Below are positions 1-64,000 of a stretch of DNA of 64,000 bases, one piece after another; position 1 is the stretch's first letter; every line of letters starts with the position of its first letter. This DNA comes from Candidatus Falkowbacteria bacterium HGW-Falkowbacteria-1 (GTDB lineage: Bacteria; Patescibacteriota; Patescibacteriia; Patescibacteriales; UBA12465): the NCBI GenBank assembly GCA_002840305.1, contig PHAI01000002.1, positions 10,707 to 74,706 of the forward strand, read 5' to 3'. Both the position numbers and the translations under genes were made by a program. Under the pieces are notes generated by a model. That model had not been told where the DNA came from. It saw only the letters and a list, made by a program, of their open reading frames with translations, and searched no databases.

Positions 1-420
1 TCTGTCGGAGCTAAAGGACCAGCTCATGTTTTTAAAGGAACAAGAATGGGTGGAAGAATGGGCGGCGACAGAGTTACTACAAAAAATCTAGAAATAGTTG
101 ACGTTGATATAGAAAATAATATTTTATTTATAAAAGGAGCTGTGCCGGGAGCAACTAATGGTTTAGTAATGATAAAGGGGCAGGGTGAATTAATTGTTAA
201 AGATTTGAAGGAAAATATTAAAAAAGATGAAAACAAGACAGGGGAGACTCCAGTGCTTGAAAGTGAGGAAAAAGTTGAAGCTGTCGTTGAAGAGGTAAGT
301 ATAGAAAATGCCGTAGAAGAAAAGAAAGAAGATAAGATGGTTGAAGCTGAGGTTGCAGAAAGCGAAGTCAAGAGCGAAGAAAAGAAAGACGATCTTGATC
401 AAAAAAAAGATAAAGAATAA
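1..420 (+). CDS. rplC: 50S ribosomal protein uL3, C-terminal part (5' end lies outside the window)
   Basis: Frame 1 is open from nt 1. [26 protein letters not shown]...[17 protein letters not shown] matches the uL3 C-terminus and is followed by a K/E-rich tail. It sits first in the conserved L3-L4-L23-L2 order. Confidence 0.85.
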
Positions 421-445
421 TTAATTAAATTGATATAAAAATATT

Positions 446-1108
446 ATGCCGATTAAAATAAATATTTATAATAAAAGTGCTGAGTCAGTTGGTGAATTGA
501 AATTGTCTGATAAGGTTTTTGGTTTAGATCTTAATGCCGATCTTATGCACCAGGCTTTAGTTACTCAAATGGCCAACGAAAGACAAGTTTTGGCTCACAC
601 TAAGACAAAGGGAGAGGTTCGTGGTGGAGGTAAAAAGCCTTGGAAACAAAAAGGAACGGGTAGGGCCAGAGCTGGTTCTAGCAGATCTCCGATTTGGATT
701 GGTGGAGGTGTTACTTTTGGACCAAGAAAAGATCGCAATTTTTCTAAAAAAATAAACAAAAAAATGAAGCAAAAGGCTTTGATGATGGTTTTTTCAGATA
801 AAGTTAAAAATAACAGCTTGATAATCGTTGATAAGTTAGAGATGGCAGAATTCAAAACAAAAACATTAAATGATTTTTTAAAAAAAATAGAAGTAAATTT
901 TAGTAATTCAGATAAAAAAACAAAAAGAAGCATTTTGGTTGTTAATGACAATAATGACAAAAAAGTTTTTTATTCAGGCCGAAATTTAGCTGGCATTGAA
1001 ATAATTAATTTAGAAAATGTAAATATCATGGACTTATTAAAAAACAAGAATTTGTTGATAACTGAATCGGCCATCAAGAAAATTGATGAGAGATATTCAA
1101 AAGAATAA
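446..1108 (+). CDS. rplD: 50S ribosomal protein uL4
   Basis: KGEVRGGGKKPWKQKGTGRARAGSSRSPIWIGGGVTFGP is the uL4 signature; operon position fits. Confidence 0.9.
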   Translation: MPIKINIYNKSAESVGELKLSDKVFGLDLNADLMHQALVTQMANERQVLAHTKTKGEVRGGGKKPWKQKGTGRARAGSSRSPIWIGGGVTFGPRKDRNFSKKINKKMKQKALMMVFSDKVKNNSLIIVDKLEMAEFKTKTLNDFLKKIEVNFSNSDKKTKRSILVVNDNNDKKVFYSGRNLAGIEIINLENVNIMDLLKNKNLLITESAIKKIDERYSKE

Positions 1109-1124
1109 TTAAAATTTTAAAAAT

Positions 1125-1592
1125 ATGGGAATATTTAACTCCAAAAAAACAAGTGATTCAAATGATGAAGATAAAAAAGAAGTCATTGATTTAGGCAAAA
1201 GTAAGGAATTAAAAGAAAATAAAGAAAAAGTAGAAAAAACCGAAAAATCAATGAAAGATCTTTATGTTGAGGAAGGTTTAAAGCCAAGTAAAAAGGGTGC
1301 AAAAAATGGAATAGCCTACAGAGTTTTAGTGAAACCGGCTGTCACCGAAAAGGCGACTAATTTAGGAGCTTTGAATCAATATGTTTTTATTATTTCTGAC
1401 AAAGCAAACAAGATTGACGTATCTAATGCTATTTTTGAAGTTTACGGAGTAAATCCTACAAGTGTTAATATTATTAAAATGAAAGGTAAAAAGATTAACA
1501 GGGGTAAGGTTAGCGGAAGAAGAAAAAGTTTCAAAAAAGCAATTGTTACTCTTAAAAAGGGAGAGACTATATCCGTTTACGAAGGAGTTTAA
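1125..1592 (+). CDS. rplW: 50S ribosomal protein uL23 with a roughly 60-aa K/E-rich N-terminal extension (start uncertain)
   Basis: The C-terminal two thirds (LVKPAVTEKATNL...KKAIVTLKKGETI) match uL23; operon position fits. Confidence 0.85.
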   Translation: MGIFNSKKTSDSNDEDKKEVIDLGKSKELKENKEKVEKTEKSMKDLYVEEGLKPSKKGAKNGIAYRVLVKPAVTEKATNLGALNQYVFIISDKANKIDVSNAIFEVYGVNPTSVNIIKMKGKKINRGKVSGRRKSFKKAIVTLKKGETISVYEGV

Positions 1593-1616
1593 AATTTATA
1601 AATTCAAATAATTAAT

Positions 1617-2462
1617 ATGCCTATAAAAAAAGTAAAACCAAATACACCAAAAAGACGTCATGCCACATATGATAGTTTTTCGGATATTAGCCCAAAGGTG
1701 TCTCCAGAAAAGAAGCTATTGCTTATTAAAAAGAAAAAAAGTGGTAGAAATAATCAAGGAAAAATAACTGTTAGACATCGCGGTGGTGGTGCAAGGAGAT
1801 ATATAAGATTAATTGATTTTAAAAGAGATAAATTTGACGTTCCAGCTGTTGTTAAAACTATTGAATATGACCCTAATCGTGGAGCCCGTATTGCTTTGCT
1901 TTCCTATCTTGATGGTGAAAAGAGATATATCACAGCACCAGTTGGTCTAAAGGAGAAGGATATGGTTGTTAGCTCTAAAGATTTAGTTGAAATTAAACCA
2001 GGAAATTGTATGCCCTTGAAGTTTATTCCGGCTGGTATTTCTGTTTCTAGCATTGAGATGGAACCAGGTGAAGGGGCAAAAATTGCCAGAGGTGCAGGAA
2101 ATTCGGTTAACGTCATGGGTATCGAAGGCAAGTATGCTCAGGTTAAAATGCCGTCAGGAGAAATTCGTTTGATAAAGAAAGAATGTTTATGTACAGTTGG
2201 ACAAGCCAGTAATCCTGATAAAATGCATATCAAGATAGGTTCGGCTGGAAGAAAAAGACATTTAGGTATTAGACCGACAGTTAGAGGAACTGCCATGAAC
2301 CCAGTTGATCATCCACATGGAGGTGGAGAAGGTAAACAGTCAATTGGTTTAAAGAGACCGAAGACTAAGTGGGGGAAACCAGCTATGGGTGTTAAAACTA
2401 GAAAGAAACGAAGATCTAACAAATTGATCATGAAAAGGAGACCATCTAAGAAGAAAAAATAA
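1617..2462 (+). CDS. rplB: 50S ribosomal protein uL2
   Basis: GRNNQGKITVRHRGGG and GTAMNPVDHPHGGGEG motifs; operon position fits. Confidence 0.95.
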   Translation: MPIKKVKPNTPKRRHATYDSFSDISPKVSPEKKLLLIKKKKSGRNNQGKITVRHRGGGARRYIRLIDFKRDKFDVPAVVKTIEYDPNRGARIALLSYLDGEKRYITAPVGLKEKDMVVSSKDLVEIKPGNCMPLKFIPAGISVSSIEMEPGEGAKIARGAGNSVNVMGIEGKYAQVKMPSGEIRLIKKECLCTVGQASNPDKMHIKIGSAGRKRHLGIRPTVRGTAMNPVDHPHGGGEGKQSIGLKRPKTKWGKPAMGVKTRKKRRSNKLIMKRRPSKKKK

Positions 2463-2484
2463 AATAATTTAATTTTATAATATT

Positions 2485-2772
2485 ATGTCAAGAAGTTTGA
2501 AAAAAGGACCTTATGTTAATCAGAGAATATTGGCCAAAATTAAAGCCATGACTTCGGATGATAAAACTGTTATTAAGGTTTGGGACAGAGCTTGCTCTAT
2601 AACACCGGAGATGGTAGGTAAAACTATCGGTGTTCATAATGGTAAACAACATATTGCTGTTTATATAGTTGAGAATATGGTTGGACACAAATTGGGTGAG
2701 TTTTCTATAACCAAGAAATTTCACGGTCATGGTGGTAAGATGGCAAAGACCCAGGCACAAGTTAAGAAATAA
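2485..2772 (+). CDS. rpsS: 30S ribosomal protein uS19
   Basis: [11 protein letters not shown]...[17 protein letters not shown]...GHKLGEF is typical of uS19. Confidence 0.95.
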
Positions 2773-2808
2773 GTTATCAAATCAATAAATAAAGTAATAT
2801 AAAATAAT

Positions 2809-3372
2809 ATGGAAGTTAAAGCCAGTTTAAAACATTTGAGAATATCGCCAAGAAAAACCAGGTTGGTTGCTGGTGTAGTTCGTGGTTTAGAGGTTAATAA
2901 AGCTATAAATCAGTTAAAATTTTTAAATAAAAAAGCAGCTAAACCTGTATTAAAGCTTTTAGAATCAGCTATAGCCAGTGCGGTTAATAACTATGATTTA
3001 GATAAAAATAATTTAACTATAAAGGAAATAAGGATTGACGAAGGTAAAGTTTTAAAAAGATGGATGCCAAGAGCACACGGAAGAGCAACAGTGTTGAGAA
3101 AAAAAATGAGTCATGTAAATTTGGTTTTATCTGAAATTGTTGATAGTGGTAAAAAGGAAGCTAAGAAAGTTGAAGTAGAAGCTCCAGTAAAATTAGATGA
3201 ACTTTCCAAGGAGTCAAAGAAAGAAAAAAAACAAGACAAAAAAGAAGATCAGACAGAAGAGGAAAAGGCTGACGAAAAAGTAAAGAAAGTTTCTGAAAAG
3301 CCAGGAAAAATGGATTCTAAAGGATCTTCCAAGAGTTTTACTTCTAAAGTTTTTAGAAGAAAATCTGGTTAA
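2809..3372 (+). CDS. rplV: 50S ribosomal protein uL22 with a roughly 75-aa K/E-rich C-terminal extension
   Basis: LRISPRKTRLVAGVVRG...RWMPRAHGRATVLRKKMSHV is the uL22 core; the tail is low-complexity K/E/D. Confidence 0.9.
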   Translation: MEVKASLKHLRISPRKTRLVAGVVRGLEVNKAINQLKFLNKKAAKPVLKLLESAIASAVNNYDLDKNNLTIKEIRIDEGKVLKRWMPRAHGRATVLRKKMSHVNLVLSEIVDSGKKEAKKVEVEAPVKLDELSKESKKEKKQDKKEDQTEEEKADEKVKKVSEKPGKMDSKGSSKSFTSKVFRRKSG

Positions 3373-3414
3373 TTATAGTTTATATTTTAAAATAAAAAGA
3401 TATTTATAAAATCT

Positions 3415-4074
3415 ATGGGTAAAAAAATAAATCCAAAAATAATAAGAATGGGAATTACTAGGACTTGGCCATCAACTTGGTTTAGTGCTGGCAATGATTA
3501 TATAAGACAGACAAGACAAGATGTTTTGATGAGAAAATATATTTTGAAAGAATTCAGGGAGGCTGGAGTAGATAGGGTTGAAATTAGTAGAAACTCTGGC
3601 AAAATAGCCGTTGATGTATATACAGCTAAACCCGGTATAATTATTGGTAGGGGCGGAAACGGAGTTGAAGAATTAAAGAAAAATGTTCATAAGAAGTTTT
3701 TATCAAATCCGATGAAAATACGCTTGGGCGATATTAATGTGAACATTAAGGAAGTTGAAAATCCAAATCTAAGTGCTCAAATAAACGTTCAGTCAATAGC
3801 CTTAGAGATAGAAAAAAGGGTTCCTTTCAGAAAAGTCATGAAGCAGGCACTTTCTAGAGTGGAGAGAGCCGGTGCTTTGGGTGTTAAGATTATGGTTTCT
3901 GGTCGTCTTAATGGGGCTGAAATTGCTAGAAGTGAAAAACTTATTTTTGGTAAATTACCGCTTAGTACCTTGAGAGCTAATATTGATTACGCTAGAGGAG
4001 TGGCTCATACTACATACGGAAGTATTGGCGTTAAGGTTTGGGTGTATAAGGGAGAGGTATTTAAACAAAAGTAA
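3415..4074 (+). CDS. rpsC: 30S ribosomal protein uS3
   Basis: MGKKINPKIIRMGI..., a KH-domain GIIIGRGG motif, and the C-terminal GVKVWVYKGE. Confidence 0.95.
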   Translation: MGKKINPKIIRMGITRTWPSTWFSAGNDYIRQTRQDVLMRKYILKEFREAGVDRVEISRNSGKIAVDVYTAKPGIIIGRGGNGVEELKKNVHKKFLSNPMKIRLGDINVNIKEVENPNLSAQINVQSIALEIEKRVPFRKVMKQALSRVERAGALGVKIMVSGRLNGAEIARSEKLIFGKLPLSTLRANIDYARGVAHTTYGSIGVKVWVYKGEVFKQK

Positions 4075-4107
4075 AATTTCCTATTTTGATTAATTTTGTT
4101 GTCAGAA

Positions 4108-4170
4108 ACTGCGAAACTCATTCACTGTATTAAAATACAGCTCAATCGTTTCTCGTCTCTTCCTGAAAAT
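4108..4170 (+). other. Imperfect hairpin inside the unusually long rpsC-rplP spacer
   Basis: The arms pair as GAAAC/GTTTC, ATT/AAT and CTGTAT/ATACAG around a TAAA loop. No T-tract follows, so it is not a classical terminator. Confidence 0.3.
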
Positions 4171-4307
4171 TAAACAAAATAAAAGATTTTTGGACAAAAG
4201 TTAAAAAAATAAATAATTTTAAAAAAGAAAAAATAAATTAATGATTGGGTTCCAGTTGAAATTTATCCTTGTGAGAATGGGGACTGGGATGACAATAATA
4301 TAGACAT

Positions 4308-4715
4308 ATGTTGATGCCAAAAAAAACTAAACACAGAAAAATGCATGGAGTTAAAAGAGGTGGAAAGGCCAGTAGTCTGCTTAACGTTGATTTTGGTTCA
4401 TACGGTTTGAAGAGTTTAGAGGCTTGTTGGGTTAACTCACGTCAAATTGAGGCTGCCAGAAGAGTTATAGCCAAATATACCAAAAAAGGTGGAAAAATAT
4501 GGATAAGAATATTTCCTGATAGATCAGTAACCCAGAAAGGCGGAGAAATTCCTATGGGTAAAGGTAAGGGAGCGGTTGATCATTATGTAGCTACAGTTAA
4601 ACCGGGAATGGTGATGTATGAAGTTGATGGATTAACAGAGGAGCAGGCTAAAAAGGCCCTAGAATTAGCAGCCTATAAATTACCGGTTAAATGTAAATTT
4701 GTTAAGAAGGATTAA
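4308..4715 (+). CDS. rplP: 50S ribosomal protein uL16
   Basis: MLMPKKTKHRKMHG...SRQIEAARRVI...PMGKGKG is typical of uL16. Confidence 0.95.
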   Translation: MLMPKKTKHRKMHGVKRGGKASSLLNVDFGSYGLKSLEACWVNSRQIEAARRVIAKYTKKGGKIWIRIFPDRSVTQKGGEIPMGKGKGAVDHYVATVKPGMVMYEVDGLTEEQAKKALELAAYKLPVKCKFVKKD

Positions 4716-4735
4716 TTATAAAATAAATTTTAAAT

Positions 4736-4963
4736 ATGGATTTCAAAGAATTAAAAAATAAAAAAAAGTCAGAACTACACGCTTTGTTGGCTAAATGGAG
4801 AGAGGAATTAAGAGCTTTTAGATTTAAAAATTCTAATAGTCAGTTGAAGAATATCAGAGAAATGAGAAGTGTCAGAAAAAACATTGCTAGAATTTTGACT
4901 TTATTAAACGGAGGTAAAGAAGAGAAAGTCGAAAATATTAAAAATCAAGAAGAGAATAAATAA
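4736..4963 (+). CDS. rpmC: 50S ribosomal protein uL29
   Basis: Small helical protein (ELKNKKKSELHALLAKWREELRAFRFK) in the uL29 operon slot. Confidence 0.85.
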   Translation: MDFKELKNKKKSELHALLAKWREELRAFRFKNSNSQLKNIREMRSVRKNIARILTLLNGGKEEKVENIKNQEENK

Positions 4964-4971
4964 ATAAAAAT

Positions 4972-5232
4972 ATGGAAAACAAAAAAGAAGTAAAAAAAAT
5001 TATTAGAAAAAAGTTCTCTGGCGTTGTGGTTAGTGACAAATCTGACAAAACAGTAGTTGTTTCTGTTGATATCGCTAAAATAAACAAAAAATATCAGAAA
5101 AGATATGTTTCTAGTCGAAAATATAAAGTTCATGATGAAGAAAATAAATTTAAAATAGGGGACAAGGTTAGCTTTGTTGAATGTCGTCCTTTTAGTAAAG
5201 AAAAAAAATGGAGAGTTGTTTATTCTAAATAG
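4972..5232 (+). CDS. rpsQ: 30S ribosomal protein uS17
   Basis: GVVVSDKSDKTVVVSV...KYKVHDEENKFKIGDKV..ECRPFSKEKKW matches uS17. Confidence 0.9.
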   Translation: MENKKEVKKIIRKKFSGVVVSDKSDKTVVVSVDIAKINKKYQKRYVSSRKYKVHDEENKFKIGDKVSFVECRPFSKEKKWRVVYSK

Positions 5233-5259
5233 TTTAATTTTTTAATTGTTTTTAAATAT

Positions 5260-5631
5260 ATGATACAAGTAGAAAGCAGATTGAGAGTCGCTGATAACAC
5301 TGGAGCAAAGGAAGTTCTTTGCATAAGAGTTTTGGGCGGATATAAAAAAAGATATGCTGGCGTTGGTGATATTATTGTCGCTACCGTTAAGTCAGCTAGT
5401 CCTCATATGCCGATTAAGAAGAGTGACGTAGTTAAAGCGGTTATTGTTAGAACAAAAAAGGAAATTAGAAGAAAAGATGGTACTTATTTGAGATTTGATG
5501 ATAATGCTTGTGTTATTATTGATAAAGAAAAGAAAGAACCTAAAGGAACCCGTATTTTTGGGCCAGTGGCTAGAGAGGTAAGAAGAGCTGGTTTTATGAA
5601 GATAGCATCTTTAGCGCCAGAGGTTCTATAG
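5260..5631 (+). CDS. rplN: 50S ribosomal protein uL14
   Basis: [27 protein letters not shown]...[11 protein letters not shown] matches uL14. Confidence 0.95.
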
Positions 5632-5657
5632 GTTTATTATTATTTAAATATTTTAAT

Positions 5658-5984
5658 ATGAAAATAAAAAAAGGTGATAAAGTAAAATTATTAGCAGGAA
5701 AAGACAGCGAAAAGACTGGAAAGGTTTTACAGGTTTTCCCAAAAGAAGGTAGAGCCAGCGTGGAGGGTTTAAATATTTTAATAAAACATCTAAGACCTCA
5801 AAAAAGAGGAGAAAAGGGGCAGAGAATAGAGTTCCCAGCCTTAGTTGATGTTTCGAATCTTATTTTGATTTGTCCGAAATGTGGTAAAAGTTCTAGAGTT
5901 TCTTATAAAACTGTTAAAAATGAAGGTGATTCAAAATCCAAAAAGTTTAGAACTTGTAAAAAATGCGGTGAAACTATAGATTAA
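5658..5984 (+). CDS. rplX: 50S ribosomal protein uL24 with a C-terminal CxxC...CxxC zinc-ribbon-like tail
   Basis: The KOW region MKIKKGDKVKLLAGKDSEKTGKV is typical of uL24; the tail reads CPKCG-x19-CKKCG. Confidence 0.9.
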   Translation: MKIKKGDKVKLLAGKDSEKTGKVLQVFPKEGRASVEGLNILIKHLRPQKRGEKGQRIEFPALVDVSNLILICPKCGKSSRVSYKTVKNEGDSKSKKFRTCKKCGETID

Positions 5985-6008
5985 TTATATTTATATTAAA
6001 ATAACATT

Positions 6009-6560
6009 ATGACGTTAAAAGAAAAATATCAAAAAGAAGTAATACCGAAATTGAAGGAAAAATTTAAATATTCCAATAACCTTTTAGTTCCAAAAGTTTC
6101 AAAGGTTGTTATAAACGTTGGATTTGGTAGAAGAGTAAAAGATAAAGACTTCATTGATAATATTGAAAAGACTTTAATAAAAATTTCAGGACAAAAGCCA
6201 GTTTTTACTAAGGCTAAGAAGTCGATTTCGTCTTTCAAAATAAGAGAAGGAATGATTATTGGAGCCATGGTAACACTAAGAGGCGAAAGAATGTACCACT
6301 TTTTGGACAAGTTGATCAATATTAGTTTTCCAAGAGTTAGAGATTTTCGTGGTATATCAGAAAAGTCAGTTGATAAACAGGGTAATTTAACCGTTGGTTT
6401 TAAAGAGAATACATCGTTTCCAGAAGTTAAGGTTGATGATATAAATAATATTCACGGTTTGGAGATAATTATAGATTCAAATTCTAAAAATACGGAAGAA
6501 GGTTTAGAGTTGTTTAGATTTTTAGGATTCCCGTTTAAAAAGGAAGAAATTAAGAAATAA
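6009..6560 (+). CDS. rplE: 50S ribosomal protein uL5
   Basis: PKVSKVVINVGFG...TLRGERMYHFLDKLINISFPRVRDFRG matches uL5. Confidence 0.95.
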   Translation: MTLKEKYQKEVIPKLKEKFKYSNNLLVPKVSKVVINVGFGRRVKDKDFIDNIEKTLIKISGQKPVFTKAKKSISSFKIREGMIIGAMVTLRGERMYHFLDKLINISFPRVRDFRGISEKSVDKQGNLTVGFKENTSFPEVKVDDINNIHGLEIIIDSNSKNTEEGLELFRFLGFPFKKEEIKK

Positions 6561-6581
6561 TTTATTAATTTATTTATACTT

Positions 6582-6767
6582 ATGGCTAGAAAAGCGTTAA
6601 TTATAAAAGCAAAAAAGAAACCGAAATTTTCAACTAGAAAAATAAACAGATGTTGGCGTTGCGGAAGAAACAAGGGCTACATGAGAGATTTTGACTTGTG
6701 TCGTATTTGTTTTAGAGAATTAGCCGATAATGGTGATTTACCGGGTATTAAAAAGGCAAGTTGGTAA
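6582..6767 (+). CDS. rpsN: 30S ribosomal protein uS14, short zinc-binding (type Z) form
   Basis: 61 aa with CWRCGR...CRICFRE and a terminal KKASW. Confidence 0.9.
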
Positions 6768-6821
6768 ATTTATTATTTAATTTTTAAATTTATATTACAA
6801 TTTTTATTTAATTAGAATATT

Positions 6822-7241
6822 ATGATAGACCCAATCGCAGACATGTTAACCAGAATTAGGAATGCCTCCATAATAAAAAAGGCTGACATTGTCTTACCAA
6901 TGAGTAAGATAAAATTCAATATAGCTAAAATATTGGAAAAAGAAGGCTTTATAAGTAAAGCTGAGATAATAAAGGGGGGGCAAGATTTGCAAAAAAACAA
7001 AAGCTCAAAATTTGATCAAATCAGATTGGTTTTGAAGTACAATGCCAACGGAGAGCCAAAAATAAGCTCTTTAAAGAGAATAAGCAAGCCAGGCAGAAGA
7101 GTTTATATTGACAAAGAAAATATCCCAACAGTTTTGAATGGTTTTGGTTTGGCTATTATTTCCACCTCAAAAGGAATGATGACTAATATGGAAGCTAAGA
7201 AGGGTAGAATTGGTGGTGAGTTTATTTGTGAAGTTTATTAA
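6822..7241 (+). CDS. rpsH: 30S ribosomal protein uS8
   Basis: DPIADMLTRIRNA...GLAIISTSKGMMT...GGEFICEVY matches uS8. Confidence 0.9.
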   Translation: MIDPIADMLTRIRNASIIKKADIVLPMSKIKFNIAKILEKEGFISKAEIIKGGQDLQKNKSSKFDQIRLVLKYNANGEPKISSLKRISKPGRRVYIDKENIPTVLNGFGLAIISTSKGMMTNMEAKKGRIGGEFICEVY

Positions 7242-7303
7242 TTTTTAAAATACATATTCTAAAATTGTTTTAATTAATTTTAGAATTATAATATACCATT
7301 ATT

Positions 7304-7846
7304 ATGTCAAGATTAGGAAAATTAGCAATTAAAATACCAAGCGGAACTGATATCAAAATCGATAGCAAATCCGTGAAAGTTAAAGGACCAAAAGGCGAAT
7401 TAAAAACCGATCTATTAGAAGTAGTTAAAGTTGAGGTTGTTAATGATGAAATCATAGTTAAAGTTTCGAACCCAGAAGACAAGAAAGAAAAATCTTTATG
7501 GGGCTTATACAGAGCTCTTATAAATAATATGGTTGTTGGAGTAAATAGTGGCTATGAAAAAAAATTAGAAGTAAAAGGTGTTGGTTATAAAATTGCCGTA
7601 GTTGGAAACCAAATTAATTTGAATTTAGGTTTTTCACATCCAATAGAGTTTCCATTGCCTCAGGGTATTTCTGCTACTGCCGAGGGCAATATTTTGACTA
7701 TATTAGGAATAGATAAGCAGTTGGTTGGTGAAATGGCTGCTCAAATTAGAAAATTGAGAAAACCAGAGCCTTATAAGGGCAAAGGTATTAGATATATTGA
7801 TGAAGTAATTAGAAGAAAAGCCGGAAAAGCTGCGGCTTCTAAATAA
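7304..7846 (+). CDS. rplF: 50S ribosomal protein uL6
   Basis: MSRLGKLAIKIPSG...KVKGPKGEL...PEPYKGKGIRY matches uL6. Confidence 0.95.
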   Translation: MSRLGKLAIKIPSGTDIKIDSKSVKVKGPKGELKTDLLEVVKVEVVNDEIIVKVSNPEDKKEKSLWGLYRALINNMVVGVNSGYEKKLEVKGVGYKIAVVGNQINLNLGFSHPIEFPLPQGISATAEGNILTILGIDKQLVGEMAAQIRKLRKPEPYKGKGIRYIDEVIRRKAGKAAASK

Positions 7847-7869
7847 TTTTATAAATAATTTTTTTAGAT

Positions 7870-8229
7870 ATGAACAAACAAAAAGAAAAGAAAAATAAAC
7901 TAGACAGAAGACACAAAAAAATTAGAATGAAAATTGTTGGAATATCTTCCAGACCAAGATTGAATGTTTTTAGATCTAACAAGGGAATGTATTTGCAGTT
8001 AATTGATGATTCAACAGGAAAAACATTGGTAAGCGTTAACTCTAAGGAAGTGAAAGATACTGGCAAACTTAAAAAAGTAGAAAAAAGTTTTGAAATGGGT
8101 AAAATATTAGGAGAAAGAGCTTTGAAGGCCAATATTAAAGAGGCTGTTTTTGATCGAGGTGGATATAAATATCATGGTAGAGTAAAGGCTGTAGCGGAAG
8201 GAGCCCGAGAAGCTGGTTTAAAGTTTTAA
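7870..8229 (+). CDS. rplR: 50S ribosomal protein uL18
   Basis: RRHKKIRMKI.G...PRLNVFRSNKGMYLQLIDD...FDRGGYKYHGRVKA matches uL18. Confidence 0.9.
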   Translation: MNKQKEKKNKLDRRHKKIRMKIVGISSRPRLNVFRSNKGMYLQLIDDSTGKTLVSVNSKEVKDTGKLKKVEKSFEMGKILGERALKANIKEAVFDRGGYKYHGRVKAVAEGAREAGLKF

Positions 8230-8266
8230 ATATAATCAATTTATTCTTTATAAATTTAAAAATATT

Positions 8267-8938
8267 ATGTCGGAAGAAAAAAAACAAACAAATACTCAGG
8301 CTGTTGGTAATAATTTAAAACAAACAAGCGCTCAGGTTGTTGGTAGTAATTTAAATAGCAATCCAAACAATAACTTTAACAAGAAAAAGGATTTTGGTGG
8401 AAAAGGCCGTCGTTTTTCTGAAAGACCAAAGGAAGAGTTTGATCAAAGAATATTGGACGTAGCTCGTGTAACCAGGGTTATGAAGGGTGGTAAGAGAATG
8501 AGTTTTAGAGTTTGTATTGCCATTGGAGATAAAAAGGGCAGAGTTGCTGTCGCCTTAGGTAAGGGTGCCGATGTTACTTTGGCCGTAAACAAGGCTGTAA
8601 ATAAAGCCAAGAAAAACATAATTGAAGTTCCAATATATAACGACACAATACCTCATCAGATAAATGGTAAGTTTGGTTCTGCTAAAATAATATTAAAACC
8701 AGTTGCCAAGGGAAGAGGTGTTATTGCCGGCGGTGTTGTGCGTGTTATTTTGGATTTAGCTGGAGTTAAGAATATTAGCAGCAAGATATTGGGAACAAAC
8801 AACAAAGTAAATAATGCTAAATGCACTGTAATGGCTTTGTCTAAATTAAAGAGAAGAGAGAATAACAACAAGGCTGATAGGTTTGAAAATAAAAATGGAA
8901 AAGAAAATAATGAAAAAGATTCTACATTGAAAAAATAA
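8267..8938 (+). CDS. rpsE: 30S ribosomal protein uS5 with N- and C-terminal low-complexity extensions
   Basis: The core VARVTRVMKGGKRMSFRVCIAIGD..G.VA.G.GKG matches uS5. The N-terminus has a tandem QxxxQxVGxNL repeat and the C-terminus is N/K-rich. Confidence 0.9.
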   Translation: MSEEKKQTNTQAVGNNLKQTSAQVVGSNLNSNPNNNFNKKKDFGGKGRRFSERPKEEFDQRILDVARVTRVMKGGKRMSFRVCIAIGDKKGRVAVALGKGADVTLAVNKAVNKAKKNIIEVPIYNDTIPHQINGKFGSAKIILKPVAKGRGVIAGGVVRVILDLAGVKNISSKILGTNNKVNNAKCTVMALSKLKRRENNNKADRFENKNGKENNEKDSTLKK

Positions 8939-8961
8939 AAATAATTTTTATAAACAAAAAT

Positions 8962-9387
8962 ATGATCACTTTGAATAATATCAAAAAAGGCAGAGGAACA
9001 ATGAAAAAAAAGAAAAGAATCGGAAGAGGTAATGCTTCTGGTACTGGTACTTATAGTGGCCGAGGTTTGAAGGGTCAAAAATCAAGAGCTGGTTCAGGGA
9101 AGGGTAAGCTTAAAAGACTGGGAATGAAACAGAGTCTTTTAAAAATCCCAAAAGTTAGAGGATTTAAATCTTTATATTCAAAGAATCAGGTTGTTAATCT
9201 TGATACTATAAATGAAAATTTTAAAGATAATGATTTAATTAATCCAGAGGTTCTATTTGCCAAAAAACTTATAACTAAAAAAAATCAAGCAGTTAAAATT
9301 TTGGGTAATGGATCTTTGAACTTAAAAGGTTTAAAATTCGAAAATGTAAAAATGAGCGAAAGTGTTAAAAAATCATTAGAAAAATAA
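8962..9387 (+). CDS. rplO: 50S ribosomal protein uL15
   Basis: KKKRIGRGNASGTGTYSGRGLKGQKSRAG matches uL15. It follows rpsE after only 23 nt, leaving no room for rpmD. Confidence 0.9.
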   Translation: MITLNNIKKGRGTMKKKKRIGRGNASGTGTYSGRGLKGQKSRAGSGKGKLKRLGMKQSLLKIPKVRGFKSLYSKNQVVNLDTINENFKDNDLINPEVLFAKKLITKKNQAVKILGNGSLNLKGLKFENVKMSESVKKSLEK

Positions 9388-9396
9388 TAATTATAT

Positions 9397-10668
9397 ATGT
9401 TTGATAAAATAGTTAAAATTTGGAAAATTAGAGATTTAAGAAACAACATTCTTTTTGTTTTACTAATGTTGGCTATTTTTAGGCTTTTTGCTCACATTCC
9501 GGTTCCAGGTGTAAATTTGGCAGCGCTTAGAGACATTTTTTCATCAAATCAATTTTTAGGTCTTTTGAATGTTTTTTCCGGAGGTAGTATGGATAATTTT
9601 TCGATAGTTATGATGGGTATAGCTCCTTATATTACTTCTTCTATTATTTTCCAACTGTTAGGGATGATCGTGCCCAAGTTAGAGGAAATGCAAAAGGAAG
9701 AATCTGGAAGGCAAACTATAAATACATGGACCAGATTAGCAACCGTCCCATTGGCCTTTATTCAGGCCTATGGAATGATTACTTTGTTGAGAAGCTCTGG
9801 TGTTGGTGTTATGGATAACGTTGGTTTTCTTGATTTATTTATCATAATAATTACAGTTACGGCTGGAACGGTGTTTTTAATGTGGATTGGAGAGTTAATA
9901 TCGGAGAAAAAAATTGGAAACGGAATATCATTACTTATATTTGCTGGTATTATTGCTAGTCTTCCAACGGCCGTTCAAAGGGTTGTTTTTAGTTTTGATC
10001 AGTCACAATTATTTGTATTACTAGGATTCGTGTTTATAGCCTTGGTTACTGTGGTCGGTATCGTTATTATTAACGAAGGACAAAGAAATATTCCCGTTCA
10101 ATACGCCAGACAGATAAGGGGAAGTAGGGCTTTTGGAGGCACTAGCACTCACTTACCGCTTAGAGTAAATACCGCCGGTGTTATACCTATTATCTTTGCT
10201 ATTTCCGTTATTGTTTTCCCTTCAATGATTGCCCAATTTTTCGTCTCGTCTAAATTTGCCATATTGGCAAATATCTCTAGATGGACGATAAGCTTTTTGG
10301 AAAACCAATTTTTTTATGGCTTAGTTTATTTCTTATTAGTTGTTGGCTTTACATATTTTTATACAGAAATAGTGTTTAAGCCAGATCAAATTGCTGAAGA
10401 TTTACAAAAACAAGGTGGTTTTATTCCTGGTATAAGGCCAGGCAGGCATACAGGCGAATATCTACAGGGTATTAGCAGAAGAATTCTTTTAACCGGTTCA
10501 TTGTTTCTTGGTTTGATTGCTATTTTGCCATTAGTGATGAAATATTTTACTGGAATGCAATCATTGGCTATTGGCGGTACAAGCATGTTAATTGTGGTTT
10601 CGGTTGTTATTGAAACGGTGAAGCAGATAGAGGCCCAAATTAGCATGAGGGATTATGATGGCGTGTAA
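9397..10668 (+). CDS. secY: Preprotein translocase subunit SecY
   Basis: 423 aa and multi-TM; LRNNILFVL..IFRL..HIPVPGV, GISLLIFAGI and GGFIPGIRPG motifs; operon position fits. Confidence 0.95.
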   Translation: MFDKIVKIWKIRDLRNNILFVLLMLAIFRLFAHIPVPGVNLAALRDIFSSNQFLGLLNVFSGGSMDNFSIVMMGIAPYITSSIIFQLLGMIVPKLEEMQKEESGRQTINTWTRLATVPLAFIQAYGMITLLRSSGVGVMDNVGFLDLFIIIITVTAGTVFLMWIGELISEKKIGNGISLLIFAGIIASLPTAVQRVVFSFDQSQLFVLLGFVFIALVTVVGIVIINEGQRNIPVQYARQIRGSRAFGGTSTHLPLRVNTAGVIPIIFAISVIVFPSMIAQFFVSSKFAILANISRWTISFLENQFFYGLVYFLLVVGFTYFYTEIVFKPDQIAEDLQKQGGFIPGIRPGRHTGEYLQGISRRILLTGSLFLGLIAILPLVMKYFTGMQSLAIGGTSMLIVVSVVIETVKQIEAQISMRDYDGV

Positions 10669-10692
10669 ATTATAGTTTTAATTATATCTTTA

Positions 10693-10720
10693 AAAACAAG
10701 GATTTTACCTTGTTTTTTTG
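10693..10720 (+). terminator. Rho-independent terminator after secY
   Basis: Stem ACAAGG/CCTTGT with loop ATTTTA, followed by a T-run. Confidence 0.6.
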
Positions 10721-10738
10721 TTCTTTTTTTGTTATAAT
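10710..10738 (+). promoter_or_regulatory. Putative sigma70-type promoter (TTGTTT-17-TGtTATAAT)
   Basis: Extended -10 TGTTATAAT at 10730-10738. The same TGTTATAAT box recurs upstream of 23639, uvrB and 61278. Confidence 0.4.
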
Positions 10739-10806
10739 TTATTTATATAGAACAATATAAAAAAATTTGAGTAGTTAAGATTTTTAGAAAGATTAGTTAA
10801 AATTTT

Positions 10807-11094
10807 ATGTTATCAAAAAAATTACCCACAGGAGGGAGCTCTTTCAAAATATCCGGAACAGGAGGCTTTGAAAGAAAGTTTTTTAATTTGGTTAATTATG
10901 GTCAGTTCTCAAGTCTGAAAAATAACAGAGAAATAGCCATAAAAATTTTTAAAGGTCTAGTCCCAACTATAAAAAGAGATGGTAAAATTCCGTTATCAAC
11001 TAGGATCAGGGCTGTTAGTGAGTTTGATAAATACCCAAATACTACTCGCCAGGACGTCCTTAATTTTAAGAAAATATTAGAATTTTATAAATAA
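10807..11094 (+). CDS. Hypothetical protein (95 aa)
   Basis: ORF only; no family recognised. It is inserted between secY and map. Confidence 0.4.
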   Translation: MLSKKLPTGGSSFKISGTGGFERKFFNLVNYGQFSSLKNNREIAIKIFKGLVPTIKRDGKIPLSTRIRAVSEFDKYPNTTRQDVLNFKKILEFYK

Positions 11095-11099
11095 AGAGT

Positions 11100-12062
11100 A
11101 TGGTATTGGATATTATTTTCTTGCTTGTCGGTTTTGTTTTGTTGATTAAGGGAGCTGATATTTTAATTGATGGTTCATCTTCAATTGCCAAAAAGTTTGG
11201 TTTGTCAAATCTGATGATCGGTTTAACCATTATTGCTTTCGGAACTTCAGCACCAGAGCTTGTGGTTAATATAATGGCCTCAATTAATGGCAATTCTGAT
11301 ATTGGAATGGGTAATGTTGTTGGTTCAAATATAGTAAATATTTTACTTATTTTGGGCTTAGCGGCTATCTTCTCTAATTTAAAGGTTGATAGTTCGATTA
11401 TTAAAAAAGAAATTCCTTTTTCAATTTTGTCAGCTATTGTTTTATTTGTTCTTGTTAATAGTGTTTTTATAAATGGTGTTGGTGAAAACGGCTTGTTCAG
11501 ATCGGGGGGGCTAATATTGATTTCTTTTTTTGTTATTTTTCTTTTTTATATTTTTAGTATTCCCAAAGAAAGGAGAGATAACCGTGAGGCAGAAAAAATT
11601 AAAGAGGTTAAAAATTGGAAGTCTATTTTAATGATTTTTGGTGGAATATTGGCATTGTTTTTTGGTGGCAGATTTATTGTTGATAGTGCCGTTAATATTT
11701 CTCGATTCTTTGGCTTGAGCGATGCTTTGATTGGCTTGACGATTGTCGCTATTGGCACATCTCTCCCAGAATTAGCGGCATCCATTGCAGCTGCTTTAAA
11801 AAATCAGGCTGGAATGGTGATTGGCAATGTTATCGGCTCTAATATTTTCAATATTTTATGGGTTTTAGGGCTTAGCTCGGTTATCAGTCCGATAGCTTAT
11901 AACCCCGTTATGAATTTTGATATCTTTTTCTTAATTTATATAAGTATTTTATTGGTGCCCTTAATCTTTATAGGTAAAAAAGGACATTTCACTAGAGCGG
12001 AGGGGGCGATTTTGGTTTTTTTATATTTTGCTTATTTAACTTTTGTTATTATTCGTGGTTAA
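11100..12062 (+). CDS. Ca2+/cation antiporter family (CaCA, YrbG-like) membrane protein
   Basis: Two alpha-repeats (GTSAPELVV...GNVVGSNIVNILLILG and GTSLPELAAS...GNVIGSNIFNILWVLG); about 10 TM segments. Confidence 0.85.
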   Translation: MVLDIIFLLVGFVLLIKGADILIDGSSSIAKKFGLSNLMIGLTIIAFGTSAPELVVNIMASINGNSDIGMGNVVGSNIVNILLILGLAAIFSNLKVDSSIIKKEIPFSILSAIVLFVLVNSVFINGVGENGLFRSGGLILISFFVIFLFYIFSIPKERRDNREAEKIKEVKNWKSILMIFGGILALFFGGRFIVDSAVNISRFFGLSDALIGLTIVAIGTSLPELAASIAAALKNQAGMVIGNVIGSNIFNILWVLGLSSVISPIAYNPVMNFDIFFLIYISILLVPLIFIGKKGHFTRAEGAILVFLYFAYLTFVIIRG

Positions 12063-12074
12063 TAAAATTAAAAA

Positions 12075-12911
12075 ATGATTGAATTAAAAACTTTAGAAGA
12101 AATAAAAATATTAAGACAGGGTGGAAAAATATTAGCTGGTGTTTTGGATGAGTTGGTTAAATTATCTAAGCCTGGGGCAAATACTGAAGATTTGGAGAAT
12201 TTGGCCTTGAAATTGATTTCTGTTGCTGGCGGAAGACCGTCTTTTAAGGATTATTCTATGGGTGGAAATATTTTTTTTCCATCTGCTTTGTGCGTGTCTA
12301 TAAACAAAGAAGTTGTTCATGGGGCTTCTTTGCCTAATAGAATTTTAAAATCGGGAGATATAGTTGGGCTAGACATAGGAATGGAATGGCCCATTCAGAG
12401 TAAGGAAGAGGCTGAAAAAAATAATATACCATTTAATCATCGATCTGAGGGTGGCGGTTTTTATACTGATATGTGTAGGACTGTGGCTATTGGTAAAATA
12501 TCAAAAGAAGCTAGAAGGCTTATTAATGTTTCCAGGGAAGCTTTAATGCTTGGCATATCCCAAGCTAAGGCTGGCAATACTATAAATGATATTGGAAGAG
12601 CTGTTGAAACTTTTGTTCAAAAAAATGGTTTTAGCGTTGTTAGGGATTTGGTTGGGCATGGTGTTGGCTATATGGCTCATGAAGCTCCAAATGTTTTTAA
12701 TTATGTTATAAACGAAAAAGATAGCGAAAATATAGAGCTAAAGTCTGGTATGGTTATAGCTATTGAACCGATGATTAATGTTGGTAGGTTTAATGTAAAA
12801 GTTGCTAACAATAACTATACTTTTATAAGCTCGGACGGATCCCTAAGCTCTCATTATGAACATTCTATCGCTATAACAGATAGTGGTAATATTATTTTAA
12901 CCGAAAACTAA
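12075..12911 (+). CDS. map: Methionine aminopeptidase, type I
   Basis: Pita-bread motifs: VVHG, GDIVGLDIG, GHGVG...HE.P, IEPMI and EH.I.IT. Confidence 0.95.
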   Translation: MIELKTLEEIKILRQGGKILAGVLDELVKLSKPGANTEDLENLALKLISVAGGRPSFKDYSMGGNIFFPSALCVSINKEVVHGASLPNRILKSGDIVGLDIGMEWPIQSKEEAEKNNIPFNHRSEGGGFYTDMCRTVAIGKISKEARRLINVSREALMLGISQAKAGNTINDIGRAVETFVQKNGFSVVRDLVGHGVGYMAHEAPNVFNYVINEKDSENIELKSGMVIAIEPMINVGRFNVKVANNNYTFISSDGSLSSHYEHSIAITDSGNIILTEN

Positions 12912-12912
12912 T

Positions 12913-13326
12913 ATGAAAAATTATTTGGGGATTGATTGGGGCGAGAAAAGAATTGGTTTGTCTTTGGCGGATAGTGAAAACAATACTGCGACTCCCTTTA
13001 AAACCGTAAATAATTTGAGCGAGTTAGTTGAGACAATAAAAAGCGAGAATTTAAATTGTTTGGTCATAGGACAGCCTAAGAGCCTGGAAGAGGGAGAGGT
13101 TAGAAATCGAAAATTTACTAAGTTTATTAATATTTTAGAAGAAAGGATTAAAGGGCTTAATTTGGATGTTTTCTTTGTTGACGAGAGGTTTACCAGTCTG
13201 GAGGCTGATTCTATCATGAATAAAAAATTAAACAATAATCGTGATTCTTTGTCTGCCATGATTATTCTTCAAGCTTATTTAGATAAATTGCAATATGATA
13301 AGAACAAGGGCCATAGTTTTAAATAG
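12913..13326 (+). CDS. ruvX: Holliday-junction-resolvase-like nuclease YqgF/RuvX
   Basis: The N-terminal LGIDWGEKRIGLSLAD and the DERFTS motif match YqgF. Confidence 0.85.
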   Translation: MKNYLGIDWGEKRIGLSLADSENNTATPFKTVNNLSELVETIKSENLNCLVIGQPKSLEEGEVRNRKFTKFINILEERIKGLNLDVFFVDERFTSLEADSIMNKKLNNNRDSLSAMIILQAYLDKLQYDKNKGHSFK

Positions 13327-14026
13327 AGTTGATTTTAGAGAAAGTGATAGCTTGGTTTCTTTTTATACTCTGGACTTTGGCAAAATAACGCTTGTCGCCA
13401 GAGGCACAAAAAAACAGGCTTCAAAATTAGTGGCTCATTTAGAGCCTTTTAATTTTGTTGACTTAATGATGATTAAAAATAAAAATGGAAATTCGGTTGG
13501 TAGCGTTATTAGTAAAAACTCTTTTTTAAACATAAAAAGCGACCTTAACTCTATTTATATAAGTGGCAAATTATTTCATTTTTTTAATAATTTGAGCAGG
13601 GAGGGGCAACAAGATTTTGATTTATTTTTTTTCTTAAATGATTTTTTAAAAAGTATTAACGGTAATGGACATAAGATTGAAAAGTTTGGTGGTGATCATT
13701 TGGATTTTTTAGTAGATGTTTTTAAGTTCAAACTTTTATCGATACTTGGTTATTCTTTTCATATTAATTCTTGTGTTGAATGCGGCAAGGATAAACATTT
13801 AGATTTCTTGAACTTTCTTAAGGGGGGAGTTATTTGTCAGGCTTGTTATGATAAAGATCTTTTGACAAATGGATTCAAAAAAAATGACTATATTGGATTG
13901 AGCAAAGAACTTTTAAGTGCCAAAAAAGCCCTTGTTTCGTCTGATTTTGATAGTATTTTAGATATCCAACTAGATAAAAGTTTGCATAATTTAATCAAAA
14001 AGAAGATATTGTTTCTTAATATTTAG
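13295..14026 (+). CDS. recO: DNA repair protein RecO
   Basis: RAIVLNRVDFRESDSLVSFYTLDFGKITLVARG is the OB-fold N-terminus; zinc motif CVECG...CQAC. It overlaps ruvX by 32 nt. Confidence 0.85.
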   Translation: MIRTRAIVLNRVDFRESDSLVSFYTLDFGKITLVARGTKKQASKLVAHLEPFNFVDLMMIKNKNGNSVGSVISKNSFLNIKSDLNSIYISGKLFHFFNNLSREGQQDFDLFFFLNDFLKSINGNGHKIEKFGGDHLDFLVDVFKFKLLSILGYSFHINSCVECGKDKHLDFLNFLKGGVICQACYDKDLLTNGFKKNDYIGLSKELLSAKKALVSSDFDSILDIQLDKSLHNLIKKKILFLNI

Positions 14027-14045
14027 TCTTTAAATGGCAAGTCTA

Positions 14046-14074
14046 TTGATAAAACTGTCAAAATAGATTAAAAT
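14046..14074 (+). promoter_or_regulatory. Putative promoter TTGATA-17-TAAAAT upstream of scpA
   Basis: Hexamers at 14046-14051 and 14069-14074 with a 17-nt spacer. Confidence 0.4.
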
Positions 14075-14149
14075 ATAAATATAAGGGATTTTCCTTGTAA
14101 ATGCCTTATTTTTTCTTTGTTTTCGAGTGTTTTTACCTATATATTACAT

Positions 14150-14881
14150 ATGATTGATATAAAATTAGACAAGTTTCAGGGCCCATTATCATTGCTTTTG
14201 AGAATAATAGAAAAGGAGGAACTGGATATAACCTCTATTAATCTGGCTAAAATAGCTAATGAGTATTTGGATTATATAAAAAATTCTGAGAATATTTTGC
14301 CAGAAAGAATGGCTGATTTTTTGTTAATGGCTAGTAAGCTTTTGTATATAAAATCAAAGGCGCTTCTGCCTTATCTATTTAACGAAGAAGATGAAGGGGA
14401 GATAGAAGACCTAGAAAAACAGTTAAAAATGTATAAAGAGTTTGTTGACTTAAGTCATAAGATACAAAAGATAATTGGTAAAAAAAGGTTTTCATTCTCC
14501 AGAATTTTGAATAAAAACAATCGACGGTTTTCTTTTTTGGGTGATTATTTTTTTCCACCTAAGAATATCAAGCAAGACGATCTTAAAAATTCCTTTTTAA
14601 AAATTTTAGATAGAATAGAAAAAGAGGATGAAAAGCTGGAGGAGGAAACAATAAAGGCGGAAGTTAGCATCGAGGAGAGAATTTCTTTTATAAAAAATTT
14701 AATAAATCAAAAGATAAAAATTAATTTTACTAGAATTTTGAAGGAAGCAAAATCTAAAACGGAAATTATAGTCAATTTTTTAGCAGTGTTGGAATTGTCT
14801 AAGCAGAGGCAGTTAATTTTTCAACAATCAGAATTATTTAGCGACATTTATTTAGAGAGTGATCGGGAAGAGAATTTATAA
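14150..14881 (+). CDS. scpA: Segregation and condensation protein A (kleisin)
   Basis: KLDKFQGPLSLLLRIIEKEELDITSINLAKIANEYL is typical of ScpA. I prefer the ATG at 14150 over the track's TTG at 14117. Confidence 0.85.
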   Translation: MIDIKLDKFQGPLSLLLRIIEKEELDITSINLAKIANEYLDYIKNSENILPERMADFLLMASKLLYIKSKALLPYLFNEEDEGEIEDLEKQLKMYKEFVDLSHKIQKIIGKKRFSFSRILNKNNRRFSFLGDYFFPPKNIKQDDLKNSFLKILDRIEKEDEKLEEETIKAEVSIEERISFIKNLINQKIKINFTRILKEAKSKTEIIVNFLAVLELSKQRQLIFQQSELFSDIYLESDREENL

Positions 14882-14914
14882 AAATAATTTAGTCAAACAT
14901 TTAATATTAAGTTT

Positions 14915-15505
14915 ATGAATATTAAAAGATCAATAGAGTCACTGCTTTTTGTTTCTCCCAAGCCTTTATCTTTGAAAGAGCTATCGGATGTGCTGGGCGT
15001 AGAGATTGTTGATTTAGAACCAGAGATTAAAGACCTTATGGACGATTATAGCAAGAATGACAGAGGGATATTAATTATTGAAAATTCCAAGAAATACCAA
15101 ATGTCGAGTTCGCCGGAGAGTGCTGAGATTGTTCAAAAATTTATGCAAAGTGAAGTAAGCGGAGAGCTTACTCCTGCCAGCTTAGAAACCTTGACTATTA
15201 TCGCTTATCGAGGGCCTGTTAAAAAAAGAAATATAGAGAAAATAAGGGGGATAAATTGTAGTTTAATACTAAAAAATCTTTTAATTAGAGGATTAATTGA
15301 AGAGAAGTCGGCAGATGAACCAGAAGATAATGAATATTCAGTAAGTTTGGATTTTATTAGATTTTTGGGTGTGTCAAAGTTAGACGAATTGCCAGATTAT
15401 GAGAAATTCAATAAAAGCGAAGATATCGAAAGAATATTAAATGAAAATAAAGTTAGCCTTAATTTAAACGAAGAAGCAGTTGATTCTGATATTGAAAAAA
15501 TATGA
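14915..15505 (+). CDS. scpB: Segregation and condensation protein B
   Basis: IESLLFVSPKPLSLKEL...LSPASLETLTIIAYRGPV..R.IE.IRG matches ScpB; it follows scpA. Confidence 0.85.
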   Translation: MNIKRSIESLLFVSPKPLSLKELSDVLGVEIVDLEPEIKDLMDDYSKNDRGILIIENSKKYQMSSSPESAEIVQKFMQSEVSGELTPASLETLTIIAYRGPVKKRNIEKIRGINCSLILKNLLIRGLIEEKSADEPEDNEYSVSLDFIRFLGVSKLDELPDYEKFNKSEDIERILNENKVSLNLNEEAVDSDIEKI

Positions 15506-16401
15506 TTAGTTCATTGTTTTTTTACATAATAAGCAGTCTGTTGTTTTCCAATATTTCTTGGCCAGTTTTAAATTTGGAAAATCATGGGCAAGTAATTAAA
15601 AGATGGGAAACGGAGTCTTTTGGTCAGAGGTTAAAAGAGATGGAAACTTTAGATCTTTCAGCTCATAGTGTCGCTGTTTTAGATTTGGATTCGGATTTTT
15701 TTGTTTTTGAGAAAAATTCCGACGAATCTTTGCCAATAGCCAGCATTAGCAAGCTTATGTCGGCCTTGGTTTTTATGGACCTAGATATTGACTTCGATGC
15801 TTATTATAAAATTAAGCAAGACGATCGTCGCTTAGGAGGTAGAGATTATCTATTTTTAGGTGAGGAAGTAAAGAATATTGATTTACTAGCTTTAGCACTT
15901 ATTGCTTCTGACAATACGGCGGTTATCGCCCTGATTAGTTCTTCTGGAATAAGCGAGGAGGAATTTGTCTCTAGAATGAACGAGAAGGCAAAAGAAATGA
16001 AATTGTATAAGACTTACTTTGAAGATCCTACTGGACTTAGCTACAAAAACGTTTCTAGCGCTAAAGAGGTAGCCCTAATTGCAAGAGAAGCTTTGAGCAG
16101 GAAAGAAATAGTTGATTTATCAAGACTTTATGAATATAGTTTTGAGACTAAAAATGGCAGGAAAAAGAATATTAATTCTACCAACGAACTCCTTCTAGGC
16201 CTGAAAGATACAGGTATTAAAGGAAATGTTATTGCTGGAAAAACTGGCTACAATGATTTAGCTGGCTATTGCTTGAGCCTTGATTTTTCTCTAGAAGGCG
16301 GACAAAAATTCATAAGTGTTGTGTTGAATTCGTCGAGTATTAAAAATAGATTTTTAGATACAGAAAAAATTGCAGAAAAAATTGACAGCATTTATAAATA
16401 A
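15502..16401 (+). CDS. D-alanyl-D-alanine carboxypeptidase (peptidase S11, PBP5/6-like)
   Basis: SxxK (ASISKLM), SxN (ASDN) and KTG (GKTGY) motifs in the correct order, with an N-terminal TM helix. Confidence 0.8.
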   Translation: MISSLFFYIISSLLFSNISWPVLNLENHGQVIKRWETESFGQRLKEMETLDLSAHSVAVLDLDSDFFVFEKNSDESLPIASISKLMSALVFMDLDIDFDAYYKIKQDDRRLGGRDYLFLGEEVKNIDLLALALIASDNTAVIALISSSGISEEEFVSRMNEKAKEMKLYKTYFEDPTGLSYKNVSSAKEVALIAREALSRKEIVDLSRLYEYSFETKNGRKKNINSTNELLLGLKDTGIKGNVIAGKTGYNDLAGYCLSLDFSLEGGQKFISVVLNSSSIKNRFLDTEKIAEKIDSIYK

Positions 16402-16409
16402 TTTTTATT

Positions 16410-16868
16410 ATGTATCAAAAACTAAAGTTTTTAGTATTTTCATATTTTCCCATTACCTTTAAGATTTTAAAATTAGGGAAAGTTTATGTAAAGTTTTTTG
16501 TTACCGGATTTTTTACCTTGATTTTAGATTTAATTTTTTTATTTTTGTTTTACGATATTTTTGATTGCGACATTTTAGTGTCGACAGCCATTGCCTTTAT
16601 TCTATCTTTTGTTTTTAATTTTTTCGTTCATAAATTTTGGACATTCAGAAATGATAATTTAAAATATATTTACAAACAAATTTTGTATTATATGTTTATT
16701 GCTCTTTTGAATTTAGGTATAAATATTAAGTTGATGCACATTTTTGTAAATAATATGGATTTCAATTATCTTTTATCTCAAATCGCAACTACAATTTTAA
16801 TTGGTATAGAAAGTTTCTTTGTTTATAACTTTGTTATTTTCAATAAAAATAAAGGGTGTAAAAATTAA
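16410..16868 (+). CDS. GtrA-family small membrane protein
   Basis: 152 aa with 4 predicted TM segments; KFFVTG... and HKFWTFRN motifs are typical of GtrA-like proteins. Confidence 0.65.
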   Translation: MYQKLKFLVFSYFPITFKILKLGKVYVKFFVTGFFTLILDLIFLFLFYDIFDCDILVSTAIAFILSFVFNFFVHKFWTFRNDNLKYIYKQILYYMFIALLNLGINIKLMHIFVNNMDFNYLLSQIATTILIGIESFFVYNFVIFNKNKGCKN

Positions 16869-16879
16869 TTTTTTTTAAA

Positions 16880-17383
16880 ATGAAATTTTTGGTCGTAGCA
16901 AGTAAATATGAAGATTTAAAAAATGTAACTCGTCATTTTGGTTATGCGGCTATTTTTGATAAAAGAAGCGGTCAGGAAAGCTTTGTTAGGCGATTGGGCG
17001 ATGGTTATTATCCTCGTTTTCATCTTTATTTAGAGGAAAAAGGGGCAAATGTAGCCTTCAGTTTACACTTAGATCAGAAAAAGGCTAGCTATCAGGATCA
17101 ACATATGCATAGCGCTGAGTACGATGGTGATTTAGTTGAAAATGAAATAAACGATTTAAAAACTTTTGTCGCAAATAACGGTTTTAATATAAATTTTAAT
17201 AATTCTATGGAAGCGAACAAAGAAGAGTTGCCAGATAGTTCAAAGCAAGCAGATGACCATGGTCATGAACCTGAGTTTAGGGCCGAAGATGTTTTGAATA
17301 ATCTTGAAGCCGGAGATTTAGATAGAGATTTAAATAATTTTCAAAAGAATAAAGTTAAAAAAAGTTTTTTTACTATTTTTTAA
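16880..17383 (+). CDS. Hypothetical protein (167 aa)
   Basis: ORF only. It sits immediately upstream of dnaG, where rpsU lies in many bacteria. Confidence 0.45.
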   Translation: MKFLVVASKYEDLKNVTRHFGYAAIFDKRSGQESFVRRLGDGYYPRFHLYLEEKGANVAFSLHLDQKKASYQDQHMHSAEYDGDLVENEINDLKTFVANNGFNINFNNSMEANKEELPDSSKQADDHGHEPEFRAEDVLNNLEAGDLDRDLNNFQKNKVKKSFFTIF

Positions 17384-17389
17384 ATTTTT

Positions 17390-19249
17390 ATGAATCATTC
17401 CGAAGAAATAAAAGCCAAATTAGATATTGTTGATGTTGTTTCTGGATATTTAAATTTAAAAGCCGCCGGATCAAACTTTAGGGCGACATGTCCTTTTCAT
17501 AACGAAAAAACTCCGTCTTTTATGGTTTCTCCAGAAAAACAAATTTGGCATTGTTTTGGCTGTGGCAAGGGGGGTGATATATTTTCTTTTGTAATGGAGA
17601 TGGAGGGTTTGGATTTTGTGGAGACTATAAAGTTGTTAGCTCCTAAGGCTGGAGTTATTTTGGATGATAAAGATTTTTCTCAAGATAAAAATAAAAATAG
17701 ATCGTTAGAGATTCTTGAACTTAGTCAGAAATACTATAATTTTATTTTAACTAATGAAAAAAATAAAAATGATAACATAATAAAGATTAGAGAATATTTG
17801 CTCGGTCGAGGTTTAGATTTGGAGGCTATAAATAGATGGGGTATAGGTTACAGCTTAAATAGCTTTGATGATTTGAGCAATTTTTTAAAAAGCAAAAAAT
17901 TTACTGAAAATGAAATATTTCTAAGTGGGATGTCAGTTAAAAACGAAAAGGGTAGACACTATAATCGTTTTAGAGATCGTATAATGTTTCCTATTAAGGA
18001 CGTTAGCGGAAGGACCTTGGCTTTTACTGCCAGAGTGAACCCCTTTGCCGAAAACAATGATAAATCAATGGGAAAATATATAAATAGCCCTCAAACTACA
18101 CTTTATGATAAAAGTCGTATTTTGTTTGCCTTGGATAAGGCTAAAATGGCTATTAAAGAAAAGGGTTTTGTAATTATAGTTGAAGGTCAAATGGATGCTA
18201 TAACGGCTCATGAGGCTGGTTTTAAGAACCTTGTAGCCTCTTCTGGCACCGCATTGACAATAGCGCAGCTCAATCTGATAAAGAGATATACAAACAACCT
18301 AGTATTGTCTTTTGATCAGGATTTAGCCGGTTTAGCAGCCACCGACAGAGGAGTGGCTGAAGCTTTAAAAATGGGCCTAAATTTAAAGATAATATCATTT
18401 GAGGGGATTGGTGCCAAGGACCCAGATGAGATTATTAGGCAGAATCCAGAGGCATTTAAACGGGCTGTGGATAACGCTAAAAATATCATAGATTATTATT
18501 TGACCGAAGAGTCAAAAAATGTTGATTTGTCAAAACCAGAGTTAAAAAACAAATCTGTTCACAAGATATTAACAGTGATAAATATGTTGTATAATAAAGT
18601 TGAACAGGATTTTTGGTTAAAAGAATTGAGCCAAAAGTATGATGTTAATGAGGACTCATTAAGAGAAGAAATACTAAAAATAGGCAAAAAGGACAATAAA
18701 ACGAACATTTCTGCAAGTACCAAGAATAAGGGAAAAAATTTTATACAGCAAGAGAAAGCAGATGCAAAGAGTAGGGACGACAAACTTTTTGAACTTTTGT
18801 TAGCTCTAATCTTTAGATTTCCACAGATTTTTGATTATGTTGTCAATAATTTAAATCTGGAGTATATATTGGAAAAATATCGAAAACTTTACGATTTGAT
18901 GCTTGTTTATTATAATGAAAATAATAAAAAACTTGATTATAATCAGTTTTTAGCATATATTAGTACTAAGGAAGATTATCAGGACGCAAGCTTTTCAATC
19001 TTTTTAAATAAGATAGGTCTTTTGGCTGATTTTTATCTACAGGAACAAGACGATAGTGATCTTGAAAATAAAATAAAAAAAGAGGTAACCGGTATAATTT
19101 TGGAAATTAAAAAGCTTTATTACAAGAATTTGGTAAGAAATAAAAAAGAAGAATTGATTTTATTAGAAAAGAGAAATGACAAGGACGAAATCTCCGGAGT
19201 GATGAATGATTTGAAAAGTTTAAGCGAAGAATTAAAAAAATTAGAATAA
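17390..19249 (+). CDS. dnaG: DNA primase
   Basis: Zinc finger CPFHNEKTPSFMVSPEKQIWHCFGCGKGGD and TOPRIM motifs EGQMDAI...DQDLAG. Confidence 0.95.
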   Translation: MNHSEEIKAKLDIVDVVSGYLNLKAAGSNFRATCPFHNEKTPSFMVSPEKQIWHCFGCGKGGDIFSFVMEMEGLDFVETIKLLAPKAGVILDDKDFSQDKNKNRSLEILELSQKYYNFILTNEKNKNDNIIKIREYLLGRGLDLEAINRWGIGYSLNSFDDLSNFLKSKKFTENEIFLSGMSVKNEKGRHYNRFRDRIMFPIKDVSGRTLAFTARVNPFAENNDKSMGKYINSPQTTLYDKSRILFALDKAKMAIKEKGFVIIVEGQMDAITAHEAGFKNLVASSGTALTIAQLNLIKRYTNNLVLSFDQDLAGLAATDRGVAEALKMGLNLKIISFEGIGAKDPDEIIRQNPEAFKRAVDNAKNIIDYYLTEESKNVDLSKPELKNKSVHKILTVINMLYNKVEQDFWLKELSQKYDVNEDSLREEILKIGKKDNKTNISASTKNKGKNFIQQEKADAKSRDDKLFELLLALIFRFPQIFDYVVNNLNLEYILEKYRKLYDLMLVYYNENNKKLDYNQFLAYISTKEDYQDASFSIFLNKIGLLADFYLQEQDDSDLENKIKKEVTGIILEIKKLYYKNLVRNKKEELILLEKRNDKDEISGVMNDLKSLSEELKKLE

Positions 19250-19267
19250 ATAAAATAATTAAAATAT

Positions 19268-20623
19268 ATGCCCTTCAAAAAAATAAAGGATAAAAAAAAG
19301 TTGTCGAAAAAAGAAAAAAAAGTAAAGAAGAAGGATGTTAAGAGGAAAGAGACGAAAATTAAAAAAACTAAAAAAGTATTATTAAAAAAAATCCCAAAGT
19401 TTAAAGTTGTAAAAAAAGTTGAAAAAGATAAGTATTCTAAAATTAAACAGAAAAAAGTGAAAAAAGAAGTAATGGCGAAAAAAAAGGTATTGATTAAAAA
19501 AGGTTTAAAAAATAAGCAGGAGGTTTATGAAACAAAAGAAGCTCCGAGTGAAGAACAAATTTTAAAAATAATAGAGAAGGGCAGATCAAGAGGATTTTTA
19601 ACGGAAACAGAGATACTTCATTTATTTCCAAATGTTGAGGATTATATTTACGATTATGAGATTTTTTTAAGCCGTTTAACTGATGTTGGTATTAAGGTGA
19701 GTGAAGACAGTGGCAATATTTTGGGCTTAGGTACGGATATTCAAAAACTCGTTAAGAAGCCGGTTGGCAGCGCTATTGACTTCTCTAGTTTGGCAGCCGA
19801 TTCTATTCAAATGTATTTGAAAGAAATAGGGAAAATACCTCTTTTGACTGGCGAAGAAGAAGTCGATTTGTCAAAAAAGAAAGATAGAGGCGATAAAGAT
19901 GCCGAGAGAAAAATGATAGAATCAAATTTGAAGTTGGTTGTTTCTATCGCTAAAAAGTTTTCCGGCGTCAAGGGTCTTAGTTTGTTGGATTTGATTCAAG
20001 AGGGCAATATTGGTCTTTTTAGAGCCGTGGATAAGTTTGAACATCAAAAGGGTTATAAATTTTCGACCTACGCTACTTGGTGGATTAGACAGGCTATAAC
20101 AAGAGCATTGGCTGATCAGTCTAGAACTATTCGTATCCCAGTTCATATGGTTGAAAATATAAACAAATTTCAACAAGCTCAAAGATTCTTGATTCAAGAG
20201 TTAGGAAGAGAGCCAATGGTTGAAGAAACAGCAGCTGAGCTAGGAGAAGAATTGAGTAAGGTTGTATATATCATGAAGATTTCCCAGGAGACAATTTCAT
20301 TGGAGACAACTATTGGCGATGATGATGATAATTCTACTTTAGAAGACTTTATTGAAGATATTAAAAACGAAACACCAGATAGAGTTGCTGCCTTGCAACT
20401 TCTTAAAGATTATGTTAAGGAAGTTATAATAACACTTTCTCCGCGTGAACAGAAAATTTTGGAAATGAGGTTTGGATTAGTTGACGGTGTAGCTCATACC
20501 TTGGAGGAGGTTGGTCAAGAATTTGAAGTAACAAGAGAAAGAATTAGACAAATCGAAGCTAAGGCTTTAGAAAAAATTAGAAAAATGAAAAGTAAAGGTT
20601 TAGAAAAATTAAGAGATTTTTAA
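19268..20623 (+). CDS. rpoD: RNA polymerase primary sigma factor with a Lys-rich N-terminal extension
   Basis: Region 2 ([37 protein letters not shown]) and region 4 ([24 protein letters not shown]); the dnaG-rpoD order is conserved. Confidence 0.95.
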
Positions 20624-20650
20624 ATATTTTAAAAATTAAAACAAAAAAGT

Positions 20651-21565
20651 ATGAAAAACAACAATCCTAAGTATGCTTTTTATTATTTATTGTCATTAGT
20701 TTCTTTGATTTTCATGGCCATTTCATCGGCAATGATAATTTTTCAAATTATAAACAAAAACATTTTTGATGCTTTGTCAAATTATAGCGGTGCTTATGAT
20801 GGTCAAATGCGCTTTGGTGTTTCAGCCTTGTTAATTTCAGCCCCTATATTCTTTTTAATGGTCAGACTGATAAACAAAGGTTTAAGAAAAAACGAACTAG
20901 ATGATAATTCTGGGATTCGTCGTTGGTTAACTTATTTTATTTTGTTTGTTTCAGCGGTGATTATTCTTGGATCTTTGATAGGTGTAATTAATAGTTTCTT
21001 ATCTGGAGGGATGACCTTAAAATCAGTTTTGCAATTTGTTACCGTTATTTTAATATCAGTCTTGGTGTTTAGTTTTTATCTTTATGATATTAAAAGGGAA
21101 GACTTAACTAGACGAGACCCCGTTCTAAAGATATTTTTCTGGGGATCAATCGCTCTAGTAGCAGTTGTCTTTGTTTCTGCTTTGTTTTTCGTAGAATCAC
21201 CGAAGGTAGCCAGAGAGAAAAAAGCTGATCAGATTGTTTTAAACAATATCTACAGTTTAGAGAATTCTATCAATAGTTATTATGATATCAATAAGGCTTT
21301 GCCAGATAATTTAGATGAGATGTCGGGAAATGCCAATGTTTATTTTGATAAAAAAAGTATAATCGATCAGGAGAGCGGTGAAAGTATAGAATACAGAAAA
21401 ATCGGAGAAAAAGATTTTGAATTATGTGCTACTTTCAGAACCGACAGTAATACAGGTGATCAAACTTATTACATTGGTACAGGCAAAGATTATAAAAAGG
21501 GCTGGAATTGTTTTAAGGGAAATTTATGGTCAGATCCAAAAATTTTAGAAAAGAACATTGATTAA
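20651..21565 (+). CDS. Multi-TM protein (DUF5671-like N-terminal half, recalled from memory) with a pilin-globular-domain-like C-terminus
   Basis: About 5 TM helices, then AREKKADQIVLNNIYSLENSINSYYDINKALPDNL...ESGESIEYRK..EKDFELCATF, which resembles the post-helix part of CPR pseudopilins. Confidence 0.55.
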   Translation: MKNNNPKYAFYYLLSLVSLIFMAISSAMIIFQIINKNIFDALSNYSGAYDGQMRFGVSALLISAPIFFLMVRLINKGLRKNELDDNSGIRRWLTYFILFVSAVIILGSLIGVINSFLSGGMTLKSVLQFVTVILISVLVFSFYLYDIKREDLTRRDPVLKIFFWGSIALVAVVFVSALFFVESPKVAREKKADQIVLNNIYSLENSINSYYDINKALPDNLDEMSGNANVYFDKKSIIDQESGESIEYRKIGEKDFELCATFRTDSNTGDQTYYIGTGKDYKKGWNCFKGNLWSDPKILEKNID

Positions 21566-21607
21566 GAAGTAAAACATATTTTTAGCGTTTTTGTGTAATG
21601 AAAATTA

Positions 21608-21636
21608 TTGACAATTTTTTTCAATTAATTTATTAT
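21608..21636 (+). promoter_or_regulatory. Putative promoter TTGACA-17-TATTAT for tRNA-Asn
   Basis: Consensus -35 at 21608-21613 and -10 at 21631-21636, about 30 nt upstream of the tRNA. Confidence 0.5.
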
Positions 21637-21665
21637 ATAGATTAGTTTTAAAAAATAGTCATTAT

Positions 21666-21737
21666 TCCGGGGTAGCGCAGCGGTAGCGCAGTTGACTGTT
21701 AATCAATTGGTCGTGGGTTCGAATCCCACCCCCGGAG
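21666..21737 (+). tRNA. tRNA-Asn (anticodon GTT)
   Basis: Cloverleaf folded by hand: acceptor TCCGGGG/CCCCGGA, D stem GCGC/GCGC, anticodon stem GTTGA/TCAAT with loop CTGTTAA, T stem GTGGG/CCCAC with loop TTCGAAT, discriminator G. CCA is not encoded. Confidence 0.9.
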
Positions 21738-21828
21738 CCGCGTAAAATAAAAACAAAAAAGCCACTAAATGTGGCTTGTTTTGTTTTTATCACGCGGCCA
21801 CGTGAACACCGAAGGTGTTTTTACGTGG
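21737..21828 (+). terminator. Two abutting hairpins 3' of tRNA-Asn (the inner one is terminator-like)
   Basis: Hairpin 1 (21737-21798) has an outer clamp GCCGCGT/ACGCGGC and an inner stem GCCAC-TAAAT-GTGGC followed by a T-rich run. Hairpin 2 (21798-21828) pairs CCACGTGAACACC-GAA-GGTGTTTttACGTGG. Confidence 0.55.
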
Positions 21829-21910
21829 ACAAGATAAAAGGTCTATATTCATTAGGTCTTTTTTTATATCCTGGACGGGAATTAGAACTTTTTATTATAC
21901 TGCGCCATTA

Positions 21911-21939
21911 TTGACAAAAGTATACTATTTTAGTATACT
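21911..21939 (+). promoter_or_regulatory. Consensus promoter TTGACA-17-TATACT
   Basis: Hexamers at 21911-21916 and 21934-21939, upstream of ORF 21986. Confidence 0.55.
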
Positions 21940-21985
21940 TTTTTGTTAGTTAAAATTATATTGTTGAACCTTAAAAACTTATATC

Positions 21986-22441
21986 ATGAACAGAAAATAT
22001 TTTTTTGAATTTATTTGGCCAAAGATAATGGGTTCCATTATTATCCTTTTGATTCTTTCCTCCTTCTTTTTCGGTATATTTTTCATTTCACGCTATTCCT
22101 ATGAACAAGAAACTGTAAAGAAAGAGCAAGAGCTCGGTTTTGTAATTAGTAGCTTAAAAGATGGGGAGGTGTTTAGTGTTTCAAGCGCCACTCACATGTA
22201 TCTCGTTGAACGATTAAGAGAACAGGCAACTCGTAGTCAAGGTGACGTCGTGGAGTTAGGATTGTTAACTTATTATGTGAGAGAAATAAGCAGTGGCTAT
22301 ATTCTCTTTTGTTCTTGTGAGCCGGTAAATGATGGTTATTATTTAGAGGTTATTCAAAAATCTATTAAAATCAATCCTGTTGGGCAATATATAGACATGT
22401 TGCTTATCAAAAAAGTTTATGGCCCGTATTACAAAGAATGA
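21986..22441 (+). CDS. Hypothetical membrane-anchored protein (151 aa)
   Basis: ORF with one N-terminal TM helix; no family recognised. It has its own promoter, no SD, and a TGA stop. Confidence 0.5.
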   Translation: MNRKYFFEFIWPKIMGSIIILLILSSFFFGIFFISRYSYEQETVKKEQELGFVISSLKDGEVFSVSSATHMYLVERLREQATRSQGDVVELGLLTYYVREISSGYILFCSCEPVNDGYYLEVIQKSIKINPVGQYIDMLLIKKVYGPYYKE

Positions 22442-22497
22442 AACCACATTGTTGAATTTTAAAAATTGAATACAAATTAAAGATGGGAGGTTGAATC

Positions 22498-22851
22498 ATG
22501 ATTTTATTTATTACACCTAATGTTATTTATAGACGCGGCTTGGTGGTTATAAACGGAGGAATTCAATTAATTGCTCGGTGGTCGCGCGATCGACTCATTA
22601 TTAAGGAAGTGAATGCTATGGCATATGATGGTTTGCATTTTTTCCCCAATGAAGACCCTATTGGAGGAAAGGTTTTGGAATGTCCAATTATTGACTTGAT
22701 ATCCTTGCGGGAAGATGGAACCGGTTGGAATGTTGAAGGCGAAACTGCCGATGGAAAAAAATTTAAGTTCCCGATACATCATGATTTTGTTGAAGGAAAA
22801 AATTACTTAGGAAAAGAGCCAATTTATTTTCCGTTTTGGCCTCATAAGTAG
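22498..22851 (+). CDS. Hypothetical protein (117 aa; alternative internal start at MAYDG)
   Basis: Strong SD GGGAGG 7 nt upstream of the ATG; no family recognised. Confidence 0.5.
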   Translation: MILFITPNVIYRRGLVVINGGIQLIARWSRDRLIIKEVNAMAYDGLHFFPNEDPIGGKVLECPIIDLISLREDGTGWNVEGETADGKKFKFPIHHDFVEGKNYLGKEPIYFPFWPHK

Positions 22852-22981
22852 TTTAACGATTTTTAAATGACACAGACCCTGAAGCTAAAACAGTTTTGGG
22901 GTTTTTTATTTTATACATAGCAAGCCAGAGGGTGGGATAAATCAAACAAGTTTTGACATCTTACAACATGCGGAGCAAGTC

Positions 22982-23011
22982 TTGACAAAAAATATATTAA
23001 TGTGGTATATT
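22982..23011 (+). promoter_or_regulatory. Promoter TTGACA-18-TATATT
   Basis: Hexamers at 22982-22987 and 23006-23011, upstream of ORF 23063. Confidence 0.5.
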
Positions 23012-23062
23012 TTTTTGTCGATCTTTAAAATTAATGTTTCACTAAAAATAGGAGGATAAGCA

Positions 23063-23440
23063 ATGAGTAAACTTAAGCCATTTCACGAATCAATTGTTGA
23101 TGCAATTGATTTATGTCAAGAAAAAGACATTTTTATTTTGTCTTCTATTCTTGTGAACACTAAAATCCCCAAAAATCACAATGTCATTATTGCGGCCTGG
23201 GAAAAGAAAATCGAAGAGCTTTCTTGTCCCGATTATGATGTTGTTGATGCTATTCTCGAACAAAAAAAAGAGGCAGAAGAAAAAAGTGTAGACGTTACCT
23301 TTTTAACCGATGACCCAAAAATTAAATCCCAGCTTATGCAATTGGGGCATTCCTTTTCGCAGGTAGTTGCCGAAAATAATGCTGATTTGGCGGAATCTAT
23401 TCGTCAAGAAGCCCTCATGCTTAAGGGCGAGACAAAATAA
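23063..23440 (+). CDS. Hypothetical acidic protein (125 aa)
   Basis: SD AGGAGG upstream, its own promoter and its own terminator; no family recognised. Confidence 0.55.
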   Translation: MSKLKPFHESIVDAIDLCQEKDIFILSSILVNTKIPKNHNVIIAAWEKKIEELSCPDYDVVDAILEQKKEAEEKSVDVTFLTDDPKIKSQLMQLGHSFSQVVAENNADLAESIRQEALMLKGETK

Positions 23441-23487
23441 GTGGTTGATAGTTTATTTAAGGAGGTCTAACCTCGGACTTTCTTTTC

Positions 23488-23517
23488 ACCGCATCCAAAA
23501 CAGATGCGGTTTTTTTA
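23488..23517 (+). terminator. Rho-independent terminator
   Basis: Stem ACCGCATC/GATGCGGT followed by T7. Confidence 0.7.
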
Positions 23518-23580
23518 TATAACAAGAAACAGTTTTGGATTTTTTTCTTTGTTTTTGTTGATTAATATTAGTTTGAATTT

Positions 23581-23609
23581 TTGCCCCCATTTTTAAATTA
23601 TGTTATAAT
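23581..23609 (+). promoter_or_regulatory. Promoter TTGCCC-17-TGtTATAAT
   Basis: Perfect -10 at 23604-23609 preceded by an extended TG, upstream of ORF 23639. Confidence 0.5.
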
Positions 23610-23638
23610 ATTTTTATTATAAAAGTAATATTATTAAT

Positions 23639-24700
23639 ATGAATCTTGTTTTGTATTTGTTGGCGTTGCTAGCGTCATTTTACTTATTAGCCGTTGTTTG
23701 TGATCGTTATTTCGTTTTTTCCTTGGACAAAATCGCCCTTAAGCTTAATATGAATTCAGATATGGCCGGAGCAACCTTGATGGCGGTTGGTTCAAGCGCC
23801 CCAGAATTATTTGTTTCCTTTATCGCCTTGTTTAAGCCAGGTAACGAAGCCATGGGCGCGGGAACGATTGTTGGTTCAGCGATTTTTAATATTTTAGTAA
23901 TTATTGGCGCCTCGGCCATGGTTCGTAAAGCCTTTATTGCTTGGCAACCAGTAATTAGAGATGTTATTTTTTACTCTCTGTCTATAATTTTACTTATATA
24001 TTCTTTTTGGGACGGAAAGATAGTTCTTTTAGAGTCTATTGCTTTTTTGGCTCTTTACGGTGTTTATATAATTGCTGTTTTACAATGGAGAAAAATTTTG
24101 CCATATAAAGATGATGAAAAAGAGCCGATTGAGGTATTAGAGGAAGGGGAGGACAAAGAGCAAAAAAACAAAAGCGCTCTTGGTAAGTTTTTAAATGGTA
24201 TTAATTTAGTTTTAGATTTTATTTTTCCCAAAGAAGACAAATACTGGTTAGTATTCATTGTATCTATTGCCTCTATCGCTGGTTTAAGTTGGGTTTTAGT
24301 GGAAAGCGCTGTTGGTATTTCTGTTATTCTACATGTCCCCGCCGTTATTATTGGCTTAACTGTTTTGGCTGCTGGTACTAGTATTCCAGATTTAATATCA
24401 TCAATGATAGTGGCTCGTCAGGGCAGAGGTGGGATGGCAATTTCTAATGCCATCGGTTCTAATATTTTTGATATTTTAATTGGGCTTGGATTGCCATGGT
24501 TCATAATAACTGTAGGCGGCAAAGTCATTCCAGTGGTTACAGAAAACCTTAACAGTTCGATTATTTTATTGTTTGCGACCGTCCTTGCAGTTCTTGGCTT
24601 TTTAATGGCTAAAAAATGGCATATCAATAAGTTGGCCGGTATTGGCTTGATTAGTATATACATTGGATATTTGTTGTGGAATATTTTTCAAGTATTGTAA
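23639..24700 (+). CDS. Ca2+/cation antiporter family (CaCA) membrane protein, second copy
   Basis: Alpha-repeats GSSAPELFVS...GTIVGSAIFNILVIIG and GTSIPDLISS...SNAIGSNIFDILIGLG; an acidic central loop. Confidence 0.85.
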   Translation: MNLVLYLLALLASFYLLAVVCDRYFVFSLDKIALKLNMNSDMAGATLMAVGSSAPELFVSFIALFKPGNEAMGAGTIVGSAIFNILVIIGASAMVRKAFIAWQPVIRDVIFYSLSIILLIYSFWDGKIVLLESIAFLALYGVYIIAVLQWRKILPYKDDEKEPIEVLEEGEDKEQKNKSALGKFLNGINLVLDFIFPKEDKYWLVFIVSIASIAGLSWVLVESAVGISVILHVPAVIIGLTVLAAGTSIPDLISSMIVARQGRGGMAISNAIGSNIFDILIGLGLPWFIITVGGKVIPVVTENLNSSIILLFATVLAVLGFLMAKKWHINKLAGIGLISIYIGYLLWNIFQVL

Positions 24701-24808
24701 TTATATTTTTATTTATCAAGACGTTTTTAAATGAAAATAGAACTTGAGAATTTAATTTTTCAATATTAGTCATGCCATTTTCAATTTTATTCACTATTCC
24801 GCGTTCTG

Positions 24809-24837
24809 TTGACAAAAAGTATATCTTATGATATGCT
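24809..24837 (+). promoter_or_regulatory. Consensus promoter TTGACA-17-TATGCT
   Basis: The track's TTG start at 24809 is the first codon of this TTGACA box, so the ORF start was moved to 24884. Confidence 0.55.
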
Positions 24838-24883
24838 TTTTTTGATAGTTAAATTTATTATTGAACCTTTAAAATTAAGTAAC

Positions 24884-25222
24884 ATGAACGAATTAAATTT
24901 ATCTGATAGACCAGATTGGTTTAAAAGCAATAGTTGGTTAGTACAAAACCAAAAAACGTCTTTTGTTCTTAGGTTGAGCAATGTTATTCATCAGCTTCAG
25001 GCAGACAGAGGTATTAAAAAGCCAGACGACGAACCAATGGACGCTACCAGGGGTTGTTTTATGGGGGAAATAGCAGTTGAAGGAACATTGTTCCAGTACA
25101 AGCACATGATAATTGAGTTAAACAAACTGACAGGAGATGATGCTTTGCGAGCCAAAGAGGCAATGGAGAGTTTTGAAAATGATTTTAAGGATTATTTGCC
25201 GTTTTTACGACAAGTAAAATAA
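24884..25222 (+). CDS. Hypothetical protein (112 aa)
   Basis: First ATG downstream of the promoter; no family recognised. A roughly 150-nt 3' region precedes the terminator. Confidence 0.5.
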   Translation: MNELNLSDRPDWFKSNSWLVQNQKTSFVLRLSNVIHQLQADRGIKKPDDEPMDATRGCFMGEIAVEGTLFQYKHMIIELNKLTGDDALRAKEAMESFENDFKDYLPFLRQVK

Positions 25223-25372
25223 AAATTTTGGAAATTATCGCGTCTTTATTTATCCGTAAAATTGCTGGTAGACATTTAGAATACGCCGATGTCCAAAGTC
25301 ACTGTATTCCCAACCGAGGGCCCAAAAGGTACCCGAACGCAATATCGGTTAGAATGTTAAAAGATAATTACA

Positions 25373-25400
25373 AAGGAGGCCAAATGGTTTCCTTTTTTAT
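25373..25400 (+). terminator. Rho-independent terminator
   Basis: Stem AAGGAGGCC/GGTTTCCTT (two G-U pairs) with loop AAAT, then a T-run. Confidence 0.55.
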
Positions 25401-25586
25401 TTTTTAAAGTAATTTTTAGGATTTTTTATAGCATAAAGAGTACTTTTTAAATATTTTCTTACAAGGATTTAGTATTTTAATTTAAATTTTATATTTATCA
25501 AACAAGTTATTTTTTGGTATAATAAAATTGTAACTGAATATTAAATTTATAAAAAATGCCATAGTTTTTTATATTAATAAAAATAT

Positions 25587-26303
25587 ATGACCATAGGTTT
25601 TAGCGACGGAGTTTTACATAATTTATTTAATCAAGAGAGCGATAGACATAAAGCTGGTTATTTAAAGTATATTAACTTTAATGCCGTAGAGCTGCATTGT
25701 ATAAATGAGAGCTTAATGGATGAAATGATTAACAATTTAGACAATAAACTGTATTCTGAGTTTTTATATATTTCTTTGCATGCCCCCGCTTTTTCGTGGA
25801 ACAACGATAAAAATATCTCATTGTTAAAAAAAATAAGATTGATTTTTGTTAAATTTAATATAAAAAATGTCGTAATTCATCCTGACGAAATAAAGGATTG
25901 GAGTATATTTGAAAAATTCAAAGATTTACCATTGTCATTGGAAAATATGGACAGAGATAAAAAAGCATATAAAAACATAAAGAGTTTAAAAGAAATAATC
26001 AACAAATATGGTTTTATGTTGACATTGGATTTGAATCATTGTTACGACAACGACGAAACAATGATTTTAGCCGAAGACTTTCAAGATGAATTCAAAGATA
26101 AAATTGTTGAATATCATATTAGCGGTTATGATAAAGAAAAAAAACATACGACTTTGTTTGACAAAAGTGAGCAGATAAGAATTATAAACTCTATAAAATT
26201 TAAGAATATCCCGATAATTATTGAAAGTTGTTTTAATAAAGCTTATGACGTTAAAAAAGAATATAAATATATAGAGGACTGTTTACGGACTAGATTGACA
26301 TAA
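25587..26303 (+). CDS. Xylose-isomerase-like TIM-barrel protein (sugar-phosphate isomerase/epimerase or AP-endonuclease-2 family)
   Basis: Spaced motifs VELH, SLHAP, VVIHP, LENM, LDLNH, YHISG and IIIES resemble the AP_endonuc_2/TIM-barrel pattern. The gene is very AT-rich, unlike its neighbours. Confidence 0.55.
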   Translation: MTIGFSDGVLHNLFNQESDRHKAGYLKYINFNAVELHCINESLMDEMINNLDNKLYSEFLYISLHAPAFSWNNDKNISLLKKIRLIFVKFNIKNVVIHPDEIKDWSIFEKFKDLPLSLENMDRDKKAYKNIKSLKEIINKYGFMLTLDLNHCYDNDETMILAEDFQDEFKDKIVEYHISGYDKEKKHTTLFDKSEQIRIINSIKFKNIPIIIESCFNKAYDVKKEYKYIEDCLRTRLT

Positions 26304-26324
26304 ATATATTCTAGTGTTATATTT
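26296..26324 (+). promoter_or_regulatory. Consensus promoter TTGACA-17-TATATT
   Basis: The -35 box overlaps the last codons of ORF 25587-26303; it lies upstream of ORF 26369. Confidence 0.55.
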
Positions 26325-26368
26325 TCGTATTACATTAACAATTTGTTTAACTAAAAGGAGGCTTAATA

Positions 26369-26890
26369 ATGATTAATTTAGATGAAAGAAGGCTGGATAT
26401 AATATCTGTTGCCACAAAAGCTTTTGAGATAATTACTAGAATACCAAACGATGTTCGTAAGGACGACAAAGAACGTACGGGAATACAGGTGTTAGTTCGT
26501 CAGCCAGGCACGAGAAATTTAGTTTTTGTTTCAATTAAAGAGCCGTCAGAGGCCGCTAAATTTTTTTCTGCAGAAAAAGCTGTAAGATCTGATCTTCGTT
26601 TTGAAATGACCTCACAAGAGAGTGAGGACCCAAAAAAACTGCAATTCCCCGGAAGTGTTATGATCGAAGTGGAGGATGGACATTTTTTGCAGGCTTCGAT
26701 ATCTGGCTTACAATCAGAGGAAGATGTCGCCGTAGCTATTGCGATTCTGTCATCGCTTTTGTCAACTATTCCGTCGGATTTATGCGAAAGAATAAGGGCA
26801 CAAGGGGGAGAGCTCCCCAGTTGTTTTGAAGAAGAAGGCCATTATTTATATGAGAAAGAAATTAACTCCTTAGTTTGGCCTTTTATGTAG
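26369..26890 (+). CDS. Hypothetical protein, possibly GlcG/HbpS-like (DUF336)
   Basis: SD AAGGAGG upstream. AEKAVRS and PGSVMIEVEDGHFLQASISGLQSEEDVAVAIA resemble the GlcG pattern (KArtA ... GG.Pv.vdG..iGAvGVSG...qD..vA). The match is weak and from memory. Confidence 0.45.
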   Translation: MINLDERRLDIISVATKAFEIITRIPNDVRKDDKERTGIQVLVRQPGTRNLVFVSIKEPSEAAKFFSAEKAVRSDLRFEMTSQESEDPKKLQFPGSVMIEVEDGHFLQASISGLQSEEDVAVAIAILSSLLSTIPSDLCERIRAQGGELPSCFEEEGHYLYEKEINSLVWPFM

Positions 26891-26905
26891 CACGCATAAA
26901 AACTT

Positions 26906-26935
26906 ATCCCGTCTAGTTAAAGACGGGATTTTTTA
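26906..26935 (+). terminator. Rho-independent terminator
   Basis: Stem ATCCCGTCT/AGACGGGAT with loop AGTTAA, then T6. Confidence 0.75.
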
Positions 26936-26976
26936 TTTATGTTGCTTTGCTGTTTTTATTAATGTAATATATAAAC

Positions 26977-28725
26977 ATGTCTATATTACTTCAAGTAAAA
27001 GATTTGAAAAAAGAATATAGTGGTCAGATTATCTTTTCTGGCCTGTCTTTTGCTGTATCCGAAAAACAAAAAATAGGAGTAGTTGGTGTAAATGGGGCAG
27101 GGAAATCAACTTTGTTTCGTATTATTAGCGGAGAAGAAAGTTCTGACTCCGGTGAAATGATAATAAATAAAAAAGCAGATATTGGATACTTAAAACAAAA
27201 AGATGATTGGTTTGAAGATGAGAGCGGATTGGAATATTTAATTAGACAAGCAGATTGTCCCGATTGGCAGGCCAAAAAAATGGCTAGTCGCTTTGAACTA
27301 GACGATAAAAAGCTTTCTCTTTTGGCCAAAGAACTATCTGGGGGATGGCGTATTCGCTTGCGTCTTTGCGGCATGTTGATTAAAGGGCCAAATCTTCTTT
27401 TGCTTGATGAACCAAGTAATTATCTTGACTTGAATACTCTTATTTTGTTGGAAAACTATTTAAATTCATATAATGGAAGTTTTTTAATTATTTCTCATGA
27501 TCGCGAATTTTTAAAAAATGTTTGTAGTGAAACAATAGAAATTTCGAAAAATGGTTGTTATTATTATCCTGGTAATATAGATAATTATCTTACTTTCAAA
27601 AAACAAAAATTGGCCACGACTATAAAAGCTAATAAAAATCTTGAGAAACAACAAGAACATTGGCAAGAGTTCGTTGATCGTTTTCGCTACAAAGATTCAA
27701 AAGCTAAACAGGCGCAGGCTCTTATTAAAAAAATTGCAAAGATAGAAAAAAATCGTGTCATTATTGAGCGTAAGGCGAGTATAAGTAGAATAATTATTCC
27801 AGCAATTAAAAATAAGAAAAACTTTTCCTTGAGAATAGACAATCTTAGTATTGGTTATAAGGGGAAGAAAATTGTTTCGAATATAGATTTTATTTGTCGT
27901 TTTGGTGAAAAATTAGCTATATTGGGTTTAAATGGCCAGGGCAAAACAACTCTAATTAGAACCCTTGCGGGTTGCTTGGAGGTAGTAGAGGGGTCATTCC
28001 AATTTGCTAGAAATAGTTCAGTGGCTTATCATGGGCAAGAGGAAATGGAACTCATGAATGATCGTGAACAGGCTGGAGATTTTTTGCGTCGTCTTGCTTC
28101 ACCGGATATTAAGTTGGAAAGTATTTTAAAGATGGCTGGAGATTTTTTATTTAAAGAAGAAGAGTTAAAGAAACCAATATCTGTTTTATCTGGTGGTGAA
28201 AAATCGCGCTTGCTTCTCGCTGGTTTATTATTATCAAGACCAAGTATATTGATTTTAGACGAACCAACTTGCCACCTTGATTTCGAAACAACGGAGGCCC
28301 TGGGACAGGCTCTCAAAAAGTGGGATGGAATGGTGCTTTTTGCCAGTCATGATAGGGCCTTTTCAAAGTTAGTGTCGACTGGCATTATTGAAATAAAAGA
28401 TAAAAAAGCCAAACGTTTGCATAATGATTATGATGATTATGTCAACAAATTGAAAAAAGACCTTATTAAAAAAACATCAGAAGAAAAAAACAATGGAAAT
28501 TTTTCTGAAAAGAAACATAATTATCTTGAAAATAAATTAAAGAAAAAAGAAATTAGTTTACTTGAGAAAAAAATAATAAAAATGGAGGAACGCAAAAAGG
28601 AATTAATAACTTATTTTCTTAAAAATTATAGCAATTATGATTTAGACAAAGTTAAGGAATTAGAAGAGCTTGAAAAAAGCTTGAAAGAGAAGGAGGATCT
28701 TTGGCTAGCTTTGAACGAGGACTAA
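26977..28725 (+). CDS. ABC-F family ATPase (two ABC domains, no TM segments, C-terminal coiled coil)
   Basis: Walker A GVNGAGKST and GLNGQGKTT; signatures LSGGWRIRL and LSGGEKSRL; Walker B LLLLDEP and ILILDEP. Confidence 0.9.
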   Translation: MSILLQVKDLKKEYSGQIIFSGLSFAVSEKQKIGVVGVNGAGKSTLFRIISGEESSDSGEMIINKKADIGYLKQKDDWFEDESGLEYLIRQADCPDWQAKKMASRFELDDKKLSLLAKELSGGWRIRLRLCGMLIKGPNLLLLDEPSNYLDLNTLILLENYLNSYNGSFLIISHDREFLKNVCSETIEISKNGCYYYPGNIDNYLTFKKQKLATTIKANKNLEKQQEHWQEFVDRFRYKDSKAKQAQALIKKIAKIEKNRVIIERKASISRIIIPAIKNKKNFSLRIDNLSIGYKGKKIVSNIDFICRFGEKLAILGLNGQGKTTLIRTLAGCLEVVEGSFQFARNSSVAYHGQEEMELMNDREQAGDFLRRLASPDIKLESILKMAGDFLFKEEELKKPISVLSGGEKSRLLLAGLLLSRPSILILDEPTCHLDFETTEALGQALKKWDGMVLFASHDRAFSKLVSTGIIEIKDKKAKRLHNDYDDYVNKLKKDLIKKTSEEKNNGNFSEKKHNYLENKLKKKEISLLEKKIIKMEERKKELITYFLKNYSNYDLDKVKELEELEKSLKEKEDLWLALNED

Positions 28726-28773
28726 AAGGGAGGGGGCGTTGATTTGATGTAATATTTTTTCTTATATTAATAT

Positions 28774-29754
28774 ATGAATATTTTTTACCCAATACAATTA
28801 TTAGCAGATTTAATTAGTTATGGTTTAATAGGGCTAGTCGAAAAGTCTTATTTGGGCAGTGCTGTCAATTTTTTTGTTTATGACACAATAAAGATTGGCC
28901 TTCTTTTGTTGTTTATTAATTATTTAATGGCGGTAACTAGATTTTATTTTCCAATGGAAAGAGCCAAAAACATTTTGACTAAAAAACGTTGGTTCGGTTT
29001 GAATTATTTAATAGCGGCTCTTTTAGGAGTGGTTACTCCTTTTTGTTCTTGCTCCTCTATTCCTTTGTTTATTGGTTTTATGGGGGCGGGAATACCCTTG
29101 GGAATAACTTTTGCCTTTTTAATTAGTTCGCCTCTTATCAATGAAGCATCTTTATATCTTTTTCCGGCAATGTTTGGGATAAAGGTTGCAATTTTGTACA
29201 ATTTGTTTGGGTTAACAATAGCCGTTCTTGGCGGTATGTTAATTCAAAAATTAAAATTGGAGAAATATATAATGCCGGAGCTTTTGAAATTTAAATCGCG
29301 CGCTCAAGTGGAAGCAGAAAATAACAATTCTAAGTTATCATTTAAAAAACTTGTGACTTACTTTTGGAAAGACGGGATGAATATTACTAAACAGATTTTT
29401 CCGTATGTAGTTTTGGGCGTCGGCATTGGCGCTATTATTCATGGTTTTGTGCCGAGTAATTTGATCGAATATTATTTATCTGCCAAATCTTGGTGGACCG
29501 TCCCAATGGCCGTTATCTTAGGTGTGCCGCTTTACGCCAATTCTATAAGCGTACTTCCGATAATGGAGGCTTTAGTAGGAAAGGGAGCGCCGTTGGGCAC
29601 AATTTTAGCTTTTATGACAGCGATTGTAACCTTGTCGCTGCCCGAGGCTTTAATTCTTAAAAAAGTAATGCGTTGGCCATTGTTGGTAGTATTTTTTAGT
29701 ATTACTATAGTTGGGATTTTGATTATGGGATATTTATTTAATATTATTTTGTAA
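28774..29754 (+). CDS. Predicted permease (UPF0718/ArsP-like)
   Basis: About 8 TM segments with a VTPFCSCSSIPLF motif typical of this permease family. Confidence 0.7.
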   Translation: MNIFYPIQLLADLISYGLIGLVEKSYLGSAVNFFVYDTIKIGLLLLFINYLMAVTRFYFPMERAKNILTKKRWFGLNYLIAALLGVVTPFCSCSSIPLFIGFMGAGIPLGITFAFLISSPLINEASLYLFPAMFGIKVAILYNLFGLTIAVLGGMLIQKLKLEKYIMPELLKFKSRAQVEAENNNSKLSFKKLVTYFWKDGMNITKQIFPYVVLGVGIGAIIHGFVPSNLIEYYLSAKSWWTVPMAVILGVPLYANSISVLPIMEALVGKGAPLGTILAFMTAIVTLSLPEALILKKVMRWPLLVVFFSITIVGILIMGYLFNIIL

Positions 29755-29794
29755 AATAAAAATAAATTTAAATATAATTTTTTTCTAAAATAAC

Positions 29795-29828
29795 AAAACC
29801 GCCTCTAAAAAGAAGCGGTTTTGTTTTA
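29795..29828. terminator. Bidirectional terminator between convergent genes
   Basis: Stem AACCGC/GCGGTT flanked by an A-run and a T-run. Confidence 0.6.
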
Positions 29829-29858
29829 TCTAAATTTTGAGTTTAAATTTAATTTAAA

Positions 29859-30953
29859 TTATTTACTTACTACGATTATATTTTTTTCTATTTCTTTGAT
29901 AGTTTCATGATAGCCAGTAGGGTAATCTCGAATAGCATTATAGAGTATTGTTTTATCATAGTAATATGACTCACCATTTCTTGTTCCTGGGTCGTTGGTA
30001 ATAAATTCTTCTGTTGTTGGATCGAAACCACGAATAACCATCATGTGTTGACCTGGCCCGGGAGGTCTGTAATTGGGATTGTGCACTATCTGTCCATTCA
30101 TAGGGGCCAGAACTAAATGGCCCTTGGATAGTTCTTCTACTATATCATTTATAGTTACATCTTTTTTTAAAACCACTTGGTCGTATTGAAAATAATCTTT
30201 AAAAATCCAATCAAGAGTATCTTGGGCTGATGTGTCACGTGATTCTCCGTATTTTTTTTTGAGCCAATCAGAGATACCAGTAATTTCTTTCAAAGACTCT
30301 TCCTTGCTTAAACTTTTTTCTTGAACCCATTTCATCGCCATTAAAGCTGATGATTCCTCACAACCATTTTGTTGACGCGAATCAGACCAGTCACCAAAGG
30401 GGGCTTGTGTGGTGAAGGGTACGTCGTTGATTAATATTTTTTCATTAGCCTTGGGCAGTGTCATTGATTTTGCCATTGGTTCTCCTGTTATACCAACTGG
30501 AATACGAGCTAAATCTGAATTTGTTATGCCTCGACCTAGTTCGCGCATAATCTTGAAAGCATCTTCTGGCCTTCCTAGGTAATATTTTTTTCTGTCTCCA
30601 GGATAAATATAATAAGCTTCGCCATTTTTTTCTACATCTAAGAGAATCGTGCCTGACAGTCTCTCGGGGAAAACATTTGTATCAATAATAAAGTTATGTT
30701 TGGCTCCAAGTGCTAATTCTTTCATGATTTTAAAAGCGTCATAGGGACGACCAAGATAGTATGCCTTGTTATTTGCTGGATAAATATACCAAGCCTCGCC
30801 CTTGCTTTCTACCTGTAACAGAATGTAACCAGTGGTTTCTCCTGAGTATGTCACCCCTTTAACAGTTGGCAATCCAAGCGAAATTATGGCTACCAAACTA
30901 AAAACTAGAATAATTGCTTTATATTTTAATTTTGTTCTTGTTAATGGTTTCAT
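29859..30953 (-). CDS. Secreted C39-like cysteine peptidase-domain protein (YvpB-like) with two N-terminal repeats
   Basis: N-terminal TM/signal segment; tandem repeat GxILLxVExxGEAxYIYPxxxKxYYLGRPxDAFKIMxELxxG (two copies); C-terminal VPFTTQAPFGDWSDSRQQNGCEESS is typical of peptidase_C39-like domains. Confidence 0.7.
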   Translation of the reverse strand: MKPLTRTKLKYKAIILVFSLVAIISLGLPTVKGVTYSGETTGYILLQVESKGEAWYIYPANNKAYYLGRPYDAFKIMKELALGAKHNFIIDTNVFPERLSGTILLDVEKNGEAYYIYPGDRKKYYLGRPEDAFKIMRELGRGITNSDLARIPVGITGEPMAKSMTLPKANEKILINDVPFTTQAPFGDWSDSRQQNGCEESSALMAMKWVQEKSLSKEESLKEITGISDWLKKKYGESRDTSAQDTLDWIFKDYFQYDQVVLKKDVTINDIVEELSKGHLVLAPMNGQIVHNPNYRPPGPGQHMMVIRGFDPTTEEFITNDPGTRNGESYYYDKTILYNAIRDYPTGYHETIKEIEKNIIVVSK

Positions 30954-31072
30954 ATAGAAGTATTATACTTAAATACTAATAATAAATCAATTTTTTTTGA
31001 AATTCTTTGCTTATTGTTTCTAATCCCTTAAAGATGTATAATAGATATTAGATAAATTTTAATTACTAATTT

Positions 31073-31399
31073 ATGGATAACATCGAAGAAATTTGCTCTA
31101 TTTGTCATCAGCCCGTTTTGACTGAATTCTATTTTTGTCCGAATTGTGGCAACAACTTAAGAGAAAGACCAAAGCCAATTTCTATTCTGACTCAAATCGG
31201 TCTTTATATTTTGGCTATTTTTTTGCCACCATTAGGTTTGTGGCCAGGCATTAAATATTTGGCCAAAAAAGGCAAACAGGCGAAGTGGGTGGGCTCAATA
31301 ACAATTGTTTTAACCCTAATATCTTCAGTTATAGTAACCTGGTCAATTTTTAACCTTTTTAATAGTTATTTAAGTCAGTTGGAGGGAGTATTATACTAG
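31073..31399 (+). CDS. Zinc-ribbon membrane protein
   Basis: CSICHQ...CPNCG zinc ribbon followed by two TM helices. Confidence 0.6.
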   Translation: MDNIEEICSICHQPVLTEFYFCPNCGNNLRERPKPISILTQIGLYILAIFLPPLGLWPGIKYLAKKGKQAKWVGSITIVLTLISSVIVTWSIFNLFNSYLSQLEGVLY

Positions 31400-31540
31400 C
31401 GTTATCTGATATTTTAGAATAGAAGTATTATAAGAAAAATGTAAAAGCTTCATTGTTGATGGGGCTTTTGTTATATCTTTGATATATGATATAATATTAT
31501 TAATAAAGTTAAATATTGATTTATATTTAAATTAAAAATT

Positions 31541-33355
31541 ATGAAATTCAAAAAAGACATATCATGCAAGCGTGTAAAATTTTTGCATGGTTTTACCTTG
31601 ATTGAACTTTTAGTTGTTATTGCTATTATTGGAATACTAGCTACTTTAGCCGTGGTGGCCCTTCAACAAGCCAGATCTCGCGCTCGTGATAGCAAAAGGG
31701 TAGCTGATATAAAACAAGCTCAAACCGCTTTAGAATTATTTTATAATGAAAATGGTAGATACCCAACGACAGAAGAGTGGGAAAGTGGCTCTATAGTATC
31801 TTCTTCTACGGGAGAAGTGTTTATGTATAATATTCCTGTTGCTCCAACTCCGGCCGATGGAGATTGTTCTGGTCCTGAAAATGACTATACTTACATTCCT
31901 AATATTGATAATTCTGACTATGATCTAAATTTTTGCGTTGGTAATTCTCCTTCCGGTTTGCCCGATGGTAATTTAGTCGCTTTTTCCGGTGGCATCAAGA
32001 GTGGCACTGAATCAGGGGCGCCAGAAGAAGATGTTTGCGACCCAGTTTGTGATTATGGGTATAACTGCGAGGGTACTTCTTGTGTTTTAAAAGATAATTT
32101 TTTTGTTTCTTTGGTTTACGGATCTGTTAATTGGAGTGACGATAAAGAGTTGGTGGACTTGACTTCTGATTCTCAGTATATTTATGCCGCTGGCAATAAC
32201 GAGCTTGAAGGCGCTGGTCAGTTAGATGGGATGATTGTTAAATACGACAAAGATAGCATGAGCATAGAAGCTAAAAGAGTTTATGGTGGTGCGGGGAAAG
32301 ATGATTTAGAGTCAATAGTTGAACAGGGAGATTATCTTTATACGGCTGGAACTGTAAACTCTGGAGCTTCCGGCAATGCTTCTTTGACAAAATATAATAA
32401 GTCAGACTTATCTTTGGTTTCTGCCTTGAGTCTTGGTAGCAGTGGAAGCAGTTCTTACACTTTAACCCGAGATGATAATTATTTATACATAGGCGTTGGG
32501 AATACGGTTATGGTTTATGATTTTGATCTTAATTTAATAAAACAAAACTCTTATACCAACTCCATTACTTCTATAACTATTGATGGTAATTATTTGTATT
32601 TAGCATCTTCGGCAGGAAACAAAATAACCACTTTGAAAGTGGATAAAAATACTATGTCCGTTGATAGTGAGAATGCCTATGGTCGAACGGGAATTATTTT
32701 TTTCCCAACGTTTAGGGGCTCGGTTGATGATAGTTATTATTATGTCTATGGTCAAATTATTGGTGAAGGTCCAGCTGGTCGCAATGGTCTTATTCTTAAA
32801 TATGACAAGAGCGATCTTAGTCTTTTGGGCAAAAAAATATATGGCAGTGCTGATACTGATTATTTTGGCTCTCTTTGTCTTTCTGGCGAGTTCCTTTATG
32901 CAGTTGGTTACACTGGCGGAGCTTTTGATGGCAGTGGTGATTTATGGTTGAACAAGATTAATCGTAGTGATTTATCTTTAGTAAGCAGCGAAGTGATAAG
33001 AGAAAGTAATCTTGATACTTGGGGATACGAAGATACTTATTCCAGCTCCTGTCTTTATGAGAATCAGAGTTTATATTTTACTGCCTATGTTGACGAGTAT
33101 GATGATGAATATAACAATATCTTTGGTAATAGCGCTGCACTTATTAAAATTAAATCGGATTTTGTTAGCAGCGACGCAAGCTCTTCTAACTCAATTTTTA
33201 CAGTTTCTCCATATACCTTAACAACAGCAGATAGCAATTTAGACATTACTGATCCTAATATTTCTAGCCAGGTTGGTACTCAGGCTAGTAATCCTCTTGT
33301 TCTTTCTAGTTCTGTGAGCAATTTGGATATTTATGGCCCTTATATTATTGAGTAG
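31541..33355 (+). CDS. Prepilin-type (type IV pilin-like) protein with a large seven-repeat beta-propeller-like C-terminal domain
   Basis: The class III signal KFLHG|FTLIELLVVIAIIGILA has G at -1, F at +1 and E at +5. A Cys-rich linker follows, then seven repeats built around xYhYxxG cores and KY[DN]KSDLSL strands (SBBP-like). Confidence 0.8.
   Translation: MKFKKDISCKRVKFLHGFTLIELLVVIAIIGILATLAVVALQQARSRARDSKRVADIKQAQTALELFYNENGRYPTTEEWESGSIVSSSTGEVFMYNIPVAPTPADGDCSGPENDYTYIPNIDNSDYDLNFCVGNSPSGLPDGNLVAFSGGIKSGTESGAPEEDVCDPVCDYGYNCEGTSCVLKDNFFVSLVYGSVNWSDDKELVDLTSDSQYIYAAGNNELEGAGQLDGMIVKYDKDSMSIEAKRVYGGAGKDDLESIVEQGDYLYTAGTVNSGASGNASLTKYNKSDLSLVSALSLGSSGSSSYTLTRDDNYLYIGVGNTVMVYDFDLNLIKQNSYTNSITSITIDGNYLYLASSAGNKITTLKVDKNTMSVDSENAYGRTGIIFFPTFRGSVDDSYYYVYGQIIGEGPAGRNGLILKYDKSDLSLLGKKIYGSADTDYFGSLCLSGEFLYAVGYTGGAFDGSGDLWLNKINRSDLSLVSSEVIRESNLDTWGYEDTYSSSCLYENQSLYFTAYVDEYDDEYNNIFGNSAALIKIKSDFVSSDASSSNSIFTVSPYTLTTADSNLDITDPNISSQVGTQASNPLVLSSSVSNLDIYGPYIIE
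31591..31867 (+). repeat. Copy 1 of the 277-nt dispersed repeat (the 5' pilin cassette); its partner is at 62579-62855
   Basis: The hand alignment has no gaps. The core 31601-31718 versus 62589-62706 matches at 116 of 118 nt. Confidence 0.9.
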
Positions 33356-33372
33356 TAATAAAATAAAAAAGT

Positions 33373-33996
33373 ATGAAAAAATTGTTTACTTGCAAAAGCT
33401 TGATTTTAGTAGCTTTAGTTGCCTGTGTTTTAATATTTTTTTTGTTTTTAATTAGGGGAGACGAAGATACTTGGATTTGTAAAGACGGACGATGGATAGA
33501 GCATGGGCATCCGAGCTCTTCGATGCCCAGTATTGCTTGTATTAATAAAGAAGAAATTAATAATTTTGAAGAATGTGTTTCTGCTGGTAATGCTGTAATG
33601 GAAAGTTATCCTAGACAATGCCGGTCAGATGAAAAAACATTTGTTGAAAATATTGGCAACGAATTAGAAAAAAATGATTTGATACGGGTAGAAAATCCTC
33701 GTCCTAATCAGTTTATAGAGAATCAGCTTTTAATTAAAGGGGAAGCAAGAGGCACTTGGTATTTTGAGGCAAGTTTTCCAATATTTCTTTATGATAATAA
33801 TGGCAAGGAAATTGCAATATCTATTGCTCAGGCAAAAAGTGATTGGATGACAGAAAATTTTGTTTCTTTTGAGGCAGTTTTGGAATTTTCTACACCAGAA
33901 ACAAACAATGGATTTTTAATTTTTAAAAAAGATAACCCTTCCGGCCTATCCGAGTATGACGACGAATTAAAAATTCCAGTAAAATTTTCAAAATAG
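33373..33996 (+). CDS. Membrane-anchored protein with a Gmad2-type Ig-like domain
   Basis: N-terminal TM helix; the C-terminal VENPRPNQFIENQLLIKGEARGTWYFEASFPIFLYDNNGKEI...FVSFEAVLEF fits the Gmad2 pattern. Confidence 0.6.
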   Translation: MKKLFTCKSLILVALVACVLIFFLFLIRGDEDTWICKDGRWIEHGHPSSSMPSIACINKEEINNFEECVSAGNAVMESYPRQCRSDEKTFVENIGNELEKNDLIRVENPRPNQFIENQLLIKGEARGTWYFEASFPIFLYDNNGKEIAISIAQAKSDWMTENFVSFEAVLEFSTPETNNGFLIFKKDNPSGLSEYDDELKIPVKFSK

Positions 33997-34116
33997 TAAT
34001 TATTAGAATAAAGACTTTAGATTATATCGTTAAAAATATAAACTAGAAGTATAATAATATGAAAATAGTCATTATTTTGAGCGATAACTTAAATAAAATT
34101 ATTTAAAAACAAAAGA

Positions 34117-34548
34117 ATGGATTACAAAATAAGAAAATTACAAAAAAATGACTTAAAAGGAGTGTCGTTCTTTGAAACACTGTCGAGCTTGAGACCGGTT
34201 GAGGATTTGTCATTTTCTTTGTCTGAGAGTATTTTTTCTGATTGTCAAAAAAGAGGAATTGAAATTTATGTAGCCGAAAGTGAGGGCTTGATCGTTGGTA
34301 CGATTAGATTAATGTTTGAACCAAAATTTTATCATCATGGCAAATTGGTCGCGCATATTGAAGATGTCTCTACTCATGAAAAATATCAGGGCAAGGGAGT
34401 GGCCCGCTCATTGATTGATTATGCCATTTCTTTATGTAAAGAAAAAAAATGTTATAAAATAATTTTAGATTGCGATAGTCAATTGGTAGAGTTTTATAAA
34501 AAGTTTGGATTTCAGCTTGATAGTAACTGTATGCGAATAAATTTATAA
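34117..34548 (+). CDS. GNAT-family N-acetyltransferase (GNA1-like)
   Basis: The acetyl-CoA motif HIEDVSTHEKYQGKGVARSLIDYA and the C-terminal FYKKFGF. Confidence 0.85.
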   Translation: MDYKIRKLQKNDLKGVSFFETLSSLRPVEDLSFSLSESIFSDCQKRGIEIYVAESEGLIVGTIRLMFEPKFYHHGKLVAHIEDVSTHEKYQGKGVARSLIDYAISLCKEKKCYKIILDCDSQLVEFYKKFGFQLDSNCMRINL

Positions 34549-34602
34549 AGTAAAAGCGTATTTTTTATTGTGTTTTTTTTGAAGTTTTTGGTGTAAAAAC
34601 TA

Positions 34603-34632
34603 AAAAAGACTTTCATTTTGAAAGTCTTTTGT
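34603..34632. terminator. Bidirectional terminator
   Basis: Stem AGACTTTC/GAAAGTCT flanked by an A-run and a T-run, between convergent genes. Confidence 0.65.
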
Positions 34633-34647
34633 GTGTCGAGACATTAT

Positions 34648-35133
34648 TTAGCCTTTTTCGAGGGATATAGTGGCCAAAAAGAGAGATTTTTCTTTCTCTA
34701 ATTTCTGGGTAACATCCAATAATTTTTTAAGCTCTTTTTCTTCTTTGGCTAATTTTTCTTCTAGCTTTTTTAAGTAACCCTTACTATTTCCTTGTAATAA
34801 CTTATTGCTAAATTTTTCTAATGTTACTTGAAAAATCTTTAATTTATTGCTTATTTCTTCGTTTTTTTTTCTTAGATTTAAACCGTAAGCTTTTAAAATA
34901 ATAGTTTCGATTCGCATTAAAATCATTTCTTCAAAAGTTTTCATTTTGATTAAATCGCTATATGTTTCTTCTAAGAAAAAATCTTTATCAATAAACTTTT
35001 CTTGTTTAACGCTTTCTTCAATTATTGAAAAAATTTCTTTCCAATCCTTTTCGGTTTCGCTAGAAACCACCTCTTTTTGTTTGCGTTCTAATAAGCCCAG
35101 GGACTTGATTACGAGACTGTCGGGATCTTTCAT
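34648..35133 (-). CDS. Hypothetical coiled-coil protein (161 aa)
   Basis: ORF only; K/E-rich heptad-like sequence. Confidence 0.45.
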   Translation of the reverse strand: MKDPDSLVIKSLGLLERKQKEVVSSETEKDWKEIFSIIEESVKQEKFIDKDFFLEETYSDLIKMKTFEEMILMRIETIILKAYGLNLRKKNEEISNKLKIFQVTLEKFSNKLLQGNSKGYLKKLEEKLAKEEKELKKLLDVTQKLEKEKSLFLATISLEKG

Positions 35134-35321
35134 GGCACATTTTTTTAAATTAAGTATATTTTTTTTAGGATATTATTTATAATTATTAAAGAACTATTTT
35201 TAAATCTTTTTATCTTACTAAGTTTTTTGTTTTTTGTCAATAAAAATGGGATTTTTATTGAAATTTGATTTTTTGTGTGCTACTATGGTATTGTTATAAA
35301 ATAAATTGAAGTCATAAAATT

Positions 35322-35690
35322 ATGAAAAGTTTTTTAAAGGTTTTATTGATTGTGCTTATTACAATCGTGGCCATTATCATTTTTGTTTTTTCCTATGTAA
35401 TCATTAAGAATCCATTGGGGATAGGAGATGTTGTAAAGTCCTATATAATACCTCGGAAAGCGGATGTTAATATGGAGGATTATGCCGATTATGATAATCC
35501 CTTGCTTACAGATGCGCAAGAGGAGAAAATTATTAAAGCTGGTATTGATATAAGAAAAATACCAACAGAGATAACGCCAGAACAACAAAAATGTGGAGTT
35601 GAGAAGTTGGGAGAGGAAAGAATATTAGAAATAGTAAATGGCGCCGAGCCATCTCCGACCGAGATGCTAAAAGTTTTACCTTGTTTATAA
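35322..35690 (+). CDS. Hypothetical membrane-anchored protein (122 aa)
   Basis: ORF with one N-terminal TM helix. A putative promoter TTGAAA-17-TACTAT lies upstream. Confidence 0.45.
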   Translation: MKSFLKVLLIVLITIVAIIIFVFSYVIIKNPLGIGDVVKSYIIPRKADVNMEDYADYDNPLLTDAQEEKIIKAGIDIRKIPTEITPEQQKCGVEKLGEERILEIVNGAEPSPTEMLKVLPCL

Positions 35691-35745
35691 CTCTTAGCTT
35701 AAAAATTAGTTTAGTTTTGAATGAATTTATAATTAAGATTAATGT

Positions 35746-37200
35746 ATGTCCGAAGAAGTAATATTAAGATTTAACGAAGTTAGTTTTGAATATATTCACA
35801 AGAAACCCATTTTAGATGAGGCTAGTTTTAGTATTAGAAGAGGCTCCAAGGTAACATTAATGGGACAAAATGGAGCCGGAAAGAGCACTATTTTTGGTTT
35901 AATTAAAGGAGATTTAAAGTCTAAAAGTGGTTTAGTGTCAATTACTGGAGGAGCTACCGTTGGAACAGCTTCTCAAACTATTGCCAGAGAAGATTTGGCT
36001 TTAAATGTTGAGGATTATTTTAGCAAAGCATTTGCGATTGTTCCGGGAAATATAAAAAGTCGGATTAGTAAAGTTTTGGAAGCAGTTAATTTTAATGTTC
36101 CGCTTGAAAAAATAGTCGGAGATCTTTCTGGTGGACAACAAGCTAGATTGCTTTTGGCTTATGCTTTAATTCAAAATCCAGATATTTTATTATTAGATGA
36201 ACCAACTAATAATTTGGACCAAGATGGCATAGATCATTTAATTAATTTTTTGATCATGCATGATAAAACAGTGGTAGTTATTTCTCACGATGCCGATTTT
36301 TTAAATTGTTTTACCGAAGGAGTTATCTACCTCGATGTTTTTACCAAGAAAACTGAATTATATGTTGGTGACTATTACTCGGTGGTGGAGGAGATTAGCA
36401 GAAGAGTGGAGAGAGAGATTATGAAAAACGCTCAATTAGAGAAAAAAATTAAAGATCGAAAAGAAAAAGTTAATTTTTTTGCTAATAAAGGAGGTAAGAT
36501 GCGTAAGTTGGCTCAAAAAATGAAAGAAGAGACGGAGGATTTGGAGGAAAATAAAGTGGACGTTAGAAGGGAAGATAAGACTATTAGGAAATTTGAAATT
36601 CCTAATCAGGAAAAACTTAGCGGGAATATAGTTACTATAAGTAAGGTAAGGATTATAAAAAATCATGAGCCAGTTTTTAAAAATATTGATAAAGTATTGG
36701 GCAAAAAAGACAGATTGCTTATAACTGGCCCAAATGGTATTGGGAAGAGCACTTTGTTGAGATCTTTAGTCTTTAAGACTCAAGAAGGACTTGATATTTT
36801 GCCAGGCGTGAAAGTTGGTTATTATAGCCAAGATTTTTCTACCTTAAATTTTGATGATAAAGTTTTCAAGTCACTGGAAGACGTCTTGTCCGATGGGATT
36901 GATGAACAAATGATGCGGGCTATAGCCGCTGGATTTTTGATAACTGGTGATTTAATGGAGAACAAAGTTGGCAACTTGTCAGAAGGACAAAAAGGTTTAT
37001 TATCATTTTCTAGATTAGTTTTAATGCGCCCCGGCTTGCTTATTTTAGACGAACCAACTAATCATATCAATTTCCGTCATATTCCAGTGATTGCCGAGGC
37101 TATTAATAATTATCAAGGATCAATGATTATAATTAGCCATATGTCCGATTTTATTAAAGAAATCAGATTAACAGACAGGCTTGATTTGGGTAATTTATAG
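35746..37200 (+). CDS. ABC-F family ATPase, second copy
   Basis: Walker A GQNGAGKST and GPNGIGKST; signatures LSGGQQARL and LSEGQKGLL; no TM segments. Confidence 0.9.
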   Translation: MSEEVILRFNEVSFEYIHKKPILDEASFSIRRGSKVTLMGQNGAGKSTIFGLIKGDLKSKSGLVSITGGATVGTASQTIAREDLALNVEDYFSKAFAIVPGNIKSRISKVLEAVNFNVPLEKIVGDLSGGQQARLLLAYALIQNPDILLLDEPTNNLDQDGIDHLINFLIMHDKTVVVISHDADFLNCFTEGVIYLDVFTKKTELYVGDYYSVVEEISRRVEREIMKNAQLEKKIKDRKEKVNFFANKGGKMRKLAQKMKEETEDLEENKVDVRREDKTIRKFEIPNQEKLSGNIVTISKVRIIKNHEPVFKNIDKVLGKKDRLLITGPNGIGKSTLLRSLVFKTQEGLDILPGVKVGYYSQDFSTLNFDDKVFKSLEDVLSDGIDEQMMRAIAAGFLITGDLMENKVGNLSEGQKGLLSFSRLVLMRPGLLILDEPTNHINFRHIPVIAEAINNYQGSMIIISHMSDFIKEIRLTDRLDLGNL

Positions 37201-37297
37201 TCTAAAAAATATAAAACAGTAAAAAATGTTTGGCATTGATTTTATTTTAATAATAAGATAAGATAAGCATAGTAGTTATTATTTATTAAATATTTAT

Positions 37298-37414
37298 ATG
37301 GCAAAAAGAGACACTGGTGTTGGTAAACACAAAAAAGCGCATTCTCATAAAACAAAAAAAAGACTAGAAGTTAAACGTTTAATGCTTGAGAAAAAAGCTT
37401 CTAAAAAAAAGTAA
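37298..37414 (+). CDS. Small, highly basic ORF (38 aa, MAKRDTGVGKHKKAHSHKTKKRLEVKRLMLEKKASKKK); absent from the ORF track because it is under 60 aa
   Basis: ATG in the AAATATTTAT-ATG context typical of this window's genes; TAA stop; a strong terminator follows 20 nt downstream. Confidence 0.4.
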   Translation: MAKRDTGVGKHKKAHSHKTKKRLEVKRLMLEKKASKKK

Positions 37415-37433
37415 TATTTTTTATCTCAAGTTT

Positions 37434-37465
37434 AAAACAACCCTTTTTGAAAGGGTTGTTTTTTG
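37434..37465. terminator. Bidirectional terminator
   Basis: Stem CAACCCTT/AAGGGTTG with loop TTTGA, flanked by an A-run and a T-run. Confidence 0.7.
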
Positions 37466-37488
37466 TTTGCCGTTCAATGTTTCAATTT

Positions 37489-38763
37489 TTAGTTTTGTAA
37501 ATTTATCTTATGTATTTCTTCGCTACTACCGTCAGTAAAAAACAAATTTGACTGATTTTTGTCTATCATTATTGATGAAATATTGTAGTTTTGGTCTGGT
37601 ATTGCTATTAATGTTTTTTGTCCTGTTTCTATGTTGATTTTGTACAAATCATCAGAAGTTACCATTGCTGTTTCTGAAAAAATACCAGAACTATTTTCTA
37701 TATATTTAGGAACAGCACAATAAACCTCAGAGTTACTAACAAAAACACATTTTTCTGCCCATGTTTCCAGTCCTAAGTTTTTTCTACTGGTACCAGTTTG
37801 ATCTCCGTTGGCATTTACAATCCATAAATTTGGTTTTAAGCCATTTTTGGGCGAGCTAACACTGTAAAGTAATTTTTCTCCGTTTTGCGACCATTGTGGC
37901 TGGAAATCTTGACCTTCTACGATTATTGATTTAAAACTCTGTCCGTATTCACCGATAAAAATAACCTCTTTTTTATTAATGTCAAGACTTTTTGTGTACA
38001 TAGCCACTGATTGATTGTTTGGTGACCAATATGGGATTATAGAGTTATTACTTGCCTCTATTTTCTCTAATGACTTAGTTTGAGATCCGTCACTATTTGA
38101 AACCACCAACCAGTTGTTATTAGAATCTGTGCCCAGACTTTTGTTAATCAGTTTTTTGCTATCCGGTGAAAACGTAAAGTCTTCCCAATGGCTAGGTAGG
38201 GTTATTTGTTTGTCGGTGTTAAAATCATAGACTATTTTTGTTTGGTTGGAAAACTCTATTACAGCTTTTGTTTTGTTTGGTGCCCATTCGACATTAGATG
38301 CGTTTTTAAAAATTTTATCACTCAACAAAACTAATTCTCCATTTTCGTTTATTTTATAGAATTGTCCATCATCTTTGTTGTAAAATTGAATAGAGTTACC
38401 GTCTATACTTAAGGTTGGTTTTAGGGTGAGCGAATCAACGATTGTTGTTGTTTGTGTTAGCCCTCCAATAGCTATAGGACTGGCATAATTTGAATCGCCA
38501 GAAACTTGGGCCTCTTGTGGTTTTAAAGCTTGAGGAGCGTCTTCTGATTCTACGATATTTTGTTCGTTGGTATCAGCTATTATTGGTGTTCCGTCGGCCG
38601 AAGTTGGTAAACCATCAAAAATTGCAGTGTCGGAGTTTGTAGTTGTTGGTGACAAAATTGTTGATTGTTTAAAAAATATGCGCCATATCAAAAAACCAAT
38701 AAGGGAAATAAAAACTAAAAAACCGATTACTAAAAATATTTTTTTGATTTTTTCGTTTTCCAT
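37489..38763 (-). CDS. Membrane-anchored TolB-like (PD40/WD40-like) beta-propeller protein
   Basis: N-terminal TM helix; repeated FSPDSKKL, WSPNNQSVA and WSQNGEKLLY strands are typical of PD40 repeats. Confidence 0.6.
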   Translation of the reverse strand: MENEKIKKIFLVIGFLVFISLIGFLIWRIFFKQSTILSPTTTNSDTAIFDGLPTSADGTPIIADTNEQNIVESEDAPQALKPQEAQVSGDSNYASPIAIGGLTQTTTIVDSLTLKPTLSIDGNSIQFYNKDDGQFYKINENGELVLLSDKIFKNASNVEWAPNKTKAVIEFSNQTKIVYDFNTDKQITLPSHWEDFTFSPDSKKLINKSLGTDSNNNWLVVSNSDGSQTKSLEKIEASNNSIIPYWSPNNQSVAMYTKSLDINKKEVIFIGEYGQSFKSIIVEGQDFQPQWSQNGEKLLYSVSSPKNGLKPNLWIVNANGDQTGTSRKNLGLETWAEKCVFVSNSEVYCAVPKYIENSSGIFSETAMVTSDDLYKINIETGQKTLIAIPDQNYNISSIMIDKNQSNLFFTDGSSEEIHKINLQN

Positions 38764-39005
38764 TTTTTTATTATATTATAACAAAGAATAATTATTATAA
38801 TATTTGTTTATTTTTAAATTATTGTTTAAATTATAGCATTTTTTTGGATAAAATGAAACTTTTAGTATAAACGTAGCAAAGATTACTCGCCAATCTGTAA
38901 AGTTAATTGAAGATAAGAGCCAATAAAGCATATTCATTTTTTGAGTAATTTATGCTAGAATTATTATATCGGCAAGTTTAGTTATAAAAAATTAATAAAA
39001 AAAAT

Positions 39006-41342
39006 ATGAATGATCAAAATTTTGAACAGTTATCTTCCGATGATTCTAAATTGGTCGGTCCGGGGCCAAAATCAAACAAACTTATATTTTTATTGTTGGT
39101 TGTTTTGGCCATATTGATTTCTTATTCTGTTTTTATCAATGTAAATAGAAATAACCAAGAGGAGGAAGAAAAAGTAGTTATAAATGAGAGTGATATAATA
39201 AAAGTAGAAGATAAAAAGAGCGAAAATACCGTTGTTTTGTCGAATTTTGCAAGTTATAGTGAATTTCCGGTAAATATAAATCCAAAAGTTCTGGCATATT
39301 CGGTTGGTCAAAATTTAAATAATATTTCAAATTCTAATGACTTTACCTTTTCTTCGCCTGAAAAAAGCCAATTAATCAAAAATGCTTTTTTTGTTCGCCC
39401 GGCTTATTATGATGAATTTTTTCAACTCTATGAAAATAATAGATATGGTTATGTTCCGAGTTTTATTACTACTGACTCCATTCTTCATAATTATCATTTA
39501 ATGTTTGCTTATTCGCTTAAACAGTTGGAGGAAGAGAAGTTAATTCCTGAAGTAAAAAAACTTAGCTCTCAAATGCTTTCCGATTCTACAAATCAATACA
39601 AGATTTTAAAAGGAGGTGATTGGGAGAATGCCGCCAAAAGAAATGTAGGGTTTTTCTCGGTTGGAGCTAGTATTCTGGATCCATCTTTGAATGTTGATTC
39701 GATTGTAAAGAACAACGTTGAGCGAGAGTTGGTTTTTATAAATGATCATCAGGGAATTGAAAAATCTCCAGTAATGAATATTGGTAGTGAAAACGGTGTT
39801 ATTATTGATACCCCTCAAGGGCCGCAAGAGTTGGGCAGTATTATGGAGGACTACTCCCAATATATTCCTAGAGGTCACTATGATAAAAATGAAGAATTAA
39901 GAACTTATTTCAAATCAATGATGTGGTATGGTCGTTTATCTTTTAGATTAAAAAATATTGATGAAGTGAAATCGGCTGTACTTATCACACTCTCTCTTAG
40001 TGAAAAGGAAAATTATGATAGTTGGAACAAGATTTATGAACCAATAAACTTTTTTGTTGGTAAGAGTGATGACATAACTTATTATCAATTTAAAGATTTA
40101 CTGGGACAGGTTTACGGACAAAATTTTAATCTTGAGGATGTTATAGCTGATGACGATAAGCTTGAAGTATTTGTGAATTTAGTTAAAAAGTTAGACCCAC
40201 CACAAATAAACTCAATGCCTATTTTTGAAGCCTCGATTCAAGCTGATAGAAATGCAGAGATTATGGGTTTTCGTTTTTTAGGACAAAGGTTCACAATTGA
40301 TGCCTCTATTTTTCAAAGACTTATTTATAGAGAAGTTGGAGATAAAAGCAAGTCTTGCCAGGACTATAAGCCAGAAGAAAGCTCTTGCTTGTCTGGCGCT
40401 AGATGTCTACCGAAAGGATTGGACATCCCAGCTACGATGGGCTCGAAAGAGGCTTCTAGTATTTTAGAACGATTAGGTGAAGCCAGTTACGCTTGTTATC
40501 AGGAGAATATGAGTAAAATGCAGTCTTATCTTGGTAATTTACCAATTAATACCTGGACACAAAATTTGTACTGGTCTTGGTTGTATCAGTTATTGCCTCT
40601 TCTTAGTGAAAAAACTGATGGATATCCTTCTTTTATGAGAAATAATGCTTGGTTGAGAAAAGATTTGAACACTTTTTTGGGAAGTTTTACGGAATTGAAA
40701 CATGATACGATTCTTTATGCCAAACAAGTATATGCCGAGCTTGGGGCCGGAATGCCAGAAGAGCGAGATGATAGGGGCTACGTGGAGCCAAATCCTTATG
40801 TTTATTCTCGGTTAGCCTCGCTTTTAAAAATGACCAGAGAGGGGCTGGAATCTCGTGGAATCTTAGATATAGGTATGAAAGAGAATTTTGCTAGAATGGA
40901 AGAATTGGCGTTGTCACTTAAAGTTATAGCAGAGAAGGAATTGAATGGAGAGAAAGTAACGGACGATGAGTATGAAATTATTCGTTCTTACGGAGGTCAA
41001 TTAGAACATTTATGGATTGAAGTTAATAAAAACGAACAGCAATATAAAGAATCATCAAGCCAAAGGGATTATTTAGATGAAAATCCAGCCGCTATAGTTG
41101 CCGATATCGCTACCGATCCAAATGGACAGGTGCTTGAGCTTGGTACTGGCAAAATTTTTGAGATTTATGTTGTAGTTCCGATTGATGGAGAGTTAAGGAT
41201 AGCCAAGGGTGGTGTTTATTCTTATTATGAATTCTCATGGCCGATGTCAGACAGATTAACTGATAAAAAATGGCGAGAAATGATTGATACCGAGCAAACA
41301 CCAGAATTACCTCAGTGGACCGATGTTTTTATAGTTAAATAA
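39006..41342 (+). CDS. Large membrane-anchored exported protein (778 aa), possibly DUF3160 family
   Basis: One N-terminal TM helix. The family assignment comes from memory of size and composition and is not verified. Confidence 0.4.
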   Translation: MNDQNFEQLSSDDSKLVGPGPKSNKLIFLLLVVLAILISYSVFINVNRNNQEEEEKVVINESDIIKVEDKKSENTVVLSNFASYSEFPVNINPKVLAYSVGQNLNNISNSNDFTFSSPEKSQLIKNAFFVRPAYYDEFFQLYENNRYGYVPSFITTDSILHNYHLMFAYSLKQLEEEKLIPEVKKLSSQMLSDSTNQYKILKGGDWENAAKRNVGFFSVGASILDPSLNVDSIVKNNVERELVFINDHQGIEKSPVMNIGSENGVIIDTPQGPQELGSIMEDYSQYIPRGHYDKNEELRTYFKSMMWYGRLSFRLKNIDEVKSAVLITLSLSEKENYDSWNKIYEPINFFVGKSDDITYYQFKDLLGQVYGQNFNLEDVIADDDKLEVFVNLVKKLDPPQINSMPIFEASIQADRNAEIMGFRFLGQRFTIDASIFQRLIYREVGDKSKSCQDYKPEESSCLSGARCLPKGLDIPATMGSKEASSILERLGEASYACYQENMSKMQSYLGNLPINTWTQNLYWSWLYQLLPLLSEKTDGYPSFMRNNAWLRKDLNTFLGSFTELKHDTILYAKQVYAELGAGMPEERDDRGYVEPNPYVYSRLASLLKMTREGLESRGILDIGMKENFARMEELALSLKVIAEKELNGEKVTDDEYEIIRSYGGQLEHLWIEVNKNEQQYKESSSQRDYLDENPAAIVADIATDPNGQVLELGTGKIFEIYVVVPIDGELRIAKGGVYSYYEFSWPMSDRLTDKKWREMIDTEQTPELPQWTDVFIVK

Positions 41343-41347
41343 AATAA

Positions 41348-43102
41348 ATGAAAGGGAGAATTGTTTGGGTAATACTATTTTCTGTTCTCGGTATTTTTAT
41401 AGCCATTTTTGAGAGTGACAAGGTTTTCGATTTTTCTGTTCTTAGTTTTTCAAAAGACGGGAGCACAAACAAACAGGAGGAAGTTAAAAAAAATTTTTTA
41501 ACATTTTTAGAACAGAAAAAGAAAATTACTTCAGTAGACGATGGGGTTTCCTTGATTGCAGTTGGCGATATTTCTTATTCGCGTGGAGTAGAAAGAATGG
41601 TTAAAGCAAAAGGGGATATTAATTATCCATTTTTAGAAATAAAAGACTATTTAAAAAATTCCGATTTAGTTTTTGCTAATTTAGAAACACCAATTACGGA
41701 GGGAAGGGAAATTTCTGATTTTGAAATGGTTTTTAGATCAAATCCTGGGACGGAGCAAGCTTTAAAAGATGCCGGTTTTTCTATTATGTCTTTGGCCAAT
41801 AATCATACTCCTAATTTTGGAGAAAGAGGTCTTCTCGATACCTTTGCATGTCTTGATAGAGTTAATATAGTTTATTCTGGGGCTGGAAAAAACAACGAAG
41901 AGGCCGATGCTCCGGTTTATATAGAAAGAAAGGGAATAAGGTTCGCCTTTCTTTCTTATAACGATTTTGATGTTGTGCCTGCTTATTATGAGGCTAGTGA
42001 AAATAGGGCCGGAACAGCCTTCATGAGAATTGAAAAAATGAATGAAAATGTAAAAAAAGCGAAAGAGAATAGTGACTTTGTAATTATTTCTATGCACTCT
42101 GGTACGGAATATGTTGATAATCCAAACAATTCACAAATAAATTTTGCACATTCTGCAATTGATGCTGGTGCTGATATGGTTATCGGACACCATCCTCATG
42201 TAGTTCAAACAGTGGAAGAGTATAAGGGTAAGTTTATTTTTTATAGTTTGGGTAATTTTGTCTTTGATCAATCTTGGTCACAAGATACGACAGAAGCTTT
42301 GTTAGTTAAAATATACTTCACAAAAAATGGAATTAGTAAAATTTCTTTTTTGCCAGTAGTTTCTGATAATTTAGTCCAAGTAAAGGTTGCCGACAGAGAA
42401 GAGGCTAAAAAAATAATAACAAGATTAAAACTTTCTTTAGATGAAAGTTTTCTTTATTTTTGGAATAACGGAAAAGGTGATTTCGAAAAAGAAACCAGGA
42501 GTGTGATCTATCAAAAAGAATTGGTTAGCAAAAATATTTTTTCAAAAGAAGAAAGTGCTGATTTAGATAATGATTCTGTTTTAGAAAAATATATATTAGA
42601 AAATGGTGTTATTAAAGTTTTTGAAATGGGCAATTTTATTTGGCAATCTCCAGTTGATTGGTGGGTAGATGATTTTGCCCTGGTTGATTCTGATAATAGT
42701 GGAAATTTAAATTTAAACTTATCTTTATGGAAGGAGGGTAATTTTGGAAGCTCCAAGCCTTTTTGGATAAAAGAGAACGACATGAGTATAAAAAATCATT
42801 TTTTTATTTATGAGTTTTCTGTTGATAAAGAATTCAAGCAAGTTTGGTCTTCTTCCAACCTTGCCGTGCCTAATTGTGAGTTTAAAATTGGTGATGTGGA
42901 TATGGACGGGAAAAATGATTTAATTGTAATTGAGGGAAGCTATTTAGATGATTTTTCGTGTAAAGGAAATTACGTTGCTGTTTGGAAGTGGAATTCATGG
43001 GGTTTTTCAAACGAATGGAGGTCCGAAAGTGGTGTTTTTTCAAATTTAGAGCTGGAAAAAAACAATAATGAAACTTTTTTTACAGTTGACTTTTCGAGAT
43101 AA
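41348..43102 (+). CDS. CapA/PGA_cap-family metallophosphatase-like protein with a C-terminal FG-GAP/VCBS-like segment
   Basis: LIAVGDISYSRG, ANLETPIT, SLANNHTPNFG, ISMHSGTEY, VIGHHPHVVQ and YSLGNFVFDQ are the CapA motifs; the C-terminus has GDVDMDGKNDLIV. It begins 6 nt after the previous gene. Confidence 0.75.
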   Translation: MKGRIVWVILFSVLGIFIAIFESDKVFDFSVLSFSKDGSTNKQEEVKKNFLTFLEQKKKITSVDDGVSLIAVGDISYSRGVERMVKAKGDINYPFLEIKDYLKNSDLVFANLETPITEGREISDFEMVFRSNPGTEQALKDAGFSIMSLANNHTPNFGERGLLDTFACLDRVNIVYSGAGKNNEEADAPVYIERKGIRFAFLSYNDFDVVPAYYEASENRAGTAFMRIEKMNENVKKAKENSDFVIISMHSGTEYVDNPNNSQINFAHSAIDAGADMVIGHHPHVVQTVEEYKGKFIFYSLGNFVFDQSWSQDTTEALLVKIYFTKNGISKISFLPVVSDNLVQVKVADREEAKKIITRLKLSLDESFLYFWNNGKGDFEKETRSVIYQKELVSKNIFSKEESADLDNDSVLEKYILENGVIKVFEMGNFIWQSPVDWWVDDFALVDSDNSGNLNLNLSLWKEGNFGSSKPFWIKENDMSIKNHFFIYEFSVDKEFKQVWSSSNLAVPNCEFKIGDVDMDGKNDLIVIEGSYLDDFSCKGNYVAVWKWNSWGFSNEWRSESGVFSNLELEKNNNETFFTVDFSR

Positions 43103-43184
43103 ATTTAATGAGATTAATTATTGTTTTACTTCCGTTTCTTTTTAATATATAATTGTTTAATATTTATAAATTAATTTTAAATCC

Positions 43185-43535
43185 ATGAAAGAGGTTCAAG
43201 AAATTTTTAATACGATACAGGCTCGTCAAAAAGAACAAAAGACAATAAGGGGAATGTATAGAGATGTATTGGCTAATTCTCAAGAATATCAAAGCATATT
43301 AGAAGAATTGGAAGTTTTAAAAACTAAAAAAAGAAAGACCCTGGAGGCCTTAAAAATGGATTTAAGATCGGAGATGGATGAATTAGATAAAATAAAAAGT
43401 GACATTGATTCTGAAAAAGAATTATTGAGTCATGCTACCTTGAGTAAATTAATAAAAGGGGAGCAACTTGAGATAGTCGACGAGAATAATAATAAATATG
43501 AACCAATATTTAGTGTTCGCTTCAAGAAATTTTAA
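43185..43535 (+). CDS. Hypothetical coiled-coil protein (116 aa)
   Basis: ORF only. Confidence 0.45.
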   Translation: MKEVQEIFNTIQARQKEQKTIRGMYRDVLANSQEYQSILEELEVLKTKKRKTLEALKMDLRSEMDELDKIKSDIDSEKELLSHATLSKLIKGEQLEIVDENNNKYEPIFSVRFKKF

Positions 43536-43574
43536 ATTTTTATATTGTAGAAGCTTTTAGTCTTTTTATATTTT

Positions 43575-44075
43575 TTAACTAATATTCAAAATTTTGTATA
43601 TTTTTGTTCCGCCGTTTATTAGGAGTTTTATTATATCTCCTTTTCTTTTGTTAATTAAAGCATTGCCCAGAGGAGAACTGTAAGATATAAGTCCCTTACT
43701 TGGGTTAGTCTCTAGAGATCCCAATATTTGATACTTTTTAATTTCTCCTTCAATTTCTAATTTTACCAAACTACCAATCTCGATTATTTCGCTGTTTTCT
43801 TTTGTTTCTATTATTTCGGCTCTATTCAAAAGATCCTCTATTTTTGTTATTTTATTGTTTGTTCTTCTGAGATTCTGTTTGGCCATTTGATAACCGGCAT
43901 TTTCAGAGTAGTCACCAGTGGTTGAAAGCTCTTTAACTTCCTTGCTCTCCGTTGGTCTTATTTCATTTTTGAGCTTGCTGAGATTATTTTGCAAAATTTG
44001 ATATCTTTTCAGGGTAATCTTCGGATCACTTTTGCTGATTGGTATTTTGTCATTTTTTCTAATTGGGGTTCTCAT
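43575..44075 (-). CDS. greA: Transcription elongation factor GreA
   Basis: GDYSENAGYQMAKQNLRRTNNKITKIEDLL and the C-terminal SYSSPLGNALINKRKGD. Confidence 0.9.
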   Translation of the reverse strand: MRTPIRKNDKIPISKSDPKITLKRYQILQNNLSKLKNEIRPTESKEVKELSTTGDYSENAGYQMAKQNLRRTNNKITKIEDLLNRAEIIETKENSEIIEIGSLVKLEIEGEIKKYQILGSLETNPSKGLISYSSPLGNALINKRKGDIIKLLINGGTKIYKILNIS

Positions 44076-44089
44076 TTTTTTATATAATT

Positions 44090-44779
44090 TTAATTGTTTA
44101 ATTCCTTTTCTTCTTTTTCTACTTCTTTAATAGCAGTTCTTCTAACCTTTTGCAGATGTATAAGAGAGAAAACAATCAAGCCCCCCAAAAATATTCCAAG
44201 AACGTTCATCAAAAAGAACATTGATACATGTGACAATAGTTCTAAGTTGAAACTAGGAATAATCAATCCTATTGATGTTAGAGGCGGAATTATTGTTACG
44301 GCGATTGCTATTCCTGATAGATAATCTTTTGAATTTGTTCTAGTCCAGGCATAACTAGCGGTTATTCCAGCGGTTAGGGCTATGGCAAAAGTTAACCAAG
44401 AAATGTTCATTTCTTTTATAAGGAGTATTTCTTCTACGTTTATATTAAATACTGTTCCGACAAGTGTTGAAACAAAAACGGCTACAAATAAAGATAAAGC
44501 AAAAATTTTAAAAGATCGCCAGAAGACTTTAAAATTTGTAATAACGCAACCGAGAGATATGGCCAGTATCGGTGACAAAAGTGGAGCAACTATCATACCG
44601 GCTATTACCAGTGCCAGATTGTCAGCTATCAATCCTAGCGATGTTATAATGGACGATAAAGAGACCATTAAGTAAAAATCAAGCTTTGGAGCGCTGGAGT
44701 CAATGATGCTTGAAATAAACGTCTTTTTGTTTTCCTTGCTAATGTCCCTCACTCTAATTATTTCTCTAAAATTTATCAT
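44090..44779 (-). CDS. DUF389/TIGR00341-like integral membrane protein
   Basis: About 6 TM segments; the LALVIAGMIVAPLLSPIL motif resembles DUF389. Confidence 0.6.
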   Translation of the reverse strand: MINFREIIRVRDISKENKKTFISSIIDSSAPKLDFYLMVSLSSIITSLGLIADNLALVIAGMIVAPLLSPILAISLGCVITNFKVFWRSFKIFALSLFVAVFVSTLVGTVFNINVEEILLIKEMNISWLTFAIALTAGITASYAWTRTNSKDYLSGIAIAVTIIPPLTSIGLIIPSFNLELLSHVSMFFLMNVLGIFLGGLIVFSLIHLQKVRRTAIKEVEKEEKELNN

Positions 44780-44923
44780 ATAATTTGTTTGTTGTTGTTT
44801 AGTTTTATAAGTTCATTTTATAGTATTTATATGTTTTTATCAAATAAAGAGGGTTTAATTTTACTTTTTTTAAAATTAAGCTATAATATTATCATCTAAT
44901 AAACAAAATTAATATATAAACTT

Positions 44924-46720
44924 ATGCTCAGAACGCATACCTGCGGCGAATTAAATGAAAAAAATATTGGCGAAATAGTAGTTTTATCGGGTTGGGTAAA
45001 TTCTTGTCGAGATTTAGGATCTCTGATTTTTATTGATTTACGCGATAAATATGGCCTGACTCAAATAAAGTTTGATTCTACTGTTGGTGATAAAAATATT
45101 TTTAATATTTTAAAAGATATAAAAAATGAATGGGTTTTGCAAATAGAGGGAAAGGTTGTTGCGCGTAGCCCAGAAACCACAAATACCAAAATTTTTACCG
45201 GTCATATAGAGCTGGAAATAGTAAGCATTACTGTTTTGAATAGAAGTCTTGTCTTGCCTTTTGAATTGAACGAAGAAAGGGGAGGAGAGGTTAATGAAGC
45301 TCTTCGTTTAAAATACAGATTTTTAGATTTAAGAAGACCAAAGTTACAACAAATGTTAAAGACCAAAGATGAGATAATCAAATATACCCGAGCTTATTTT
45401 CATAAGCTAGATTTTACAGAGATCCAAACTCCAATTTTAGCCAACTCATCACCAGAAGGTGCTAGAGACTTTTTAATTCCTTCTAGAATATATCCAGGGA
45501 AATTTTTTGCCTTGCCTCAAGCCCCACAACAGTTTAAGCAACTTTTAATGGTTGGTGGAGTCGATAAGTATTTTCAAATTGCTCCTTGTTTTCGCGATGA
45601 AGATCCTCGTATGGATAGACATTATGGAGAGTTTTATCAATTAGATATGGAGATGAGTTTTGTTGAGCAAGACGATATTTTTAAAATAATGGAGCCTCTA
45701 ATGATTGAGTTAGTTGAAAAATTTAGCAGCAAAAAGATAGTCAATTTAATGGAGAATGGTCGCTTTGAAAAAATCTCATGGACCGAGTCTATGAATCGCT
45801 TTGGCTCCGATAAGCCAGATTTACGTTTTGCCTTGGAGATTAAGGACCTTTCTGAGATATTAAAAGATTGTAATTTTGCTATTTTTCAAGATCAAATAAA
45901 AGATGGTGGTTTTGTGAAGGCTTTCAATGTTAAGGGAGGCGCTTTTTTTAGCAGAAAAGAGATTGATTTGGTGATTGAAGAGGCCAAGAAAAAAGGCTTA
46001 AAGGGTTTGTCTTATATAGTTCTAAAAGATAATATTATTCAATCTTCACTAAGTAAATTTTTAACGGAAGACTTAATAAATAAAATAGTAGCAGAGTGCT
46101 CGGCTTTAGATGGTGATATAATTTTTATTGCTGCCGATAAATGGAGAGAGCTTTGCGGGGCCATGGGTCATTTAAGGTCTTATTTGGCTGAAAAAATGAA
46201 TTTAAAAGATAATAATTTGGCTGCTTTTGCTTGGATCGTTGATTTTCCGATGTACGAATATTCAGAAATAGAAGATGGAAGAATAGACTTTGGGCACAAT
46301 CCTTTCTCTATGCCTCAGGGAGGAATTGAGGCTTTAAATAGTCAAGATCCTTTGTCTATTTTGGCATATCAGTACGATTTAGTGTTTAATGGTTTTGAAA
46401 TTTCTTCTGGAGCAATAAGAAATCATGATCCAGAAATCATGTATAAAGCTTTTGAGGTGGCTGGTTATTCAAAAAAGGAAGTTGATGAAAAATTTTCAGC
46501 CATGATTAACGCCTTTTCTTATGGTGCACCACCTCATGGTGGAAATGCTCCAGGTCTAGATCGTATAATTATGGTTTTAAATGATTGGAGCTCAATTAGA
46601 GACATTTATGCCTTTCCAAAGGATAGCAGGGGCAAGGATTTAATGACTGGAGCTCCTTGTGAAGTTGATAAAAAATTGTTAGATGATTTAAGTTTGATTT
46701 TAAAAAAAACCGAAAAGTAA
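44924..46720 (+). CDS. aspS: Aspartyl-tRNA synthetase
   Basis: MLRTHTCGEL..., class II motifs FRDEDPRMDR.GEFYQLDME and GAPPHGGNAPGLDRIIM; bacterial-type insertion domain. Confidence 0.95.
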   Translation: MLRTHTCGELNEKNIGEIVVLSGWVNSCRDLGSLIFIDLRDKYGLTQIKFDSTVGDKNIFNILKDIKNEWVLQIEGKVVARSPETTNTKIFTGHIELEIVSITVLNRSLVLPFELNEERGGEVNEALRLKYRFLDLRRPKLQQMLKTKDEIIKYTRAYFHKLDFTEIQTPILANSSPEGARDFLIPSRIYPGKFFALPQAPQQFKQLLMVGGVDKYFQIAPCFRDEDPRMDRHYGEFYQLDMEMSFVEQDDIFKIMEPLMIELVEKFSSKKIVNLMENGRFEKISWTESMNRFGSDKPDLRFALEIKDLSEILKDCNFAIFQDQIKDGGFVKAFNVKGGAFFSRKEIDLVIEEAKKKGLKGLSYIVLKDNIIQSSLSKFLTEDLINKIVAECSALDGDIIFIAADKWRELCGAMGHLRSYLAEKMNLKDNNLAAFAWIVDFPMYEYSEIEDGRIDFGHNPFSMPQGGIEALNSQDPLSILAYQYDLVFNGFEISSGAIRNHDPEIMYKAFEVAGYSKKEVDEKFSAMINAFSYGAPPHGGNAPGLDRIIMVLNDWSSIRDIYAFPKDSRGKDLMTGAPCEVDKKLLDDLSLILKKTEK

Positions 46721-46732
46721 AAAATAAATAAA

Positions 46733-46763
46733 AAAAGGAAGTATTGTTTTTTGCTTCCTTTTA
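46733..46763. terminator. Terminator hairpin between aspS and the convergent gene
   Basis: Stem AAGGAAG/CTTCCTT followed by TTT. Confidence 0.5.
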
Positions 46764-46777
46764 AATTATTTTCAGTT

Positions 46778-47296
46778 TTAAATTATTTTCCGTATCGAAT
46801 AATAAATTATTACCAATATTTCTCGGAAAATAAAGAAGAATCTTCTTCGTGTCCAAAATTGTTTGGACCTTTTGTCATATGGCACCATATTGGTGTTGAC
46901 AATGACGGTCTCGAGCCTCATTTTTTTAAGTGTTTTATTTACTCTCCAGGCATGGTCAGGATGCGCTACTATAGCTATTTTTTTCCAATCATTTTTTAAG
47001 CAAACTTCATTTGCTTGTTTGCAAACTTCATAAGTATCCAAATATTTTCTATTTTTTTTGATTATGTTTAAAAAATTACTATGCAAGCATTCCGCGACTT
47101 CTCCTTGCAGAATCGGAGGGATTGCCTGTCTTGAGATTATTTTTAACACAATCTTGGATAAATATTTATTGCTGAGACTATTATTTGATCCGAAAGAAAG
47201 AGAGATTATTGCCTGACAAGAATAAACTTCCTCAAGAGACCCATATTCTTCATTTCTATTTTTAAGAAATGCAAGAAATTCTAGGACTTTTTTCAT
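46778..47296 (-). CDS. Hypothetical protein, weakly YdcF/DUF218-like
   Basis: IAIVAHPDHAWRV resembles the DUF218 conserved histidine region; the call is tentative. Confidence 0.4.
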   Translation of the reverse strand: MKKVLEFLAFLKNRNEEYGSLEEVYSCQAIISLSFGSNNSLSNKYLSKIVLKIISRQAIPPILQGEVAECLHSNFLNIIKKNRKYLDTYEVCKQANEVCLKNDWKKIAIVAHPDHAWRVNKTLKKMRLETVIVNTNMVPYDKRSKQFWTRRRFFFIFREILVIIYYSIRKII

Positions 47297-47421
47297 TTTT
47301 TAAAGAATTGGTTGCTGTTATTTTACCATTTGTTTATTTAATTGTCAATAAATAATTTGACTTTTTTCATAAAACAGCCTATTATTAATTTGAGTTTTGG
47401 TTCTTATTAATAAAAAACAAA

Positions 47422-47724
47422 ATGACAGAAGAGTTTATTTTAGAAGAAGATTTTGTTGAGTTAAGCTGGGGAGAACTTATTGAACTATTTGTATTTTTTT
47501 CTCAATTACTAAGCTTCTTTCTGATCTTTTCTTTTATTTTTCTTCCATTTTTTCCTTGGTTAGCCAAGGGGCTGATACTTTTAATCGCGATCTTCTCTTC
47601 AATGGGGAGCGTTGGTTCTTTTTGGTTAAGGGGCAATTTTTTTCCGAAATTTTTGTGTTTTTTTACCTATTTTTTATTAGCTTCATTTTTTTGGTGGAGT
47701 TACTGTAATTTTTCTTATTGCTAA
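47422..47724 (+). CDS. Small hydrophobic membrane protein (100 aa)
   Basis: ORF with 3 TM-like segments; promoter TTGACT-17-TATTAT upstream; terminator at 47744-47778. Confidence 0.4.
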   Translation: MTEEFILEEDFVELSWGELIELFVFFSQLLSFFLIFSFIFLPFFPWLAKGLILLIAIFSSMGSVGSFWLRGNFFPKFLCFFTYFLLASFFWWSYCNFSYC

Positions 47725-47743
47725 AAATCTTACCAGAAAGGGC

Positions 47744-47778
47744 AAATCCTCGGACAAATGTTTGGGGATTTTTTATTT
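47744..47778 (+). terminator. Rho-independent terminator
   Basis: Stem AAATCCTC/GGGGATTT (one G-U pair) followed by a T-run. Confidence 0.55.
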
Positions 47779-47824
47779 TTATTTCATGGATTGTTTCAAA
47801 TTGTTGAATTAAACTTTTCTCATA

Positions 47825-47853
47825 TTGACAAAAAACAGATTTTTATATACTAT
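47825..47853 (+). promoter_or_regulatory. Promoter TTGACA-17-TACTAT, with a second TTGACA-17-TACTAA at 47871-47899
   Basis: Tandem consensus -35 boxes. The track's TTG start at 47871 is the second TTGACA box. Confidence 0.45.
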
Positions 47854-47912
47854 CTTGTTATTCAAGTTTTTTGACAAAAAATAAATTCACTTTTACTAAA
47901 AAAACCGATCAA

Positions 47913-48389
47913 ATGACAAAGGAAAGATTTATTATTCTTAATCAGCGAGTTTTTGCTGATTTGATGGGCATTGCAAGCATAATCGACAAGTCTTCTCATA
48001 GTGAGAAAATTTTTCAAGAATGCAGAATAAGACAAAATGGTACCTGGGAAGAAGGATTCTCGGCAACTGTGTTTTCAAACAACAAAAGATTGCTTGATGG
48101 CAATATCCCGACTACACCCGAGGATCTTTTGGATGATCTTGTTACCGGATCATTTTCCGACTTTTTTCCGACTGAAAAAATTTTTGTAAACAAGGATTTA
48201 TTTAGATCCATAAGCCAGTTATTGGAAATAGACAAGTTTGGCGGTTTTATTATTGAGGCTGCCGAGATGGATCACAAAATTCAGGCCAAGGGGAGAGAGG
48301 GAAAAATAATGAAAATTAAATTTAATATGTTAAGGATTTTTGAAACCCTCCCTAGCATTAAAGTTCGCGAGCTTGAAGCAGTGAAGTAA
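47913..48389 (+). CDS. Hypothetical protein (158 aa)
   Basis: First ATG after the promoters; no family recognised. The style matches the tRNA-Asn islet genes. Confidence 0.5.
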   Translation: MTKERFIILNQRVFADLMGIASIIDKSSHSEKIFQECRIRQNGTWEEGFSATVFSNNKRLLDGNIPTTPEDLLDDLVTGSFSDFFPTEKIFVNKDLFRSISQLLEIDKFGGFIIEAAEMDHKIQAKGREGKIMKIKFNMLRIFETLPSIKVRELEAVK

Positions 48390-48408
48390 CACAAAATTAC
48401 AACATTAT

Positions 48409-48433
48409 AAAACCAGAGAAATCTGGTTTTTTT
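48409..48433. terminator. Bidirectional terminator
   Basis: Stem CCAGA/TCTGG with loop GAAA, flanked by A and T runs. Confidence 0.55.
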
Positions 48434-48438
48434 CTTTT

Positions 48439-50652
48439 TTAGAATTTTTTTCTTCTCATTATTAATGAGTTACTTACAACACTAACCGAAGAAAAGGCCA
48501 TGGCCAAGGCTGCTATTTCTGGACTTAGTAATTTCCCACTTATAGGGAAGAGGATGCCAGCGGCTATTGGTATGCCAATTATGTTATAAAAAAAGGCCCA
48601 AAATAAATTTTGTTTTATTTTTTTAAAGGTGTATTTAGAGATGTTTATGGCCTTTATAATGTCGGCTAATTTACTTTTTATTAATACTATGTCTCCCGTT
48701 TCTATGGCTATGTCAGTCCCGGATCCGATAGCTATTCCTAAATTAGATTTAGCTATAGCCGGCGCGTCGTTTATTCCATCCCCAATCATAGCGACTATAT
48801 GTCCTTCGTCTTGCATTTTTTCTATTTCCCTTGCTTTGTCAGACGGCATAATTTCAGCTAAAACCTTTTTTATGCCTAATTTAGCGGCAATGGCTTTTGC
48901 TACACGAATGTTGTCTCCGCTAAGCATGACAGTATTTTTCCCCATTTTGTGTATAGCAGTTATCATTTGTATCGAATCATTTTTTAAAGTGTCGGCTATA
49001 GCAAATAATGCTAATATTTCTTTTTCCATAGCCAAAATTATGACAGTTTTTCCTTCTTTTTCCATCTTTTCCATCTTTGATTCAATGGTTAAACAGTTTA
49101 TATTTTTTTCTGTCATCAGCCTTTTAGTTCCTAGTAAGATTTCTTTTTCTCGCCAAATTCCTCTTATACCTTGTCCTGGTAGCGTTTGGAAATCAGAAGT
49201 TTCCTCTATTTCTATCTTTGCCAATTTGGCCTTGTTTAGAATTGCCTGAGCCAAGGGATGTTCCGATTTTTTTTCTATTGAAGCAGCTATTTTTAATACC
49301 TCAGTCTCTTCTATACCTTTTTTTATTTTTATAATATCTGTTAGCACGGGGGTCCCGTTTGTCAGTGTTCCTGTTTTATCAAAAACAAAAGTGTCTATAT
49401 TTTTAGCTGTTTCTAGTGCTCGACTATTTTTTATCAAGATGCCATTTTCGGCTGCTATTCCAGTGCCTACCATTATAGCGGTTGGTGTAGCTAGTCCCAG
49501 GGCGCAAGGACAGGCGATAATTAAGACGGCGACAAAGCTTGTTAAGGCGAAAGAAAAACTTTGTCCGAGTATTAGCCAAGTTGAAAATGATATAATGGCT
49601 ATAAATATAACAGTTGGAACAAAATAAAAAGACACTTTATCGGCCAAAAGTTGGATTGGAGCTTTTGAGCCCATAGCTTCTTCCACTATTTTGATAATTT
49701 GGGCCAGCATAGTTTCTTTTCCTATTTTTTCTGCTTTAATTTTTAAAAATCCACTTTTATTTAAAGTTGAGCCGATAACTCGATCATTTTTATTCTTTTC
49801 AACGGGAATACTTTCACCGCTTATCATTTTTTCGTCAACAGCAGAATAGCCATCAATAACTATGCCGTCAACTGGAATTTTTTCGCCAGGCTTAATTATA
49901 ATTATATCCCCTATAATCACCCTGGAAATCTCTATCGTTTCTTCTTTGTTTCCTCTTATTACAGTGGCGGTTTTAGCTTGAAGACCAATCAGTTTTTTTA
50001 TAACTTCACTAGTTCGTCCTTTGCTTAAATTTTCTAAATATTTTCCGAGAGTAATAAAAATTAGAATAAGGGCCGCACTTTCAAAATACAGGTGTAGTCC
50101 GTTGATTCCTAAAAATATCTCTTTAAAAAGATTGATTAAACTATAAAAATAAGCGGAAAATGTTCCAATAAAGACTAGAGAGTCCATATTTGGAGTCATT
50201 TTGAGTATATTTTTAAAACCATTTTTCCAAATTTTAACAACCATAAAAACGACAACGCTAGCTAATCCAAATTGGATTAAATGATTATTATCGCCAGATA
50301 GTATTTTTGGTATAGGCCAAGAAAACATTTCTCCCATGGCTAAATAGAATATAATAATTCCTAAAGAGGAAATTCCAAAGAGAATTGTTTTGTCGCTTTT
50401 AATTTTTGTTTTTTTTGACTTTTTTTTGTTTAGATTTTTATCTTTTTCGACTTCATATCCGAGAGATTCTATTATTTTTTCTATCTTTTCGATTTTTATT
50501 TGTTCATCGTCAAATTCTAAATTAGCCTTTTCGGAGGCAAAATTAATATTAACGCTCATTATTCCTTTTTCTTTCTTCAATTTGTTTTCAATATTAGCCG
50601 AGCAAGATGCGCAGGACATTTTTGATATTTTTACAATTTCTCTTGTTATCAT
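48439..50652 (-). CDS. copA: Copper-translocating P1B-type ATPase
   Basis: N-terminal HMA domain (MSCASCSANIE), CPC motif (ACPCALGLATP), DKTGTLT and GDGINDAPA. Confidence 0.95.
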   Translation of the reverse strand: MITREIVKISKMSCASCSANIENKLKKEKGIMSVNINFASEKANLEFDDEQIKIEKIEKIIESLGYEVEKDKNLNKKKSKKTKIKSDKTILFGISSLGIIIFYLAMGEMFSWPIPKILSGDNNHLIQFGLASVVVFMVVKIWKNGFKNILKMTPNMDSLVFIGTFSAYFYSLINLFKEIFLGINGLHLYFESAALILIFITLGKYLENLSKGRTSEVIKKLIGLQAKTATVIRGNKEETIEISRVIIGDIIIIKPGEKIPVDGIVIDGYSAVDEKMISGESIPVEKNKNDRVIGSTLNKSGFLKIKAEKIGKETMLAQIIKIVEEAMGSKAPIQLLADKVSFYFVPTVIFIAIISFSTWLILGQSFSFALTSFVAVLIIACPCALGLATPTAIMVGTGIAAENGILIKNSRALETAKNIDTFVFDKTGTLTNGTPVLTDIIKIKKGIEETEVLKIAASIEKKSEHPLAQAILNKAKLAKIEIEETSDFQTLPGQGIRGIWREKEILLGTKRLMTEKNINCLTIESKMEKMEKEGKTVIILAMEKEILALFAIADTLKNDSIQMITAIHKMGKNTVMLSGDNIRVAKAIAAKLGIKKVLAEIMPSDKAREIEKMQDEGHIVAMIGDGINDAPAIAKSNLGIAIGSGTDIAIETGDIVLIKSKLADIIKAINISKYTFKKIKQNLFWAFFYNIIGIPIAAGILFPISGKLLSPEIAALAMAFSSVSVVSNSLIMRRKKF

Positions 50653-50689
50653 TTTTAGTTTGTTTAATTTTTAATGTTTTTTTATATTT

Positions 50690-52063
50690 TTATTCAACAA
50701 CTTCTATAACGCCGGAGACCATACCCATCCAGCAAGAAAATTTGTATTTGCCTGTTTTTTGAGGAATAAATTCTTTTGTACTTGTTCCGCCTATTTTTAG
50801 ACGAAATTCTCCCTCAAATAAGTCTTTGGCTATAATAGCGTTAGTGCAACCGCTTACTCCTATATCTTTAACCTCCCAAACAACAGGGACCCCGACTTTA
50901 ATTTTAAAGTAACTAGGAGAATATTTTGAACTACTGGCTTCCATTTTTATGATTTGTTCATTGTTGACTATTTTTGTTGTTTCATCTTTTTGTGGATACT
51001 CTATTTTTTTGTTTGATCGAATATTCAAATTGCTTAAACTATTCTTTCCCATTGCGTTTAATCCAGCATTAATGTTATAAACAGCTAAAAACAAAATTAA
51101 AATACCGGCAATTTTTGAAAATTTATTTGCCGTGTCTTTGTTGTCTGTTAATTTTGAGGCTGAGATACCTATAAGTAGTAACGACGGCATTGTTCCTAGA
51201 GCAAAAAACAACATTATCAATGATCCTAAAATAGCGCTTCCGGATATCAGGGCCATGCTTTGAGCTGTTATTGTAAAACCGCAAGGCAGAAAAAAAGTTA
51301 AAGCACCTATTAGAAAGGGGGAGTATTTACCGTTTAAATTTTTTTTGTTACTAATATTTTTGCTAATGAATTTGGGCCAAGATATTTTTATTTTATTAAA
51401 ATAATTAAAACCTAGCATTTGCATTGCTAAAATTATCATAATTAATGATACTGCAAACATTAAAAACGATGTTCCGATTGTAGAAAATTGTAGTCTTTCG
51501 CCAACGAATCCAATTACTGCTCCAAAAAAAGCATAAGAGAGTAATCTTCCGAAATTAAATATTATATGAGGTGTCATTTTGGCGAAAGCTCTTCCTTCGT
51601 CTTGGTAGATTTCAAGCCATTTTTTTGATATAGAGAGAATTAAACCGCCCACTAGAGCGGCGCAGCTAGAGACTCCGGCAAGCAACCCCAGAATTAAAAA
51701 AGAGATAAGAGATGATTTTGGCGTCACGCTCATTGAGCTTAAAGCTCCATTGTTTCTAACTATCAGGAATGTAATTATGAATAAACCTAATATTATGATG
51801 GGAAAAATAGGATTATTTTTTTTAGAATTTTTTTCTTCTGAAAATGAGTAGCCATCTTTCATAAAAATATTATTCAAATCTTCTTTATTGGGCATTTTTC
51901 CATCGTAAGTAATTGTTATTTTCTTTTCCGATGAGTTTAATTTGCTTGATTTTACTCCATTGATTTCTGCTGTCTTATTTTCAATTAAGATTTCGCAAGA
52001 AGGGCAGTGTATACCACTAACGTAGTATGTACATTTTTTTTCTTTTTGGTCGTCATTGTTCAT
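50690..52063 (-). CDS. Fusion protein: HMA metal-binding domain + TauE/SafE- or DsbD-like multi-TM core + C-terminal cupredoxin-like domain
   Basis: N-terminal GIHCPSCE; about 7 TM segments; the C-terminal beta-rich domain has GCTNAI...FSCWMGMVSG (Cys/Met ligand-like). It lies between csoR and copA. Confidence 0.7.
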   Translation of the reverse strand: MNNDDQKEKKCTYYVSGIHCPSCEILIENKTAEINGVKSSKLNSSEKKITITYDGKMPNKEDLNNIFMKDGYSFSEEKNSKKNNPIFPIIILGLFIITFLIVRNNGALSSMSVTPKSSLISFLILGLLAGVSSCAALVGGLILSISKKWLEIYQDEGRAFAKMTPHIIFNFGRLLSYAFFGAVIGFVGERLQFSTIGTSFLMFAVSLIMIILAMQMLGFNYFNKIKISWPKFISKNISNKKNLNGKYSPFLIGALTFFLPCGFTITAQSMALISGSAILGSLIMLFFALGTMPSLLLIGISASKLTDNKDTANKFSKIAGILILFLAVYNINAGLNAMGKNSLSNLNIRSNKKIEYPQKDETTKIVNNEQIIKMEASSSKYSPSYFKIKVGVPVVWEVKDIGVSGCTNAIIAKDLFEGEFRLKIGGTSTKEFIPQKTGKYKFSCWMGMVSGVIEVVE

Positions 52064-52072
52064 ATATAAAAT

Positions 52073-52345
52073 TTATTTATTAGAAAGTTTTGACACTTTT
52101 AGAACTTCGTCGATAGCGACGTCTTGCTGTTTGTTACTTTTACTGTTCATTTTGTTTTTAAAACAAGTTTTAAGATGGTTTTCTAAAAGAGCCTGATGGG
52201 CAGATTTTAATAATCCTATGGCCGCTAAATTTTGTTGCATAATGTTGATGCAGTATTGGTTTTCTTCTGTCATTTTAATTATTTTTTGAACGGTTCCTAG
52301 GGCCTTCCTAAAATTAATTAAAGTTTTTTGTTTTTCCATTGTCAT
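52073..52345 (-). CDS. csoR: CsoR/RcnR-family metal-sensing transcriptional repressor
   Basis: 90 aa; NFRKALGTVQKIIKMTEENQYCINIMQQNLAAIGLLKSAHQALLENHLKTCF carries the C-H-C ligand pattern. Confidence 0.85.
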   Translation of the reverse strand: MTMEKQKTLINFRKALGTVQKIIKMTEENQYCINIMQQNLAAIGLLKSAHQALLENHLKTCFKNKMNSKSNKQQDVAIDEVLKVSKLSNK

Positions 52346-52378
52346 AATTTTTGATTTAAAAATTAAAGTTAAATTTTT

Positions 52379-52405
52379 ATAACCTATACCATAGGTGTAG
52401 GTTAT
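52379..52405. promoter_or_regulatory. Putative CsoR operator (12-bp inverted repeat, 3-bp spacer, one mismatch)
   Basis: ATAACCTATACC-ATA-GGTGTAGGTTAT lies immediately downstream of the minus-strand -10 box. Confidence 0.55.
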
Positions 52406-52409
52406 GTCA

Positions 52410-52438
52410 ATTGTAATTTACTTTTAATTTATTGTCAA
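52410..52438 (-). promoter_or_regulatory. Promoter TTGACA-17-TACAAT for the csoR operon
   Basis: On the minus strand, TTGACA is at 52438-52433 and TACAAT at 52415-52410. Confidence 0.55.
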
Positions 52439-52527
52439 TATTTGTTATTTCTTGTTTACAATTTGCTTTATTGTTGTTAAAATGAATTCAGTTTCTCGGT
52501 ATAATTTATATTTAATTATTTTTTAAG

Positions 52528-53562
52528 ATGGTAAATAAAAAACTAAAAATAGCTATAGTTTCAAAGCTTTGGGAAGAGACGTTTCCTGGCTCTCGTGGGG
52601 GAACCGGGTCGTCCATTGGTTATTTAGTTAATGGTTTGGTTAATAAAGGTCATCAAGTCACTCTTTTCGCCACCGGTAATTCAAAAACTAAGGCCCAGGA
52701 GCTAGTTTCGGTTAGGCCTAGGCATTATTTAGATGATTATTCTGAGATTCATGAGTATGAAAACATAGCAGGGGCCTTCAGAAGGGCAAAAGATTTTGAT
52801 ATTATTCATTGCGCCGTTGAACATAAAAGTGTTTTTTTTGGAGACTTGGTCAAAACCCCCTCTATTCACTCTATACGATATGGAGAATTTTTTGATCAAG
52901 AAGTAAAATTGCTTAAAAAATATAAGAATTTAAACTATGTTGGAATATCGAAGTCGTTAAAGAAGTTTTTGCCTTTTTTAAATTGGAAAGATTTTATTTA
53001 TAATGGAGTTGATTATAGAGACTTTAAACAAGAAGAAAAAAGGGGTGATTATTTACTTTTTTTAGCCAGGGTTACGCCTCAGAAGGGAGTAGATACAGCT
53101 ATAAAAGTTGCCAAAAAACTTAATATGAAGTTAATAATAGCCGGAAAAACATCTGATGTTGATAAAGATTTTTTGAATAAAAAGGTTTATCCCTTTATTG
53201 ATGGAAAACAAATAATGTACGTTGGTGAGGTGTTAGGAGAAAAAAAGAAAAAACTTTTAAGTCAAGCTCTTTGTTTAATACAACCCAATAGAGTTATAGA
53301 GGCTTTTGGTAATAGTTTTTTAGAGTCAATGGCGTCGGCCGTCCCAGTAGTTGCTTTTGACAGGGGTGCTATGTCAGAGCTGATAAAAAACGGTAAAACC
53401 GGATACGTTGTCAATAATTTTAATGAAATGCTTAAAGCTGTCAAAAATATTCATAATTTGAGTAAGAAAGATTGCGTAGAAAGGGTTAAAAAATCATTTT
53501 CTTTAGACAAAATGATAGAGTCTTATGAGGCTTTGTATTACAGAATAATTGACGGAAAATAG
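52528..53562 (+). CDS. Glycosyltransferase, GT-B fold (GT4-like)
   Basis: N-terminal GGTGSSIGYLVNGL...GH.VTLFA; the C-terminal EAFGNSFLESMASAVPVVAFDRGAMSELI is the E-x7-E region. Confidence 0.85.
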   Translation: MVNKKLKIAIVSKLWEETFPGSRGGTGSSIGYLVNGLVNKGHQVTLFATGNSKTKAQELVSVRPRHYLDDYSEIHEYENIAGAFRRAKDFDIIHCAVEHKSVFFGDLVKTPSIHSIRYGEFFDQEVKLLKKYKNLNYVGISKSLKKFLPFLNWKDFIYNGVDYRDFKQEEKRGDYLLFLARVTPQKGVDTAIKVAKKLNMKLIIAGKTSDVDKDFLNKKVYPFIDGKQIMYVGEVLGEKKKKLLSQALCLIQPNRVIEAFGNSFLESMASAVPVVAFDRGAMSELIKNGKTGYVVNNFNEMLKAVKNIHNLSKKDCVERVKKSFSLDKMIESYEALYYRIIDGK

Positions 53563-53702
53563 AGTTTTTGAAGAAAGTTTTTTACTTTAGATATTTGATA
53601 TCATTTTTTATTTATTGAAAGTATAGTTTTTTTATGTTAAAATATCTTAAGACAAACATATTTAATATATTTTACAATTAATTATAATTTAAAATTAAAA
53701 CT

Positions 53703-54416
53703 ATGAAAATTTCCAAGTTTTATTTTTTTGTTCTTTTTTTGTTCTTAATTTTTTCTTTCTCAGCTTGTGGTAAAAAAGATTTATCTGATCAAAACCAAAA
53801 TGGTAAAAATGAAGAAAAGCAATTAGGGGCTAATGTTTCTAATGAAGAGTCTTATTTTTCAAAATCAGTTGAGGATCTTTTTGCCGAAGGAAAACCTTTG
53901 CAGTGTTCAGCCACAGTTGAGAGCGGTGAAGGCTCTGTCGTTATGAATTATTATTTTGATAACAATGGTAAAAAATTGAGAGTCGAATCACAGACATTAA
54001 ACAAGGCAAGCAACTTAAATATTAATTCAGTTAGTATTTTGGATGATAATTGGTACTATTTTTGGGATGATTTGACTAACAAGGATGGTATGAAAATGAA
54101 AGTTGAAGAAAATCAAGAGAATGTAAAAGATAAAAATATAGATGAAAATAATAATTTTGACATGAAAGAAGAATTTGATTTCAAATGTAAATCATGGAAA
54201 GTGGATAGTTCAATGTTTGATTTGCCTAAGGATAAAACTTTTAAAGATTTAACAAGCTTAATGAATGGTTTTGGCACAAATGCCCCAACAATTAACAATG
54301 AACAAAGTGGCACGGCTCCAAGTTTTGGTAATGGAAATTCCGTGGATGCCTGTTCTTATTGCAACATGTTGCCAGCCGGTAGCGATAGGGATGAGTGTCT
54401 AGATGCTTGTTCTTAA
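53703..54416 (+). CDS. Putative lipoprotein (237 aa)
   Basis: Signal peptide with lipobox FSFSAC; N/D/E-rich mature part; Cys-rich C-terminus. Confidence 0.55.
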   Translation: MKISKFYFFVLFLFLIFSFSACGKKDLSDQNQNGKNEEKQLGANVSNEESYFSKSVEDLFAEGKPLQCSATVESGEGSVVMNYYFDNNGKKLRVESQTLNKASNLNINSVSILDDNWYYFWDDLTNKDGMKMKVEENQENVKDKNIDENNNFDMKEEFDFKCKSWKVDSSMFDLPKDKTFKDLTSLMNGFGTNAPTINNEQSGTAPSFGNGNSVDACSYCNMLPAGSDRDECLDACS

Positions 54417-54447
54417 TGCTTTTTAGAATTTATTATATAAAGATATA

Positions 54448-54482
54448 AAACAGAGAGGTCTTTTAGGCCTCTCTTCTTTTAT
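54448..54482. terminator. Bidirectional terminator
   Basis: Stem AGAGAGGTC/GGCCTCTCT (one G-U pair). Confidence 0.6.
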
Positions 54483-54491
54483 TTTTTGTTT

Positions 54492-54827
54492 TTATTTTTT
54501 TACATTAATATTCATGCACTGGCAACATTTTGTTGCGCCCGGAAAACTTTTTAACCTTGCCATTTCTATTTCGCGACCACAAATTAAACAAATGCCATAA
54601 CGATCGAGTTTTATCATTTCCAGGGCCGTTTTTAGTATTGGTACAACATTTTTTTGTTTCTCCCTTATGTAAACCATGTAAGGAGATTCGCCGTCTTCGG
54701 GGTTTGTTTTTTCCCCTTCTAGCGCTTCTTTGATTTTTTCTGGGTCGTTGTATTCTTTTAGTAATCCCAAAATTTTTTCTTTTTGCTCCTCGATGAAGCT
54801 TTGGGTCAGGGTGGGTGTGTTGTCCAT
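54492..54827 (-). CDS. DksA/TraR-family C4 zinc-finger protein
   Basis: The C-terminal CLICGREIEMARLKSFPGATKCCQC is the DksA/TraR C4 finger. Confidence 0.75.
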   Translation of the reverse strand: MDNTPTLTQSFIEEQKEKILGLLKEYNDPEKIKEALEGEKTNPEDGESPYMVYIREKQKNVVPILKTALEMIKLDRYGICLICGREIEMARLKSFPGATKCCQCMNINVKK

Positions 54828-55020
54828 AAATCTCTCTCTTTTAGGTTAAAAGTTTAACATTATAATATTAATGCACTATGGTTTTATGCTAGCATAATTA
54901 TTGATAAAAGTAAAGGGCTTTTGAATTTGTGGTTTTTATTTTTTAAAATATGTGCTAATATTACAATATAAAGCTTTTTTGCGATGGCTTTTTAAGGAAT
55001 AAAAATTAATAAAATTACTT

Positions 55021-55797
55021 ATGAATAAAAAGAAAACAAAGGAAAGCGTTCAGCCTCATATTTTGTGCAAGAAGGGTGACGTGGCAGAGAGCGTTATTTT
55101 GCCAGGTGATCCAGGCAGAGTTCTCAGAATAGCCAAACTTTTAGATAGCGGGAAGGAGGTGTCCTTTAATAGGGAGTTCCGTGTTTTTACGGGGAAATAT
55201 AAGGGGTTACCTATTACTATTTGTTCCACTGGAATTGGTGGACCTTCAACAGCTATCGCTATGGAGGAATTGATCTCTTTGGGGGCTAAAAATTTTATTA
55301 GAGTTGGTTCTTGCGGAGCCAATCAAGACAAAATTAAGATTGGAGATTTAATAATTTCCGATAGCGTGGTTAGGGAAGATCATACTTGTTTGGATTATGT
55401 ACCTCTTCAATATCCGGCCATTGCTGATCCTGATATCTTCCAAATCATGAAAAAGGTTAGTGAAAATTTAAAATTTAAATATTATGCTGGGTCAACTGTT
55501 ACTGTCGATGCTTTATATTCTTTTAAAACAAAAGAAATAAAAAGTTTTTGGCAAAAATTTCATACCTTAGCTCAAGACATGGAAACTGGCACTGTTTTAA
55601 CCTTGGCTAGAGTAAAAAATGTTAGAGCGGGGGCAGTGTTATTAGTTGTTGATCAAGAAGCTGAAAAGAATATCAGAGAAAAGATTGCCAAATATTCAGT
55701 TGAAGCTCAATCCGGAAAAGGTGAGCTGGTTAAAATGGAGAACAAGGCCTCTTTGGTCGCCCTAGAGTCCTTCTTATTATTATCTAAAAATAATTAA
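55021..55797 (+). CDS. Nucleoside phosphorylase (PNP/UDP family 1)
   Basis: ILPGDPGRV, STGIGGPSTAIAMEEL, IRVGSCG and QDMETG motifs of the hexameric PNP/UP/MTA-phosphorylase family. Confidence 0.8.
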   Translation: MNKKKTKESVQPHILCKKGDVAESVILPGDPGRVLRIAKLLDSGKEVSFNREFRVFTGKYKGLPITICSTGIGGPSTAIAMEELISLGAKNFIRVGSCGANQDKIKIGDLIISDSVVREDHTCLDYVPLQYPAIADPDIFQIMKKVSENLKFKYYAGSTVTVDALYSFKTKEIKSFWQKFHTLAQDMETGTVLTLARVKNVRAGAVLLVVDQEAEKNIREKIAKYSVEAQSGKGELVKMENKASLVALESFLLLSKNN

Positions 55798-55798
55798 T

Positions 55799-56413
55799 AT
55801 GGGAGAAAAATATACAGGAACAAAATTTAAAACTGTTTTTAAAGGAAAATTTATTCCAAATGCAAAAGAAAGTGAAATTATCAAAACTTTAATCAAGATT
55901 GGCAAGGAATTAGGTAGGATGGGATTTAAAGATAATAATGGCGGAAATTTTAGCGTTAGGACTAAAAATGGAATAATTATAAAGACCACCGGATCGTTTC
56001 CACACCAGCTCAAGAAAAGCGATTTTGCTTTGGTTGCTGGTTTTAAAAAAGATGAGGTTTATGTCTATGGTGAGAAGGAACCTAGTTCCGAGGCTAGGCT
56101 TCATTGGGGAATATATCAGGCTAGGCCAGAAATAAATTGTGCTTTGCATACCCATGATTTTACAGCCATACACTGTTTGACCAAAGTAAATGGTTGTATT
56201 TATATTAGAGAAATCTCTTATGGGACAATGGAATCTGCTAGAGCGGTTAAAAATGCCGCCAAGAAAGGTGATTATTTAATAATGAAAAATCATGGGGTTA
56301 TTGCTTTGGGTAAAAACATGATTTCTGCTTTAAAATTAATTAAAAAATACCATGAAAAATTTGAAACAATTGCGACAACTCCTTCCTCTGACTGTCGAAC
56401 TAAAAAAGGATAG
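55799..56413 (+). CDS. Class II aldolase/adducin-family protein
   Basis: GGNFSVR, PSSEARLHWGIY, ALHTHD and MKNHGVIALG motifs (zinc histidines) match class II aldolases (FucA, MtnB and Ald2 type). Confidence 0.75.
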   Translation: MGEKYTGTKFKTVFKGKFIPNAKESEIIKTLIKIGKELGRMGFKDNNGGNFSVRTKNGIIIKTTGSFPHQLKKSDFALVAGFKKDEVYVYGEKEPSSEARLHWGIYQARPEINCALHTHDFTAIHCLTKVNGCIYIREISYGTMESARAVKNAAKKGDYLIMKNHGVIALGKNMISALKLIKKYHEKFETIATTPSSDCRTKKG

Positions 56414-57455
56414 AGTAATAATAATTGATCAAGTATATCTTCCTGATAGATTGAAGTTTATTCAACTAAAAAAATATTCTCAAGCTATTTCAGCTATTAA
56501 AGAGTTTAATGTTCGTGGTGCTCAAGCCATTGGAGCTGTTGGTGGTGCTGGTATTTTTTTAGCATCGCTTGTTTATAAGGGGGACAATTCTTTTAATTTT
56601 TTAATTTATTTAAAAAAAATAGCCAAAGAAATAATAAAAGCCAGACCAACCGCTAATAATTTAGCTTGGGCGGTTAATCGTGTTTTGGGTGAAATAAAGT
56701 CGAACAACGTTTTTGATATAAAAAAAGATATTTATAATAGCTACAAAAAATTATTAGAAGAAGAAACTAATAATAATTTAAAAATTGGTGCCTATGGTGA
56801 GAAATTAATAAAGAATAACTATCGCATTTTAACACATTGTAACGCTGGTTCACTTTCTGCTATTTGGTATGGAACTGCTACCGCACCAATTTATAGCGCT
56901 TTAATTAAGGGGAAAAAACTATCTGTCTTAATTGACGAAACGAGACCATGGCTCCAGGGAGCCAGACTTACTGCCTGGGAAATGAGTAAATCTGGGATAG
57001 ATTATACCGTAAATATTGATAGTGCTAGTGGTTTTTTAATGGAAAACAAAATGGTTGATATGGTAATAGTTGGCGCCGACAGAATTGCCTTAAATGGTGA
57101 TACGGCTAACAAGATCGGGACATTTCCTTTAGCTTTAATGGCTAAGAGATATAACATCCCTTTTTATGTAGCAGCCGTTAAAGCCACGATTGATTTTGAA
57201 ACTAAAGCTGGAAAGGATATAAGAATAGAGCAAAGATCTGGCGATGAAGTTTTAAAACATACATCATATTGGGAAAATAGAAATTTAATAAAAAAACAAA
57301 GTAAAAAATTTGATTCTTTATTAAATATAGCGCCCAAAGGTGCCAAGGCTTTTAATCCTGTTTTTGATGTTACTCCAGCTGACTTAATTACCGGAATTAT
57401 AACTGAGGATGGCATTTTAAAGCCATCCGTTTTATCTTCTAAGCTTAAGCGGTAA
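56352..57455 (+). CDS. mtnA: MtnA/e2B2-family sugar-1-phosphate isomerase (5-methylthioribose-1-P or ribose-1,5-bisP isomerase); start uncertain
   Basis: IIIDQVYLP, VRGAQAIG, THCNAGSLS and GADRIALNGDTANKIGT motifs. The ATG start overlaps the aldolase gene by 62 nt. Confidence 0.8.
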   Translation: MKNLKQLRQLLPLTVELKKDRVIIIDQVYLPDRLKFIQLKKYSQAISAIKEFNVRGAQAIGAVGGAGIFLASLVYKGDNSFNFLIYLKKIAKEIIKARPTANNLAWAVNRVLGEIKSNNVFDIKKDIYNSYKKLLEEETNNNLKIGAYGEKLIKNNYRILTHCNAGSLSAIWYGTATAPIYSALIKGKKLSVLIDETRPWLQGARLTAWEMSKSGIDYTVNIDSASGFLMENKMVDMVIVGADRIALNGDTANKIGTFPLALMAKRYNIPFYVAAVKATIDFETKAGKDIRIEQRSGDEVLKHTSYWENRNLIKKQSKKFDSLLNIAPKGAKAFNPVFDVTPADLITGIITEDGILKPSVLSSKLKR

Positions 57456-57476
57456 TGTAAAAGTTATTTTTTTCTA

Positions 57477-57505
57477 TTGACATTTTTTTCTATTTAGTGT
57501 TAAAT
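57477..57505 (+). promoter_or_regulatory. Promoter TTGACA-17-TTAAAT
   Basis: Hexamers at 57477-57482 and 57500-57505, upstream of ORF 57546. Confidence 0.45.
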
Positions 57506-57545
57506 GTAAAGTTAGCAAACAGTTGTTTAACAAAAAAAATACAAA

Positions 57546-58139
57546 ATGAAAAAAGACGAAATTGCGGAAATAGATAGACTCCTTTTTTTGTCCAGGGATC
57601 TTCTATTGAGAGAAATAATGTCTATTTCTCAGTTTAAAAAATTTCTTGATGGCAGAATTGAAGAGGAAAAAAAGAATGAGACAATAGAAGAAGAAAAAAA
57701 TAATAAAAGAGTTTGTGTCAACTTTTCTGATATTATTGTAAAAATTGATTCCTTGGAATCTTTAATTACCGAGCTAAAGATTAGCATTAAGGATCAAAGA
57801 ATTAATTTTACTTTTTTTCCGCCTCATTATAATCGAGAAGTTTATTTGGAAACAAAACTTTTTTCTTTTGAAGATGAAAGTTTTAGCTCTGACATTATTT
57901 CGATTATGAACGATGAAGATTTTCGTCCCGCCTGCTTTCATGAATTAATATTTTGTAGAAAATTTTTTTCTAGAAAAAAACGCGAAACTACCCCGATTGT
58001 CTCCTTGCTTTTTCCTTATTCACCACCAAGTGGAGGTAAATTTTCACCTTTTTTAAATGATAGAGGTGAAATATATTTATCCAACTTTAATTCTTCTTGG
58101 GAGAAAAATTGGAGATTCTTAGGAGTCAAAATGAAGTAA
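57546..58139 (+). CDS. Hypothetical protein (197 aa)
   Basis: ORF only, with its own promoter and terminator. Confidence 0.45.
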   Translation: MKKDEIAEIDRLLFLSRDLLLREIMSISQFKKFLDGRIEEEKKNETIEEEKNNKRVCVNFSDIIVKIDSLESLITELKISIKDQRINFTFFPPHYNREVYLETKLFSFEDESFSSDIISIMNDEDFRPACFHELIFCRKFFSRKKRETTPIVSLLFPYSPPSGGKFSPFLNDRGEIYLSNFNSSWEKNWRFLGVKMK

Positions 58140-58145
58140 TTTTTT

Positions 58146-58175
58146 AAAAGCCTTATATTTTAGGCTTTTTTTTAT
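58146..58175 (+). terminator. Rho-independent terminator
   Basis: Stem AAAGCCT/AGGCTTT followed by T8. Confidence 0.65.
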
Positions 58176-58212
58176 TATTTTTTTATAGTTTTATTTGTGC
58201 TATTATTTGAAT

Positions 58213-58674
58213 ATGAAAAAAATAACTATTTTAAGCGTCGGGAGTGTTAGGGAGAAGTATTATCAAAACGCAATAGCTGAATATAGTAAAAGATTGAGTA
58301 AGGATATAAAACTTGAATTTACTGAGTTGCCAGCTAAAAGCTTCTCCGAGAAAGATAGCTTAATTGCCAAAAAGCAAGACAGTCAAAGAGTTTTGGAGTT
58401 TTTAAATAAAAACAAAAGTTCTAAAGTTTTTTTGTTATCAGAAAATGGGGAAGAATTAGATTCAGTCCAATTTTCTAAAAAAATATTTTCTTTTAACGAA
58501 GAAATAATTTTTGTAATTGCCGGGGCCTTAGGCTTTGATTTTGAAGTTTTAAAAAACTATAAGAAAATTTCTTTATCTAAGATGACATTTCTTCACGAAA
58601 TGGCCAAAGTTATTTTGGTAGAGCAAATTTATAGAGCAGTAAATATTGAGAAGGGGAAGAGGTATCATTATTAA
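58213..58674 (+). CDS. rlmH: 23S rRNA (pseudouridine1915-N3)-methyltransferase RlmH (SPOUT)
   Basis: MKKITILSVGSVREKYYQNAIAEYSKRL and the C-terminal IAGALGF...LSLSKMTF.H matches RlmH. I prefer the ATG at 58213 over the track's TTG at 58195. Confidence 0.85.
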   Translation: MKKITILSVGSVREKYYQNAIAEYSKRLSKDIKLEFTELPAKSFSEKDSLIAKKQDSQRVLEFLNKNKSSKVFLLSENGEELDSVQFSKKIFSFNEEIIFVIAGALGFDFEVLKNYKKISLSKMTFLHEMAKVILVEQIYRAVNIEKGKRYHY

Positions 58675-58687
58675 TTTTTTATTTCTG

Positions 58688-58825
58688 TTGCACCCAAGTG
58701 ATAATCTTATCTTTGTCATTCCCGGCGAGCCACGTTATTTATCTGATATGCGAAGCATAGCTGATAAGGTCTACGTGGTGAGGGAAGGGAATCCAGGGTT
58801 AACACCTAAGAATTTTATTATCTAA
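58688..58825 (+). pseudogene. ORF relic, unit 1 (...SDNLIFVIPGEPRYLSDMRSIADKVYVVREGNPGLTPKNFII*)
   Basis: Stop-free frame ending at 58825. It is related to unit 2 at both protein and nucleotide level. The pattern hhFhT.....h.DRhhhh..G loosely recalls the C-terminal end of an ABC ATPase domain. Confidence 0.3.
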
Positions 58826-58915
58826 TAAATTAATATAAATATAACTAAGATAAATTAATTTAATATTTTAATATGCCCCTTTTTTTTGAAAAAAAAGTGG
58901 GCCCAAAAAAACTTA

Positions 58916-59030
58916 GCGAACAGCAAAAATTTTGGATTACTCGCTATGAAAGCTAGTAAAATTTTAAAAGCATAAAATTTTACACGCTTTCTACGTTCGC
59001 AATCTATTCAAAATTGTTTGCGATGTTCGC
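58916..59030. repeat. Long imperfect palindrome with a perfect 11-bp central inverted repeat
   Basis: The outer arms GCGAACAGCAAAAATTTTGGAT / ATTCAAAATTGTTTGCGATGTTCGC are imperfect. The centre GTAAAATTTTA-AAAGCA-TAAAATTTTAC (58956-58983) is perfect. Confidence 0.6.
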
Positions 59031-59140
59031 ATTAAAAAGCGCTTTTTATGTAATTGTCTCATCTAAAATTTTTTCAATACTGGCAATATTTTTTAAAATA
59101 GATTGACAAATATTATTTAAAATTTAAGAGCCTTCTTTCT

Positions 59141-59251
59141 ATGCTTACTGATTCTGGCGATATAGTGTTTATAACCGAAGCTTTATTTGTATATGAGCGC
59201 ATAGTTGCCGATGGAATGCTTGTGACTCCTAATTTAACCCCTGATTTTTAG
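59141..59251 (+). pseudogene. ORF relic, unit 2 (MLTDSGDIVFITEALFVYERIVADGMLVTPNLTPDF*)
   Basis: 36-codon ORF with no clear SD. It shares TATG.G.GCATAG.TG....GG and TTAAC.CCT...TTTT strings with unit 1. Both peptides end in LTPx(N)F. Confidence 0.3.
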
Positions 59252-59279
59252 TAATTTTTTTGAATAACTTTTTTATAAA

Positions 59280-59320
59280 CCCGCCAGTAGAAAATCTACT
59301 TTGGCGGGTTTTCTTTTTTA
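59280..59320 (+). terminator. Rho-independent terminator
   Basis: Stem CCCGCCA+GTAG / CTAC+(tt)+TGGCGGG followed by TTTTCTTTTTT. Confidence 0.7.
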
Positions 59321-59321
59321 T

Positions 59322-59350
59322 TTGAATTTAAGCTTTGATGATGTTATAAT
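59322..59350 (+). promoter_or_regulatory. Promoter TTGAAT-17-TGtTATAAT for uvrB
   Basis: Hexamers at 59322-59327 and 59345-59350, with an extended TG. Confidence 0.5.
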
Positions 59351-59383
59351 TATACAAGATTAATACAAAATTTATATAAAATT

Positions 59384-61225
59384 GTGTCTGAAAAGATATT
59401 TAAATTAAAATCAGATTTTGAGCCAGCCGGTGATCAACCGCAAGCCATAAAGAAGCTTTTACAAGGAATAAGAGATGGTTTTGATTATCAAACCTTGCTT
59501 GGTGTTACTGGTTCTGGAAAAACCTTTACCATTGCTAATATTATTCAAGAATTGGATAGACCGGTTTTGGTAATGGCGCCCAATAAATCATTAGCCGCAC
59601 AATTATACAGAGAATACAAAAACTTTTTTCCAGAAAATGCGGTTCATTATTTTGTTTCTTATTATGATTATTATCAACCAGAGGCTTATATGCCTGGATC
59701 TGATACCTATATAGAGAAAGAAGCTATGATTAACGAAGAAATCGACAGGCTTCGTCATGGGGCAACGTCGGCCTTGCTTTCTCGTCGAGATGTAATTATT
59801 GTTGCTTCTGTTTCTTGTATTTATAATCTAGGTATTCCGCTTAGCTATATGAATGCCTCACTTCATCTGGAAAAAGATAAACCGATGACTCGCGCTGATT
59901 TAATCTCTCAATTAATTAAAATGCAGTTTGAAAGATTCTTGGGTGACGTAAAAAGAGGCCAATTTAGAGTTAGAGGTGATGTTTTTGAGATTCGTCCGAT
60001 GTCAGAGAATATAATTTATAGACTAGAGTTAAATGAACAAAAAATCTCTGATTTAACAATTATTGATAATACCACTAAAAATATTTTGGAACATTTGCCA
60101 GAAATAGTTATTTTTCCGCCTAAACATTTTATTTCCACCAAGCCGCAAATAGAGCAGGCCATAAAAACTATCAAGGAGGAATTAAAAGATCGTTTAAAAT
60201 ATTTTAAAAAAAATAAATTATATTTAGAAGCAGAAAGGCTAGAAAGAAGAGTGCGATATGATATGGAAATGCTCAAGAGCTTAGGTTATTGTCATGGAAT
60301 AGAAAATTATTCTCGTCACCTAACTGGTAAACTCGCAGGTGAAGCACCGGATTCGTTATTGGAATATTTTCCTAAAGACAAGAATGGTAAGCCAGATTTT
60401 CTTTTAGTGGCCGATGAAAGTCATATTGGAATCCCGCAGATCGGTGGCATGTATGCAGGTGATCGTAGTCGTAAGGAAACTTTAATTAAATATGGTTGGC
60501 GTTTGCCCTCAGCTTTGGATAATCGTCCTTTAAGGTTTTCCGAATTTGAAAGTAAAATAAATCAAACAATATTTACGAGTGCTACTCCGGCTAAGTTTGA
60601 AGCTGAAAAATCAAAACAAGTAGTAGAACAAGTTATTCGTCCAACTGGTTTAGTTGATCCAGAAATAGAGATTCGCCCGGTTTTTAATAAGGAAACAAAT
60701 TACAGTCAAATAAATGATATAATTAAAGAGGCTGAGAAAATTATTAAGAAGGGTGAGCGTTTAATAATTAATACTCTTACTAAAAAACAGGCTGAAGACT
60801 TAGATGCGCATTTGAGACAGAATAAAATCAAGTCAAACTATATGCACTCTGACACTAAAACTTTGGCTCGTAACGAGATATTAAAAGATTTTCGTACTGG
60901 CAAATTTGATATTTTAATTGGTGTTAATTTACTTCGTGAGGGATTAGATTTGCCAGAGGTTTCTTTGGTGGCCATATTAGATGCCGACAGGGAAGGTTTT
61001 TTGCGTAGTCAAACCTCGCTTATTCAAACCATGGGTCGTGCAGCCAGAAATGTTTCTGGCAAAATTATTCTTTATGCTGATAATATGACTGGTTCAATAA
61101 AAAAAGCAGTTAAAGAAGTAGAGAGAAGACGTAAGAAACAATTAGCTTATAATAAAAAGCACAAGATTAATCCAAAAACCATTATAAAAAAGATTGAAGA
61201 CTTCTTGGATCTGGCCGAAAAATAA
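59384..61225 (+). CDS. uvrB: Excinuclease ABC subunit B (GTG start)
   Basis: F.L.SDFEPAGDQPQAI..L, Walker A GVTGSGKTFT, DESH, and helicase motifs LLREGLDLPEVSLVAILDADREGFLRS and QT.GRAARN. Confidence 0.95.
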   Translation: MSEKIFKLKSDFEPAGDQPQAIKKLLQGIRDGFDYQTLLGVTGSGKTFTIANIIQELDRPVLVMAPNKSLAAQLYREYKNFFPENAVHYFVSYYDYYQPEAYMPGSDTYIEKEAMINEEIDRLRHGATSALLSRRDVIIVASVSCIYNLGIPLSYMNASLHLEKDKPMTRADLISQLIKMQFERFLGDVKRGQFRVRGDVFEIRPMSENIIYRLELNEQKISDLTIIDNTTKNILEHLPEIVIFPPKHFISTKPQIEQAIKTIKEELKDRLKYFKKNKLYLEAERLERRVRYDMEMLKSLGYCHGIENYSRHLTGKLAGEAPDSLLEYFPKDKNGKPDFLLVADESHIGIPQIGGMYAGDRSRKETLIKYGWRLPSALDNRPLRFSEFESKINQTIFTSATPAKFEAEKSKQVVEQVIRPTGLVDPEIEIRPVFNKETNYSQINDIIKEAEKIIKKGERLIINTLTKKQAEDLDAHLRQNKIKSNYMHSDTKTLARNEILKDFRTGKFDILIGVNLLREGLDLPEVSLVAILDADREGFLRSQTSLIQTMGRAARNVSGKIILYADNMTGSIKKAVKEVERRRKKQLAYNKKHKINPKTIIKKIEDFLDLAEK

Positions 61226-61242
61226 AGCATAAATATGTTTTC

Positions 61243-61271
61243 TTGCTCTTTTTATTAAAATATGTTATAAT
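61243..61271 (+). promoter_or_regulatory. Promoter TTGCTC-17-TGtTATAAT
   Basis: Hexamers at 61243-61248 and 61266-61271, upstream of ORF 61278. Confidence 0.5.
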
Positions 61272-61277
61272 TAGTTT

Positions 61278-62513
61278 ATGATAAAAAAATCTATCAAGAT
61301 TTTCTTGGTTTTGTTATTTTTAGGGCTTTTCGTGAAAGGCTCATCTTTTGTTTTTGGTCAAACAGCCGAACAAATAGATGAAGAAATAAGAATATTAAAT
61401 AATCAAATAGAGGGGCAAAGGAAACAATTGGAAACCGTGCAAAACCGTCAGAAAGAATATGCCGCTTTAATAAAACAAAAAGAACAAGAAAAGGATACTT
61501 TGCAAAATCAATTAGAAATTCTTGATAGTCGTTTTAAACAATCAGAACTAGAAATTGAGGAGGTGAAGCTAGAGATCAGCAAGAATGATTTGGAAATCAG
61601 AAAAACAGCTATTGATATTGATAATAATAGTGAAAAAATAGAAAAAGAAAAAAGACATATTTCTGATTTGTTAAAATTGATTTATAAACAAAATAAAACA
61701 ACTCCAATAGAAATAATCTTGTTGAATGATTCTTTGACTGATTTTATAAATCAGGTTAAGTACTTAGAAAATACTAACGAAGAAATAAGTGATAGCTTGG
61801 AGTTACTAAAAGATGCTAAGGATCAATTAGAAAAACAAGAAGTAATTTTAAAAGAAAAAGAGGACAAGTTGGCTGAATTGAGAAAAGAGCTAGATAAAAA
61901 ACAAATGATTTTGGAGGGCGAATTGGAGGATAAAGCTTTTTTACTTACAGAGACCAATCAGTCAGAGCAAGAGTATAGAAACTTGTTGGATTTAGCTAAA
62001 AAAGAGCAAGAAAAGGCTGCCAATGAAATAGTTTCTTTAGAGAAGAGTGTTAGAGAAAAGCTAGCTCAAAGACCAGAAAAAGATATAAACGAATTTAATG
62101 ATAGTGGCTTTATTTGGCCAGTTGCTAAAAATGTTATAACAACAACTTTTCATGATCCGGATTATCCCTTTAAACGTAGTATAGGAGAACACTCTGGGGT
62201 AGATATTCGAGCATCTCAAGGCAGTACTTTATATGCGGCGGCATCTGGTTATGTGGCTAGGGTCAAATTTGACGGCAGCACGGCCTATGCTTATATTATG
62301 ATAATTCATGGTGACGGGCTTTCTACTGTTTATGGTCATGTCTCAGGGGTGATTGTTAAGGAGGATGAATATGTTGTTCAAGGACAAACAATAGGGAAGA
62401 GCGGAGGGTCTCCGAGAACTGTAGGCTCTGGTGCTTTTTCAACCGGACCTCATCTTCATTTCGAAATCAGGAAAGATGGAATGCCGGTTAATCCTTTAAA
62501 TTATTTACCTTAA
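61278..62513 (+). CDS. M23-family peptidoglycan metalloendopeptidase with a long N-terminal coiled coil (EnvC-like architecture)
   Basis: Signal/TM segment, a roughly 250-aa coiled coil, then HSGVDIRA...GHVS...GPHLHFEIR, the M23 zinc motifs. Confidence 0.85.
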   Translation: MIKKSIKIFLVLLFLGLFVKGSSFVFGQTAEQIDEEIRILNNQIEGQRKQLETVQNRQKEYAALIKQKEQEKDTLQNQLEILDSRFKQSELEIEEVKLEISKNDLEIRKTAIDIDNNSEKIEKEKRHISDLLKLIYKQNKTTPIEIILLNDSLTDFINQVKYLENTNEEISDSLELLKDAKDQLEKQEVILKEKEDKLAELRKELDKKQMILEGELEDKAFLLTETNQSEQEYRNLLDLAKKEQEKAANEIVSLEKSVREKLAQRPEKDINEFNDSGFIWPVAKNVITTTFHDPDYPFKRSIGEHSGVDIRASQGSTLYAAASGYVARVKFDGSTAYAYIMIIHGDGLSTVYGHVSGVIVKEDEYVVQGQTIGKSGGSPRTVGSGAFSTGPHLHFEIRKDGMPVNPLNYLP

Positions 62514-62546
62514 TTTTAGATATATAAAAATATAATTCAAAAAACT

Positions 62547-63632
62547 ATGCTAAAAAAAGCTAAAAAGCGTATATCAGCTTTTACACTCATTGAACTTTTA
62601 GTTGTTATTGCTATCATTGGAATACTAGCCACTTTAGCCGTGGTGGCCCTTCAACAAGCCAGATCTCGCGCTCGTGATAGCAAAAGGGTAGCTGATATAA
62701 AACAAGTTCATACAGCATTAGAATTATTTTTTAATGAAAACAATAGATATCCAACAGATGATGAATGGGCCAGTGGCTCTATAGTATCATCTTCTTCGGG
62801 GGAAGTATTTATGTACAATATTCCTGCCGCTCCTACTCCATCGGATGGAGACTGTCTGGAAGCTTCTAATACTTATCAATACACTCAAATAAGTGGTGGT
62901 GTTTCTTATGAGATTTCCTTTTGTACTGGTAAACAAATCGCCAACTTGCTTGAGGGGTCAAAATGTCTCACCCCCGGAGGTATAACAGACTGCGATGGCC
63001 AATCTGGCGTGCCAGAAGAAACGTCGGGCACTTTTGTTGATTCTAGGGACAGCCAGACATATGCGTGGATTAAAATTGGCAATGACACTTGGATGAATGA
63101 TAATTTAAATTATAATGGAGATTTTATAGTTCAACAAAACCAAGTTCCTTGCGTTGAAGATGTTGTTGGTTGGAACTATTGGTCATGTCAAACAGACAAC
63201 AATAATCAAGAAAGATCATGTTTTAATAATATAGAAGGTAATTGTTCTGATTACGGTGGTTTATATGAATGGTCAGAGACTATGAGTTTTCCTTACCAAT
63301 GTAATGCTGCGTTCTTTTGGGATGGAGAAAGTGATGATTGTGGTCTAGGAGGCAGTGCCTACGTTATAGACGCTAAGCATCAAGGTATTTGCCCTCCAGG
63401 TTGGCACCTGCCAAATAACGAAGAGCTCGATGATTTATCGTTAAATTATAACAATCATTTTTTAGCTGATTTTCCTGGGATGTTTATTTACTTCTGGTCG
63501 GCCGTTCCTACGCAGGGTTACGGCCCTATATTAGCTAAATATTTCTCTCTTGATTCTGGTGATAATTCTTATGTGAATATTAGCGAAACCAACAAATCTC
63601 TTGCCGCAAACGTTAGATGTGTTAAAGATTAA
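62547..63632 (+). CDS. Prepilin-type protein fused to a FISUMP-type (Fibrobacter succinogenes major paralogous, TIGR02145-like) C-terminal domain
   Basis: The class III signal-like RISA|FTLIELLVVIAIIGILA has Ala rather than Gly at -1. The C-terminal FVDSRDSQTYAWIKIGNDTWMNDNL...GGLYEW...CPPGWHLPNNEEL...VRCVKD matches the FISUMP pattern. Confidence 0.8.
   Translation: MLKKAKKRISAFTLIELLVVIAIIGILATLAVVALQQARSRARDSKRVADIKQVHTALELFFNENNRYPTDDEWASGSIVSSSSGEVFMYNIPAAPTPSDGDCLEASNTYQYTQISGGVSYEISFCTGKQIANLLEGSKCLTPGGITDCDGQSGVPEETSGTFVDSRDSQTYAWIKIGNDTWMNDNLNYNGDFIVQQNQVPCVEDVVGWNYWSCQTDNNNQERSCFNNIEGNCSDYGGLYEWSETMSFPYQCNAAFFWDGESDDCGLGGSAYVIDAKHQGICPPGWHLPNNEELDDLSLNYNNHFLADFPGMFIYFWSAVPTQGYGPILAKYFSLDSGDNSYVNISETNKSLAANVRCVKD
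62579..62855 (+). repeat. Copy 2 of the 277-nt dispersed repeat (the 5' pilin cassette)
   Basis: See copy 1 at 31591-31867. Confidence 0.9.
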
Positions 63633-63651
63633 AATTTTTTTAAATACTTAT

Positions 63652-63683
63652 AAAAAAACGAGGGTTATACCCTCGTTTTTTTT
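63652..63683. terminator. Bidirectional terminator between the pilin gene and the recombinase gene
   Basis: Stem CGAGGGT/ACCCTCG with loop TAT, flanked by A7 and T8. Confidence 0.75.
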
Positions 63684-63699
63684 GTCTATTTAATTAATG

Positions 63700-64000
63700 T
63701 TACAAATCTCTATTGTTGTGTATTTTTTTATGTATATCCTTTAATTGTTTGCTAGTGACATGAGTGTATATTTGAGTTGTCGCAATATTTTTATGACCAA
63801 GAAATTCTTGGACCAACCTGAGATCAACTCCTTGAGCTAACAAGTCAGTGGCAAAACTATGTCGTAGCGTGTGAGGCGTGGCCATAATTGGCAGTCCAGT
63901 TATTTTTATATATTTCTTTACTATATCTTCAATGCTTTTGGGGCTCAATCTTCTGGGTTCTCCAGTTTTTTCTATACCTGGTTTATAATTTATAAAAAGG
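63700..64000 (-). CDS. Tyrosine recombinase (XerC/XerD/integrase family), C-terminal part; the 5' end lies outside the window
   Basis: [12 protein letters not shown] (HxxR) and [15 protein letters not shown] (catalytic Tyr). The frame stays open upstream of the track's TTG start to the window edge. Confidence 0.85.

Follow-up and report, generated by a model that had tools for sequence, protein, structure and literature searches.

A conserved promoter-hairpin-leader module precedes small genes 3' of tRNA-Asn in a probable Falkowbacteria plasticity zone

Directly 3' of tRNA-Asn in the uncultured CPR bacterium Candidatus Falkowbacteria HGW-Falkowbacteria-1 lie five short ORFs (o21986, o22498, o23063, o24884 and o26369), and the four predicted promoters found before them are all copies of one conserved module of ~100 nt. 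The 64 kb of this genome that we analysed is called the window here. Our best reading of the islet is that it represents the tRNA-proximal part of a long-standing Falkowbacteria plasticity zone between tRNA-Asn and greA, and we consider it likely to be an array of insulated small-gene cassettes that has long been in place and keeps shuffling, not a recent foreign island. Its expression units hold one or two genes, and four of them start with a module copy.

The interval between tRNA-Asn and greA

Gene order is shared with relatives from SecY through DnaG-RpoD-DUF5671 up to tRNA-Asn, whose placement downstream of RpoD-DUF5671 is kept in them. Synteny breaks at this tRNA, which bounds the variable zone on the left, and restarts at greA, the conserved right-hand flank of the zone.

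21666-21739, + strand: tRNA-Asn (GTT), by ARAGORN and Rfam (74 bits); own predicted promoter TTGACA-17-TATTAT at 21608
21747-21790, + strand: tRNA-Asn terminator hairpin, AAAAAAGCCAC-TAAAT-GTGGCTTGTTTTG, by terminator scan (scan position 21759); RNA fold -26.5 kcal/mol, z = -6.2
26977-43102, unstranded: remaining variable zone, by Pfam and comparison with relatives
43575-44075, - strand: greA; homologues also border the zone of L006 (64% identity) and of DCZ15 (44%)

The interval measures ~21.8 kb here; that of the closest relative is 2.2 kb long, and another relative has ~24 kb. In the relatives that share the gene order from SecY to tRNA-Asn, the islet genes were not found behind this tRNA. 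Among the closest relatives, L006 carries two unrelated membrane proteins at the same spot, and restriction-modification islands with large serine recombinases occupy it in L004, L007 and L017. L047 has an island of 7.3 kb there, with a tyrosine integrase and with 20 nt of the tRNA-Asn 3' end as a direct repeat. Of 35 related contigs, 11 break off no more than 700 nt past this tRNA-Asn. Given these other islands and contig ends, the 3' flank of tRNA-Asn really is a hotspot of integration and variability, as an earlier note on this DNA had supposed, and the islet is accessory. That note had drawn the islet as a segment of 21738-26935; the genes do lie there, but the variable zone reaches ~43.1 kb, not 26.9 kb. 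Homology to L006 restarts at window positions 43185-46720 (greA and aspS), and the genes of 26977-43102 (ABC-F, an ArsP-like permease, a C39-like peptidase, a pilin-like protein, Gmad2, GNAT, an ABC ATPase, DUF3160, PGA_cap and others) were not found in the first ~9 kb past tRNA-Asn of L004-L007. The model search described below found no module copy in 26977-43102.

The earlier note had left open whether this accessory module was horizontally acquired or fast-evolving. Recent horizontal acquisition is not demonstrated, since neither a recombinase nor a repeat of the tRNA-Asn end was found in the 64-kb window. In DCZ15, another Falkowbacteria genome, the corresponding zone (tRNA-Asn to greA) holds at least 13 modules (model matches at E <= 0.01) and, differently ordered, homologues of o22498 (71% identity), o26369 (49%) and o21986 (43%); at its end a CaCA gene adjoins greA. 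Because that zone shares three of the five families, we favour an old and fast-evolving islet over a newly imported one.

One module in four copies

As the earlier note had stated, a consensus promoter precedes all of the short ORFs except o22498: perfect matches to TTGACA-N17/18-TAnnnT are found at 21911, 22982, 24809 and 26295, 60-75 nt upstream of each ATG. The pattern occurs 13 times in the 64 kb on both strands, with 5 of the 13 in 21.6-26.3 kb, including the tRNA's own site at 21608. A model built from copies outside the window matches it at 21894, 22968, 24796 and 26292, and no further site was found in the 64 kb at E < 10.

21894-21985, + strand: module copy 1, class A (E = 3e-18, non-window model)
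22968-23062, + strand: module copy 2, class B (E = 4e-6, same model)
24796-24883, + strand: module copy 3, class A (E = 4.5e-15, same model)
26292-26368, + strand: module copy 4, class B, degenerate (E = 0.01, same model)

The module opens with a consensus sigma-70 -35 box (TTGACA) and an A-run, followed by an AT-rich hairpin of 11-14 bp that occupies the spacer, has the -10 box as its 3' arm and is followed by six or seven T. The third part is a short leader, TTGTTGAACnTTAAAA without Shine-Dalgarno in class A and TTTGTTTnACTAAAA followed by AGGAGG in class B; the cargo ORF starts 5-12 nt past it and has its own terminator at its end. In 41 aligned copies TTGACAA, the T-run and GAAC.TT are invariant, and 444 of 492 stem cells (90%) are Watson-Crick, with several pair types per position; G.T is seen 23 times vs 8 for A.C (p = 0.011). 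G-C pairs are scarce in the hairpin. Folds range from -12 to -16 kcal/mol (z = -4 to -5.5), with copy 4 as the exception. The earlier note did not mention that the four promoters form one module.

Copy 1 has its -35 box at 21911-21916, its -10 box at 21934-21939, a spacer hairpin at ~21913-21947 (-14 kcal/mol, z = -4.9) and the leader motif ATTGTTGAACCTTAAAA at 21960-21976, without Shine-Dalgarno; it is 90% identical to the L098 module, behind which lies an unrelated ORF. The corresponding boxes of copy 2 (22982-22987 and 23006-23011) are accompanied by a spacer hairpin of -12.2 kcal/mol (z = -5.2), and its leader, ..AATGTTTCACTAAAAATAGGAGG, comes with a Shine-Dalgarno at 23050-23055, while copy 3 (24809-24814 and 24832-24837) combines a hairpin of -16.1 kcal/mol (z = -5.5) with the leader TTATTGAACCTTTAAAA. 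The -35 box of copy 4 (26295-26300) overlaps the stop codon of the preceding gene; its -10 box lies at 26318-26323, its leader is ..CAATTTGTTTAACTAAAAGGAGG with a Shine-Dalgarno at 26356-26361, and no stable hairpin was found in it (-2.7 kcal/mol, z = +0.6). This copy resembles the class-B copies of L211, L214 and L215.

The module is not confined to this locus. Our metagenome sample came from a pattern scan, which makes all module counts lower bounds, and it contains at least 45 module-driven ORFs in at least 41 clusters; elsewhere, in related genomes, at least 39 unrelated small ORFs follow a module, 38 of these 39 being without a Pfam match, and some modules sit between ordinary operons (L028, L182). 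In L004-L007, the four closest relatives, the 5.5-8.9 kb that follow tRNA-Asn yielded no module. Similarity between modules is 69% within a locus vs 72% between loci; sharing a locus does not make copies more similar, and there has been no recent local duplication.

In phage T7 the gene-10 leader, as in pET vectors, reads TTGTTTAACTTTAAG, and TTGTTGAACTTTAAA of the module leader is identical to it at 13 of 15 positions. Leaders of both classes resemble this T7 leader, which holds the epsilon translational enhancer, UUAACUUUAA (PMC9590205). We propose that the hairpin and T-run would stop transcription arriving from the tRNA or an upstream unit, that the promoter overlapping the hairpin would restart it strongly and that the leader would drive efficient translation; each small gene would be expressed whatever its position.

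tRNA ends upstream of modules

At least six modules adjoin real tRNAs (four Asn, two Gln). Of 78 listed modules, 34 have a GAG[CT] in the 12 nt before TTGACA, vs 50 of 1153 other TTGACA sites (p = 3e-22), a statistic based on a model that includes upstream columns; the tRNA-like box is absent from about half of the modules. In the window a single such box scored, and it lies in the islet.

22938-22978, + strand: degenerate tRNA-3'-end-like box, ..GGGTGGGATAAATC..GCGGAGC aagtc, by a profile built from the stretches upstream of modules

Individually weak (E = 0.37), this is the best non-tRNA match to that profile in the window, and it falls exactly at the module boundary, directly 5' of the promoter at 22982; the stretches before 21911 and 24809 gave no score with the profile. 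Because many modules lie directly 3' of a real or degenerate tRNA-Asn or tRNA-Gln end, the most likely history would be one in which site-specific integration and deletion recurred at the tRNA 3' end, leaving old tRNA ends joined to the neighbouring module. This process is demonstrably active in relatives. Behind the attR remnant in L047 stands a module copy; behind that in L211 stands a terminator and, after it, an ordinary TTGACA promoter. Derived features peculiar to the tRNA-like boxes, for example GTTCGAAC..CGTCC, are common to them, and boxes that were co-propagated with the module, or that serve as a binding site, would fit this as well as independent att scars. Recombination at the locus would gain, lose and re-order units.

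Cargo, interleaved genes and composition

21986-22441, + strand: o21986, 151 aa
22446-22497, + strand: inter-cistronic spacer, with leader motif ATTGTTGAATTTTAAAA at 22448-22464 and a GGGAGG Shine-Dalgarno
22498-22851, + strand: o22498, 117 aa
22874-22912, + strand: terminator of unit 1, 13-pair hairpin and T-run
23063-23440, + strand: o23063, 125 aa, predicted cytosolic
23488-23517, + strand: terminator of unit 2, hairpin and T-run (terminator scan)
23639-24700, + strand: second CaCA (Na+/Ca2+ exchanger) gene, Pfam Na_Ca_ex (1e-57)
24884-25222, + strand: o24884, 112 aa
25372-25405, + strand: terminator of unit 3, preceded by 150 nt of 3' untranslated sequence (terminator scan)
25587-26303, + strand: AT-rich TIM-barrel-like gene, 238 aa, GC 0.269
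26369-26890, + strand: o26369, 173 aa
26906-26935, + strand: terminator of unit 4 and right end of the noted islet, hairpin and T-run (terminator scan)
47825-48440, + strand: sixth gene in the same style, ORF 47913-48389, 158 aa

The four terminator-like hairpins (from 22874, 23488, 25372 and 26906) bear out the observation that most of the ORFs have their own terminator. None of the five ORFs matched Pfam or NCBIfam at curated thresholds or gave a significant match to PHROG or PADLOC, and no housekeeping family was found, in line with the earlier failure to place them. The label 'orphan' holds for o24884, which found only itself among 5.8 billion proteins and on these searches is the sole true orphan, but not for the other four, which have homologues; the start codon of o24884 is fixed by its register with the module.

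The protein o21986 is predicted to be small and extracytoplasmic, with a signal anchor or a signal of lipoprotein type at its N-terminus; its homologues (12 representative clusters) include several with an L-x-S-C lipobox-like motif and a module-driven one in L103 (51% identity); its AlphaFold model (pLDDT 84) matched no PDB fold. The promoter scan found no promoter-like site directly upstream of o22498, which is probably co-transcribed with o21986. Its four homologues (71-76% identity) are all Falkowbacteria-type, and the one in DCZ15 has its own complete class-B module. For o23063, L049 has a module-driven homologue (40% identity), situated 0.8 kb downstream of tRNA-Asn. For o26369, the suspected GlcG/DUF336 resemblance reappears as an 18.6-bit match to HbpS/DUF336 in Pfam (cut-off 25), and comparison of its AlphaFold model (pLDDT 88) with the PDB (best match EfgA 6bws, E = 8e-4, TM 0.52/0.65) confirms it at the level of the predicted fold as a divergent DUF336/GlcG/HbpS/EfgA-fold protein. 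At least 50 homologues (42-56% identity) were found, module-driven in L020, L214, L215 and L217 within unrelated neighbourhoods.

Both genes described as interleaved are there. By promoter scan, the CaCA gene has the promoter TTGCCC-17-TATAAT at 23581 and no module copy. The AT-rich gene (predicted promoter at 25495) has weak TIM-barrel-type matches (CbiR, MbnB) and aligns over its full length with PADLOC PDC-M70B (4.6e-32), a candidate phage-defence component to which it is homologous. The sixth gene does show the style claimed for it, with a predicted TTGACA-17-TATACT promoter at 47825 and a hairpin terminator past the stop; it gave no match to the module model at E < 10 and thus falls outside the module family. 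The cargo consists of small, fast-evolving, mostly family-less genes, from the secreted or lipoprotein-like o21986 and the DUF336/GlcG-fold o26369 to the PDC-M70B-like candidate defence protein and pure orphans, and our best guess is that their roles lie in strain-specific surface, host-interaction or defence functions.

The islet ORFs had also been judged richer in G/C, with the string CGCGATCGACTC (located at 22585-22596) as an example. This excess does exist but is slight: mean GC is 0.370 in the six 'orphans' vs 0.330 in the remaining 65 genes (Mann-Whitney p = 0.003), and mean GC3 is 0.338 vs 0.279 (p = 9e-5), with all values inside the core-gene range. Codon bias did not differ between the 'orphans' and other small genes (p = 0.59). 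On composition, synteny and housekeeping homology, the points that the earlier note had named as able to speak against it, the results all came out in its favour. In 1-kb windows, GC is 0.31-0.36 in the islet vs 0.26-0.39 across the window.

Small genes downstream of tRNA-Asn

The run of small genes 3' of tRNA-Asn (21738-26935, the islet) is probably part of a long-standing plasticity zone, in which insulated expression units share a terminator-promoter-leader module. The earlier note had read the islet as self-contained orphan genes beside a tRNA, a reading that is correct in essentials, with four refinements; the key feature beyond it is an expression module, conserved and linked to tRNA 3' ends. 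The elements concerned lie in the window as follows, with ORFs named by their starts and a unit taken as a module, its ORF or ORFs and a terminator.

21666-21739, tRNA-Asn(GTT), the sole tRNA gene of the window
21759, terminator-like hairpin with T-run after the tRNA
21911, perfect TTGACA-N17/18-TAnnnT promoter, module class A
21986, start of o21986 (unit 1)
22498, start of o22498 (unit 1), with no such promoter
22874, terminator-like hairpin with T-run
22982, perfect promoter of the same form, module class B
23063, start of o23063 (unit 2)
23488, terminator-like hairpin with T-run
23639-24700, CaCA exchanger gene (Na_Ca_ex, 1e-57)
24809, perfect promoter of the same form, module class A
24884, start of o24884 (unit 3)
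25372, terminator-like hairpin with T-run
25587-26303, AT-rich gene (238 aa, GC 0.269), weak TIM-barrel-type matches (CbiR, MbnB)
26295, perfect promoter of the same form, module class B
26369, start of o26369 (unit 4; CVU82_01695, 173 aa)
26906, terminator-like hairpin with T-run

All five ORFs previously listed downstream of the tRNA are present, and the two genes said to be interleaved with them, a second CaCA antiporter copy and a very AT-rich TIM-barrel gene, were likewise recovered; the window's other CaCA gene (11100-12062) sits in a conserved block. Consensus promoters had been noted before every ORF except o22498, and own terminators behind most, and both were located, in a 64-kb stretch that holds 13 TTGACA-N17/18-TAnnnT sites in total on its two strands. 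Units 2, 3 and 4 each have their own promoter and terminator around a single ORF, and unit 1 contains two ORFs. A sixth gene of similar style had been placed at 47913; its promoter at 47825 is indeed alike in style, but it does not belong to the module family described below. This promoter and one at 35240(-) are further TTGACAAAAA-type promoters in the window. An Rfam search of the entire window, repeated with permissive E-values for 21.5-27.2 kb, returned the tRNA alone, with no partial tRNAs, known leaders or sRNAs.

As had been judged by eye, the islet genes are richer in GC: the five ORFs and the gene at 47913 stand at 0.370 vs 0.330 for the other 65 window genes (p = 0.003), with GC3 at 0.338 vs 0.279 (p = 9e-5). 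The shift is significant but small (~4 points), the values lie inside the core range, and the codon bias is that of other small genes. The claim that the five ORFs could not be placed in families holds up, with none reaching curated Pfam/NCBIfam thresholds and none giving a significant PHROG or PADLOC match; among these ORFs and the TIM-like neighbor, PADLOC matched the neighbor alone. The label "orphan" is true of o24884, for which no homologues were found, but not of the other four: o26369 has at least 50 homologues (42-56% identity), o21986 has them in 12 representative clusters, o22498 has four at 71-76% identity, and o23063 has one, at 40% identity, in the related locus L049. The o21986 protein carries a signal anchor or lipobox, and a fold search against the PDB gave no match for it (best E = 0.07, TM ~0.25).

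The weak GlcG/DUF336-like resemblance recorded for o26369 is borne out by its predicted fold (AlphaFold pLDDT 88, pTM 0.87), the 19 top Foldseek matches all being DUF336-type structures. EfgA is the best of these (6bws, E = 8e-4, TM 0.52/0.65), and the fold also matches ORFY DUF336 (2a2l), Ybr137w, NahX, HbpS and PduOC. By sequence, o26369 gives a weak match to PF03928 over residues 71-127 (18.6 bits, under the gathering threshold of 25), and a profile of 34 homologues found nothing below E = 0.3 among PDB chains. The fold is thus common to o26369 and the DUF336/GlcG/HbpS/EfgA/PduO-C family (PF03928), although o26369 is ~30-40 residues longer and only 22% identical to EfgA. The AT-rich neighbor at 25587 aligns along its entire length with PDC-M70B, a candidate defence protein of PADLOC (4.6e-32), and no PDC-M70A partner was recognized among its neighbors. 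Between the o24884 stop and its terminator lies an unusually long (~150 nt) and relatively GC-rich 3' untranslated stretch (25223-25405), which is overlapped by a 59-aa TTG-start ORF (25228-25407).

A shared promoter, hairpin and leader

The promoters and 5' UTRs of o21986 and o24884 are alike across ~75 nt, and this upstream sequence recurs in distant Falkowbacteria loci before unrelated small ORFs. Scanning metagenome contigs by profile and pattern, we found ~45 strong copies among the matches listed of a ~100-nt module made up of a promoter, a spacer hairpin and a leader. The class-A consensus, drawn from 41 unique aligned copies among the matches listed, reads TTGACAAAAA-GTATAC-TTATG-GTATACTTTTTTGATAGTTAAAAT-nn-TATTGTTGAACnTTAAAAATT-N5-8-ATG and has no Shine-Dalgarno sequence; in class B, the leader end is swapped for ..AATTTGTTTnACTAAAA(A)TAGGAGG-N-ATG. 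We found no description of this module, and a search for papers that mention Falkowbacteria together with promoters gave nothing relevant. A search model built from non-window copies alone matched the window at 21894 (E = 3e-18), 24796 (4.5e-15), 22968 (4e-6) and 26292 (0.01), with no further match at E < 10 on either strand; these are exactly the four promoters singled out earlier, all within 4.7 kb after the tRNA.

The distance from module to ATG is fixed, which favors starts at 21986 and 24884. The public gene calls instead begin o21986 at Met15 (22028) and o24884 inside its own promoter (24833). We rejected an origin of the repeated promoters by local tandem duplication because module copies within a locus are no more similar to each other (69%) than copies from different loci (72%).

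Within the module, the spacer between -35 and -10 forms a hairpin of 11-14 bp, its 5' arm comprising the A-run after TTGACA and the GTATAC-like bases and its 3' arm the -10 hexamer and a T-run (T6-7) that is always present. The stem is AT-rich, with merely 2-3 G-C pairs. Across 41 copies and 12 stem positions among the matches listed, 444 of 492 stem cells are Watson-Crick paired, with A-T, T-A, G-C and C-G all occurring at inner positions in different copies, and there are 23 G.T mismatches vs eight of A.C (p = 0.011, under scoring without G.U preference). Three window copies give fold energies of -12 to -16 kcal/mol (z = -4 to -5.5), and the copy at 26292 has lost its hairpin. Because pairing is kept while the sequence varies, and because a T-run always follows, these comparisons fit a structure acting as a single strand, which most simply would terminate incoming transcription; a protein operator fits less well. 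A regulon has nevertheless to be weighed, in which the spacer dyad would be the operator of a dimeric repressor and an upstream GTTCGAAC-like box an activator site, with the small genes co-regulated and no implication for mobility or termination. The dyad does overlap the -35 to -10 region, the classic repressor position, it is conserved across genomes, and many copies carry a palindromic GTTCGAAC in the upstream box. Yet the paired arms read GTATAC/GTATAC, GCGTAC/GTATGC, GAATATC/GGTATTC or ATAGCA/TGCTAT, a variation unexpected for a sequence recognized by protein, the excess of G.T over A.C points to a single-strand structure, the T-run is constant and the box position can be occupied by real tRNA ends, leaving such a regulon quite improbable.

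Module leaders and the leader of T7 gene 10, which from its use in pET vectors we take to be TTGTTTAACTTTAAG, both lie immediately ahead of the start codon within a short 5' UTR. The leader of class A, TTGTTGAACTTTAAA, agrees with this T7 sequence at 13/15 positions, a similarity between short AT-rich strings, and the class-B leader ATTTGTTTCACTAAAAAATAGGAGG parallels T7 ATTTTGTTTAACTTTAAGAAGGAG, downstream Shine-Dalgarno included. Class A departs from the T7 leader in lacking a Shine-Dalgarno altogether, whereas class B keeps AGGAGG. The T7 gene-10 leader holds the epsilon translational enhancer UUAACUUUAA (PMC9590205). Leader copies in the window read GAACCTTAA, agreeing with the epsilon core at 7/9 positions, and the GAAC(U/C/A)UUAA seen across module copies agrees with it at 7-8/9. 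The module leader may be one that enhances translation, and an epsilon-like mechanism would imply 16S rRNA complementarity to UUGAACNUUAAAA and UUUGUUUNACUAAAA.

Highly similar upstream sequences before non-homologous genes, both inside one genome and across genomes, have been described as putative mobile promoters, for which 80% or more identity across 50 nt or more is required, with promoter-bearing repeats such as Correia elements listed as related cases (Matus-Garcia, Nijveen and van Passel 2012; PMC3575422). The module falls within this operational definition: window positions 21908-21998 are 90% identical to the module of contig L098, and 24806-24896 are 80% identical to those of L191, L115 and L049, with unrelated ORFs downstream in each case. 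It is unlike putative mobile promoters in its defined anatomy (spacer hairpin, leader motif and tRNA-like box), its fixed start-codon register and its strong tie to tRNA 3' flanks and family-less small ORFs, and it has no MITE-type terminal inverted repeats or target-site duplications.

Among the matches listed, the module drives at least 45 distinct ORFs of 35-311 aa, falling into 41 clusters; 38 of the 39 that are 50 aa or longer have no Pfam match, and many carry a hydrophobic segment at the N-terminus. The CPR (Patescibacteria) are mostly uncultured and have small genomes rich in unannotated genes, and to our knowledge almost nothing is known of their expression signals or modes of diversification. 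The module provides a portable expression signal, combining a consensus promoter, an embedded terminator-like hairpin and an epsilon-like leader, that is directly testable. It also serves as a sequence tag for fast-evolving, family-less small proteins, which make good candidates for functions specific to strains of episymbionts, at the surface, in host interaction or in defence.

The variable zone between tRNA-Asn and greA

Comparison with relatives, which the earlier note had proposed as a check, drew on 80 loci anchored on RpoD. The order SecY, DnaG-RpoD-DUF5671, tRNA-Asn is kept in the nearer relatives and breaks after the tRNA. In the 21 loci with at least 2 kb downstream of tRNA-Asn, the islet genes are absent after the tRNA, single homologues in L020 and L049 excepted. 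The closest relative, L006 (DnaG 70% identical), has two unrelated membrane proteins after the tRNA and then greA and aspS, the pair that lies at 43.2-46.7 kb in the window. A zone of variability starting at the tRNA is confirmed, but it runs to ~43.1 kb, with greA as its conserved right flank, and is four times longer than the islet as drawn. Elsewhere, the same flank carries restriction-modification genes and large serine recombinases (L004, L007 and L017), a C5-methylase and a MutH-like gene (L005) or, in L047, an island of 7.3 kb that is bounded by the tRNA and by 20 nt repeating the tRNA 3' end exactly, and that holds a gene for a tyrosine integrase (Phage_integrase, 1.6e-31) along with DpnI- and DpnII-type genes. 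Furthermore, 11 of 35 related contigs (within L003-L082) end no more than 700 nt after tRNA-Asn, and several within 50 nt. Contig breaks at one site are the usual sign of strain heterogeneity in metagenome assemblies, which suggests that these assemblies break after tRNA-Asn as strains differ immediately downstream. Because synteny ends at the tRNA, relatives carry recombinase islands there and contigs break there, the tRNA-Asn flank is a genuine integration and variability hotspot, and the tRNA-Asn-to-greA interval is a bounded hypervariable zone in which integration, deletion and unit shuffling are traceable across strains.

Another Falkowbacteria genome, DCZ15 (GCA_003489845; contigs L211 and L218), has an equivalent zone. 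A remnant of an L047-type island ends in AATCCGACCCCGGGAGC and is followed by ~24 kb with at least 13 module matches (E <= 0.01), all but one on one strand, most of them preceded by a tRNA-like box and many in units of just 0.5-0.9 kb; the zone ends at a CaCA gene (L218:17956-18912) and greA. It contains homologues of o22498 (71% identity), o26369 (49%) and o21986 (43%), in an order that differs from the window's. Because families are shared in a different order and same-locus module copies are not more alike, the array is old, fixed in place and re-ordered unit by unit, being neither a recent import nor a recent local duplication.

The earlier suggestion of a horizontally acquired or fast-evolving accessory module at a tRNA 3' hotspot accordingly stands for the hotspot and for accessory content, but not for recent acquisition. 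A single element that integrated at the tRNA-Asn 3' end, later lost its integrase and brought in the style and GC of its donor is unlikely. In its favor, integration at this locus is proven in relatives, siblings lack the region at the same place, the islet genes are slightly GC-richer, and the PDC-M70B-like candidate defence gene would be typical island cargo. The array also lies immediately 3' of a tRNA, with degenerate tRNA-3'-like sequences between its units, as in tRNA-linked islands and tandem accretion, and in siblings the same tRNA is occupied by islands with an integrase or recombinase, L047 also having the tRNA end as a direct repeat. The window itself, however, differs from classical tRNA-integrated islands: no Phage_integrase, Resolvase or Recombinase domain was found in its called genes from 16.4 to 36.9 kb or in the extra ORFs scanned, no second copy of the tRNA 3' end occurs in 64 kb with up to three mismatches allowed, and short-word blastn of the tRNA flank for att repeats gave noise alone. 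Units are single small genes of 0.5-1.8 kb, composition is nearly native, with a GC shift of merely ~4 points and native-like codon bias, three of the five families lie re-ordered in the DCZ15 zone, the promoters are a clade-wide native module, and similarity to phages, plasmids and viral contigs is absent. For a phage or plasmid origin, which we rejected, PHROG gave no matches, the eight pattern matches on viral contigs are not module copies, the class-B pattern had no viral match, plasmids had none, and phages gave only a marginal 40-nt match, to Streptococcus prophages.

The opposite possibility, that these are ordinary lineage-specific hypothetical genes with strong promoters and a coincidental place beside a tRNA, is very improbable. 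CPR genomes do have many unannotated small genes, and TTGACAAAAA-type promoters occur elsewhere in the window, at the two sites already named. On the other hand, all four module matches in 64 kb lie within 4.7 kb after the tRNA, synteny breaks exactly at the islet, and a Pfam match is lacking in nearly all cargo ORFs. The RpoD-anchored loci (1.17 Mb), moreover, contain 15 modules, the majority of them in the first 3 kb after tRNA-Asn, a density that by a rough count is ~12 times the locus-wide average.

Several further observations concern the elements at this site. L047:11906-19290 and L211:3816-6310 represent a tyrosine-integrase island family that targets tRNA-Asn and carries DpnI/DpnII-type restriction-modification genes; common to these islands is a conserved ~180-nt attR arm in which TTGTGACGCTATTGTG motifs recur, probably as arm-type sites for the integrase. 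In L211 the arm is present a second time as a partial copy (178 nt, 95% identical), suggesting a nested or tandem insertion. The large serine recombinases beside or near tRNA-Asn (L017:12136-13761, L004:7289-8611 and L007:10384-11739; Resolvase, Recombinase, Zn_ribbon_recom), accompanied by type III or N6/N4 methylase restriction genes, are a second, unrelated element class using the flank. At the right edge of the variable zone, a conserved 116-aa gene (43185-43535 in the window, L006:15039-15389 in the closest relative) differs between the two in strand and in the side of greA on which it sits, a small local inversion or transposition. To the left of the tRNA, the window RpoD (19268-20623) has a lysine-rich N-terminal extension of ~90 residues that is poorly kept in relatives, whose alignments to it begin near residue 57-93.

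tRNA 3' ends and the question of mobile units

The tie between module and tRNA extends to their junctions. Six modules begin 1-5 nt past a real tRNA, four of them tRNA-Asn and two tRNA-Gln, and many others are preceded in the same register by a box resembling a degenerate tRNA 3' half (..GGTTCGAA..CC..CCGAGC). GAG[CT] stands no more than 12 nt 5' of TTGACA in 34 of 78 modules vs 50 of 1153 other TTGACA sites (p = 3e-22), with the caveat that the model collecting those 78 modules itself includes upstream columns. In the window, the best non-tRNA match to a box profile (22938-22978, E = 0.37) lies directly before the promoter at 22982; ahead of 21911 and 24809 the sequence has degenerated too far to give a score. 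The displaced tRNA-Asn end (attR) of L047 has a module copy immediately behind it; behind the attR remnant of L211 come first a terminator and next an ordinary TTGACA promoter. These arrangements imply that a tRNA with a self-contained small gene was the state before insertion. A further case, L214:3796-3912, has tRNA-Gln with a module-like promoter 2 nt later, indicating that the tRNA-module junction is not specific to tRNA-Asn.

Within the plasticity-zone reading, units may turn over through recombination at tRNA 3' ends. A stricter version would make the units mobile cassettes, the box and hairpin forming a recombination site at which units are excised as circles and reinserted at tRNA 3' ends or at one another by a recombinase acting in trans, in an integron-like or pdif-like manner with an own promoter per cassette. 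A conserved repeat does separate unrelated small ORFs in one orientation and in units of 0.5-1 kb, both in L211 and in the window, and the boxes stand in fixed register with real tRNA ends. The o26369 family occurs as a box-module-ORF unit in five genomes, module-driven in L020, L214, L215 and L217 with wholly different neighbor genes each time; the window and DCZ15 have their shared units in different orders; and the hairpin tolerates G.T but not A.C, as expected of a folded single strand. Several points make us doubt strict cassettes nonetheless. No dedicated recombinase is linked to the arrays, an identical unit was never caught at two sites, and neither repeat-bounded presence/absence polymorphism nor circular junctions were seen, the near-identical contigs L211, L212, L213 and L137 showing no presence/absence differences of units. 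By inspection, attC signatures are absent from the module consensus, which lacks R''/R' core sites (RYYYAAC ... GTTRRRY) in the right arrangement; half of the modules have no box, and each conserved element is already explained as an expression signal. For a Xer/dif-like reading of the hairpin, also considered, the loop of 3-5 nt is short against a Xer central region of 6-8 bp, except when inner pairs of the stem are added to it. That Falkowbacteria, and perhaps other CPR, hold an undescribed gene-cassette system, in which trans-acting recombinases capture, excise and shuffle self-expressing cassettes at tRNA-Asn/tRNA-Gln 3' ends with the tRNA-3'-like box and/or hairpin as the recombination site, is thus a minor possibility. 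Were it true, it would be an integron analogue with every cassette self-expressing, providing organisms of tiny genome size with a pool of fast-evolving small surface, host-interaction or defence proteins, and genes would have a new path by which to spread within a major bacterial radiation.

The array does share its layout with Vibrio superintegrons (VCR), having small, mostly uncharacterised ORFs in one orientation and a partly palindromic ~100-nt repeat, and, like chromosomal integrons generally, it varies in content at a fixed position. Integron cassettes are mostly promoterless and carry attC at their 3' end, unlike the module, which is an expression signal 5' of each ORF, and no IntI, attI or tyrosine recombinase was found in the window ORFs scanned. 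Closer in gene anatomy are phage morons, which according to Hendrix and colleagues are reportedly autonomous promoter-ORF-terminator units inserted between phage genes. The islet units resemble them as self-contained transcription units with a sigma-70 promoter and an intrinsic terminator, slightly off their surroundings in composition and with small cargo of accessory or unassigned role. They are unlike morons in lying on a bacterial chromosome and not in a prophage, with no phage genes nearby and the module found on no viral contig, and in having one conserved promoter-leader module common to the units, which morons do not. Overall, then, they resemble morons in gene anatomy, mobile promoters in upstream reuse, tRNA islands in location and chromosomal integrons in layout; they fail the defining features of a classical island, integron or moron and fall under the mobile promoter definition.

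The non-coding ~100 nt that separate the tRNA terminator from the first module (21791-21893) include a nested hairpin (CCACGTGAACACCGAAGGTGTTTTTACGTGG) and a T-run and have no Rfam match; they may be what is left of a lost unit, or else a small RNA.

Follow-up and report, generated by a model that had tools for sequence, protein, structure and literature searches.

Modular type IV pilins of a groundwater Falkowbacterium probably share helix-coding DNA by gene conversion

The window analysed here is a 64,000-nt stretch of contig PHAI01000002.1 (GCA_002840305.1) of Candidatus Falkowbacteria bacterium HGW-Falkowbacteria-1, a metagenome-assembled genome of the groundwater CPR (Patescibacteria), and all coordinates refer to this window. 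Two prepilin-like genes, A and B, lie within it on the forward strand. Both are located outside any pilus operon and are adjoined by housekeeping genes, and the contig that bears them keeps synteny with relatives. A third modular pilin gene, C, is found on the same 568-kb contig (locus L026), ~304 kb from gene A and outside the window, and carries a long BNR/Asp-box repeat region as its payload. In total, ~110 kb of this contig and ~20 kb of a second contig were read. The prepilin-like character assigned to A and B by the initial annotation is borne out by profile matches above the cut-offs, with 27.9 bits for PF07963 (cut-off 21.2) and 32.5 bits for TIGR02532 (cut-off 16.3) in gene A, and 30.3 and 26.0 bits, respectively, in gene B. 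The features of gene A and its upstream region are as follows.

31441-31471: terminator-like hairpin ahead of the promoter-like site of gene A
31468-31495, forward strand: promoter-like site TTGTTA-16-TG-TATAAT, 5' of gene A (consensus match only)
31541-33355, forward strand: gene A, CVU82_01720, PKM91298.1, a modular type IV prepilin of 604 aa (ORF and profile matches)
31541-31591, forward strand: leader of 17 aa, MKFKKDISCKRVKFLHG, with Gly at -1 (ORF translation)
31592-32005, forward strand: complete mature pilin module, residues 18 to ~153-155 (alignment to ~145-aa stand-alone pilins; AF2 model)
31865-31936, forward strand: C109-C132 disulfide loop in the pilin head (fold kept, sequence hypervariable)
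32006-32101, forward strand: linker (low-confidence residues 157-164), then a small Cys-rich hairpin (residues 166-187; AF2 model)
32102-33175, forward strand: predicted seven-bladed beta-propeller payload, residues 188-545 (repeats, AF2 model, Foldseek)
33176-33352, forward strand: C-terminal beta tail of ~59 aa, ending GPYIIE (kept in homologues P0122 and P0123; modelled strands 553-603)

The cleavage context of gene A, ...FLHG / FTLIELLVVIAIIGILA, is a canonical G / FTLIE site. In the AF2 model, built from a 25-sequence alignment (pLDDT 83; a single-sequence run gives 39), a helix spanning residues 20-71 is followed by the head strands at 93-154, a low-confidence linker, and 28 strands arranged in seven blades. 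The blades correspond to seven repeats of ~50 aa with the pattern 'YxY..G ... hhhK(Y/L)(D/N)KxDLSL'. The top Foldseek matches to the payload are mostly 7-bladed propellers, besides the 8-bladed BamB, and the matches include CylK, YncE, Sec12 and a YVTN propeller, in agreement with the propeller originally proposed for this gene. Among named Pfam repeat families (e.g. DUF5122, BNR, WD40), none matches gene A better than E = 0.028, and DUF5122 matches are weak in its homologues. The predicted propeller is an undescribed repeat family whose fold is supported by the structural model. At E <= 1e-3, the representative library yields 256 relatives, and more propeller-bearing pilins are present there; the only orthologue of gene A found (P0122, locus L020) is distant, with neighbouring genes ~60% identical. 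PDB sequence searches with the payloads of both genes return nothing meaningful.

The features of gene B are the following.

62547-63632, forward strand: gene B, CVU82_01865, PKM91576.1, a modular type IV prepilin of 361 aa (ORF and profile matches)
62547-62987, forward strand: leader MLKKAKKRISA (Ala at -1) and complete pilin module, residues 1-147 (ORF, alignment)
63030-63629, forward strand: FISUMP payload, residues 162-361 (profile matches)
63652-63682, no strand assigned: bidirectional intrinsic terminator hairpin separating gene B from a convergent xerC/D-like recombinase gene

The leader of gene B is unrelated in sequence to that of gene A. Its cleavage context reads ...RISA / FTLIELL..., and most relatives likewise have Ala at -1, a poorer prepilin-peptidase substrate than Gly in model systems. 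Gene B starts 34 nt 3' of an M23 peptidase gene, with which it is probably co-transcribed. The syntenic orthologue of gene B in a relative (locus L009) has the same M23 and xer flanks, including the XerC/D-like tyrosine recombinase gene. The FISUMP assignment made earlier for the payload is confirmed by TIGR02145 (2e-25, 90.5 bits, cut-off 41.65) and PF09603 (50.6 bits, cut-off 33.9), with the match spanning the first half of each profile only (positions 1-83 of 176). The C-terminal part of the payload reaches 21.9 bits for Lcl_C/DUF1566 (PF07603), below the cut-off of 34.9. Diversity-generating retroelements target both FISUMP and DUF1566, the latter reportedly having a C-type-lectin fold (PMC11661182). 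The FISUMP domain of gene B belongs to this domain group reported as C-type-lectin-like.

In both proteins, a basic leader precedes Phe at +1, Glu at +5 and ~20 hydrophobic residues, the sequence signature of type IV pilins. The AF2 model of gene A shows a long alpha-1 helix that packs against a beta-sheet head with a disulfide, the cysteines being taken from the alignment. Over its full length the module can be aligned with stand-alone ~145-aa Patescibacteria pilins, and it is 55-70% identical to these abundant proteins. A search with a 93-aa module listed only short pilins, and its lengths are not used to judge the frequency of long forms. In the initial annotation all similarity between A and B ended at the shared DGDC codons, where the junction between module and payload was placed. 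Nucleotide identity indeed falls to ~44% 3' of 31867, but protein conservation continues through N114, Y116, Y118, Y127, F131-C132, G134 and G143 to GG151-152, since the pilin fold itself continues. C109, Y118, Y127, C132 and G134 are invariant in the module alignment, and C109/C132 are kept in 14 family members. As judged from this alignment, the pilin module runs ~45 residues past DGDC, through the variable loop to '..PGGI' (~153 in A, 147 in B). With a module size of ~135-145 aa, the 92 shared residues (F18 to C109, 82 of them identical, as first counted) represent two thirds of a whole pilin. The fall in identity at DGDC marks the edge that this family normally shows between conserved scaffold and hypervariable loop, and the recombination junction lies elsewhere. 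The payloads begin after a Gly/Ser/Glu-rich linker, at approximately residue 165 in A and 160 in B, a corrected domain boundary useful for expression constructs. Both genes show the arrangement of modular pilins in the sense of Raynaud et al. 2021, namely a pilin module, a linker and a non-pilus domain. Gene C follows the same plan, with a class III signal peptide ahead of a whole pilin module, then a linker of this type and its own payload.

It is unlikely, though it is the strongest of the rival readings, that these proteins are not pilus subunits and that the N-terminus exports or anchors the payload or forms a short pseudopilus, as in archaeal class III binding proteins or T2SS pseudopilins. 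The T2SS protein GspG is among the best named matches, but A and B score 50.4 and 46.4 bits for TIGR01710 against a cut-off of 88.85, over profile positions 1-64 of 134 only, and 17.9 and 14.6 bits for PF08334, below the cut-off of 21. The payloads are very bulky (450-600 aa), and neither gene lies in a pilus operon; yet the closest studied analogues are incorporated in pili (PMC8179133, PMC11623550), and the full pilin head, so similar to that of stand-alone pilins, argues for a subunit. The first 28 mature residues are also common to the stand-alone pilin CVU82_00650 (154 aa), the likely major subunit. The initial annotation advised looking for pilus machinery elsewhere in the genome, and a gene for PilT (P0282), a retraction ATPase specific to dynamic pili, is on the same 568-kb contig. 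In a motif search of all loci read, PilT-type ATPases are the only component found, none of them inside the window.

The sequence shared by A and B, 31591-31867 and 62579-62855, extends over 277 nt without gaps at 88% identity, and no other long repeat occurs in the window. The figures given earlier for this alignment are reproduced, with a 118-nt core containing exactly two mismatches (31627 and 31642, both synonymous) and 10 of 50 codons changing the amino acid in the following part (codons 60-109). An exact 29-mer taken from the core has no match in the metagenome_contigs collection, from which this organism is evidently absent. When gene C is included, the following segments are distinguished.

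31601-31718, forward strand: A-B conversion tract, mature residues 4-42 of the alpha-1 helix, 116/118 identical to 62589-62706
62589-62706, forward strand: counterpart of this tract in gene B
31719-31830, forward strand: conversion tract shared with gene C (L026:6205-6316; 107/112 identical, compared with only 90/112 for gene B)

Between A and B, the Nei-Gojobori dS is 0.07 in core codons 21-59 (2/30 synonymous sites, dN 0) and 0.77 in codons 60-109 (dN 0.12). This comparison had been proposed at the outset, and the synonymous contrast between the two parts gives a Fisher P of 0.0014. A maximum chi-square analysis of A against B places a breakpoint at 31719 (permutation P ~0.005). In the three-way alignment, informative sites uniting A with B or A with C are distributed 21:3 up to 31718 and 6:24 from 31719 onwards (Fisher P = 1.3e-6); the observed maximum chi-square is reached in 0 of 20,000 permutations. 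By sequence comparison, gene A is a mosaic that is 98% identical to gene B over 31601-31718 and 96% identical to gene C over 31719-31830, with a breakpoint at 31718/31719. The clear A-B tract is confined to the core, and the next 150 nt (81% identical) are near the family background. The stand-alone pilin CVU82_00650 was considered as donor of the core and rejected, being only 66-70% identical there.

An independent second case is seen in another genome (L005), in which a tandem pair is identical from -174 to +154 but for one mismatch and 74% identical thereafter. The 3' boundary of this tract lies within ~5 nt of the homologous position. Most other within-genome paralogue pairs are 62-89% identical in the core and are not homogenised, which indicates that exchange is episodic. 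Recent gene conversion between dispersed paralogues, in the sense of non-reciprocal homologous recombination, is strongly supported by these patterns as the origin of the near-identical 5' segment. At 118 and 112 nt the tracts are short, and the base is one genome and one further case.

The exchangeable payloads suggested initially are retained in part. In relatives, one module subtype occurs with FISUMP in some proteins and with a Listeria-Bacteroides repeat and a DUF1566-like domain in others. Further payload variants, which had been anticipated, are found in four related genomes, where paralogues of 152 to 715 aa carry FISUMP, BNR, Flg_new + Lcl_C, or C-terminal regions without assignment that are possibly propeller-like. 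The exchanged tracts described here, however, lie inside the pilin module, so that the module is homogenised and the payloads are not swapped by them.

Pilin gene conversion is a classical phenomenon. In Neisseria, the transfer between pilE and pilS is likewise non-reciprocal, proceeds in short tracts between dispersed pilin sequences and uses conserved pilin sequence as homology, but there a single expression locus frequently receives variable 3' sequence from silent promoterless cassettes. In the present genome, complete expressed-type genes exchange a conserved 5' segment, leading to homogenisation (concerted evolution), with no ongoing switching in four assemblies. In the R64 shufflon, C-terminal segments of pilV are switched by the Rci recombinase. 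The likeness to R64 consists of a constant N-terminal pilin part, C-terminal adhesin parts that can be exchanged and that determine partner specificity there, and an adjoining tyrosine recombinase; in contrast to R64, the window is without invertible segments or sfx-like inverted repeats.

Programmed variation of one of these kinds, or driven by a retroelement, with the 5' module as a handle for payload switching, is very improbable for A and B. The exchange is recent and involves at least two tracts, and the same 3' tract boundary recurs in a second genome, but the DNA exchanged is the conserved part and not the variable part. Antigenic variation of the Neisseria type is rejected, with tracts in the conserved helix region; each of A, B and C is a complete gene with a start codon of its own and a leader unrelated to the others, and none of them is a silent cassette. 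A shufflon at gene B is rejected as well: the tyrosine recombinase gene convergent to it is Xer-like and syntenic in L009, and its surroundings contain no flanking inverted repeats and no alternative or spare 3' segments. FISUMP is a known retroelement target (PMC11661182) and a reverse-transcriptase gene is present elsewhere on the contig (L026:12437-13657), yet this gene clusters with ATPase-like and PLD nuclease genes in a defence-system-like manner. No template/variable-repeat pair for it is found against the window, L001, L022 and L026 (~130 kb of readable genome). The chimeric junctions or population variants sought on the earlier suggestion are absent from four assemblies of different samples, in which both loci are 100% identical to the window.

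Gene conversion also has to be weighed against a reading without recombination, in which A and B diverged long ago as paralogues and purifying selection, strongest there, preserves the core, possibly acting also at the RNA or DNA level through translation initiation, codon usage or membrane targeting. Alpha-1 is invariant in amino acids across the family, and the core codons are unusually GC-rich (49% GC in 31643-31718 versus 32% in the window). However, the DNA for these helix residues differs at 17-35% of its bases in gene C and CVU82_00650, the two other pilin genes of the genome, in orthologues including that of gene B, and in 14 relatives. An identical or 1-3-residue-different alpha-1 corresponds to 66-83% nucleotide identity in gene C and CVU82_00650 and to 74% in the syntenic orthologue of gene B, for which 26/41 codons differ among identical residues, compared with 4/42 between A and B. 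Since alpha-1 is encoded by divergent DNA elsewhere, there is no nucleotide-level constraint, and synonymous sites are saturated between genomes. Purifying selection alone, moreover, cannot yield a three-way mosaic with a sharp breakpoint. Divergent coding DNA and the mosaic together leave the selection-only reading effectively refuted. The preference for gene conversion over simple divergence expressed in the initial annotation is upheld by the low core dS, the free synonymous sites elsewhere and the A-B-C mosaic.

An assembly artefact, with collapsed or cross-threaded reads from two loci or strains or a chimeric bin, can be practically dismissed: although the source is metagenome-assembled and short contigs of other samples end not far from genes A and B, both genes are recovered with identical proteins or DNA in independent NCBI, JGI, ENA and Logan assemblies, they share one 568-kb contig with synteny conserved in relatives, and the 118-nt core is shorter than the assembly k-mer (contig names: k141), which makes graph collapse impossible.

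The reading of A, B and C as modular type IV pilins whose helix-coding DNA is shared by gene conversion is given a probability of about 0.75. Under this reading, a prepilin peptidase would remove the leader, by inference from S. sanguinis PilB and PilC and from Saccharibacteria PilX2. By analogy with these proteins, the processed pilin would then dock through the shared alpha-1 helix, probably at the pilus tip or at sparse positions along the filament. The payload may be displayed for host or environmental ligands, glycans being most plausible for FISUMP on the same analogy. Exchange between the genes would keep the assembly helix of all pilins matched, while the conserved helix-coding DNA may double as the homology that permits the exchange. 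New pairings of module and payload would arise more slowly, at the linker after '..PGGI', as the fusions in relatives suggest. It is doubtful, though conceivable, that the alpha-1 segment (mature residues 1-42), whose 3' junction recurs in two genomes, is a discrete unit carried between genes by recombination, with a favoured 3' end. CPR bacteria could then use it repeatedly to re-match adhesin pilins to the filament core, crossovers in it switching host-attachment specificity without dedicated machinery. If this were true, population-level switching would be possible, with payloads placed under other promoters or leaders by crossovers in the alpha-1 segment.

The locus adds a clear new instance of two phenomena that are already known, modular pilins and pilin gene conversion, and does not define a new class of system. 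If IPR011871 is FISUMP, which we take to be the case, the pilin-FISUMP architecture is already published, as are CPR modular pilins. Modular pilins are widespread, with >1,200 proteins in 264 architectures and CPR including Falkowbacteria among the examples, and IPR012902-IPR011871 is the fifth commonest of these architectures, with 40 proteins (Raynaud et al. 2021, PNAS, PMC8179133). Like PilB (pilin + vWA) and PilC (pilin + lectin) of S. sanguinis, the proteins described here combine an N-terminal IPR012902 module, a short linker and a non-pilus domain (PMC8179133; Shahin et al. 2023, PMC9934059), but they carry a full-size major-pilin-like head and not a small minor-pilin module. They also differ from published modular pilins in that at least three genes have an identical helix, with exchange of helix-coding DNA. 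As the propeller of gene A is in no Pfam family, gene A would be missed by a domain-based census.

Functionally, gene A has its closest analogue in PilX2 of Nanosynbacter lyticus TM7x, another Patescibacteria pilin with a C-terminal heptabladed propeller. Deletion of PilX2 reduces host binding by half, and it has been proposed to act in the manner of a lectin; PilX1 of the same organism is grouped with it as a related case (PMC11623550). PilX2 has RCC1 repeats, is located in a pilus locus and has no predicted PilD signal peptide (PMC11623550), in contrast to gene A with its canonical G / FTLIE site, other repeat family and housekeeping neighbourhood.

Type IV pili are the best-supported means of host attachment in CPR/Patescibacteria, although the evidence comes almost entirely from oral Saccharibacteria. 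The groundwater Falkowbacterium encodes at least three major-pilin-like proteins with very different display domains on one identical assembly helix, and by analogy the payloads of A, B and C are concrete candidate host-recognition proteins. The six adhesion pilins PilA1-6 of Haloferax volcanii reportedly share an identical hydrophobic N-terminal domain; they resemble the present set as paralogous pilins of one genome with an identical assembly helix and differing heads, but are archaeal and without fused payload domains. Pilin repertoires evolving as a unit could be found by a simple genomic signature, in which synonymous identity is limited to roughly the first 130 nt of mature coding sequence.

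In the window, one long repeat is found: positions 31591-31867 and 62579-62855 align without gaps over 277 nt at 88% identity. Both copies form the 5' ends of plus-strand open reading frames (genes A and B), and a third modular pilin gene (gene C) lies about 304 kb from gene A, between ftsH and L32-nusB-rnc-pilT:

31541-33355, + strand: gene A, open reading frame of 604 aa
62547-63632, + strand: gene B, open reading frame of 361 aa
L026:6021-8315 (locus outside the window), opposite orientation to gene A on the contig: gene C, 764 aa, pilin module and long BNR/Asp-box repeat region

Genes A (CVU82_01720, PKM91298.1) and B (CVU82_01865, PKM91576.1) of Candidatus Falkowbacteria bacterium HGW-Falkowbacteria-1 share one 568-kb ENA contig, and other samples and assemblies yielded identical copies of both. 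An artefact of assembly is excluded, since the k-mer used was longer than the shared tract and independently made assemblies concur. No prepilin motif besides those of A and B is present in the window.

In the core of the repeat (31601-31718 in A, 62589-62706 in B), 2 of 118 nt are mismatched, at 31627 and 31642, both synonymously. The residue is changed in 10 of the 50 codons directly after the core, and from F18 to C109 the two proteins agree at 82 of 92 residues; these counts, given in the initial annotation, were reproduced codon by codon. The dS is indeed lower in the core than in the adjoining shared region: by the Nei-Gojobori method, codons 21-59 give a dS of 0.07 and a dN of 0, against 0.77 and 0.12 for codons 60-109 (synonymous contrast, Fisher P = 0.0014), and beyond C109 substitutions are saturated. 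A max-chi-square scan places the identity step at 31719 (permutation P about 0.005). The leaders, MKFKKDISCKRVKFLHG in A and MLKKAKKRISA in B, are unrelated, as is the upstream DNA. The perfectly identical run of 76 nt (31643-31718 / 62631-62706) has 49% GC in a genome of 32% GC and uses codons rare in this genome (GCC GTG GTG GCC ... CGC GCT CGT); the tract may owe this to GC-biased conversion or to a foreign origin.

All 17 sequences compared carry the helix residues FTLIELLVVIAIIGILATLAVVALQQAR without change. The 126-nt core encoding them is free of nucleotide-level constraint: its identity is no more than 62-89% from genome to genome and among most paralogues within a genome. Gene B and its syntenic orthologue (L009; order M23 - B - xer kept, neighbours 75-76% and payload 84% identical) differ at 33 of 126 core bases and in 26 of the 41 codons for identical residues, compared with only 4 of 42 such codons between A and B. 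Gene C differs from A at 22 and from B at 25 of the 126 bases; for the stand-alone pilin of the same genome the values are 38 and 43. This pilin (CVU82_00650, P0015; 154 aa), likely the major pilin, has the same first 28 mature residues as A and B. The pairwise identities are distributed as follows:

31601-31718: A-B 116/118 identical
31592-31718: A-C 104/127 identical
31719-31830: A-B 90/112 identical, A-C 107/112 identical

In the three-way alignment, informative sites divide AB:AC as 21:3 up to 31718 and as 6:24 from 31719 to 31867, a switch with a Fisher P of 1.3e-6 and a max-chi-square value reached in 0 of 20,000 permutations. Gene A is thus a mosaic, in which about the first 230 nt of mature coding sequence comprise two adjacent tracts 96-98% identical to different paralogues, which requires at least two recombination events. 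The flank in B looks native, because the lineage-specific residues FFNEN and SSSSGE are common to B and its orthologue; this mildly favours gene A as the recipient. A comparable tract is seen in a related genome, CAZNDY, where the two members of a tandem pilin-FISUMP pair differ at only 1 position between -174 and +154 (counted from the ATG) and are 74% identical thereafter:

L005:4673-5001 and L005:6225-6553: shared tract of 329 nt covering promoter region, leader and helix

Its 3' boundary falls at most about 5 nt from the homologue of 31718/31719. Exchange is episodic, because most other within-genome pairs are not homogenised; a metagenome scan for an exact 29-mer of the core found 0 occurrences. 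The initial observation is confirmed, and its reading as a modular architecture with gene conversion is largely right: conversion is borne out by the low core dS, the unconstrained synonymous sites, the recurrence at L005 and, newly, the A/B/C mosaic. Genes A, B and C are well supported as a new example of modular pilins with concerted evolution of the assembly helix.

The shared cassette had been taken to end at DGDC, which is wrong. Many stand-alone Patescibacteria pilins of about 140-155 aa are among the close homologues listed for the shared 93 aa, in a search that listed almost only short pilins, with the 604- and 361-aa query proteins absent, and that may favour short targets. In an alignment with twelve of these stand-alone pilins, the match to A and B covers the full pilin length as far as '..PGGI' (about residue 153 of A, 147 of B), with C109, Y118, Y127, C132 and G134 invariant. 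The stretch 3' of DGDC is therefore the variable, disulfide-bonded loop of the pilin head and does not mark the payload start; the payloads of A and B begin beyond a Gly/Ser/Glu-rich linker. The drop in identity at 31867 marks the scaffold/variable-loop boundary usual for these pilins. Loop identity is 44% for A-B, 41% for A-C and 63% for B-C, with A as the outlier.

For the prepilin N-terminal motif (PF07963, TIGR02532), both proteins score above the curated cut-offs, and the GspG, PilA and ComGC profiles match over the helix only, below cut-offs. The cleavage site of B has Ala at position -1 (62574-62579, ..KKA|FTLIELL), as in most related modular pilins (L005-L017); Gly takes this place in genes A and C and in the stand-alone pilin. 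With Ala at -1, a prepilin is a poorer substrate for model prepilin peptidases.

The two payload assignments of the initial annotation, a seven-repeat propeller in A and FISUMP in B, are correct, since they agree with the profile scores for B (TIGR02145, 90.5 bits, cut-off 41.65; PF09603, 50.6 bits, cut-off 33.9) and with AlphaFold2 and Foldseek for A. The C-terminal 450 aa of A, with seven repeats of about 50 aa, matched no Pfam family. In an AlphaFold2 model built from a 25-sequence alignment (pLDDT 83, pTM 0.71), a helix (20-71) is followed by a beta head to residue 154, a low-confidence linker (157-164) and a small hairpin rich in Cys; then come 28 strands forming seven four-stranded blades, and lastly a beta tail of some 59 aa. 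Its Foldseek matches in the PDB are beta-propellers, most of them with seven blades (CylK, YncE, Sec12, an archaeal YVTN propeller, WD40 domains), and include the 8-bladed BamB. The tail (33176-33352, residues 546-604), 3' of the propeller and ending GPYIIE, has no family match and is kept in the proteins P0122 (..GPYIIE) and P0123 (..GPFVIQ). The propeller has one orthologue, P0122, also a pilin and 63% identical, and 256 more distant relatives at E <= 1e-3 in a representative library; the prepilin N-terminus is above cut-off in 3 of 10 relatives scanned and just below in a fourth.

Among the GTDB species representatives, four related genomes (several of them mislabelled 'Gammaproteobacteria', one named Patescibacteria) each hold 2-5 paralogues of 152-715 aa with the same pilin module and these payloads:

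none (stand-alone pilin)
FISUMP
BNR propeller
434-aa type, C-terminal region without Pfam match, beside nusB-rnc-pilT (the position of gene C)
long region without Pfam match, then Lcl_C-like domain
Listeria-Bacteroides repeat and Lcl_C-like domain (L016)

The loop of L016 is 81-88% identical in DNA to FISUMP-bearing genes of other genomes, and similarity stops after 'PGGIIF'; module-payload shuffling therefore does happen in this clade, at the linker. The proposal of exchangeable payloads therefore holds among relatives, where the predicted further variants (FISUMP, BNR, Listeria-Bacteroides repeat with Lcl_C-like, none) are found, but payload swapping as an active process was overstated. Two modular pilins end early inside FISUMP (L007:6001-6678, 225 aa; L017:5971-6579, 202 aa) and may be pseudogenes or truncated variants.

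The pilin set is not a new kind of system. We take IPR011871 to be FISUMP, with which the UniRef name of gene B is consistent. Modular pilins were defined by Raynaud et al. in 2021, with more than 1,200 counted in 264 architectures; with 40 proteins, IPR012902-IPR011871 ranks fifth in frequency, and several representatives come from CPR phyla, Falkowbacteria included (PMC8179133). We infer the function of A, B and C by analogy. Efficient host binding by Nanosynbacter lyticus TM7x requires PilX2, a pilin that bears a propeller (PMC11623550). A ligand-binding role for the payload would fit, because diversity-generating retroelements repeatedly target FISUMP and DUF1566 domains and a C-type-lectin fold is reported for DUF1566 (PMC11661182).

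As for such a retroelement here, a reverse transcriptase is encoded at L026:12437-13657, clustered with a PLD nuclease, but no template/variable repeat pair was found in the DNA read. A shufflon is rejected: neither inverted repeats nor spare segments were found, and the recombinase is Xer-like and syntenic. Neisseria offers the classical case of gene conversion between pilin sequences, in which silent cassettes diversify the variable region, whereas in HGW-Falkowbacteria-1 complete genes exchange the conserved helix segment; a cassette system of that type is rejected, as no silent copies exist. Nothing specific was found in the literature on pilin gene conversion in CPR.

The neighbours of A and B are housekeeping genes. 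Gene A, preceded by a promoter-like site of its own, is flanked by an ABC ATPase, ArsP and a C39-like protein, then Gmad2 and GNAT; gene B starts 34 nt past the M23 peptidase gene, which follows uvrB, and ends at a strong hairpin terminator before a convergent xerC/D-like recombinase. No pilus machinery is encoded in the window; PilB, PilC and PilD were not seen in the DNA read (about 110 kb of the 568-kb contig and about 20 kb of a second), and PilT (P0282) is on the 568-kb contig. The Peptidase_C39_2-like protein upstream of gene A (29859-30953, - strand) carries an N-terminal duplicated domain, 'GEAWYIYP..KAYYLGRP.DAFKIM.ELA.G', with homologues (41-49% identical) at L010:4314-4748 and L020:13096-13530, a few kb from modular pilins in two other genomes. 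In GCA_022710685.1, the gene A orthologue is preceded, at a distance of about 3 kb, by a pair of small T4SS_pilin (PF18895) genes (L020:5738-6637).

On the 568-kb contig, some 1.2 kb downstream of pilT, an RVT_1 reverse transcriptase (406 aa), an ATPase-like protein of 566 aa and a nuclease of the PLD family (403 aa) are encoded at L026:12437-16512, next to a metallo-beta-lactamase / Apyc1-like gene; the cluster looks like a retroelement of the defence type and not like a diversity-generating one. The following 4.7 kb or so (L026:16513-21281), in which the longest open reading frame is at most 109 aa, may be an rRNA operon.
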